Origin: Promethearchaeota archaeon | GTDB lineage: Archaea; Asgardarchaeota; Lokiarchaeia; Sigyniarchaeales; SOKP01 | Assembly (NCBI GenBank): GCA_048938445.1 | Contig: JBHLME010000090.1 | Span: forward strand, 1-18,399 | DNA: 18,399 nt | Direction: 5' to 3' | In this document: one piece after another, positions 1 to 18,399 of the stretch | How positions within the stretch are numbered: the first letter of the stretch is position 1 | Layout of the letters: the number at the start of each line of letters is the position of its first letter | Notes under the pieces: generated by a model | Seen by the model: only the letters and a program-made list of their open reading frames with translations | Databases searched by the model: none | What the model was told of the DNA's origin: nothing | Translations under genes and position numbers: made by a program

Positions 1-337
1 CCTTTTTTGTTGCTTCAGCCATATTTTGAGCTAAAATTCTCATTTCATTTTCACTAATTTCTTGCTCTGGGAATATAATAAATGGTGTAGGTCCAAATCG
101 TCTAGAAAAGTAGCTTAACAACACGGAAATTCTTGTAGCTAATTTAATTTCAGGTATCAAGATTACGGTATAAGAGCTTTCAGGATTTAAAATTTCATCA
201 TCCAAATAAACCTTACTAATAGGAAGCTTCGCTCCATTCTTATGTACTCTTATGGTTTGATGGCGGAGGCCTATTCCACCAAACTCATGGATATAAGAAA
301 TCATTTTCTTTCTTTCGATTTCTTCCATCATTTTCAT
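1..337 (-). CDS. Partial gene running off the left edge; putative uDENN/longin-like (NPR2-like) domain protein
   Basis: Not in the ORF track. Manual translation from ATG at 337: MKMMEEIERKKMISYIHEFGGIGLRHQTIRVHKNGAKLPISKVYLDDEILNPESSYTVILIPEIKLATRISVLLSYFSRRFGPTPFIIFPEQEISENEMRILAQNMAEATKK..., open to the edge. GAGGTGA lies 5 nt upstream. 'LLSYFSRRFGPTPFIIFP' resembles the F-x(4)-GP hairpin that starts uDENN/NPR2 longin domains. Confidence 0.6.
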   Translation of the reverse strand, partial: MKMMEEIERKKMISYIHEFGGIGLRHQTIRVHKNGAKLPISKVYLDDEILNPESSYTVILIPEIKLATRISVLLSYFSRRFGPTPFIIFPEQEISENEMRILAQNMAEATKK

Positions 338-342
338 AACAC

Positions 343-349
343 TCACCTC
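343..349 (-). promoter_or_regulatory. Shine-Dalgarno site GAGGTGA
   Basis: Plus strand tcacctc reads GAGGTGA on the minus strand, 5 nt before ATG at 337; matches the archaeal SD consensus. Confidence 0.7.
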
Positions 350-551
350 ATATCATAATATGAATAATTCTTATTTAAATGCTTTGTTCTAAATAATGAA
401 CATTCTACTGAACAATAATGTAATGCAAAAAATTTATTTGTAATAGAATTTAAATAATCTTTATTTAATTCATTGAAGAAAGACATATTTCATTTTATAA
501 GGTGATGTAAAAATACCCGACAAGATTATTACCTTTGGATTTATCATATCA

Positions 552-920
552 TTGATTGGGACTATCCTTGGTTTATATTTATGTATCAACTTTTTAGTAT
601 TAACATTTTACGGATTTTTCATTTTCAATCCATGGTGGGAGGACTTTGGTGTACTCATCACATTTATCCTCATCTTTATCTTCGGGAACCTCTTGATATT
701 TTGTATTTCAGGATTTACTTTTCAAAACGCAAGGAGAATATTTGGAATAATAATGATCAACATAGCTGGTTTTATCTATCCTTTAATCATTTTCTTTACT
801 TATATAGGTATTACCTCATACATGCCAGATGAGTTATGGCCATTCATTATTATCGGGTCGAATGGATTATGCTTAATTTTAATTGGGGGAATACTTTATG
901 TAATCTCTAAAAAAGAGTAG
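552..920 (+). CDS. Small integral membrane protein (about 4 TM helices), function unknown
   Basis: 122-aa ORF made almost entirely of hydrophobic segments with a basic C-terminus (SKKE). Track start is TTG; the frame is open back to 501. Confidence 0.7.
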   Translation: MIGTILGLYLCINFLVLTFYGFFIFNPWWEDFGVLITFILIFIFGNLLIFCISGFTFQNARRIFGIIMINIAGFIYPLIIFFTYIGITSYMPDELWPFIIIGSNGLCLILIGGILYVISKKE

Positions 921-979
921 GAAAATTTTTCAAGCAATGAGATACTTACTTAAGAATACTAATAGCATAATATAAACAT

Positions 980-1651
980 TTACCATATTCTTGGAAAGAT
1001 ACGATACTTGGTTTTTTCCATGTATTCCTTATATCCTTTTAATTCTTTAACTAATAACCTCTCCTCACCTTTTACTCTAAATGGCATCAGTATAAGAATT
1101 ATAATAAAGGGAATTAAAGCAAAATAAGATCCTAAAGCAACGGGTGTAGAGCCATACATTATAATAATTGCTAAATACATGGGGTGCCGAACGAAGGCAT
1201 AGGGTCCCGTAGAAATAACCTTTTGAGAATCTTTTTCAACCTTAACCGTGCGACTGGCATAACTATTTTCCCTTAAAACTCTAAAGAAAAATTGATATCC
1301 AACCAAGAAAATAAGATCTGCTATGATAACCATGATGGGATTTATAGCTGACCATTCAAACCTTCTATCAAACCCCGGAATGATAAAAATGCTTAAAATC
1401 ATCACGCTCGAAAGTTTAACGATTAATTTTTGCTCTGATTGTGTTTCTTTTGGTTCCATTCGTCTTTTAAGTAATTCTGGATCATTCTTTAATAAAAATC
1501 TAAGAATTATTATCATTTGGATTACAAAGGTTGCTAAATATAACCAGGCTTCCCAATAAAAGATGGTACCCGCAGTTAAAAAGAACGCTAATGCTATTAA
1601 TATAAATAAAAAAGAAAACCTTCCTATTGCTTTGTTTTTAATTTTCTTCAA
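980..1651 (-). CDS. Isoprenylcysteine carboxylmethyltransferase (ICMT/STE14)-family membrane methyltransferase
   Basis: Multiple TM helices, then 'QKVISTGPYAFVRHPMY' and 'EERLL...GYKEYMEKTKYRIFPRIW', the characteristic C-terminal motifs of the ICMT/PEMT family. TTG start. Confidence 0.88.
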   Translation of the reverse strand: MKKIKNKAIGRFSFLFILIALAFFLTAGTIFYWEAWLYLATFVIQMIIILRFLLKNDPELLKRRMEPKETQSEQKLIVKLSSVMILSIFIIPGFDRRFEWSAINPIMVIIADLIFLVGYQFFFRVLRENSYASRTVKVEKDSQKVISTGPYAFVRHPMYLAIIIMYGSTPVALGSYFALIPFIIILILMPFRVKGEERLLVKELKGYKEYMEKTKYRIFPRIW

Positions 1652-1764
1652 GTTTATTTCTGAATTATTATCTCTTGTTGTTTCCGTATATTTTTCACCT
1701 TTTGTAATTTTATTTTAAATAAATAGATAATAACTATATTTTTATGCTTTTATTTCAGCTGTTT

Positions 1765-1779
1765 GAAAAGGTATATAAG
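1765..1779 (+). promoter_or_regulatory. Putative archaeal BRE + TATA box for the peroxiredoxin-like gene
   Basis: GAAAAGG followed by TATATAAG (1772-1779), ending 26 nt before ATG at 1806. No SD is visible, consistent with a leaderless or short-leader transcript. Confidence 0.5.
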
Positions 1780-1805
1780 CCTTGAACTAAAGAATTATAT
1801 TAATC

Positions 1806-2324
1806 ATGTCAGAAAATGAAATTAAAGTTGGAGATAAAGCACCCTTATTCAAATTAGAATCCTTTAATGCCGGGATTATTGATTTAAGCGAACTGATTGG
1901 TAAACAAAAAATCGTGTTGATTTTTTCGAGATATTTTGGATGTCCTCTCTGTCAACTAGACCTTAAAATCTTATTAGAACACTCCAAACAAATTGAAGAT
2001 AAAGGTGCAAAAATACTTTATATCACCCAAAGCGGAGAACAAGTAGCTAAAGAATTTATCAAACAAAAAGAGATTACCTTTCCCGTAATTCCAAGCTCAA
2101 AAGACGAGCTTTATAAGGATTATGGATTAGGTTTAATGACACCAGAAGCAGCAAAACAAATTAGAACCAAATTTAAAATGGCCACCGAAGCTGGTTTTGA
2201 GCATGGGGCCTATGAAGGGTGGGAAAAACAAGGTCCCGGGCAATTTGTAATCGATACTGATGGCACGATAATTCATGCGAAATTGGGTTGGTTAGAAATC
2301 GATCCAATCATTAATATTCTATGA
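1806..2324 (+). CDS. Peroxiredoxin-like AhpC/TSA (redoxin) family protein, PRXL2-like CxxC type
   Basis: 'IKVGDKAPLFKL', 'LIFSRYFGCPLCQ' (CxxC), 'LYKDYGL', 'PGQFVIDTDGTIIHA': thioredoxin-fold redoxin pattern. Confidence 0.88.
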   Translation: MSENEIKVGDKAPLFKLESFNAGIIDLSELIGKQKIVLIFSRYFGCPLCQLDLKILLEHSKQIEDKGAKILYITQSGEQVAKEFIKQKEITFPVIPSSKDELYKDYGLGLMTPEAAKQIRTKFKMATEAGFEHGAYEGWEKQGPGQFVIDTDGTIIHAKLGWLEIDPIINIL

Positions 2325-2345
2325 CTGCATACAGATTAAAAATGT

Positions 2346-2355
2346 AAAAAAAAAA
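2346..2355 (-). terminator. Putative oligo-T terminator (T10) between convergent genes
   Basis: A10 on the plus strand gives T10 on the minus strand about 30 nt after the stop at 2385; archaeal terminators are U-tracts. Confidence 0.45.
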
Positions 2356-2384
2356 GAATTTTGAATAGTTAAATATTAAAATTT

Positions 2385-3734
2385 TTAAGTAACATAATTA
2401 TTATTGCCTTCAACTGTGGACCCACTTAGATTAGAATAATCGTCATCATTAGAAAGCATTGTATTCCCATCCACTACATTCCCATCACAACTACTACTGG
2501 CGATTCTTAAACCATATCCAGTACTAGAACTTTGATGATAAGTAATCATATTACCCAATATAAAATTATAATCAGCAGCGCTTAATTCTACAATGATACC
2601 ATAGATAAGACTTGATGAACTAGTAACCCCTCTAATAGTATTACCTGAAATAGTTGAGTTATACCCTCTAATGACAATTCCAGCAATTGTATTTTGATAT
2701 AGCATGTTATTTGCAATAGTGCAATATTCCCCATTAAAATAAATTCCCCTATAACATGTTGCTATGTAATTCCCTTCACAGACAACCTGACAACCACTGT
2801 CGATGTGTATACCTTGTCCACCACTACCAGTATCACAATCGACAATTGTATTATCGATGATGTAAACTGAATGGGCACTAGTAGTCACATAAACACCATA
2901 ATACATCTTACTGATATAACAGTTAGATACCCATACATCAGGTTGAGTTATGTAAATTGCAGTACCAAAACTATCTGAATCACCTAAAATACGGACATTT
3001 TCAACTCGTACTGAACTGATTGAGACTTGAATAGCGTATGTAATTCCTGTAAGATCACTAGCATCTATTGTTAAATCTTTTAAAATGCATGATGAAATAG
3101 TTCCATATATATAAAAAGCCATATTATTCCCACCACAATCCACCGTAATATCCTGGGAAACACCTTGTATGACATAGTTTCCACCACCATCTACAGTAAT
3201 TTGCGAGGTAAGTATAATATCTTCAGTAATTATAATCGTTCCATCTCCTGTCCCAATATCAGTTAATGCACTATTTATTTCTGATTGCGAAGAGCAATAA
3301 TATTTATCTGGATCATTAAGCACATTTACAATGATTTCATCTTGGGTGGTATTACCTGATGCTACATCAGTTGCAATCACGGTTATATTCCACCATCCAT
3401 TTGCTACAGAGCCAGTATTCCATTGAAATGGTAGTGTTGCTCCGATTAATGAGCCATTCCTAAGAATAGATATAGTATATTGACTTGAACCTGCTACTAA
3501 AGCTCTTATTTCAACAGTGCCCGAAACAGTGTCGCCTTGGTCAGGATCTAAAATACCAACGACAATACCACCCCCTCCAGGAACGCCATCTTCTCCATCT
3601 TCTCCAGGAGCACCAGGAAGACCAGGAATGGGAGGTTGTAAAAAGACAGAATATGTCCCTAAACCTAAACCACCCATTCCTATTATCATGGTTATGATAA
3701 TAAGAGCTGAAGATGCTGAACTTCTATTTGACAT
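2385..3734 (-). CDS. Membrane-anchored or secreted protein: N-terminal TM, short collagen-like segment, Ig-like domain, right-handed parallel beta-helix (NosD/pectin-lyase-like)
   Basis: Hydrophobic N-terminus; GLPGAPGEDGEDGVPG; 'PDQGDTVSGTVEIRA...FQWNTGSVANGWWNITVIATD' (Ig-like); repeated 'GIY...TIANN/ISGNTI/ILGNMI/VDGNTM' PbH1-type coils. Confidence 0.82.
   Translation of the reverse strand: MSNRSSASSALIIITMIIGMGGLGLGTYSVFLQPPIPGLPGAPGEDGEDGVPGGGGIVVGILDPDQGDTVSGTVEIRALVAGSSQYTISILRNGSLIGATLPFQWNTGSVANGWWNITVIATDVASGNTTQDEIIVNVLNDPDKYYCSSQSEINSALTDIGTGDGTIIITEDIILTSQITVDGGGNYVIQGVSQDITVDCGGNNMAFYIYGTISSCILKDLTIDASDLTGITYAIQVSISSVRVENVRILGDSDSFGTAIYITQPDVWVSNCYISKMYYGVYVTTSAHSVYIIDNTIVDCDTGSGGQGIHIDSGCQVVCEGNYIATCYRGIYFNGEYCTIANNMLYQNTIAGIVIRGYNSTISGNTIRGVTSSSSLIYGIIVELSAADYNFILGNMITYHQSSSTGYGLRIASSSCDGNVVDGNTMLSNDDDYSNLSGSTVEGNNNYVT
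3576..3623 (-). repeat. Collagen-like Gly-X-Y repeat (5 triplets) in a locally GC-rich coding patch
   Basis: Encodes GLP GAP GED GED GVP G; includes the 9-nt tandem ccatcttct x2. Confidence 0.7.
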
Positions 3735-3954
3735 TTTTATAATTTACCCCATTTTTTTATAATTAGATAAAAAAAATTTTATGTATAAATTAACAATTCG
3801 GGATAGTATAAAAACACATGTTATTTTATTTAAAATAAAGAAAAAAACATACAATTTTGTCAAAAGATTATTTCTTTTAAAAATTATGAAAATAAAAACA
3901 CATCAAATTATTTCAGTTAATTGTGATATAGTTTCAAACTGTGAATAACGAGAT

Positions 3955-5097
3955 TTAAAAAAAAGGATATCGATTTCGTCTCCTTTCTTGGCTTTCAAGA
4001 GTTTTTTTCTTCAATTCTTTATCAATAAAACCTTCAATGTGGCATAAGTACTCATATTCATCTCTCAAGCACAAAGTTATCGCGACACCTTTTTTATTCA
4101 TTCGGGAGGTTCTCCCTATTCGATGAACATAATTCTCGGGATACTTAGGCACGTCATAATTAAAAATATGACTTATATTATCAATATCAAGACCTCTCGC
4201 TGCAACATCAGTTGCTATGAGCATGTTAACCCTTTTCTTTTTAAAGTCTTTTAAAACTTTTTCTCGTTTGAATTGAGATAAATCTCCTGAAATAAGACCC
4301 ACTCTATATTCATTGTCTTTTGAATTCAATTTATTTGCTAACCATGATGCAGTCTTCTTGGTATTCGTAAAAACTAAAGAGAATTTAGGTTTTTCCCTCC
4401 TTAAAATTTTTAAGAATGAGGGATATTTTTGTTCATATCTATCAATTAAATAATAGAATTGATGAGTGTTTCTTACTGTCAATTCATCTTTACTTAAATT
4501 TAAAAACTTGAATTGATTTTTTGAATACTTTTTTACCAAATTTCTAATATCAGGATCGAGCGTAGCCGAAAATAGCATGAATTGATAATTAGTTTTAATT
4601 TGGTGTAAAATATATTTGACATCTGGAGCAAAACCCATATCCCATAGACGATCGGCTTCGTCTAGAACAACATATCTTATATTTGATAAATTTAATTCTC
4701 TTCTTTTATAAAGATCAATAATCCTTCCGGGAGTTCCTACAATTATATTAATCCCCTTTTTTAAATAACTTATCTGGTTATTAATAGAAACGCCCCCATA
4801 TATTGGTATGGACTTTACTCCATTTCCCATGCTCTCAATAACTTCTTGAACTTGTTTTGCAAGCTCTCTTGTTGGTACCAAAATAAGAGCTTCATTATTT
4901 TTAAATTGTATTTTTTCGATTATGGGAAGAACAAACGCTAGTGTCTTGCCAGTACCGGTTTTAGATTGAACCATCATATGGTTTCCTTTTAGAATGAAGG
5001 GAATTGCTTTTTCTTGTACCGGTGTTGGTGTTATGATATCTTGTTTTGATAACTCGTTTATATACTTATCTTTAATACCTAATTCTTTAAAATTCAA
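3955..5097 (-). CDS. DEAD-box ATP-dependent RNA helicase (core only)
   Basis: Q motif (F...PTPVQ), motif I SKTGTGKT, Ia PTRELA, GG, Ib TPGR, II DEAD, III SAT, V TDVAARGLD, VI HRIGRTSR. TTG start. Confidence 0.97.
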   Translation of the reverse strand: MNFKELGIKDKYINELSKQDIITPTPVQEKAIPFILKGNHMMVQSKTGTGKTLAFVLPIIEKIQFKNNEALILVPTRELAKQVQEVIESMGNGVKSIPIYGGVSINNQISYLKKGINIIVGTPGRIIDLYKRRELNLSNIRYVVLDEADRLWDMGFAPDVKYILHQIKTNYQFMLFSATLDPDIRNLVKKYSKNQFKFLNLSKDELTVRNTHQFYYLIDRYEQKYPSFLKILRREKPKFSLVFTNTKKTASWLANKLNSKDNEYRVGLISGDLSQFKREKVLKDFKKKRVNMLIATDVAARGLDIDNISHIFNYDVPKYPENYVHRIGRTSRMNKKGVAITLCLRDEYEYLCHIEGFIDKELKKKTLESQERRRNRYPFF

Positions 5098-5197
5098 ATA
5101 AAAAAACCTATAACTTCACTATTTTTTTCTCATTCTCAATTAAATAATGTTAATACTATTAGAAAAACTTTTCTAAAATTTCTCATTTCGATTTTTA

Positions 5198-7393
5198 CTA
5201 TTTAAATACGACTTGTTCAACTAGAAGATTTATTTCTACTAATTTTTTATTGATAAGCATGCGTACTTTATCTGCATTAATCTGTGGATTATTATTAACG
5301 ATATCTCGCACGGCATCACGATATTTTTTTCCCAATTTTGAAAGCATTAAGTGGGATTCATTAGACTCGTTAAATTGTGGTATTGGAAATGAAAATGGTC
5401 TTTTATGTATATGCCGTGAGCTTTTAATCAATTTAATGCTATTGGAGAGAATTGGAGCATTCAATATAGCAGATAAATAGAATGCTTCATCTTTAGAATC
5501 AGTAGAATAATAATAATTTTCTGATGGAATAATAATAGTTTTTTTAAAATTCTTAATAACTGCCGATTTTAGACTTGAACCAGAAGCATTATAAATTACA
5601 ATAAAATTATTGTTTTTATTCTGTTTAGTTAATTTATTCCAATAATTCATGTTTGAAAATAAAGTATTAATCGAACTGGTCTGTTTTTTATTTTTTTGAT
5701 AAATTTCATCTAATTCTGAATAAAATTTCATTGCTTTAGGATATTGATTTAAATAATCCGTATCAAAAAGAAATGCTTCATTAATAGGTAGAAACACGCG
5801 TTTATATTTTTTCAAACAAAAGGGAACTAAATCCTTATTTAAAAATGATTTAAACTTAAATTCTCGTTCAATTTCTCTATTTTGGAATTCAAATTTCCAC
5901 TTATTTTTTGCTCTAGATAATATATCGGGATCTGAAGATAATAAATATGATGAATCATCATTTTTATCCATTTTAAAAAATATTAAAGTACGTGGGACTA
6001 ATGTTGCTCCTTGGTAAAATTTTGACTTATAAGAACTATAAGAAATTTTATGTAAAAGTTCCAATTGATGAACTGGTATTATGAGTTTTGCTCCTTCTTT
6101 TTCAATCTTCAAGCTAGAATAATGAGTTTCCTCAATTACTGATAAATTTTCATTAAAGATTTTTGTTTTGATAGGATATTTCTCATTTGGTGTCTTATGG
6201 TCTTCAATTCCAATATATTCTGCTTTTAAGCAAATATTTGGAATATTAAATATATTTGTTGAGGGAAAATCCCAAATTTCAAGATTATCGAATATTGAAA
6301 AAGCTCTAAATTTATAACAGTGATCTCCATTCAAAACGCTTTTAGTTATAATTAAAAAGATTTTTCCACCGAATTTTAAAAACTTGGTAACAGCATAAAA
6401 AAAAACTGCCGCAAGCTCGATATGAGTAATATAATGACTCATCGGTTTAATTTTAAACCTTTCTGCTAAATTCCGGATATCCTCTTGATATTTCTTGCTA
6501 TTCAAATCTTTATATGTTATCCACGGGGGATTTCCTATTATTAAATCAAAATAATCATATAAATTCGTGAGATTATATCTCATTTGGGACTCATATCGCT
6601 CGGGAAATAATGAATCAATGATATATATATTTACATTAGGAATTTGATCTTCACTAAAATCAAAATGTTCTAAAAATACCAAGAATATATTTATCTTAGC
6701 AGTGTAAGTGGCAAGGGGGTTGACATCAAAACCATAGACGTTATTAATGGCATCAAGCTTTTCTTCATTGCTTTTCTCTTTATTGTTGAGAATAGATATA
6801 ATGATATTAATCAAGAAATTACCCGATCCGCAAGAAGGATCCAAAATTTTCTTACCAAATTCATAAAAATCATTAACCATCTTTTCGACGAGATTAGAAG
6901 GCGTGTAAAATTCTCCAATTTTATGGCGAATATCTGCAAAAAACAACTCTTGATAAAAATTAATGAACAAGTCTTCTTGCATGAAGGACTTATTTTCAAT
7001 TTCATCATAGATCATTGAAAATAGTTTTTTTGAAAAATCAATCCAATAAAAAGTATCAAACTCAAAGATATAAAAGGCTTCTAAATTATTTGACCTAAAA
7101 TCCCTGTAAGCCTCAGCAAAATCGATGTTTTGAATTAGACTCAAACGAGTTATCAATAAAGATTTCAAAACTAAAGAGAAATAGGTATGTTTGAGAAATA
7201 ACTCAGAATCAAGAACTCCACCATAAATCTCTTTATAAAGCTTTTTCCATTTAGTGAAAGTGATTTCATATTCTTTCTTTCGAGATGATTGCGCACTTTT
7301 TGTAAAGAAATCCATACTATTTTTATAGATCTCAGAACTCAATCCAAATGTTATAGAAATGTCTTTTTTTCCTACCTTTTTATACTCAACCAT
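5198..7393 (-). CDS. Amino (N6-adenine/N4-cytosine) DNA methyltransferase, gamma-class order, N-6 DNA methylase/Eco57I-like, with C-terminal putative target-recognition region
   Basis: Motif X GEFYTP, motif I ILDPSCGSGNF, 'YGFDVNP', motif IV IIGNPPW, in X-I-IV order, followed by about 350 aa of TRD-like sequence ('FYLSAILNAP'). Confidence 0.92.
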   Translation of the reverse strand: MVEYKKVGKKDISITFGLSSEIYKNSMDFFTKSAQSSRKKEYEITFTKWKKLYKEIYGGVLDSELFLKHTYFSLVLKSLLITRLSLIQNIDFAEAYRDFRSNNLEAFYIFEFDTFYWIDFSKKLFSMIYDEIENKSFMQEDLFINFYQELFFADIRHKIGEFYTPSNLVEKMVNDFYEFGKKILDPSCGSGNFLINIIISILNNKEKSNEEKLDAINNVYGFDVNPLATYTAKINIFLVFLEHFDFSEDQIPNVNIYIIDSLFPERYESQMRYNLTNLYDYFDLIIGNPPWITYKDLNSKKYQEDIRNLAERFKIKPMSHYITHIELAAVFFYAVTKFLKFGGKIFLIITKSVLNGDHCYKFRAFSIFDNLEIWDFPSTNIFNIPNICLKAEYIGIEDHKTPNEKYPIKTKIFNENLSVIEETHYSSLKIEKEGAKLIIPVHQLELLHKISYSSYKSKFYQGATLVPRTLIFFKMDKNDDSSYLLSSDPDILSRAKNKWKFEFQNREIEREFKFKSFLNKDLVPFCLKKYKRVFLPINEAFLFDTDYLNQYPKAMKFYSELDEIYQKNKKQTSSINTLFSNMNYWNKLTKQNKNNNFIVIYNASGSSLKSAVIKNFKKTIIIPSENYYYSTDSKDEAFYLSAILNAPILSNSIKLIKSSRHIHKRPFSFPIPQFNESNESHLMLSKLGKKYRDAVRDIVNNNPQINADKVRMLINKKLVEINLLVEQVVFK

Positions 7394-7493
7394 TATTTTT
7401 TCTCGATTCTGTTTAACTTTATAATTATTTGATTCAAATTAATTAAAATCCAAAGATGGATAAATAAAATAAAAAAAGAAAGATAATTCACCA

Positions 7494-8030
7494 TTATCGC
7501 ATGAAAGAAGGAAGCATCAAGCTAAAAATCTCAGAAATCTTTTTTAATTTTGATTTTGATTCTACTGTGGTTGCAATTAAAATTGAACGTTCAAGTTCTT
7601 TACGATCTAATGAACCCCCCGCATAAATACCCCTTTTAGTATTGAAAACTAGCATGTATCTCACATTGGGATTATTAACTACCTTGATACCTGGATTAGA
7701 TTTAATCTCATCATAATATTGCTGGTATTCTGGTGGCATTCCACCTCTATCATTAGTAATTATCAACACGGGTATTCCTTTTGATGCAATTCTTTTTAAT
7801 TCTGTTGAATAAAACTGATCTATTTTAGGTGATACTATATTAAGTTGCTCCTCTGTTTGTCCTATTAATTCAATTAACAAGTCGTTAAGGATGGTTTTTT
7901 TCCCTTCAAATACTCCTGAAGATTGAATATTAATTGCTCCTACAAGTGTTAAAATTCGATCTTCTAATTTTTGGACTTGTTCTTTTAACCTTCGGTTTTC
8001 TAATCTTAATTCGATAATGCGGTCAGACAT
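7494..8030 (-). CDS. N-terminal coiled coil + degenerate phospholipase D-like (PLDc_2/TrmB-middle-like) domain protein
   Basis: Heptad-like 'LRLENRRLKEQVQKLEDRI'; then 'LIGQTEEQLNIVSPKID', 'KGIPVLIITN', 'GIKVVNNPNVRYMLVFNTKRGIYAGGSLD', which follow the PLD-fold strand order but lack HxKxxxxD. Confidence 0.6.
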   Translation of the reverse strand: MSDRIIELRLENRRLKEQVQKLEDRILTLVGAINIQSSGVFEGKKTILNDLLIELIGQTEEQLNIVSPKIDQFYSTELKRIASKGIPVLIITNDRGGMPPEYQQYYDEIKSNPGIKVVNNPNVRYMLVFNTKRGIYAGGSLDRKELERSILIATTVESKSKLKKISEIFSLMLPSFMR

Positions 8031-8110
8031 TTATGTTTCTCTCACTTTTTTTCTTTTTCTTAAATATATTAATTATGTTATTTAACTATATATTTCTTGT
8101 ATTTAAAATA

Positions 8111-10612
8111 TTATAATACATTCCAAGGTGTTCCAAATAGTATAAATGACGATAGTGTGGCACTTTGGTTATTTTCAATATTTTTTTTGGATAGATCTTC
8201 CGATATTGCTTTTAATAATGCAATACCCTGATTATTTTTACTCAATATATAATTATAAAAACCGGTGATAATTTTTCTTGATTCATTGGTAAATACTGGA
8301 AAGTTTCTAGCAATAATTCCTTTTATATGACTATAATCAAAATGAGAAAATAGTTCACCAAGTATTTTTGTAGTATTGTTTATTTTTACTCCCTCGTCGT
8401 CAAAGATTTGTGCATTAAAAAATAGTAATGGATAAATATCATACGAATTTTGATTGATTGCTTTTAAAATTTCTTCAATTTTTATAATATTTTTATCATT
8501 AGTAATGAAATAACTATCTTTAGGGCTTTTTTTAGAATAATATATATTTCCGATAAAATGTATGATGTGAAGTTTATTTTGAGATAAATGAGATAAAATT
8601 TTATCGCGAGTACAAGTGCTCTCTGTTAAAATAGTCATAGAATTAACTTTTTCTGAATTTCTAAAGACATTTACAATGTGATTTAGTTCATTTTTACCTT
8701 CTATGAAGGGATAAATTAATTCTTTAACTTGTTTTTTTTCATTCCACTTGGTAGGGTAATTATCATTTATTGCTCCTATGATTAATACATCATGAACATC
8801 CTCTAAACTCATCATTCCTCTTTCGAAAGAGACCCCTCCAATATTTACTTCTCCAATTCGATAAGATGTTGAATATTGAAATAAGAAAAAATTATTATAA
8901 TGAATGAATTCAAAAGGAATCGTCATTGTATTTAATATTATAAAAACTTGAGGTATTTCCCCTTCTTCCTTAATTTCAAACTGAGTTATTATGTTTCTAA
9001 TTAATTTAGGAAGTGATAAGTAATAGATCCTCCCAAATTCATTTAAATCTAAATCATATTTCTTTGGTTTCGCAAATGAGAAGATGTCATCATAAATATC
9101 AGCTATTTGAGTGTCATTCCAATATTCATTTTGGATTTTTCCTTCAAATTCTGTACCTTCAGTTGATTTTATCCTAAAAGAAATTAATCCCTTTGAATTT
9201 ATATATAATATTAGCTTAGATATTTTAAAATTTGGATCAATAGTATTCATTACATCATCATCAAACGAATATATTTGAGGTTTTAATGATTGAGACTCTT
9301 CATGTAATTGAGGGAGATTAGATAATGATGCTTGAAGATCATTATCCAAAAAAGAGATGATTTTTGTAGCAAGATTGAGATCATTTTCTTCGAAAAGTGC
9401 TCTGTAAAATAGCATTCTCCAAAAATCGACTGGTTCTAATGAGTAATATAATGATTTAAATTGCCATAGGTAATTACAGGTATGGAAAAAATGAAAAATT
9501 TGTTCATTTGTTCTTGGAACTTTAAGATGCGTGTTTAACTTGTTCAATGATTGAAGTAAATATTTTTTATCCTTAATATTGACGAATTTCTTACTAGCTT
9601 CAATCCAAAGTTCAATTAAAATATTACTATATCCTAAATCCGATTTTAATATGAAAAGATCTTCTATGAAGTCATATATGCTAAAAGCTACTTCAAATTG
9701 GCTCCTGTTAATTAGAAAATCTATATATGTTCTGATATAGTTTATCGCATCAGGGAATGATTGAAATTCATTAATTTTAGAATACATGTATCTAATTACC
9801 ATTATGATCCAAGAATGCTCTCCAATATTATGCAAGTAGTGAATTAATTCTTCCAATTCAGTTAAAATTGTTGGGAATGTTCTCTCATTAATTGAAACTC
9901 TAGTTAATTTACCAAATTCATTTTTCAAACTGCTTGGAAGGCGATTTACTAAAAGTTTACTCATGAGCTTTACAAATTCTTGACCTTCCATCAAATCGAA
10001 TCTGATACTAATATTTTCCAAAAAGATATTAATAAATAAAGGGCGTTTATCAGGTTTTAATTCTGAGACAATTTTACTCAAGTTCTCCATGCTAAATATG
10101 AATAAATTAGTTGGAAGAACAGATTTTCTCAAAAACATTAGCAATATCTGCAATTCTATTAAATCTAAATAATTTCCTCTATTATACACATGATTACAAA
10201 AAGAATTGATAAATCTAGTAATTCCCGTCTGAGAGAGATTTTCCATTTTAATAAAAGACTTTAAGAGATTCGTGAAAAAAATGGAAAAATGGTAAAAATC
10301 GTCTAATTTTGATAAAAATGTAAAAAAGCGGTTATAGGCATCTAAATATTTAATAGGATCGAACTTGACTCCACTTTCATCCTTTTTTGTTAAAGAGTTT
10401 ATATAGATATGCCAACTATTAACAATGATCATTATTAATTGGTTCTTTTTTTGGACGTCCATCCATTCAGTTTTTTCAATTTCGAAATACAAATCATTAA
10501 ATAGTTTATCCGCCCAGCTGTGATTTGAAGTTAATAAAAGCTTTCGCCCTTGTATTATTTTTTTTTGAAAATTTTCAATAAAATTTTTTTTAATATCTAA
10601 TATTTCTGTCAT
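8111..10612 (-). CDS. Large alpha-helical protein with C-terminal CHAT (caspase-like) domain, predicted catalytically inactive
   Basis: About 450 aa of helical N-terminal sequence. The C-terminal part has CHAT landmarks: 'LNEFGRIYYLSLP', 'IPFEFIH', 'VLIIGA', 'ELNHIVNVF', 'CTRDKILSHL...HIIHFIGN', 'LLFFNAQ', 'SFILFGTPW'. ATG at 10612 is preferred over the track's TTG at 10621. Confidence 0.75.
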   Translation of the reverse strand: MTEILDIKKNFIENFQKKIIQGRKLLLTSNHSWADKLFNDLYFEIEKTEWMDVQKKNQLIMIIVNSWHIYINSLTKKDESGVKFDPIKYLDAYNRFFTFLSKLDDFYHFSIFFTNLLKSFIKMENLSQTGITRFINSFCNHVYNRGNYLDLIELQILLMFLRKSVLPTNLFIFSMENLSKIVSELKPDKRPLFINIFLENISIRFDLMEGQEFVKLMSKLLVNRLPSSLKNEFGKLTRVSINERTFPTILTELEELIHYLHNIGEHSWIIMVIRYMYSKINEFQSFPDAINYIRTYIDFLINRSQFEVAFSIYDFIEDLFILKSDLGYSNILIELWIEASKKFVNIKDKKYLLQSLNKLNTHLKVPRTNEQIFHFFHTCNYLWQFKSLYYSLEPVDFWRMLFYRALFEENDLNLATKIISFLDNDLQASLSNLPQLHEESQSLKPQIYSFDDDVMNTIDPNFKISKLILYINSKGLISFRIKSTEGTEFEGKIQNEYWNDTQIADIYDDIFSFAKPKKYDLDLNEFGRIYYLSLPKLIRNIITQFEIKEEGEIPQVFIILNTMTIPFEFIHYNNFFLFQYSTSYRIGEVNIGGVSFERGMMSLEDVHDVLIIGAINDNYPTKWNEKKQVKELIYPFIEGKNELNHIVNVFRNSEKVNSMTILTESTCTRDKILSHLSQNKLHIIHFIGNIYYSKKSPKDSYFITNDKNIIKIEEILKAINQNSYDIYPLLFFNAQIFDDEGVKINNTTKILGELFSHFDYSHIKGIIARNFPVFTNESRKIITGFYNYILSKNNQGIALLKAISEDLSKKNIENNQSATLSSFILFGTPWNVL

Positions 10613-10632
10613 GATAATCAACTTTTTCTATT

Positions 10633-11829
10633 TTATTCAACTCTATTTGGTTCAATATTAGTCATGCTAGGAGGTCTAGGCGTGGGATTATCGATCCACC
10701 CCTTTTGGAGCTGATTCTTTAGATATAAAATGGATGTTCCAATCCAACTCATGTGTTCCCTTCCCGATAAAGCAATCACGTTAATTTTTTCATTAATTTT
10801 ATCTGGAAAGAACTTATTCAGTTCATTTTTTAATCTATCTTTTAATCCAGGGATTAAACTTCCTCCTCCAGAGAGGATAATATTTGAAATGAGTTCTTCC
10901 CAATTTTCCCTATCCCATGATCTGATAATATTTGAAATAGCTTCTGCTAAACTAAAATAATCAATATGAATGAGTTTTGGATCAAATAAGGGTTCAGATA
11001 ACATGAATCTTTCAAAATTAATTTTTAAAGCGCTCCCATCTGGTAAGACAAACTCTTTATCATATTTATTAACACCTTCTTTTATTCTTTTTTTTTCCGC
11101 TTCCACGTTAAAAACACATAAAGAGGTTTCTTCTTTAATATCTTTGGCAATAAGATTATCAACATAATTTTTTTTACCACTTTCTTTTTGAGTAACACAC
11201 AAATTAAGTAAGTGCTTTGTTAATTCTTTCCCTGCTATAGGAAAGATATCTCGAGACATGATTTTATTGAATCCATGTAAGAAGGAATTAATGTATGTTC
11301 GAGATTCCCCCATGTTAACCACTATAGCACTGATTTTTTGGAGGGGTGCCATGATTGCTTGACTTTCAGATATGAATAGAAGTTTAGGAAAATTTAATTT
11401 TTCAAAAAAAATTTGTTGCAATTTTGATTTTTCTAGGTCTGTCATCAAGAAGGGGGCAATAATAATGATAGGTTGCATGTAGCGATATTCTTGTGCGATC
11501 TCTAACTTTTCATAGTAATGTTGAAAAAATTTCAATAAAATATTATAATTATTTTCTTTTTTAAATTCATGAATTTTTAATATATGTTTATAATCCAAAG
11601 CCTCTTGTCCAAATAAATTTTTTTCTACTCTTTCTTCACTTATAAAAATATCTTCTAAACCATCAATAATATCTGATGTAAATAAATAATCAGAGGCCTC
11701 AACATATACACTTGGAGTAATAATGACGGGATAATCATCTCCCGCAAAACCTAAGCGAAAGGTGTTGCTTCCAATATCTAATATCAATGGCCTTAAAGGA
11801 TCATTCTTTAACTCTTCTGCTGATGACAT
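10633..11829 (-). CDS. Divergent actin-family / actin-related protein (Asgard ARP-like)
   Basis: Phosphate-1 LILDIGSNTFRLGFAGDDYP, 'QIFFEKLNFPKL', phosphate-2 IVVNMGESRT, 'IAGKELTKHL', 'KDIKE', 'FVLPDG...ERF..SEPLFDP', adenosine NIILSGGGSLIPGLKDRLKNEL, 'SWIGTSIL'. Collinear with eukaryotic actin rather than MreB. Confidence 0.95.
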   Translation of the reverse strand: MSSAEELKNDPLRPLILDIGSNTFRLGFAGDDYPVIITPSVYVEASDYLFTSDIIDGLEDIFISEERVEKNLFGQEALDYKHILKIHEFKKENNYNILLKFFQHYYEKLEIAQEYRYMQPIIIIAPFLMTDLEKSKLQQIFFEKLNFPKLLFISESQAIMAPLQKISAIVVNMGESRTYINSFLHGFNKIMSRDIFPIAGKELTKHLLNLCVTQKESGKKNYVDNLIAKDIKEETSLCVFNVEAEKKRIKEGVNKYDKEFVLPDGSALKINFERFMLSEPLFDPKLIHIDYFSLAEAISNIIRSWDRENWEELISNIILSGGGSLIPGLKDRLKNELNKFFPDKINEKINVIALSGREHMSWIGTSILYLKNQLQKGWIDNPTPRPPSMTNIEPNRVE

Positions 11830-11895
11830 GATTAATATAAATTCTTAATTTAAATTCAAAAATAAATAATTATGGAGGTAATTCTCATTCAAAAT

Positions 11896-12822
11896 TCATA
11901 GACTGTGTATGTATTCATCCACATTTCTTTTAAATTGATATTCTTTTACCTGTAATTCAAGCATTCCCAGAACTTTTTTAAATTGATGTGATAGATTATC
12001 AATATCCACTTCAGCTATTTTCTCTACCTCACTTCGTTTAATAGCAAATTCATTTAAACTACTACGAATCTTCTCATAAGCATTATTAATGGATGAAACC
12101 AGATCTTCCGTATTTTTCTTGGTTACTTTTCTCATTTGTCTTAAAATGGATAATATGCTTGAAATTGATTCTTCCCACCTATTATATTTAGTATTATAAC
12201 CTTCAATTAATTCCTTGAAAAAATCCTCTAATTTTGGATAAATGCTTTCTTTTTTTACAAATGAAGGTTCTTTCTCAACAGAAGTACTTTCAACATCTTC
12301 TGGAGCTTGAGTCGTCTCAGAAGTGTCTGGTGCTCCAGGAATTCCAATCTTCTGAGGATGAGAGGGAGGAGCTTCATCTTTTGGCTTTTTTGGTAATGAA
12401 CTATCTATAAGATGTGTCCTTTGTTTTATTTCCTCTCTTGTTAACTTTCGCTCTGTTAAAGGTACATCTTCCATTAAAAAGTCTTCAACAATTTGTGTTT
12501 CCTTGCTATCGTAAACTAATTGTGGTTTGATTTTTTGTTCTTCCTTCACTTCACGACGATAAAATCCTTCACCAGAAGAAACATGGGATAATAATCCTTG
12601 TAAATCCACCTGAGTCTCTTTTGCACCTTCTAAAGCAGAATCCATTGCTTCTGCATCTTTCTTATGGGCTGCTAATGCAGCATCCAAAGATGCTATTGGC
12701 ATTGTTGCTGTAGTTGGTTGGGGAGTTGTATTAATTGACGGCTCCTCAAGTGATTCTTTTTCTTCTTTATCCTCTTTCTTTTTCTTCTCTTTCTTTTTCT
12801 TTTTTGCCATGAGAATTTCCAT
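11896..12822 (-). CDS. Hypothetical protein: poly-Lys N-terminus, disordered middle, C-terminal coiled coil
   Basis: MAKKKKKEKKKKEDKEEKE; P/E/T/S-rich centre; last ~110 aa are amphipathic helices. Start may be the ATG at 12810. Confidence 0.8.
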   Translation of the reverse strand: MEILMAKKKKKEKKKKEDKEEKESLEEPSINTTPQPTTATMPIASLDAALAAHKKDAEAMDSALEGAKETQVDLQGLLSHVSSGEGFYRREVKEEQKIKPQLVYDSKETQIVEDFLMEDVPLTERKLTREEIKQRTHLIDSSLPKKPKDEAPPSHPQKIGIPGAPDTSETTQAPEDVESTSVEKEPSFVKKESIYPKLEDFFKELIEGYNTKYNRWEESISSILSILRQMRKVTKKNTEDLVSSINNAYEKIRSSLNEFAIKRSEVEKIAEVDIDNLSHQFKKVLGMLELQVKEYQFKRNVDEYIHSL

Positions 12823-12966
12823 TAATTAATTATTTTCTTTATTATCATTATAACTTTTTAAAATCTAATATGTTAGTAACACGATGAATTTATAAATTTT
12901 TTTCAATATAAACGAGCTTTTCATGTGTTTATCATTTGTATTATTGAATATCATGTGATTATAGTT

Positions 12967-13374
12967 TTAGTCTAAAGGAACTATTTCTACTTTCAATGCT
13001 TCGCCTTCTGTTAAAAGCATTTCCTCTAGATCTTCTATATTTCTATCACTTGGTAGAGGTCCAATTACTTCCCACATTGCGGTCTTTTCTCTCTCTAAAG
13101 AGATTGATGTTCCATAAATAAGGGAAATATTTTTTTCTGCAAAAATATTAGCAATCTTAGCTAACGCACCGGGTATATCTTTCATGGTTATTCGAAACTT
13201 GACAGGATTAGCTTCCTGTGATATTCCAACAGGGCTTATCTTAATTTCTTTTGTCTCTGAATCTGCAATCATCATTAATTGAGAGTTGGTTGTTAGTCCT
13301 AAACTTTTTCGAATGATTTGAGGGATTACTATTCGACCTCTATTATCAATTGTTAAAATTCTTACTTCCTTCAT
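12967..13374 (-). CDS. AbrB/MazE/SpoVT-family DNA-binding domain fused to an ACT domain (ligand-responsive transcription regulator)
   Basis: 'LTIDNRGRIVIPQIIRKSLGL' is the AbrB swapped-hairpin signature; 'FRITMKDIPGALAKIANIFAEKNISL' is the ACT signature. Confidence 0.9.
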   Translation of the reverse strand: MKEVRILTIDNRGRIVIPQIIRKSLGLTTNSQLMMIADSETKEIKISPVGISQEANPVKFRITMKDIPGALAKIANIFAEKNISLIYGTSISLEREKTAMWEVIGPLPSDRNIEDLEEMLLTEGEALKVEIVPLD

Positions 13375-13550
13375 GAAAAACTTCTCTTGAATTTGTTTTA
13401 TTACATTTAATATTAGAACTGTAAAATATAAATATTACTGGAACAGATACAGAAATAGTATTTTTAATACATCTTTTTTCTAAAAAGATAGCCTAATTGG
13501 CTTTGAAACTATCTGAACCCTCAAATATCTTTTTTATTTACTTGTTTATA

Positions 13551-13886
13551 CTAATACTGAGATGGAGTTAATTCTACTTTAGCACTGGGTTCTAATATGA
13601 CGCATAACACGTGTTCCCTTCCTGCTTGGGTTATGATAATCTTACTTTCTTTTCCTTCAATCACTACCTGTTGCAGTGAACCAATTGAACACTCATCCAT
13701 AAATCTTTCAGCCATGGAATGAATTGCTGCTAACATTGGACTTATTAATGAATCATCAATATTTTGAGGAAATTTTGAAGATATTGGAACACCTTTTTTC
13801 GAAAGAATGAAGGATCCTTTAACATCTGAATTCGTTAGTCTAAGTTTATCTAATAAAATATTATAAGAATCTGAATTTTTTTCCAA
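13551..13886 (-). CDS. Roadblock/LC7 domain protein, short form lacking the C-terminal helix
   Basis: 'DVKGSFILSKKGVPISS', 'ISPMLAAIHSMAERFMDECSIGSLQQVVIEGKESKIIITQAGREHVLCVI'; the protein ends shortly after the last strand. TTG start. Confidence 0.9.
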   Translation of the reverse strand: MEKNSDSYNILLDKLRLTNSDVKGSFILSKKGVPISSKFPQNIDDSLISPMLAAIHSMAERFMDECSIGSLQQVVIEGKESKIIITQAGREHVLCVILEPSAKVELTPSQY

Positions 13887-14057
13887 GTTTTTACACGATT
13901 TTTCTTTTTATAGTTAATATGTATAGTTTCTTAGTATTTAAAGCGTATAGTCCTGATTAATTCTTAACAAAATTGGATAAAATTATTAATTAAAAAAGTA
14001 AAAATAAAAGAATAGGAACTTATAGATTTATAATTTTTTTTTATCGAATAAGCTAAT

Positions 14058-16265
14058 CTATGCTCTATGTGCCTTTAGTTTAACGGTTAAATCGCGAGCT
14101 CGTTTTGAATACCATACTAACAAGTCTCCAGCATTTTCTGGCTTGTAATACTCACCACCACACAATGCTGCTGCTTTATTCATCAGATTATCATCAGGAT
14201 TTCCTAATCCAATGACATATATTACAACATTAGGATTCTCAGAAAACCTGCGGATCTCGTTGAAGAAGGCATCTCCATCGGTGGGGACACCATCAGTTAG
14301 CAAGACTATCATTGTTGGTTGATCTTTTGACATCTTATCAAACTCATTTAACACTTGATGTGCTGCTACCATTGCTTGTCCCATGTTAGTAGCTTGACCA
14401 TAAGCATTTCCAATTCGATCAACAATGACCCTAGCAGCATCTTCAAGAACTCCTTTCTTACCCGATGCGGAGTCCATGTAATAACTACCTCCAAAAGGTA
14501 ATACTTGTGCTTCATCAGCAAATCTTATTACACTTACTTTTTCTCCAAAACCCCTTCCTACTTTTTCACTCAAGAATAAAACAGCTGCAAAAGCCGCAGA
14601 AATTCTACGAGGTATGTTGACCCCATCTTTAAAATGAACCAAAAATTCTTGAATTTCTCTTGATTCCATTGCTGCTTTAATTCCTTCAATGGCAGGAGCT
14701 ATATTCGTGACTAATACATCTCGTGCCATCATTGAACGACTTATATCGATTATAAGAATGGCATTGAAAGGGATTAATCCTACAGGTGCCAATGATAAAG
14801 TCGTATTAGAGGTTATTTGAGCTAATATATCACCAGTCAAATCAGGAACACATTGGATAATCGAGCATGCTACATTGGCTTGAGCCCATCTTAACTTAAT
14901 ACCTTTAAATATGATATAATTTGATAACCAGATTTTTAAAGGTTCTACATTTGTTCGAACCATGCTGATTATTTGCCACATGTTCTCTCCAGAAATGGGC
15001 GCGATTCCCAATGAAACGCTTTGTAAGGGTATTATTTGCCGTTGATTTTTAGTTACCGTTACTTCAAAACTGCCTATACCTGATGCTTCAAGTATTTCAC
15101 TATCGATATAAATTGCATTGTCGGGCACGTTTTCGACTATCTGAACTTTACCCGCGCCTACAGCTCCTGTAAGTTCATCTGAAAATGCAATTACATCATT
15201 GGATTGGATTGAAAGGGTGTGTTGGATTCTTGGACTTACTTGACAGAATCCCATTAAATTTGGCTGTGAATGCACCTCTAGCATTATCTGAGATGTTTTA
15301 TGAATTGGTGGTTCGGTTGAATATACAACTATCTGATTTGATTGTATGTTTGTATCTTCTTTCGTATCCAAGCTCATCCTAATCTGTGAAGGATTTATGG
15401 TTATTACATCAATTCTAGCTGAACCAACGGATCTTGAAACTGGATCCTCCCAAGCTATCAACATTCCTTGACCTAATCCCAATGATTGTACAAGATTTGG
15501 ACTGAGTTGTACTCTTCCTCCTTGTAATGTTGAATCAACTACAACGGAGAGAATTATACCATTTTTTTGAGATTGTAGCATGTTAATGTCTATGGCATTA
15601 GCATACGTTGCTGCGGGCGCTGCTCGTTGAGCAGGTGGAGGGCCATATGCTCCAGGAGTTGGTTGGGATGGTGTATATTGTGATGGTGGTTGAGGCATGG
15701 GACTAAGTTGAGATGGAGGAGTATATTGTGGTTGTGGTGTTGGTTGTGGCGGTGGAGGAGAATATTGTGTTTGAGGTGTTGGTTGTGGTGGAGGAGGAAA
15801 ATATTGAGGTTGAGGTGTTGGTTGTGGTGGAGGTGGTGAAATTTGAGGTTCCGGAATTGAGGTGGGCATTGTTTTTGCAGAAGGGGCAGCTAAACGCGCT
15901 CCTGGTTGCACAGGTGCGGGAATGGGAATAGGTTCCTTGACAGGTTTAGTCTGAGGTAGTTTTGATGTAGGTTTCTTTTTTTTACCTTTACTAGGCGTCT
16001 TTACTTTACCACTTGATGGTCTAATCGTTAATTCTACCCCATCAAATTTTACTTTATCGAGAATATCTTTTGAAAATCGTCCCGCAAAATCTAGTATTTG
16101 ATCTGAAATGTTTATTTTTGCTGAAGTAACCATGAGATTGTCATCATTCACTACATCAACCATTCCACCGTTTTGTACGCCTAATTTTTTTGCATTTTCT
16201 TCACAAATTACTAAAGTACCTGAACTTTTTTCATCTATATCTACAAAAATTTTAATTTCTGTCAT
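14058..16265 (-). CDS. Multidomain protein: CDC48-N-like double-psi barrels, Pro/Gln-rich linker, CDC48 domain-2-like region, C-terminal vWA domain
   Basis: vWA MIDAS 'ILIIDISRSM', 'ATNMGQAM', 'IVLLTDGVP', 'IYVIGLG', 'AALCGGEYY'. Three units resemble CDC48-N: 'AKKLGVQNGGMVDV', 'VQSLGLGQGMLIAW', 'QHTLSIQSNDVIAF'. No Walker A. ATG at 16265 is preferred over TTG at 16274. The vWA call is firm; the CDC48-N call is moderate. Confidence 0.8.
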   Translation of the reverse strand: MTEIKIFVDIDEKSSGTLVICEENAKKLGVQNGGMVDVVNDDNLMVTSAKINISDQILDFAGRFSKDILDKVKFDGVELTIRPSSGKVKTPSKGKKKKPTSKLPQTKPVKEPIPIPAPVQPGARLAAPSAKTMPTSIPEPQISPPPPQPTPQPQYFPPPPQPTPQTQYSPPPPQPTPQPQYTPPSQLSPMPQPPSQYTPSQPTPGAYGPPPAQRAAPAATYANAIDINMLQSQKNGIILSVVVDSTLQGGRVQLSPNLVQSLGLGQGMLIAWEDPVSRSVGSARIDVITINPSQIRMSLDTKEDTNIQSNQIVVYSTEPPIHKTSQIMLEVHSQPNLMGFCQVSPRIQHTLSIQSNDVIAFSDELTGAVGAGKVQIVENVPDNAIYIDSEILEASGIGSFEVTVTKNQRQIIPLQSVSLGIAPISGENMWQIISMVRTNVEPLKIWLSNYIIFKGIKLRWAQANVACSIIQCVPDLTGDILAQITSNTTLSLAPVGLIPFNAILIIDISRSMMARDVLVTNIAPAIEGIKAAMESREIQEFLVHFKDGVNIPRRISAAFAAVLFLSEKVGRGFGEKVSVIRFADEAQVLPFGGSYYMDSASGKKGVLEDAARVIVDRIGNAYGQATNMGQAMVAAHQVLNEFDKMSKDQPTMIVLLTDGVPTDGDAFFNEIRRFSENPNVVIYVIGLGNPDDNLMNKAAALCGGEYYKPENAGDLLVWYSKRARDLTVKLKAHRA
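15708..15848 (-). repeat. Imperfect 39-bp (13-aa) coding tandem repeat, 3 full copies plus a partial one
   Basis: PQISPPPPQPTPQ (15810-15848), PQYFPPPPQPTPQ (15771-15809), TQYSPPPPQPTPQ (15732-15770), PQYTPPSQ (15708-15731). Confidence 0.88.
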
Positions 16266-16334
16266 TATTATCAAATACTTTTTTCTTGATTAGAAATTAC
16301 CATGAATTTTAAAATATAAATTTCTGAGTATGGA

Positions 16335-16724
16335 TTAAGGAACGGGATATCTTTTTCCAATCTCACCAGCATAATAACGGAATACAGTTACTACCTTTCC
16401 CAAATCTTCAAGCTTCCTACATGCTCCCATCAAGAAAAATCGTCCTGCTGAGCTTAAAATAATGAAAGCATCACTTCCCCTTAATACTACTTCAAGCATC
16501 TGATGATAACCTAATGATGAGACTGCCTCTGAAGCACTCTGTAGCACTACAGCGCTCATGCTTGAAAATAAGTCTGCATTGACTTCATAAGTAGGAATAG
16601 AAGAAAAGGCTAATTTTAGACCTTCACGGGTTATTAACGCAAGAGCTTCCAATTCAGTGTGTTCAGTAATATTTCCTAAAAAATTTGATAAGCTCAATGC
16701 TTCTTCGGGTGTTAAATCGCTCAT
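16335..16724 (-). CDS. Roadblock/LC7 (MglB/LAMTOR2-like) domain protein, full-length form
   Basis: 'LEALALITREGLKLAFS', 'LFSSMSAVVLQSASEAVSSLGYHQMLEVVLRGSDAFIILSSAG', and C-terminal helix 'DLGKVVTVFRYYAGEIGKRY'. Confidence 0.88.
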   Translation of the reverse strand: MSDLTPEEALSLSNFLGNITEHTELEALALITREGLKLAFSSIPTYEVNADLFSSMSAVVLQSASEAVSSLGYHQMLEVVLRGSDAFIILSSAGRFFLMGACRKLEDLGKVVTVFRYYAGEIGKRYPVP

Positions 16725-16940
16725 TTTTCTCAGATTTTATACTTAAATCTATTTTTATTTTTTGTATTAATTTTATTATAGAAACTTAATAATATAAGTT
16801 TAATTTTATGATGTTGCTCAATTTTAATAAATGTATACTTTAATGTGCTTTAAAATTATTTCATTTTAACTAGTAAATAAAAAATAATAAGTAAAAACAG
16901 TATATGATACCGTGAGAATATAAAAAAGAAATTGAGTATA

Positions 16941-17756
16941 TTACCCAAGTTGCTTCTTGATCTGGTTTTGGAGGATGTCTTTTTTCGATTTTGGCTCATA
17001 TTCTCCTCCAGCGCGACGTAAAAACTCAATTGCCAGAATTTTTCCGTTTTCAGATAGTATTCGTGGAGAATAATCTTCGGCAAAGAATACTCCTTCAGGT
17101 ATAGATCCTACTTTCTCAATGACCTTTTCAACTTGTTTTTTACCTAGAAAATTTTGGACTTTTTCTACGATTGAATAAGCATGATTCCCAATAATGATTA
17201 ATTCACGTTCATAGCCAGGTGGTATTTGTATTTCTTCGAGTTTTTGCATTATTTGTTCAAAATTTACCTGTTGCTCCTCTTGCATGAATTGACTCATAGA
17301 TCCTGCACCAGTATATAATGGTCCGGCATTATCTTTAACACGATCTCGACTACCTGCGATATTCATGCCTTCTGCGGGTTTAGGAGGTTCAAAAATTGCT
17401 TTTTGACGTAGTGGATTGACTGCTGCACCTGCGCCTGGATCTTCTTTTATTTCTTTAGCGATACCGGCCTCTGTTTTACCTCCCATTATTCTTATTAATT
17501 CTGAATCCTCGTCTCCTTCATCAACCGAGACAGATCCATAATGCAGTCCTACTTGACCTCGAATATCTTGGCTTCGTTTAGCACCAACAAACTTAGATCT
17601 TACATTACTTTGACTTCCAAGCCATAAAAAGATTTTTCTTATATCATCAGCTACGATAACATACACTTCTTCTGATTTCATGATGTCCTTTATCGGGCCA
17701 TCTGCTGTCAGTTCCGTTGTAGTTCCGTCGGGATTTACCTTGAAAATTTGGGGCAT
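16941..17756 (-). CDS. Single gelsolin/villin-like domain + linker + unknown C-terminal domain (1DGelX-like architecture)
   Basis: 'IFKV...MKSEEVYVIV...KIFLWLGSQSNVRSKFVGAKRSQDI...VDEGDEDSELIRIMG' matches the gelsolin repeat (W-x-G-x-x-S, EGxE). A second globular region begins near 'FEQIMQKLEEIQIPPGYERELIIIGN'. Confidence 0.88.
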   Translation of the reverse strand: MPQIFKVNPDGTTTELTADGPIKDIMKSEEVYVIVADDIRKIFLWLGSQSNVRSKFVGAKRSQDIRGQVGLHYGSVSVDEGDEDSELIRIMGGKTEAGIAKEIKEDPGAGAAVNPLRQKAIFEPPKPAEGMNIAGSRDRVKDNAGPLYTGAGSMSQFMQEEQQVNFEQIMQKLEEIQIPPGYERELIIIGNHAYSIVEKVQNFLGKKQVEKVIEKVGSIPEGVFFAEDYSPRILSENGKILAIEFLRRAGGEYEPKSKKDILQNQIKKQLG

Positions 17757-17894
17757 CTATGTATTTCCTCACTTTTTTAATAATTAATATAATCTATATA
17801 TGTTATACCTATTTAAATAATACGACTAGAGGTTAATAAATCTTTATTTAAGAACATCAATTATTAAAAAATCATCAATGTTCATGTAATTGAA

Positions 17895-18206
17895 TTAACA
17901 TTCCTCGGGTCGTAGAATGTTTTCAATAGTGTTCATGAATAATATGAGCTGATTTTTGACTCTCGCGTGTTTTTCGGGATTTTTTATCTCATTTGGTAAT
18001 TCATTTACTGCCCAACCATACATCACTTTGGGTAATGCTTGGCTAACATCGACTTTAATATTCCCTTTTTGAAATGCTTCCATGGCATCTTCAATGACTC
18101 TAGTGAAATTTTGTTGATTTTCCAAGATTTTTTCTATTGATTCTTCATCATTTATAGACGTAAGTAATATTTGTAGATTTTCTTCCAGTTTTTTTAATAT
18201 GCTCAT
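17895..18206 (-). CDS. Hypothetical small alpha-helical protein
   Basis: 103-aa ORF with ATG start that fills the intergenic gap, is co-oriented with its neighbours and has amphipathic helices. Confidence 0.72.
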   Translation of the reverse strand: MSILKKLEENLQILLTSINDEESIEKILENQQNFTRVIEDAMEAFQKGNIKVDVSQALPKVMYGWAVNELPNEIKNPEKHARVKNQLILFMNTIENILRPEEC

Positions 18207-18287
18207 GATTCTAAGTAATGTAAACGATTTGTTTTATATAAAATATACCCTAATACATTAAAAGTATAAAAATAGTGGAGAAGCATT

Positions 18288-18399
18288 TCATTGAATGCTA
18301 ATTACGTGATTGCATACCCAGCAGTTCTCTCCTTTTTCTTTTAGAACTTTAGCACAATTCAAGCAGTAAAATGTATTACATTCGGGACATGTATAAATA
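18288..18399 (-). CDS. 3' end of a gene entering from the right edge; C-terminal Cys-rich Zn-finger (RING/PHD-like)
   Basis: Not in the ORF track. Manual translation from 18398: IYTCPECNTFYCLNCAKVLKEKGENCWVCNHVISIQ-stop (TGA at 18288-18290), with three CxxC pairs. Confidence 0.85.
   Translation of the reverse strand, partial: IYTCPECNTFYCLNCAKVLKEKGENCWVCNHVISIQ

Follow-up and report, generated by a model that had tools for sequence, protein, structure and literature searches.

Genes of the locus

The stretch of DNA considered here (the window, 18,399 nucleotides of a Promethearchaeota genome) carries, as a preliminary description of the sequence had claimed, nine co-oriented genes between positions 7494 and 17756 (A to I, all on the minus strand). 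Two further minus-strand genes lie downstream of A. The features are the following:

3955-5097, minus strand: DEAD-box RNA helicase, 380 aa (Pfam DEAD/Helicase_C; NCBIfam CshA-like)
5198-7393, minus strand: N6-adenine DNA methyltransferase, 731 aa (Pfam N6_Mtase/Eco57I; PADLOC type IIG MTase region)
7494-8030, minus strand: gene A, 178 aa, PLD-like pseudo-enzyme with a coiled coil
7497-7514, minus strand: C-terminal tail LPSFMR of A (L173-R178), invariant among 16 orthologues
8111-10621, minus strand: gene B, 836 aa, TPR-CHAT protein
8114-9223, minus strand: CHAT caspase-fold domain of B (residues 467-836), without catalytic dyad
9272-10621, minus strand: TPR-like solenoid of B (residues 1-450)
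10633-11829, minus strand: gene C, 398 aa, actin family
11896-12822, minus strand: gene D, 308 aa, polybasic and helical-bundle protein
12967-13374, minus strand: gene E, 135 aa, AbrB-ACT protein
13551-13886, minus strand: gene F, 111 aa, Roadblock/LC7
14058-16274, minus strand: gene G, 738 aa, vWA protein
16335-16724, minus strand: gene H, 129 aa, Roadblock/LC7
16941-17756, minus strand: gene I, 271 aa, gelsolin-domain protein

Eight of the nine domain labels first proposed for these genes hold, the ninth being that of gene E, an AbrB-ACT regulator with no coiled coil. The gaps of 144-216 bp reported earlier apply to D-E, E-F, F-G and H-I only, the other four junctions being shorter (B-C 11 bp, G-H 60 bp, C-D 66 bp and A-B 80 bp). 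The gene order of the window recurs in related genomes, so the clustering goes beyond chance; it is kept within the family of the window (f1) and is not accidental, but comparison with two further families of the same order (f2 and f3) splits the set into two units, and the actin-centred interpretation as a whole is only partly supported.

The D-C-B-A operon

Genes D, C, B and A form a tight operon, a separate conserved gene unit found in f1, f2 and f3 alike (identity 23-43%), as no other block is. Their order and orientation are kept in every one of the 20 f1 loci, up to the ends of the contigs (in the genome G018, A is missing), and the operon is complete in six of the eight f2 and f3 loci; the seventh is a 3.2-kb contig with part of C, B and part of A, and the eighth differs. 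Among the best 30 B loci, which include the window and six genomes of the first set, C is adjacent in 29 and A in 28. According to ORF coordinates, C and B overlap by 4 bp or lie 1-3 bp apart in f3 and f2, and in the window neither C nor B is followed by a T-run. Full-length B is present in 117 of 134 f1 genomes, in the one f3 genome and in 7 of 14 f2 genomes, and was found in no other family among the 400 Asgard genomes searched, where three f5 genomes gave weak matches only, to the CHAT domain of B. The f2 genera without B have matches to C at Lokiactin level only, so that the two genes are detected, or missed, as a pair. Two f1 genomes (G016 and G010) have a broken or split B, G018 lacks A, and at one locus, L073, no C lies within 1.5 kb of B; the operon is therefore dispensable in some lineages.

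The flanks of the operon depend on the family. In f1, the methyltransferase (which follows A in most loci) and the DEAD-box helicase stand at one end and E-G at the other, the segment 3955-7393 being syntenic within f1 only, with both of its genes absent from the f2 and f3 loci; in f2, a conserved unknown gene lies on one side and a PHP protein with Hef on the other. These exchanges bear on the idea that the gene order is inherited without shared function and that the true unit is the overlapping C-B pair only, in genomes that are slowly rearranging. The f1 synteny does run well past the nine genes, to the unrelated clusters 10, 11, 13 and 14, and cluster 10 stands upstream of I at the place taken by nnr in other loci. 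However, A and D stay attached to C-B in three families at the identities given above with both flanks exchanged, and A, with its invariant tail, is the best conserved of the operon, so we regard mere inheritance of order as distinctly unlikely.

On its sequence, protein C is a divergent actin paralogue ("ARP") with hydrolysis residues replaced. The label of actin-related protein is borne out by Pfam (Actin 167.3 bits, cut-off 27), and all 60 PDB matches listed are conventional or archaeal actins (about 1e-33 to 1e-38). Compared with actin (PDB 1dej), C keeps D11, G13 and S14 and carries the replacements Q137 to E, D154 to N, D157 to E, G158 to S and H161 to Y; the replaced hydrolysis positions differ among orthologues, and the second phosphate loop in f2 is G-Y-Y. 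Nucleotide binding would probably be retained and hydrolysis lost.

Protein B matches Pfam CHAT marginally (24.7 bits, cut-off 24), but its AF2 model (pLDDT 85.9, pTM 0.75) finds, with Foldseek, the TPR-CHAT protein Csx29 (8.8e-11), DdvA and separase (5e-7); the TM-scores with TPR-CHAT proteins are low (0.23-0.28) because the domain orientations differ. Mapped by motif position and model strands, without residue-level structural alignment, the expected catalytic His is N in 16 of 17 sequences and the expected Cys is Q, K, R, V or H; none of the 17 has a Cys at 4 residues or less from that position. Whatever the mapping of these positions, the 17 orthologues have no invariant His or Cys in any part of B. 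The Cys/His dyad is absent from all of them, so B cannot be a protease, in line with its first description as a dead CHAT scaffold. By analogy with Csx29 and separase, which hold their partners, B may be a TPR-solenoid/CHAT pseudo-protease that holds partners of its own.

Protein A is below the Pfam cut-off for PLDc_2 (20.4 bits, cut-off 27) and its profile reaches NucT in the PDB at 1.3e-3. The AF2 model (pLDDT 82.7) has a helix at residues 2-29 followed by an alpha/beta domain, whose PLD/Nuc fold is confirmed by Foldseek, with matches to NucT (5.4e-8), the FAM83 pseudo-PLD (3.4e-6) and TrmBL2 (1.3e-5), and also Zucchini, Nuc and TrmB. The 16 orthologues have no invariant His and the HKD motif is absent, as expected of the PLD-like pseudo-enzyme proposed earlier. 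Between f1 and f2, A is 40-43% identical, more than C (27-30%) or B (23-25%); the pseudo-enzymes of the operon are under constraint, with A their best-conserved member. We propose that A is a dimeric coiled-coil PLD-fold pseudo-enzyme whose LPSFMR tail may serve as a docking peptide.

Protein D matches no Pfam family above its cut-off. Its N-terminus is polybasic, its middle part is variable and rich in Pro and Glu, and its C-terminal part (about residues 190-305) is a conserved helical bundle that an Atlas structure search groups with four-helix-bundle proteins (TM 0.70-0.76 by query). The 17 aligned orthologues all retain the K-rich start, and F201, Y213, W216, N237, F259, K262, L288 and Q291 are invariant among them. 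The helical bundle would join the complex, and the polybasic N-terminus could tether the complex to a negatively charged surface (membrane or nucleic acid).

The preponderance of interaction modules over enzymes noted in the preliminary description is thus real: the CHAT domain has lost its dyad, the PLD fold its HKD motif and the actin fold its hydrolysis residues. These losses also weigh against a defence or mobile island directed at viruses and built of the methyltransferase, a PLD nuclease, a CHAT protease and the helicase, which we consider highly improbable. Defence systems do commonly contain TPR-CHAT proteases, PLD nucleases, type IIG-like methyltransferases and helicases, and PADLOC models match the methyltransferase and the helicase. 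Yet no orthologue has the catalytic residues of the protease or of the PLD nuclease, none of A-I was recognised by a PADLOC model for its own fold (the sole matches being weak ones of D to the coiled-coil models JetC and ZorA), and the helicase is a CshA/DbpA-like DEAD-box RNA helicase. Moreover, B gives one match per genome in most positive genomes, its identity is lower in more distant kin, and its position is fixed in the f1 genomes that carry it (117 of 134).

We infer that D, C, B and A associate physically, in which case they would form one stable hetero-oligomeric scaffold of proteins without their ancestral chemistry. Nuclear ARPs act in eukaryotic remodellers and ParM-type actins work with DNA adaptors, and the operon might likewise work on nucleic acid (chromatin, repair or segregation) and not on the cytoskeleton. 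The conserved polybasic start of D would suit such a role, as would the fold of A, shared with the nucleases Nuc, NucT and Zucchini and with the archaeal chromatin protein TrmBL2, and the nucleic-acid enzymes in the flanks (DNA methyltransferase and DEAD-box helicase in f1, the helicase-nuclease Hef and the PHP protein in f2); in the available part of a 2026 preprint (PMC13734099), a structural cluster joins unspecified Asgard proteins with ARPs of the INO80 complex. But A has no nuclease residues, the flanking genes differ by family and may be there by coincidence, a polybasic stretch can equally well bind acidic lipids and the f1 operon sits by a gelsolin gene. We hold this reading to be possible, if doubtful, and nothing in the present data separates a cytoskeletal from a nucleic-acid-linked role.

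The I-H-G trio

Genes I, H and G are a separate unit, conserved order-wide beside nnr. They are found together in six of eight further loci (f2 genera g14, g17, g20 and g21; f1 genera g8 and g11), and nnr precedes them in five of those six.

A Pfam search of I gave no match, but its N-terminal domain matches the Lokiarchaeota 2DGel structure PDB 7whg (4.8e-6 for the single sequence, 4.5e-11 when 15 orthologues are combined in a profile), which upholds the gelsolin-domain label. The match is limited to residues 1-100, approximately; beyond it come a GPLYTG linker motif and a C-terminal domain without recognised fold, both of them conserved. Protein H is one of the two Roadblock proteins announced for the locus (Pfam Robl_LC7 26.5 bits, cut-off 23; 54.1 bits for F). 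Its orthologues, 70-98% identical in f1 and 53-57% in f2, always lie between I and G and are inverted in one locus.

Protein G begins with small barrel-like domains, continues with a proline-rich linker (about 15633-15932) and ends in a vWA domain (Pfam VWA 38.5 bits, cut-off 23.8). With 41 Pro within a 100-residue stretch it deserves its polyproline-vWA label, and at least 19 Pro per 100 residues are found in 15 of 17 orthologues. The MIDAS motif DISRS is intact and present in 16 of 17, and the last 500 residues hardly vary across f1 and f2. The "CDC48N" part of the label was not borne out: the only double-psi-barrel match is sub-threshold (Molydop_binding 16.4 bits, cut-off 26.8), and PDB sequence searches with G gave no confirmation. 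The G+C content peaks (0.42) at 15001-16000, where the Pro-rich stretch is encoded. The trio would most likely act on Lokiactin filaments or adapt them to partners.

Genes E and F

Gene E was taken for a coiled coil or pseudo-enzyme, which is ruled out by its AbrB/MazE-type and ACT domains (Pfam ACT 27.8 bits, MazE_antitoxin 24.0 bits; NCBIfam PRK08577 at 2.4e-26; AbrB domain TIGR01439). E adjoins D in f1 and f3, not in f2. It is likely a ligand-sensing regulator that controls transcription locally.

At the position of F, between G and E, no such gene occurs in any of the 20 f1 loci of other genomes, and the best match to F in 40 relatives has at most 45% identity. In the same genus, only G002 has a copy at the same place, 45% identical between flanking genes that are 74-98% identical; G003, also of this genus, and G005 lack it. 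F is thus a fast-evolving, genus-level insertion, an extra Roadblock.

One assembly or two units

Are all nine genes one actin-centred cytoskeletal or membrane-remodelling machine, their clustering reflecting a single function? In the 20 f1 loci, I-H-G lies directly beside E-D-C-B-A in 10 and is displaced or partial in 3, while 4 have no I-H-G in the fetched stretch and 3 are uninformative; the units are thus adjacent in most of the 17 informative loci, as they are in the same-genus genomes G002 and G003, and a gelsolin domain, a proline-rich tract and an actin fold all suit actin biology. By contrast, 316 kb separate the trio from the ARP operon in a closed f2 genome, the two do not adjoin in f3, three f1 genomes (G012, G015 and G020) have them 90 kb from each other or on different contigs, and F is genus-specific. 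Since the conserved flanks include housekeeping genes, gene order alone is no proof of a nine-subunit machine: nnr beside I, and the DEAD-box helicase and DNA methyltransferase beside A, stand in the same conserved order without plausible link, so that order overstates functional coupling. The analogy with dynactin or a polarity module finds no support, as the window has neither a small GTPase nor a second actin-fold gene. A single machine seems to us rather unlikely.

We favour, with a probability of roughly 0.55, a family-specific juxtaposition of two Lokiarchaeal units together with the regulator E and the recent insertion F, in which D-C-B-A would be a non-filament ARP scaffold of pseudoenzymes and I-H-G a probable actin-regulatory trio.

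Comparison with known systems

Conserved Asgard operons of ESPs, such as those of ESCRT and of a LAMTOR1-like Roadblock with a Rab-like GTPase and a DENN protein, are described in the available passages of Liu et al. (10.1101/2020.10.19.343400), according to which most ESP genes lie outside conserved neighbourhoods. The present locus likewise has a Roadblock-superfamily gene in a conserved neighbourhood of eukaryote-like proteins, but no GTPase or DENN protein, and those passages name neither D-C-B-A nor I-H-G. Our literature searches returned no description of either module.

Like Csx29 (type III-E Craspase), DdvA (anti-sigma factor) and separase (with securin), which all act while partner-bound, B combines an N-terminal helical solenoid with a C-terminal caspase-fold CHAT domain, but it has no CRISPR, sigma-factor or cohesin context. 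A resembles the FAM83 DUF1669 pseudo-PLD and the TrmB/TrmBL2 effector domain in being a single PLD-fold domain of about 130 residues without HKD residues, and TrmB in the long helix that precedes it; NucT, Nuc and Zucchini are the catalytic relatives of this fold. Unlike these pseudo-enzymes, A has no DNA-binding winged helix or kinase-docking context, and its invariant tail is family-specific.

Two-domain gelsolins of Asgard archaea (2DGel; PDB 7whg and 7c2h) were reportedly described by Akil and colleagues in 2020. The N-terminal domain of I matches the Lokiarchaeota and Thorarchaeota gelsolin domains (to 4.5e-11), but I differs from 2DGel in its single detectable gelsolin domain, in the C-terminal domain and GPLYTG motif without match and in its fixed place beside a Roadblock and a vWA gene.

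Eukaryotic complexes that contain ARPs include Arp2/3, dynactin with Arp1/Arp11 and the nuclear Arp4/5/8 modules. C has no demonstrated orthology to any eukaryotic Arp, its partner genes resemble no ARPC, dynactin or HSA-domain subunits, and its operon has a single actin-fold gene. Like the eukaryotic ARPs, however, C is a divergent actin fold with a degenerate nucleotide site, co-encoded with non-actin scaffold subunits, which points to a structural subunit and not to a protein that forms filaments.

Gene content of the window

The window takes in the whole of an 18,399-bp contig belonging to a genome of 4.6 Mb (256 contigs, about 30% G+C). Nine co-oriented genes with actin-family, gelsolin, Roadblock and vWA members had been claimed in the preliminary description, and this is borne out by the ORF listing, which places nine co-oriented ORFs on the minus strand at 7494-17756, and by domain searches. 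Two of its gene labels had to be corrected, and gene E, which it left unnamed, has received an assignment.

Features of the window considered in this analysis
5198-7393, minus strand: N6-adenine DNA methyltransferase of 731 aa, matching type IIG enzymes in their methyltransferase part only (its residues 139-266 align with positions 350-496 of a model 1100 positions long)
7494-17756, minus strand: genes A to I, lettered from low to high coordinate, namely A (PLD-fold protein), B (TPR-CHAT protein), C (actin paralogue, 'ARP'), D (polybasic protein with a helical bundle), E, F (Roadblock), G (vWA), H (Roadblock) and I (gelsolin-domain protein)
Within this stretch, minus strand: E, AbrB/MazE-type protein with an ACT domain, of the archaeal PRK08577 kind
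17895-18206, minus strand: J, 103-aa ORF upstream of I

The smallest intergenic gaps are those between B and C (11 bp), G and H (60 bp), C and D (66 bp) and A and B (80 bp), the remaining gaps measuring 144-216 bp; T-runs and TATA-like boxes are a weak guide to transcription units at about 30% G+C and were used as a hint only. ORF J has no family match and no counterpart at the other loci compared, and the contig ends 193 bp past it; the side of I that J occupies is taken at other loci by a conserved gene. At 2385-3734 (minus strand) lies an ORF of 449 aa whose parallel beta-helix (NosD-like) matches are weak, and for the genes below position 3955, this ORF included, conservation beside the block was not seen in other genera. 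Rfam and tRNA scans of the window gave no match, and a scan of 17 window ORFs brought up no match to a GTPase family that could supply the small GTPase partner of a Roadblock/MglB-type module.

Gene order in the window's family

In the window's own family (f1), a search of 24 other genomes brought up orthologues of the actin paralogue C (49-81% identity) in 20, the remaining four genomes being 68-94% complete. The order E-D-C-B-A is kept at the 20 f1 loci fetched, as far as the contigs extend, with one locus (G018) lacking A. The gelsolin-Roadblock-vWA trio I-H-G lies directly beside E at 10 of these 20 loci, is displaced by 3.8-7 kb or partial at three and is outside the fetched stretch at four, and three loci end too early to tell; two same-genus contigs likewise show I-H-G joined to E-D-C-B-A.

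The conserved order runs beyond the limits first proposed, to the DNA methyltransferase and a DEAD-box RNA helicase on one side and, on the other, to a conserved gene that precedes I and to another three gene clusters. Since genes outside the nine share in it, part of the clustering within f1 is merely inherited order. The methyltransferase, in which a nuclease domain is not evident, has a fixed position downstream of A across most f1 loci (46-75% identity); for an enzyme of restriction type, conservation as an orphan methyltransferase is unusual.

Roadblock protein F (Pfam PF03259, 54.1 bits against a cut-off of 23) is found in the gap between G and E only in the window and in one same-genus genome, where the copy is 45% identical and its neighbour genes are 74-98% identical; the closest relative of F in 40 related genomes has at most 45% identity.

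The gelsolin-Roadblock-vWA trio

Residues 1-100 or so of I form a gelsolin domain, matched by the Lokiarchaeota 2DGel structure (PDB 7whg) at 4.8e-6, or 4.5e-11 when a 15-orthologue profile is used; a Pfam search of I gave no match at 0.01. The invariant motif GPLYTG stands at residues 145-150 inside an otherwise variable linker, and residues 165-250 make up a C-terminal domain of strong conservation (invariant P179, G181, R184 and E185; a PEG-F-A stretch), which matches nothing in a PDB sequence search. Protein H is a second Roadblock/LC7 protein (PF03259, 26.5 bits against 23).

The vWA domain of G (38.5 bits, cut-off 23.8) carries the MIDAS motif DISRS (DxSxS), kept in 16/17 orthologues, and the proline-rich linker is kept in 15/17. 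One stretch of the protein has 41 Pro in 100 residues, and where this proline-rich part is encoded the G+C content shows a local peak (0.42); the last 500 residues of G vary hardly at all in the orthologue comparison. As to a candidate CDC48/VAT N-terminal domain, a double-psi beta-barrel, at its N-terminus, the match to the double-psi-barrel family Molydop_binding is sub-threshold in G itself (16.4 against 26.8 bits) and reaches 32.8 bits in one divergent homologue from f2, another family of the same order; PDB sequence searches with this N-terminus returned low-complexity proline-rich and vWA matches only, and no barrel.

Orthologues of I and G adjoin in f2 genomes also, and all three genes are together at six of eight further loci (f2 genera g14, g17, g20 and g21; f1 genera g8 and g11), with H inverted at one of the six. 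The gene upstream of I at these extra loci is nnr, which precedes the trio at five of the six. The other two of the eight, one from f4 and one from f3 (the latter again of the same order), have G-like genes only. In a closed f2 genome I and G lie at 1.315-1.319 Mb and D-C-B-A at 0.996-1.000 Mb, with 316 kb between them. What had been described as one clustered neighbourhood is conserved as such in a single family, f1, and consists of two units, so that the first interpretation finds support in part. The suggestion of a single nine-subunit machine has to be given up, as D-C-B-A and I-H-G are separable and the conserved order also takes in unrelated housekeeping genes, a circumstance that calls for caution with similar claims.

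Conservation of the D-C-B-A block beyond the family

Full-length relatives of B were recovered from 117/134 f1 genomes, from the single f3 genome (1/1) and from 7/14 f2 genomes, and from no other family among the 400 genomes of the phylum searched; three genomes of family f5 gave weak matches only, to the CHAT domain. Six of the eight f2/f3 loci have D-C-B-A in the same order and orientation, the seventh is a 3.2-kb contig with a partial C, then B, then a partial A, and the eighth shows a different arrangement. Compared with the window proteins, B is 23-25% identical at these loci, C 27-33% and A 29-43%, and of D the C-terminal domain alone aligns (32-35%). Beyond f1, E was found in f3 only.

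The flanks in f2 are a PHP protein and a Hef helicase-nuclease upstream and a conserved uncharacterised gene downstream. At all four longer f2 loci (L087-L090) the PHP-domain protein and a Hef-type helicase-ERCC4-HhH nuclease stand on the same strand ahead of D, and at one of them these genes are separated from D by the insertion of two others, a response regulator and a regulator of ArsR type. Because the order is the same across f1, f2 and f3 while the flanks differ, D-C-B-A is the sole block that survives every rearrangement. We read it as an operon, a serious rival being that C and B alone are the true unit. This four-gene ARP/pseudo-enzyme operon is the most interesting part of the neighbourhood.

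In the f2/f3 loci the genes C and B either overlap (by 4 bp) or are separated by 1-3 bp, and among the best 30 B loci C adjoins in 29 and A in 28. The sole one of these 30 without a match to C or D in the 1.5 kb upstream of B is L073 (G234:C35), from a genome that is 62% complete.

The operon is now and then lost or disrupted, as seen in the B genes of two genomes: stop codons interrupt B at 2173-4682 of L054 (G016), and B is truncated at 6870-7856 of L049 (G010), where about ten unrelated opposite-strand ORFs follow the break and the rest of B is on another contig. A variant arrangement occupies 5035-11224 of L093 (G170:C113, f2 genus g24), where the contig end truncates a B-like gene; next come a D homologue and a protein of 834 aa that has no Pfam match and resembles neither C nor A. 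An actin-fold gene was not seen there.

An actin paralogue and two pseudo-enzymes

Protein C belongs to the actin family over its whole length (Pfam PF00022, 167.3 bits against a cut-off of 27) and matches PDB actins at 1e-33 to 1e-38 over residues 9-383; the best 60 of its 101 PDB matches at 1e-30 or better are all actins, none an Arp. Public records name its relatives 'hypothetical', 'actin-related protein', 'actin beta/gamma 1' or 'centractin', the actin names being automatic. Aligned to the 375-residue actin 1dej, C keeps D11, G13, S14 and the adenine-pocket loop. The residues that we take to serve hydrolysis are, in actin numbering, Q137, H161 and the phosphate-2 loop D154-x-G-D-G, and at all three C departs from a catalytically competent actin in this alignment (Q137E, H161Y, D154N, D157E and G158S); the substituted positions drift among orthologues and show no conservation.

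For B, the AF2 model (pLDDT 85.9, pTM 0.75) builds residues 1-450 as a helical solenoid (about 22 helices) and residues 467-836 as an alpha/beta domain. By sequence the CHAT assignment is marginal (Pfam PF12770, 24.7 bits, cut-off 24), and a PDB sequence profile did not return CHAT or separase, its designed helical repeats and formin at E > 0.02 being taken as noise. With the whole model, Foldseek finds the TPR-CHAT protein Csx29 (8.8e-11), DdvA and separase (about 5e-7), and also gingipain and MALT1, and residues 446-836 fall among CHAT clusters in an Atlas structure search. In 17 sequences, the expected position of the catalytic His is N in 16 and I in one, that of the Cys is Q, K, R, V or H with no Cys within 4 residues in any of them, and there is no invariant His or Cys anywhere in the protein. 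B thus has the CHAT fold, lacks the His-Cys dyad and is a real pseudo-enzyme.

The same holds for A, modelled (AF2, pLDDT 82.7) as a long N-terminal helix and a PLD fold, which Foldseek matches at probability 1.00 to NucT (5.4e-8), Zucchini (2.5e-6) and Nuc (4.7e-6), with resemblance also to FAM83 pseudo-PLD and to the TrmB/TrmBL2 effector domain. By sequence A stays below the Pfam PLD cut-off (20.4 against 27 bits). The catalytic motif HxK(x)4D of the PLD/Nuc superfamily is absent, the strand in its place reading V-[KR]-Y-L-L-V-F-N, and none of the His residues is invariant in 16 orthologues: the fold is kept, the catalytic motif is gone and A, too, is a real pseudo-enzyme. Its last six residues, LPSFMR, are invariant in 16/16 orthologues from three families.

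In the orthologue alignment, D begins with a conserved polybasic segment; its middle is variable, and about 115 residues at the C-terminus form a conserved helical domain, which groups with four-helix bundles in the Atlas structure search; an Atlas feature search with this domain gave nothing usable. The polybasic character of D, the fold of A, which is that of a nuclease family, and the nucleic-acid enzymes carried by the flanks in both families all speak for a role of D-C-B-A linked to nucleic acid, and we consider this a serious rival to a cytoskeletal role.

That the block is a defence island is very unlikely, considering its dead catalytic sites, its steady presence at a fixed position and its want of PADLOC matches of its own: at 0.01, D is the only one of the nine genes with any match, and its matches are weak coiled-coil ones, the flanking methyltransferase and helicase being the genes that do match.

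Proposed function and relation to known systems

Every statement on binding or cellular role made here for D-C-B-A and I-H-G is one that we infer. We favour a composite reading, in which D, C, B and A would form one stable scaffold complex in which folds have been kept and chemistry lost. C would be a structural subunit, probably nucleotide-bound, and B may act as the platform, by analogy with Csx29 and separase and their partners; a dimer of PLD-fold A could dock through its invariant C-terminal tail, and D would tether the complex to an anionic surface. I, H and G would be a separate unit, plausibly acting on Lokiactin, and E a local transcription regulator. A further-reaching reading, to which we give a probability of only about 0.2, makes D-C-B-A the first multi-subunit archaeal ARP complex: a dead TPR-CHAT scaffold resembling separase, together with a dead PLD dimer, would clamp a non-hydrolysing actin paralogue, with the polybasic adaptor as tether, and the whole would nucleate, cap or anchor Lokiactin filaments or join them to DNA or membrane, being wired in f1 to the gelsolin-Roadblock-vWA trio.

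Asgard archaea possess Lokiactin filaments, profilins and gelsolins, and we know of no role for their extra actin paralogues ('ARPs'). In the available text of Rodrigues-Oliveira et al. (PMC9834061), a cultured Lokiarchaeon has Lokiactin and three further actin homologues, which group with ARPs, show lower transcription and are given no partners or functions. According to the available text of Liu et al. (10.1101/2020.10.19.343400), the majority of Asgard ESP genes lie outside conserved neighbourhoods, and the operons named there are the ESCRT neighbourhood and a LAMTOR1-Rab-DENN operon; the supplementary tables of that work may list genes discussed here. A 2026 preprint (PMC13734099) mentions a structural cluster in which Asgard proteins stand together with ARPs of the INO80 complex, gene context being absent from its available text. 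Our literature search, which covered sources other than subscription journals and bioRxiv supplements, found no Asgard ARP paired with a CHAT or PLD protein, no description of the gelsolin, Roadblock and vWA combination, and nothing on separase, Asgard and CHAT together.

With the nine-subunit reading corrected, one ARP lineage now has fixed partners, namely a polybasic adaptor and two dead proteins, one a separase-like scaffold and the other of PLD fold, and a second fixed trio, centred on the gelsolin-domain protein, has been identified. Such fixed partners turn the function of Asgard ARPs into an experimentally addressable question. If the further-reaching reading above is true, D-C-B-A would be an Asgard-specific analogue of Arp2/3, dynactin or the nuclear ARP modules, arisen independently of the eukaryotic ones.

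Follow-up and report, generated by a model that had tools for sequence, protein, structure and literature searches.

The window analysed here, an 18,399-nt stretch of contig JBHLME010000090.1 from a Promethearchaeota archaeon (assembly GCA_048938445.1), carries a gene for a divergent actin-related protein (ARP) directly followed by a gene for a CHAT-like protein. Both genes belong to a conserved module of four genes on the minus strand that consists, in gene order, of a coiled-coil protein of 308 aa (11896..12822, from translation), the ARP of 398 aa (10633..11829), the pseudo-CHAT protein (8111-10621) and a His-less PLD-fold protein of 178 aa (7494..8030). The next gene downstream of the module, at 5198-7393, encodes a methyltransferase that matches type IIG restriction-modification, MADS and BREX methyltransferase models. 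The preliminary description of this locus gave a gap of 11-20 bp between the ARP and CHAT-like genes and an intact CHAT-like frame of 836 aa, and both statements hold: the frame is open from a TTG at 10621, 11 nt from the ARP stop codon, and an ATG at 10612 leaves a spacer of 20 nt (10613..10632). The ATG is the likelier start, giving 833 aa, because it is favoured by the N-termini of the orthologues and by an ESM Atlas record that begins at residue 4 of the longer frame; residues are numbered from the ATG below. At 20 nt, this is the shortest intergenic spacer of the module, the other two being 66 and 80 nt. Across 23 loci the ARP-CHAT spacer ranges from -4 to 87 nt with a median of 26, the starts having been chosen by the analyst. 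A sigma-70 promoter and terminator scan, whose model is not applicable to archaea, returned 41 sites against 37.7 expected.

The ARP matches the Pfam Actin family (PF00022) with 167 bits (E 5e-49) over residues 11-379 of 398, and actins of the PDB match it at E values from 1e-38, the best, to 1e-32. Five actin-family matches are present in its own genome, among which it ranks fourth with 164 bits, the best reaching 424 bits (C136). With an ARP profile, orthologues score at least 435 bits, paralogues at most 244 bits and Lokiactin-type genes about 200 bits. Judged by sequence, the ARP is a divergent member of the actin family and not a Lokiactin orthologue. The phosphate-2 motif, DxGDG in actin, reads NMGES in most ARP orthologues; because catalytic positions are changed, a role as ATPase or filament-former is putative. 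Besides Lokiactin, Asgard archaea possess several ARPs. Three ARPs of L. ossiferum are reported to be expressed below the level of Lokiactin (PMC9834061), and neither that report nor the other literature surveyed gives a function or a partner for Asgard ARPs other than Lokiactin.

The CHAT-like protein was first described as a CHAT (caspase/separase-clan) protein, and a caspase-hemoglobinase (CHAT) fold behind a helical-repeat N-terminus is borne out by the AF2 model, Foldseek and structural Z-scores. The match to Pfam CHAT (PF12770) is marginal, with 24.7 bits at a cut-off of 24 over residues 554-830 (27.7 bits in a six-frame search), and NCBIfam gave no match. Canonical CHAT proteins are recovered by a profile of the CHAT-like family, with E values of 1e-16 to 1e-6. 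When the PDB was searched by sequence, the full-length and C-terminal profiles yielded chance-level matches only (E 0.13 or higher), so the link to solved CHAT structures is one of fold comparison only.

In the AF2 model (pLDDT 86.7), helices span residues 2-441 and are followed by an alpha/beta part at 464-833. The N-terminal domain (residues 1-441; 9290..10612) is an all-helical, TPR-like repeat domain of 22 helices, and is the most conserved part of the protein (2.91 bits per column vs 2.64 in the C-terminal domain). Residues 464-593 (8834..9223) form an alpha/beta subdomain of the pseudo-protease type, which matches the separase pseudo-protease and gingipain N-terminal subdomains, and residues 594-833 (8114..8833) form a caspase-like domain without a dyad, as placed by profile alignment and structure comparison. 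The best Foldseek matches are Csx29/TPR-CHAT (E 1e-11), DdvA and separase, each with a probability of 1.00. In structure comparison (VIA), Csx29 gave Z-scores of 18-19.7, its TPR part aligning with the helical domain; the separase protease domain (5fc2_B) aligned with residues 464-833 of the model at Z 18.6 (rmsd 3.8 Å, 286 residues), SAVED-CHAT at Z 17.2 (rmsd 2.9 Å) and gingipain R (1cvr) at Z 16.0, while the alignment with caspase-7 (Z 14.4) begins only at residue 594. The ESM Atlas agrees with a fold of the TPR-CHAT/separase type. The predicted architecture is that of TPR-CHAT proteins and separase: one chain in which helical repeats precede a pseudo-caspase subdomain and, after it, a caspase-like domain.

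Both catalytic residues are replaced in the caspase-like domain, as the preliminary description had proposed. The His motif is replaced by HFIGNI (8543-8560), which puts Asn689 (codon 8546-8548) in the catalytic His column of the canonical CHAT alignment, and the Cys motif by FFNAQ (8408-8422), which puts Gln735 (codon 8408-8410) in the catalytic Cys column. The equivalence of these residues is based on the profile alignment and on their place in predicted strands, Asn689 lying close to the end of strand 683-691 and Gln735 inside strand 729-737 of the AF2 model. The two dyad residues are likewise missing from every orthologue examined: at 24 loci the His column holds Asn in 23 and Ile in one, and the Cys column Gln in 18, Lys in two, Arg in two, His in one and Val in one. 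Searching 1.84 billion proteins with a family profile returned 409 hits, from which the hmmalign rows were split into the 38 best and the next 112. In the dyad columns, which are occupied in 31 and 32 of the 38 best rows, neither H nor C occurs there, and Asn stands in the His column in 26 of the 31 occupied rows. The next 112 rows are distant CHAT proteins and have His in that column in 105 cases; Cys falls exactly in the Cys column in 55 of them and lies a few columns away or closer in 96. Residues of structural motifs near the relic site (G688, P697, S700, T704 and D706) are kept, and the relic site appears constrained because Asn is nearly invariant in the His column. Read this way, the CHAT-like protein is a predicted pseudoprotease in which the catalytic His has become Asn and the catalytic Cys has become Gln.

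The preliminary description had missed the four-gene module and a second pseudo-enzyme, the His-less PLD-fold protein. The upstream 308-aa protein has a Lys-rich N-terminus, a variable disordered or Pro-rich linker and a conserved C-terminal helical domain of ~115 aa (9 full-length copies aligned), and matches no Pfam family above cut-off. Its C-terminal part was found by tblastn directly upstream of the ARP at 23 of 24 loci, the miss being L020, at a contig end. The downstream 178-aa protein combines an N-terminal coiled coil with a PLD/Nuc-fold domain (AF2 pLDDT 81), and its gene lies downstream of the CHAT-like gene at 22 of 23 assessable loci. Pfam PLDc_2 matches it with 20.4 bits, below the cut-off of 27, and Foldseek relates it to NucT (E 6e-8), Nuc (TM 0.63-0.72), Zucchini, FAM83 DUF1669 and TrmBL2. 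The top fold matches, NucT, Zucchini and Nuc, are active nucleases, and at 10-17% identity the kinship is at the fold level only. The protein also resembles FAM83 DUF1669 and the C-terminal domain of TrmB/TrmBL2 (5qhm, 5lzk, 5bpd), which have the PLD fold and are non-phosphodiesterase binding modules. The HxK(x)4D motif is absent from its translation, which is without any His; 10 of 21 orthologues are also His-free and none of their columns is a conserved His column. All 21 aligned copies end in LPSFMR (7497-7514 in the window). With Arg as its last residue, the tail resembles what a separase- or gingipain-type protease would leave on cutting after Arg.

Of 41 related genomes, 25 have an ARP orthologue (at least 435 bits), and in each of these the CHAT-like gene follows it immediately on the same strand. 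Both genes are absent from 13 of the 41, and the remaining three have contig-end fragments only. By tblastn the ARP is upstream of the CHAT-like gene at 24 of 24 loci, L020 being represented only by a contig-end fragment. The adjacency, noted at first from the window, is conserved across order-level divergence; it persists at 23-27% protein identity, and the outer flanks vary. The CHAT-like gene is typically single-copy. In the window's family it is found in 63 of 68 genomes, and in a sister family in 2 of 7; one genome of a further family has a weak, CHAT-only match. Five of the 68 genomes of the window's family have no CHAT-like match (completeness 81-99%), and the gene was found in none of the other 27 Asgard families sampled. 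Among the Asgard families sampled, it is restricted to the Lokiarchaeales. When the most divergent member of the protein family (P0155) was compared with 301 Asgard genomes, only the known orthologous loci were recovered, at 17-23% identity; the locus of P0155 itself was found neither in genome contigs nor in metagenome contigs. The gene is fragmented or has in-frame stops in five genomes (G010, G016, G250, G205 and G022), where assembly error and decay look alike.

The frame is kept by purifying selection, as had been supposed. For the only unsaturated pair of orthologues (L017/L018, dS 0.71), dN/dS is 0.12 over the whole CHAT-like gene and 0.08 in its C-terminal third. Two further pairs with dS of 1.2-1.4 gave 0.14-0.15; five of the eight pairs were left out, as dS exceeded 1.6 or the estimate failed.

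Taken as a whole, we consider it probable that the protein is a pseudo-CHAT with an old loss of the dyad, held under purifying selection and acting in a non-catalytic complex with the ARP as a scaffold or regulatory subunit. The dyad would have been lost before the split of the gene-carrying Lokiarchaeales families, the protein having since been kept as a single-copy gene. The ARP and the pseudo-CHAT would be made from one operon by presumed co-transcription, and the four module products may bind one another in a non-catalytic complex. The pseudo-CHAT may hold or control the ARP by means of its helical domain and substrate cleft, in the manner of separase and Csx29 with their partners, and would do so without cleavage; a link of the module to the cytoskeleton is putative. 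A prediction of the complex, made without controls for residues 10-383 of the ARP and residues 209-833 of the CHAT-like protein, scored 0.01 (mark 0.32) and is neutral on binding. Because complex prediction gave no verdict, the role of scaffold or peptide-binding partner is proposed from gene linkage.

Alternatively, the two proteins could be mere neighbours, the ARP and the CHAT-like protein acting separately, or the latter having the coiled-coil or PLD-fold proteins as its partners in place of the ARP. The invariant LPSFMR tail of the PLD-fold protein, which resembles a docking peptide, would suit such a partnership. Against it stand the strict co-occurrence of the pair (present together or absent together save for the three genomes with contig-end fragments), the persistence of their adjacency at low identity while the outer flanks change, and the ARP-CHAT spacer being the shortest of the module. 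We regard this reading, in either form, as unlikely.

We consider it quite improbable that the module represents a defence system, domesticated or in decay, whose effectors were once a CHAT protease together with a PLD nuclease, whose sensor is an actin-fold ATPase and which has no cytoskeletal role. CHAT and PLD-fold domains are frequent effectors in prokaryotic defence systems, and the restriction-type methyltransferase gene that adjoins the module is syntenic at 13 of 24 loci, many of them in the window's family. That gene is absent, however, from the distant loci L016-L023, and both would-be effectors are without catalytic residues. A comparison of the four core proteins with the PADLOC models (2023 library) gave no meaningful score: the CHAT-like protein, the ARP and the PLD-fold protein have no match, and the coiled-coil protein has only weak ones of the coiled-coil type (E 7.5e-4 and 3.8e-3). 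Defence islands are patchy, whereas the module genes are typically single-copy, syntenic and nearly universal in one family, which fits vertical, housekeeping inheritance. No Cas family was found by Pfam among the 16 window ORFs and a tandem-repeat scan revealed no CRISPR array, so the locus is not a type III-E Craspase system.

That the protein is still a protease, for example by pairing Asn689 with a different nucleophile or through a partner that supplies the missing part of the dyad in trans, is very improbable. In its favour, Asn is almost invariant in the His column, nearby structural motifs are kept, and the CHAT site of DdvA is described as incomplete and perhaps complemented by a partner (PMC11506125). 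Against it, the residue in the Cys column is freely exchanged (Q, R, K, H, V, L), as would not be expected of a nucleophile, residues 545-833 have no column with at least 90% His or Cys across orthologues, and the TPR-CHAT proteins with solved structures among the matches (DdvA, separase, Craspase) are all described with a His-Cys dyad.

The pseudo-CHAT, read as a non-catalytic partner of the ARP, resembles several known systems. Csx29 of the type III-E CRISPR system (Craspase), the best structural match, likewise has N-terminal helical repeats followed by CHAT and works in a complex with a large protein whose gene lies beside its own, much as the CHAT-like gene adjoins the ARP gene; Csx29, however, is RNA-activated and has an active His-Cys dyad, whereas the protein described here has Asn and Gln and an ARP neighbour, and identity is 8-12%. 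Separase (clan CD, family C50) has one dead caspase-like subdomain, binds the pseudosubstrate securin and cuts after Arg. It shares with the CHAT-like protein a helical N-terminus, a pseudo-protease subdomain and a caspase-like domain, but is an active and much larger protease. As the CHAT-like gene was found only in Lokiarchaeales, no orthology with separase is claimed. Direct ancestry to eukaryotic separase was considered and dropped: the Z-scores are not above those of Csx29, and the searches located the gene in Lokiarchaeales only. DdvA, a Myxococcus anti-sigma factor, puts the TPR-CHAT fold to a mainly regulatory or steric use (Foldseek E 3.8e-9, Z 15.2-15.5); unlike the CHAT-like protein it has H862/C907 and is membrane-anchored and periplasmic (PMC11506125). 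In pseudo-orthocaspases, prokaryotic caspase homologues that are conserved, PMC6426788 describes replacement of His-Cys by Tyr/Ser; these differ in belonging to the cyanobacterial p20 branch and have neither the TPR-CHAT architecture nor an ARP neighbour.

A bolder extension, which we rate as quite improbable, is an Asgard-specific machine for ARP regulation assembled from two fossil enzymes, in which the pseudo-CHAT would clamp the ARP, its relic cleft would hold the LPSFMR-COOH tail, and the upstream protein would be a nucleation-promoting or anchoring factor. The last idea is drawn from that protein's basic N-terminus, Pro-rich linker and helical C-terminal domain. If true, this would give an Asgard ARP a defined set of partners for the first time, and would exemplify a protease and its substrate frozen as a permanent complex.

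Literature searches on Asgard CHAT domains with actin and on Asgard separase found nothing on the ARP/CHAT-like pair. A TPR-CHAT/separase architecture so far known as an active, tightly regulated protease is seen here in a long-lived form, predicted to be non-catalytic, under purifying selection, and one ARP lineage gains a strictly co-inherited candidate partner set. The findings suggest that, in the pseudo-CHAT, a cytoskeletal protein of Asgard archaea has a partner that is not an enzyme; since the gene is restricted to Lokiarchaeales, its relevance would be mainly to Lokiarchaeal cell biology and less directly to eukaryogenesis.

The window is AT-rich (GC 0.25-0.42) and belongs to a Lokiarchaeial genome; the sources of homologues of its CHAT-like protein give these as Promethearchaeota or Lokiarchaeota. 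A minus-strand gene of the actin family, coding for a divergent actin-related protein of 398 aa (ARP; 10633-11829), is directly followed on that strand by the CHAT-like ORF of 836 aa (8111-10621). The preliminary description had put the gap between them at 11-20 bp, and it is 11 nt from the ARP stop codon to a TTG at 10621 or 20 nt to an ATG at 10612. Since the N-termini of the orthologues and the ESM Atlas record both start at this ATG, the protein is most likely 833 aa long, and residues are numbered from it. Elsewhere in the window, positions 980-1651 (minus strand) encode a membrane protein, 223 aa long, that belongs to the isoprenylcysteine carboxyl methyltransferase/phospholipid methyltransferase family (Pfam ICMT, 35.7 bits).

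Where the two align, the ARP shares about 30% identity with actins. Across 41 related genomes its profile scores are bimodal: 25 genomes score at least 435 bits, and everything else, Lokiactin and other paralogues, scores at most 244 bits. This distribution and the five actin-family matches in the window's own genome rule out the ARP as the Lokiactin orthologue. The orthologues keep the phosphate-1 loop (DIGS) and the GGGS loop; their phosphate-2 motif is NMGES in most and DIGYYS in distant ones, and a conserved GW(I)xNP motif lies C-terminal to the actin fold. They vary at the positions corresponding to Gln137 and His161 of actin. We infer that the ARP binds nucleotide but may hydrolyse it poorly, like several eukaryotic Arps.

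The CHAT-like gene is found in 28 of the 41 genomes. In all 25 with an ARP of at least 435 bits, the ARP lies directly upstream on the same strand. The three remaining genomes (G002, G022 and G035) have CHAT-like matches without a full ARP, all of them contig-end fragments, and in G035 the ARP is apparently split across two contig ends. Both genes are missing from 13 of the 41 genomes, which are 63-93% complete and include two single-contig genomes. The spacer ranges from -4 to 87 nt (median 26, 23 loci), figures that depend on the start codons we chose. The two genes are still paired at only 23-27% protein identity to those of the window, whose own genome has no second CHAT match. Among 301 Asgard genomes, matches occur in 63/68 of the window's family and 2/7 of a sister family; one further family has a weak match to CHAT only, and 27 others have none. 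One additional family is positive in the 41-genome set (1/1).

Two further small genes, both on the minus strand, complete the module. The upstream gene (11896-12822), present in 23 of 24 orthologous loci with the sole miss cut by a contig end, encodes a protein of 308 aa whose N-terminus is rich in Lys and whose conserved C-terminal domain, about 115 aa long, is helical; the variable linker between them is disordered or Pro-rich, and poly-Pro in some orthologues (L017 and L018). No Pfam family matches this protein above cut-off. The downstream gene (7494-8030) encodes a 178-aa protein that combines an N-terminal coiled-coil segment with a PLD/Nuc fold, which Foldseek matches to NucT (E 6e-8) and also to Nuc, Zucchini, FAM83 DUF1669 and TrmBL2. 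Of the 23 loci that could be assessed, 22 have the gene and one (L007) lacks it downstream; a further locus (L009) is cut. Containing no His, the protein cannot have an HKD site and adds a second pseudo-enzyme to the putative operon. Its extreme C-terminus, LPSFMR, is invariant in 21/21 aligned copies, and this Arg-ending tail may serve as a docking peptide.

The CHAT-like gene is strictly co-inherited with a single ARP lineage and adjacent to it, the spacing is tight, and these two small genes are conserved as well; all this argues for a common function of the ARP and the CHAT-like protein, which probably form a complex. That the arrangement is synteny only, or that the CHAT-like protein partners with the other two module proteins and not with the ARP, is rather unlikely. 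Lokiarchaeal ARPs are known, without assigned partners in the portions available of two sources (PMC9834061; preprint 10.1101/2025.07.24.666526), and our literature search, supplements aside, found no paper on the ARP and CHAT-like pair.

Beyond the module's 3' end lies an N6-adenine methyltransferase of 731 aa (5198-7393, minus strand; N6_Mtase, Eco57I and MmeI_Mtase domains), which matches models of type IIG RM, MADS and BREX methyltransferases. Many genomes of the window's family have this restriction-type gene in synteny, and the distant loci lack it. That the module is a domesticated defence module is improbable. Upstream of the module, positions 12967-13374 (minus strand) encode a 135-aa AbrB/MazE-like and ACT-domain protein (NCBIfam PRK08577, 92 bits, below cut-off), found at the same place in 3/8 wider loci (L016, L021 and L024). 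Further upstream, two Roadblock/LC7 genes (13551-13886 and 16335-16724) flank a gene (14058-16274, minus strand) whose 738-aa product carries a VWA domain at the C-terminal end. Inside it, a Pro/Gln-rich tandem repeat of 3.5 copies of a 39-nt unit (PPPPQPTPQPQY-like; 15715-15850) sits where the sequence is locally GC-rich and its GC skew positive.

The CHAT-like protein matches Pfam CHAT marginally (24.7 bits; cut-off 24). PDB sequence searches gave no match; its kinship to solved CHAT structures is detectable only through profiles and folds. The AlphaFold2 model, built from a 59-sequence alignment, is confident (pLDDT 86.7, pTM 0.80). In it, residues 2-441 form an all-helical repeat domain; an alpha/beta part (464-593) follows, and residues 594-833 make up a further alpha/beta domain. 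The CHAT fold proposed for the C-terminal part is borne out by Foldseek against the PDB, with Csx29/TPR-CHAT on top (E 1e-11), followed by the anti-sigma factor DdvA, separases, SAVED-CHAT, MALT1 and gingipain. VIA realignment gave Z 19.7 for Csx29, Z 18.6 for residues 464-833 against the Chaetomium separase protease domain (rmsd 3.8 Å, 286 residues), Z 17.2 for SAVED-CHAT (rmsd 2.9 Å), Z 16.0 for gingipain R and Z 14.4 for residues 594-833 against caspase-7. Given these fold matches, the modelled architecture is of the separase/Craspase type: helical repeats come first, then a pseudo-protease subdomain and last a caspase-like domain, as they do in separase and Craspase.

The motifs read as a degenerate His-Cys dyad, HFIGNI (8543-8560) and FFNAQ (8408-8422), were re-derived from the coding sequence at those positions, and alignment of the 24 loci agrees that both residues are lost, with Asn689 in place of His (N 23, I 1) and Gln735 in place of Cys (Q 18, K 2, R 2, H 1, V 1). 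In the model, predicted strand 683-691 has Asn689 near its end and strand 729-737 contains Gln735; this is the region where clan CD enzymes bear the dyad. A profile built on the last 289 residues of 24 orthologues, searched against 1.84 billion representative proteins, gave 409 matches at E <=0.001, of which the best 150 were aligned to it in E-value order. In the first 38 rows (E <=2.8e-16), which include several fragments, the dyad columns hold neither His nor Cys (His column: N 26, Y 2, S 1, T 1, V 1, gap 7; Cys column: Q 17, R 11, K 2, L 1, V 1, gap 6). The next 112 rows carry canonical-like motifs, (I/V)IH(F/Y)(A/S)GH and FLNAC, with His in the exact column in 105 and Cys in 55, or in 96 within a few columns, a difference that reflects alignment jitter. 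These counts are descriptive and no blind test, because the split was placed where the dyad first appears.

The reading frame, described as intact in the window, is open at full length in dozens of genomes and under purifying selection: dN/dS is 0.12 overall and 0.08 for the C-terminal third in the only pair with unsaturated dS (L017/L018, 0.71), and 0.14-0.15 in two further pairs (dS 1.2-1.4), five pairs being left out as too saturated. The gene is in pieces or has in-frame stops in a few genomes (G010, G016, G250, G205 and G022), as two overlapping pieces or with in-frame stop codons in G016:C48, G010 and G250; these copies may be assembly problems or real, local decay.

Dyad loss is common to all detectable family members. 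The Cys position drifts freely, whereas the Asn and the structural motifs of CHAT are retained. Combined with the strong purifying selection, this establishes the CHAT-like protein, as judged from its sequence, as a pseudoprotease. Residues 545-833 of the family have no column of at least 90% His or Cys, and retention of a non-canonical catalysis is very improbable. The characterised TPR-CHAT proteins Csx29, DdvA and separase retain the dyad (PMC11506125), and prokaryotic caspase homologues without it are known among orthocaspases (PMC6426788). The nearest dyad-bearing CHAT relatives among the best 150 of the 409 matches, the proteins P0177 (E 6.7e-16, 1122 aa) and P0162 (E 3e-12, 1139 aa), span the whole CHAT domain. 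For one of these two the source gives the label Promethearchaeota, a hint that an Asgard CHAT paralogue gave rise to the pseudoprotease.

What the first reader, a model, noticed from the sequence alone, without database searches (positions are those of the whole stretch)
14058..16265. AAA-less CDC48-N-like repeats fused to an intact-MIDAS vWA domain
Seen: three similar ~85-aa beta-rich units (one before and two after the Pro-rich linker), each with a 'helix-L[GS]-x(3)-[GD]-strand' pattern, then a 'PLQSVSLG...IFKGIKL...CSIIQCVP...QITSNTTLSL' segment like CDC48 domain 2, then a vWA domain with DxSxS (14733-14747), T and D. No Walker motifs. Established: CDC48/NSF/PEX1 N-domains bind substrates and adaptors; vWA domains often partner AAA ATPases. 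Inference: a stand-alone adaptor linking substrates or the cytoskeleton to an AAA machine encoded elsewhere.
Basis: partly seen in the sequence, partly recalled or inferred. Interest (0 to 1): 0.7.

Follow-up and report, generated by a model that had tools for sequence, protein, structure and literature searches.

The report
CDC48-N-like barrels fused to vWA
An Asgard archaeal protein joins three small barrel modules, of the kind AAA ATPases use to grip their partners, to a metal-dependent adhesion (vWA) domain; it has no ATPase of its own and seems to work with a conserved ligase-hydrolase gene set of unknown role.

Summary

The family is named only "VWA domain-containing protein". It was found in 244 of 400 genomes of the phylum. 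The long three-barrel form was seen only in the window's class.

The AAA-adaptor inference has no support: no AAA gene lies near the gene in any locus examined. Two partner sets emerge instead.
- A YbdK-like carboxylate-amine ligase, an amidohydrolase-superfamily protein and a third protein lie next to the vWA gene in 17 of 28 loci outside the window's family, in varying gene order, and in 2 loci of a relative type named once as Thermoplasmatota. The ligase has the same family-level presence/absence as the vWA family. In this genome the set lies on another contig.
- A Roadblock gene and a gelsolin-domain gene lie directly upstream in 66 of 66 close loci.

The best two-domain structural match is the N-terminal half of DEPDC5/Iml1 (GATOR1), with no sequence support.

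Verdict: an uncharacterised ATPase-less adaptor, a new variant of known folds, moderately interesting.

The parts
14058..16265 (-). Gene for the 735-aa CDC48-N-like x3 / vWA protein (ATG at 16265; the ORF is open from a TTG at 16274; stop codon at 14058-14060)
   Evidence: Homologues start at M-[TS]-E-I-K. An identical 735-aa protein, P0002, is in the database. Single copy in the genome.
16011..16265 (-). Unit N1 (aa 4-88), a barrel unit homologous to U2 and U3
   Evidence: hhalign against U2 96.5% and against U3 98.3%. Weak Molydop_binding (a DPBB family) hit at aa 20-54, E 0.0095. Not folded on its own.
15603..16010 (-). Pro/Gln-rich linker (aa 89-224; 34% Pro) holding a 39-nt x 3.5 tandem repeat at 15715-15850, i.e. 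a 13-aa PPPPQPTPQPQY-type repeat
   Evidence: Length and sequence vary among homologues.
15288..15593 (-). Unit U2 (aa 228-329), a stand-alone double-psi-barrel-like unit
15021..15287 (-). Unit U3 (aa 330-418), the Nn (double-psi beta-barrel) half of a CDC48-type N-domain
14781..15020 (-). Segment M (aa 419-498), the Nc (beta-clam, CDC48_2-like) half of the N-domain
14061..14780 (-). vWA domain (aa 499-738) with MIDAS residues D510-x-S512-x-S514 (14733-14747), T629 (14388-14390) and D661 (14292-14294)
16335..16724 (-). Neighbour: Roadblock/LC7 gene (129 aa), 69 nt upstream
   Evidence: Pfam Robl_LC7 E 5.4e-6. Profile against PDB Roadblock proteins E 5e-5. Present upstream on the same strand in 66 of 66 close loci with enough flank and next to the gene in 5 of 5 informative loci of family f3, on the opposite strand in L094.
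16941..17756 (-). Neighbour: gelsolin-domain protein (271 aa), one gelsolin domain plus a conserved C-terminal domain of unknown type
   Evidence: Profile A10 against PDB: Lokiarchaeota gelsolin 2DGel 7whg_G, E 6.6e-11. Atlas cluster 'putative Gelsolin-like' scores 0.94. Same 66 of 66 and 5 of 5 conservation.
13551..13886 (-). Neighbour: second Roadblock/LC7 gene (111 aa), a lineage-specific insertion
   Evidence: Pfam E 1.3e-14. Found in only 2 of 80 related loci, and next to the gene only in L002.

Best explanation
The gene encodes a cytoplasmic, non-catalytic adaptor with this layout: barrel unit, flexible Pro-rich linker, barrel unit, complete CDC48/NSF/PEX1-type N-domain (double-psi barrel plus beta-clam), then a MIDAS vWA domain. 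It has no ATPase.

Shown: the folds, the intact metal site, the extreme conservation of the vWA surface, and the absence of AAA motifs.

Inferred from comparative genomics: its evolutionarily conserved partners are a three-gene set. This comprises protein U (about 400-600 aa, no known domain), a YbdK-like ATP-dependent carboxylate-amine ligase (G) and an amidohydrolase-superfamily protein (A). In this genome the set lies on contig C241 at 9088-14248.

Proposed mechanism (inference). The N-domain-type modules hold a protein or peptide partner, as CDC48-, PEX1-, NSF- and UFD1-type N-domains hold adaptors, ubiquitin-like folds or short motifs. The vWA MIDAS face docks through its metal ion on an acidic residue of a second partner. 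The protein would thus bring a substrate or regulator to the ligase/hydrolase pair.

In the window's order the gene is also arrayed head-to-tail with a Roadblock gene and a gelsolin-domain gene. These are the most likely lineage-specific clients or regulators.
For: Folds. MIDAS residues and no Walker A.

Conservation: the 120 hits listed of 442 are 75-100% identical over aa 225-738. In 23 aligned homologues the vWA core is almost invariant.

Ligase/amidohydrolase link.
- Of 28 loci outside the window's family f1, 17 carry A and/or G in the stretch examined, in different gene orders: vWA-U-G-A, A-vWA-G, A-G-vWA, A-vWA, and A-G-U divergent.
- A and G are each one orthologous family across these loci (phmmer E 1e-29 to 1e-180).
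- Two of two informative metagenome loci of the ubiquitin-like-fused relatives have the same ligase family directly downstream, E 1e-58 to 1e-87. One protein of this type is named Thermoplasmatota.
- Phyletic pattern: the ligase scan (250 of 400 genomes) and the vWA scan (244 of 400) agree in all 30 families listed by name. Both are present in f1-f8, f16, f18, f20, f21 and f30. Both are absent from 17 families holding 103 genomes.
- Genus g6 lacks both (0 of 2 each, genomes 96% complete).
- In genus g18 the ligase was not found (0 of 3). There the vWA orthologue has drifted to 24-30% identity, against 46-57% in sister genera, and has changed MIDAS residues.
- The window's genome keeps U-G-A together on C241.

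Roadblock/gelsolin link: 66 of 66 close loci and 5 of 5 informative f3 loci.
Against: In the window's own family the U-G-A set is never within 10 kb of the gene (0 of 80 loci). It lies 13-106 kb away in the ten genomes where both hits are on one contig (coordinates). The link is therefore by history, not by present adjacency.

Eleven of the 28 loci outside f1 show no A or G nearby. Two of them are short contigs.

Within f1 the match is imperfect. Of the 20 vWA-negative genomes listed, 13 have the ligase, among them G238 (99% complete) and G209 (97%).

Related genomes are not independent, so the agreement across families overstates the evidence.

The upstream synteny also includes a housekeeping gene, Nnr, in 6 of 6 loci checked. 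Part of the Roadblock/gelsolin adjacency may therefore be inherited gene order rather than functional coupling.

No binding, substrate or activity was shown. What the ligase ligates is unknown.
Confidence: 0.45

Rival explanations
1. GATOR1-like scaffold. The core (N-domain plus vWA) is an archaeal counterpart of the NTD-SABA half of DEPDC5/Iml1. Its vWA domain binds the neighbouring Roadblock/longin-type protein, as the Sea1/DEPDC5 SABA domain binds Npr2/NPRL2. The complex regulates a small Rag- or Ras-like GTPase, possibly coupled to actin dynamics through the gelsolin-domain protein and the Pro-rich linker.
For: - Foldseek with the two-domain model (aa 330-738) ranks DEPDC5/Iml1-containing entries at ranks 1-4, 6-8, 11 and 12. 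Examples: 9o5e_H E 4.3e-13 over 421 columns, rmsd 8.1 Å; 9xzy 'DEPDC5 dimer' E 2.9e-12; SEA complex 8adl_W E 2.7e-11. p97 N-D1 comes next at rmsd 16-21 Å.
- Literature passages: the NTD resembles Sec18/NSF-N and SABA resembles Sec23 (PMC8534245); Sea1 uses SABA to bind Npr2 (PMC9646525).
- A Roadblock gene lies 69 nt upstream and is conserved.
- GTPase genes lie next to short-form relatives in 3 of 28 loci: Gtr1/RagA-like in L105 and L112, Ras-like in L121.
- A weak Longin hit (E 0.0035) in the gene upstream of the L097 orthologue.
Against: - There is no sequence signal. Pfam IML1 (PF12257) found nothing in the genome at E <= 10 and nothing in 33 family members.
- An rmsd of 8-9 Å means the mutual orientation of the domains is not reproduced.
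- The SHEN, DEP and C-terminal domains of DEPDC5 are absent.
- No GTPase gene lies in the window or in the upstream flanks annotated in six related loci.
- The two Gtr1-adjacent loci are from one genus, and a third genome of that genus lacks the GTPase at that place.
Confidence: 0.2
2. One reading: a stand-alone adaptor that hands substrates to an AAA+ machine (CDC48/VAT or MoxR) encoded elsewhere. The vWA domain plays the role it has in MoxR-vWA pairs.
For: - The N-domain fold is that of AAA+ N-domains.
- MIDAS vWA proteins commonly partner MoxR ATPases (recalled knowledge, not tested here).
- The genome holds four CDC48-like ORFs of 741-768 aa and five AAA_3 (MoxR-type) hits.
Against: - No AAA+ gene was found next to the gene in the stretches annotated: the window, 22 distant Asgard loci, six upstream flanks and two metagenome loci. 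The 80 close loci were compared only with the window's own proteins, none of which is an AAA+.
- MoxR-vWA pairs are normally adjacent (recalled).
- In CDC48-type enzymes the N-domain is the part that receives adaptors. It is not a handle for docking onto another ATPase, so the fusion does not by itself predict an AAA partner.
Confidence: 0.12
3. Maturation factor. The vWA protein helps to assemble or activate the metal centre of the amidohydrolase-superfamily enzyme A, as vWA proteins do for other metalloenzymes. It does not bring substrates.
For: - The tightest recurrent adjacency is with A: it lies directly next to the vWA gene in L108-L111 and L116-L119.
- A belongs to a metal-dependent hydrolase superfamily (Pfam Amidohydro_2; PDB LigW-type decarboxylases at E 0.0015).
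- The MIDAS site is intact.
Against: - Known vWA maturation factors work with a MoxR ATPase (recalled), and none is nearby.
- This reading does not explain three N-domain-type modules, the Pro-rich linker or the ubiquitin-like fusion in the relatives of the Thermoplasmatota-named type.
- In the long-form loci U and G lie between the vWA gene and A.
Confidence: 0.1
4. ArnB-like switch: a vWA regulator controlled by phosphorylation, like Sulfolobus ArnB with ArnA.
Against: - No FHA, zinc-ribbon ArnA-like or kinase gene is in the window.
- ArnB has a beta-sandwich and a C-terminal helical domain (PMC12852372, passages). This protein instead ends with the vWA domain and has N-domain modules in front.
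Confidence: 0.05

Closest known systems
N-domains of type II AAA+ ATPases (CDC48/p97/VAT, NSF/Sec18, PEX1/PEX6) and UFD1
   Different: No D1/D2 ATPase follows. Sequence identity is only 8-16%. The window protein gives no Pfam CDC48_N hit. Two of the three barrels (N1, U2) have no beta-clam.
DEPDC5 / Iml1 (Sea1), the scaffold subunit of GATOR1/SEACIT
   Same: It is the only known protein I found with the same order of folds: an NSF/CDC48-N-like NTD followed by a Sec23-trunk-like (vWA-like) SABA domain. It tops the Foldseek list for the two-domain model. It works with longin/Roadblock-type partners (PMC9646525 passages), and a Roadblock gene sits next to this gene.
   Different: There is no sequence similarity. 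The domain orientation is not reproduced (rmsd 8-9 Å). SHEN, DEP and the C-terminal domain are lacking. This protein has an intact MIDAS; whether SABA has one was not checked here. Two extra barrels and a Pro-rich linker are present. The deeper genomic link is to a ligase/hydrolase set that has no counterpart in GATOR1.
Canonical intracellular MIDAS vWA domains (TFIIH p44/Ssl1, proteasome Rpn10, Sulfolobus ArnB, Bacteroides BatB)
   Different: None of these has CDC48-N-type modules. This subfamily has its own inserted helical segment after strand 1 (aa 520-575) and a near-invariant GRGFGEK motif.
Sec23/Sec24 (COPII)
   Different: There is no zinc finger, beta-barrel or helical domain. The gelsolin domain is on a separate protein. 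The MIDAS is intact here.
Pup ligase/depupylase-type tagging systems (PafA/Dop), recalled and not tested
   Same: The partner ligase G belongs to the YbdK/GCS2 carboxylate-amine ligase kind (PDB 1r8g and 1tt4, E about 1e-10; NCBIfam below cut-off). From memory, this is the superfamily that includes PafA. A hydrolase is paired with it.
   Different: No Pup-like gene was identified. A is an amidohydrolase-superfamily protein, not a PafA paralogue. No proteasomal ATPase is linked.

Membership tests
CDC48/NSF/PEX1-type N-domain | N-terminal lobe with the double-psi beta-barrel fold | tested here: met
CDC48/NSF/PEX1-type N-domain | C-terminal beta-clam lobe packed on the barrel | tested here: met
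CDC48/NSF/PEX1-type N-domain | Sequence membership: Pfam CDC48_N (PF02359) at or above 35.1 bits | tested here: not met
   The window protein gives no hit at E <= 0.01 and is not among the genome's five PF02359 hits. One distant paralogue reaches 35.7 bits (L119). Others reach 28-33 bits. 9 of 33 U3 units hit weakly.
Type II AAA+ ATPase (CDC48/p97 and kin) | D1/D2 AAA+ modules with Walker A/B motifs | tested here: not met
   No AAA family in Pfam. No [AG]x4GK[ST] and no GK[ST]. The protein ends after the vWA domain.
vWA domain (von Willebrand factor type A) | Pfam VWA above the gathering score | tested here: met
   PF00092 38.5 bits against 23.8; PF13519 35.6 bits against 27.
vWA domain (von Willebrand factor type A) | Complete MIDAS: DxSxS, T, D | tested here: met
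   D510, S512, S514, T629 and D661. They are invariant or >= 90% conserved in alignments A2 and A8. The exceptions are the two degenerate g18 orthologues.
DEPDC5/Iml1 (GATOR1 scaffold) | NSF/CDC48-N-like NTD followed by a Sec23-trunk-like SABA domain | tested here: met
   Met at the level of fold order only. Foldseek ranks 1-4, 6-8, 11 and 12, E 4e-13 to 2e-10, about 420 columns, rmsd 8-9.5 Å. For entries other than 9xzy, the chain identity is inferred from chain length and from the same residues 3-167 matching.
DEPDC5/Iml1 (GATOR1 scaffold) | Sequence signature: Pfam IML1 (PF12257) | tested here: not met
   No match in the whole genome at E <= 10. Not among the families hit by 33 members at E <= 10.
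DEPDC5/Iml1 (GATOR1 scaffold) | SHEN, DEP and C-terminal domains | tested here: not met
   The protein ends 240 aa after the start of the vWA domain. No DEP hit.
DEPDC5/Iml1 (GATOR1 scaffold) | Works with longin/Roadblock partners on a Rag GTPase | tested here: inconclusive
   A Roadblock gene is adjacent. There is no GTPase gene in the window. GTPase genes lie next to relatives in 3 of 28 loci. Binding could not be assessed.
MoxR-vWA pairs | A MoxR (AAA_3) gene adjacent to the vWA gene | tested here: not met
   None in the window or in the distant loci annotated. The genome's AAA_3 hits lie on contigs C147, C11, C198, C208 and C209.
Sec23/Sec24 | Zinc finger, trunk, beta-barrel, helical and gelsolin domains in one chain | tested here: not met
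Known anti-phage defence systems (PADLOC) | Match to a PADLOC model | tested here: not met
   No hit at E <= 0.001 for the protein, the Roadblock, gelsolin-domain, U, G, A, CHAT or PLD-like proteins.

The most novel reading that the evidence does not exclude
The CDC48-N-plus-vWA protein is the substrate or tag receptor of a so far undescribed, reversible protein-modification system of Asgard archaea. A YbdK-like ATP-dependent ligase writes the mark, an amidohydrolase-superfamily enzyme erases it, and the vWA protein recruits. In Lokiarchaeia the system has been aimed at the Roadblock/gelsolin/actin machinery. The same N-domain-plus-vWA module would be the prokaryotic forerunner of the NTD-SABA half of DEPDC5/Iml1, the scaffold of the GATOR1 nutrient-sensing complex.
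Probability: 0.12. Interest if true: 0.85.

Novelty: new variant of a known kind. Interest (0 to 1): 0.6.

Why it matters
N-domains of CDC48, NSF and PEX1 are known as the partner-binding front ends of ATPases. Here the same module, tripled, sits on a vWA domain with no motor, in a protein more conserved than most of its neighbours.

The family is in about 60% of the 400 genomes scanned in the phylum, yet it carries no name beyond "VWA domain-containing protein". Seven full-text searches found no paper on it, and one more found none linking YbdK-type ligases to Asgard archaea.

Its tight evolutionary coupling to a ligase/hydrolase gene set points to an unexplored biochemical system in the closest archaeal relatives of eukaryotes.

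The only eukaryotic protein with the same fold order is the GATOR1 scaffold DEPDC5/Iml1. Longin subunits related to NPRL2 have been reported from Asgard archaea (bioRxiv 10.1101/2020.10.19.343400). The passages I read there, and those of PMC12290439, name no DEPDC5 counterpart. If the resemblance reflects descent, it would add the missing scaffold to the archaeal prehistory of Rag-GTPase/TOR signalling. If it does not, the protein is still a clean test case for what a free-standing N-domain does.

Tried and rejected
- Complex prediction of the full protein with the upstream Roadblock protein: verdict 'no answer', score 0.00. This says nothing either way.
- Sequencing runs: no RNA holder is listed, so expression and operon structure could not be examined.
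- Pfam IML1 against the genome and against family members: nothing.
- PADLOC: nothing for the relevant proteins.
- Protein Atlas with the two-domain core, vWA families left out: no usable hit.
- Upstream genes of distant long-form loci: L101's 285-aa protein against the gelsolin-family profile and L097's 146-aa protein against the Roadblock profile gave no similarity.
- Bacterial-type promoter/terminator scan: 37 promoter-like sites against 37.4 expected. It is uninformative for an archaeon.
The first metagenome scan with P0139 found no relative. The second, with alignment A11, found three.
- P0136, a 12-fold repeat protein among the representative hits, was dropped as unrelated low-complexity sequence after reading it.
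- P0122 (932 aa) carries an unrelated C-terminal half. It may be a fusion or a chimaera and was not used.
- An extracellular adhesin reading was rejected. There is no signal peptide or membrane segment; the most hydrophobic 19-mer is the buried first strand of the vWA domain.
Full report
WHAT IS THERE

The window is one whole contig (C245, 18,399 bp) of a 4.6-Mb genome in 256 contigs, about 30% G+C. Record titles of close relatives name Promethearchaeota, Lokiarchaeota and other Asgard archaea.

The finding is an ORF on the - strand. It is open from a TTG at 16274, but homologues begin at the ATG at 16265. That gives 735 aa, and an identical 735-aa protein is on record. Residue numbers here count from the TTG. 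The gene is single-copy in the genome.

ANATOMY

1. Three repeated units.
- Family alignments of N1 (aa 1-92), U2 (228-329) and U3 (330-418) match one another by profile-profile comparison. Probabilities are 96.5%, 98.3% and 99.0%, with E 9e-10 to 4e-18.
- A plain self-BLAST already linked U2 and U3 at E 1e-5.

2. Linker. aa 89-224 are 34% proline and hold a 39-nt tandem repeat in 3.5 copies. The linker varies in length and sequence among homologues.

3. The middle region (aa 225-500).
- An AlphaFold2 model built on 33 sequences has pLDDT 91.3 and pTM 0.77.
- Foldseek's listed matches (to rank 50 of 338 at E <= 0.001) are all entries of N-domain-bearing AAA+ ATPases: Pex1/Pex6, p97/CDC48, SPATA5, NSF and MSMEG_0858. 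TM-scores normalised to isolated p97-N are 0.70-0.75.
- The Foldseek-independent search gives:

|---|---|---|---|
| CDC48A-N | 15.9 | 2.5 | 160 |
| PEX1-N | 15.8 | | |
| NSF-N | 14.8 | | |
| Sec18-N | 14.7 | | |
| VAT-N | 12.9 | | |
| UFD1 | 12.2 | | |

- All of these align over model residues about 103-276, that is U3 plus the next 80 aa.
- U2 is a barrel without a clam. N1 was not folded separately.

4. The vWA domain (aa 499-738).
- It passes Pfam's cut-off and models well: aa 330-738 give pLDDT 88.5.
- The MIDAS residues D510, S512, S514, T629 and D661 are present and conserved.

5. There is no Walker A motif, no AAA family hit, no signal peptide and no membrane segment.

THE FAMILY

- A word-seeded search found 442 relatives. 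The best 120 are 75-100% identical over aa 225-738, and those that carry a name are called only "VWA domain-containing protein".
- In 23 aligned homologues whole stretches of the vWA domain are invariant.
- An exhaustive search of 1.8 billion cluster representatives with aa 225-500 found only 32 clusters.
- The distant clusters are 420-500-aa proteins made of one N-domain plus the vWA domain. Some give sub-threshold or borderline Pfam CDC48_N hits.
- A subgroup carries an N-terminal ubiquitin-like (YukD-type) domain instead of extra barrels. One of these is named as Thermoplasmatota.
- In 400 genomes of the phylum, 244 have a match. Among the listed matches, those covering U2 as well (the long form) occur only in families f1-f7, which are the window's class. 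The listed matches in the other classes, all to ORFs of about 440-490 aa, cover only U3 plus M. Seventeen listed families (103 genomes) have none.

GENOMIC CONTEXT, CLOSE RELATIVES

In 80 related species-level loci the gene order is fixed: gelsolin-domain gene, Roadblock gene, this gene, AbrB-ACT gene, a coiled-coil/Pro-rich gene, a divergent actin-family gene, a CHAT-domain gene, a PLD-like gene, a methyltransferase-like gene and a DEAD helicase. All lie on one strand.

Counting only loci with enough flank:

| Neighbour | Present / loci with flank |
|---|---|
| Roadblock and gelsolin-domain genes upstream | 66 / 66 |
| AbrB-ACT | 60 / 63 |
| Actin-family gene | 54 / 56 |
| CHAT-domain gene | 50 / 51 |

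- The 271-aa neighbour is a true gelsolin-domain protein: its profile hits Lokiarchaeota 2DGel at E 6.6e-11. It also has a second conserved domain of unknown type.
- The actin-family protein is divergent. Its best PDB hit has E 1e-38, and eukaryotic actins score about 1e-35.
- In the sister family f3 only the gelsolin-Roadblock-vWA triad is kept next to the gene (5 of 5 informative loci).
- Caveat: the gene upstream of the triad is a housekeeping NAD(P)HX repair gene in 6 of 6 loci checked, f3 included. Part of this synteny may therefore be inherited order.

GENOMIC CONTEXT, DISTANT RELATIVES

Outside family f1 a different and deeper association appears.
- Long-form loci of families f5-f7 read vWA-U-G-A. 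Short-form loci of f16, f20 and f21 read A-vWA-G or A-G-vWA. Those of f31 read A-vWA, and in one of them (L111) G lies about 6 kb away.
- Three f3 loci have U-G-A within 2 kb of the triad.
- G is a YbdK-like carboxylate-amine ligase (PDB 1r8g and 1tt4 at E about 1e-10; NCBIfam below cut-offs).
- A is a roughly 500-aa amidohydrolase-superfamily protein (Pfam Amidohydro_2). U has no known domain.
- A and G are each a single orthologous family across all these loci.
- In all, 17 of 28 non-f1 loci carry A and/or G. Eleven do not: L098, L099, L103-L107, L112, L113, L115 and L121, of which two are short contigs.
- Two of two informative metagenome loci of the ubiquitin-like-fused type have the same ligase family fused into a protein of about 1,250 aa directly downstream.
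- A scan of the same 400 genomes with the ligase finds 250. The family-by-family pattern is identical to that of the vWA protein in all 30 families listed.
- Genus g6 lacks both.
- In genus g18 the ligase was not found, and the vWA orthologue has diverged to 24-30% identity with altered MIDAS residues.
- In the window's genome U-G-A lie together on contig C241.
- In family f1 the set is never within 10 kb of the gene. It is often on the same contig, 13-106 kb away (coordinates). This looks as if the block from the AbrB-ACT gene onward (with the actin-family and CHAT genes) had been inserted between them. That last point is my inference.
- Against the link: within f1, 13 of the 20 listed vWA-negative genomes do have the ligase. 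Related genomes are also not independent observations.

RESEMBLANCE TO DEPDC5/Iml1

- With the two-domain model, Foldseek's best matches are the large chains of GATOR1 and SEA-complex entries. 9xzy is titled "DEPDC5 dimer"; for the others the chain identity is inferred. E-values run from 4e-13 to 2e-10 over about 420 columns at rmsd 8-9.5 Å. p97 N-D1 follows at rmsd 16-21 Å.
- A review states that the DEPDC5 NTD resembles Sec18/NSF and that SABA resembles Sec23 (PMC8534245, passages).
- The SEA-complex paper states that Sea1 binds Npr2 through SABA (PMC9646525, passages).
- The fold order is therefore shared, and a Roadblock gene is adjacent here.
- I treat this as the closest known architecture, not as membership.

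HOW IT MOST LIKELY WORKS

Shown: a motor-less protein with three N-domain-type barrels, one full N-domain and an intact MIDAS vWA, under strong purifying selection.

Inferred: it is a bridging adaptor. By analogy with the families named above, the N-domain modules hold a protein partner or a short motif, and the MIDAS face binds an acidic residue of another partner.

The partners best supported by comparative genomics are the U-G-A ligase/hydrolase set. The Roadblock and gelsolin-domain proteins are added in the window's order. I give this reading 0.45. The rivals are:

| Reading | Confidence |
|---|---|
| GATOR1-like reading | 0.2 |
| Maturation factor for A | 0.1 |
| ArnB-like switch | 0.05 |

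NOVELTY

Both folds are well known, but the fusion without an ATPase, its tripling and its gene partners are not described in the library searched. Searches returned nothing that treats this family. Of the papers listed, I read passages of five only. Supplements of the Asgard COG papers were not opened and may list the family. I rate it a new variant of a known kind and of moderate to good interest.

LIMITS

- No binding, activity or expression data were obtained. The complex prediction gave no answer and no RNA run was listed.
- N1 was not folded.
- Genome families are coded (f1, f3 and so on), so lineage names in this report come only from record titles.

Noticed in passing
window 10633-11829 (-): A divergent actin-family gene (398 aa; Pfam Actin E 5e-49; best PDB hit E 1e-38, eukaryotic actins about 1e-35). 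It is far less actin-like than I would expect of the conserved Asgard actins (recalled, not compared here). It lies in a fixed array with a coiled-coil/Pro-rich gene (11896-12822) and an 836-aa CHAT-domain gene (8111-10621), present in 54 of 56 and 50 of 51 related loci.
   Followed up: partly
window 16941-17756 (-): The gelsolin-domain protein has a second, strongly conserved C-terminal domain (about aa 165-250, with motifs IPxGFERELIIIGNHAYS and PEGxFFAEDYSPR) that has no Pfam or PDB sequence match. It may correspond to the 'gelsolin plus domain X' class of Asgard gelsolins; that name is recalled from the literature and was not checked.
   Followed up: partly
window 13551-13886 (-): A second Roadblock/LC7 gene is inserted between the vWA gene and the AbrB-ACT gene. 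It was found in only 2 of 80 related loci and lies next to the gene only in L002.
   Followed up: partly
G000 contig C241:9088-14248 (locus L114): The U (597 aa), YbdK-like ligase (565 aa) and amidohydrolase-superfamily (514 aa) gene set that accompanies the vWA family in other lineages. It is flanked by isoprenoid genes (HMG-CoA synthase and reductase, a prenyltransferase) and a 1292-aa multi-PAS histidine kinase.
   Followed up: partly
L103:8784-11051 and L104:8906-11212 (genus g18): These orthologues of the vWA protein are very divergent (24-30% identity). DxSxS is changed to DxTxS and the MIDAS threonine region is altered. They still lie next to the gelsolin-domain and Roadblock genes, in genomes where the ligase was not found (0 of 3).
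   Followed up: partly
G000 contig C196:3701-3958: A stand-alone 196-aa ORF gives a strong CDC48_N hit (67.9 bits), so it is a free N-domain without an ATPase. The genome also has four full-length CDC48-like ORFs.
   Followed up: no
window 5198-7393 (-) and 3955-5097 (-): A 731-aa N6-adenine methyltransferase-like protein (PADLOC type IIG REase-MTase, E 1e-41) is found in 47 of the 80 related loci, nearly always in the same place and strand, and a DEAD-box helicase in 20. That is unusual stability for a restriction-modification-like gene.
   Followed up: no
window 2385-3734 (-): A 449-aa protein with an N-terminal hydrophobic segment, a collagen-like G-x-P/G-E-D stretch and many short repeats rich in I/V-x-G-N. 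By eye these suggest a beta-helix. It has no Pfam hit and was not found in the 80 related loci.
   Followed up: no
L105:4097-5320 and L112:7626-8849; L121:4760-5881: Gtr1/RagA-like GTPases of 408 aa lie divergently next to short-form vWA paralogues in two genomes of one genus. A 374-aa Ras-family GTPase lies two genes from another paralogue.
   Followed up: partly
L108:11907-14522, L109:5364-8012, L116:8840-11458: In family f31 a protein of about 870-900 aa lies next to the A-vWA pair. Its N-terminal ~390 aa is a paralogue of the amidohydrolase-superfamily protein A (E 1e-9 to 1e-16).
   Followed up: partly
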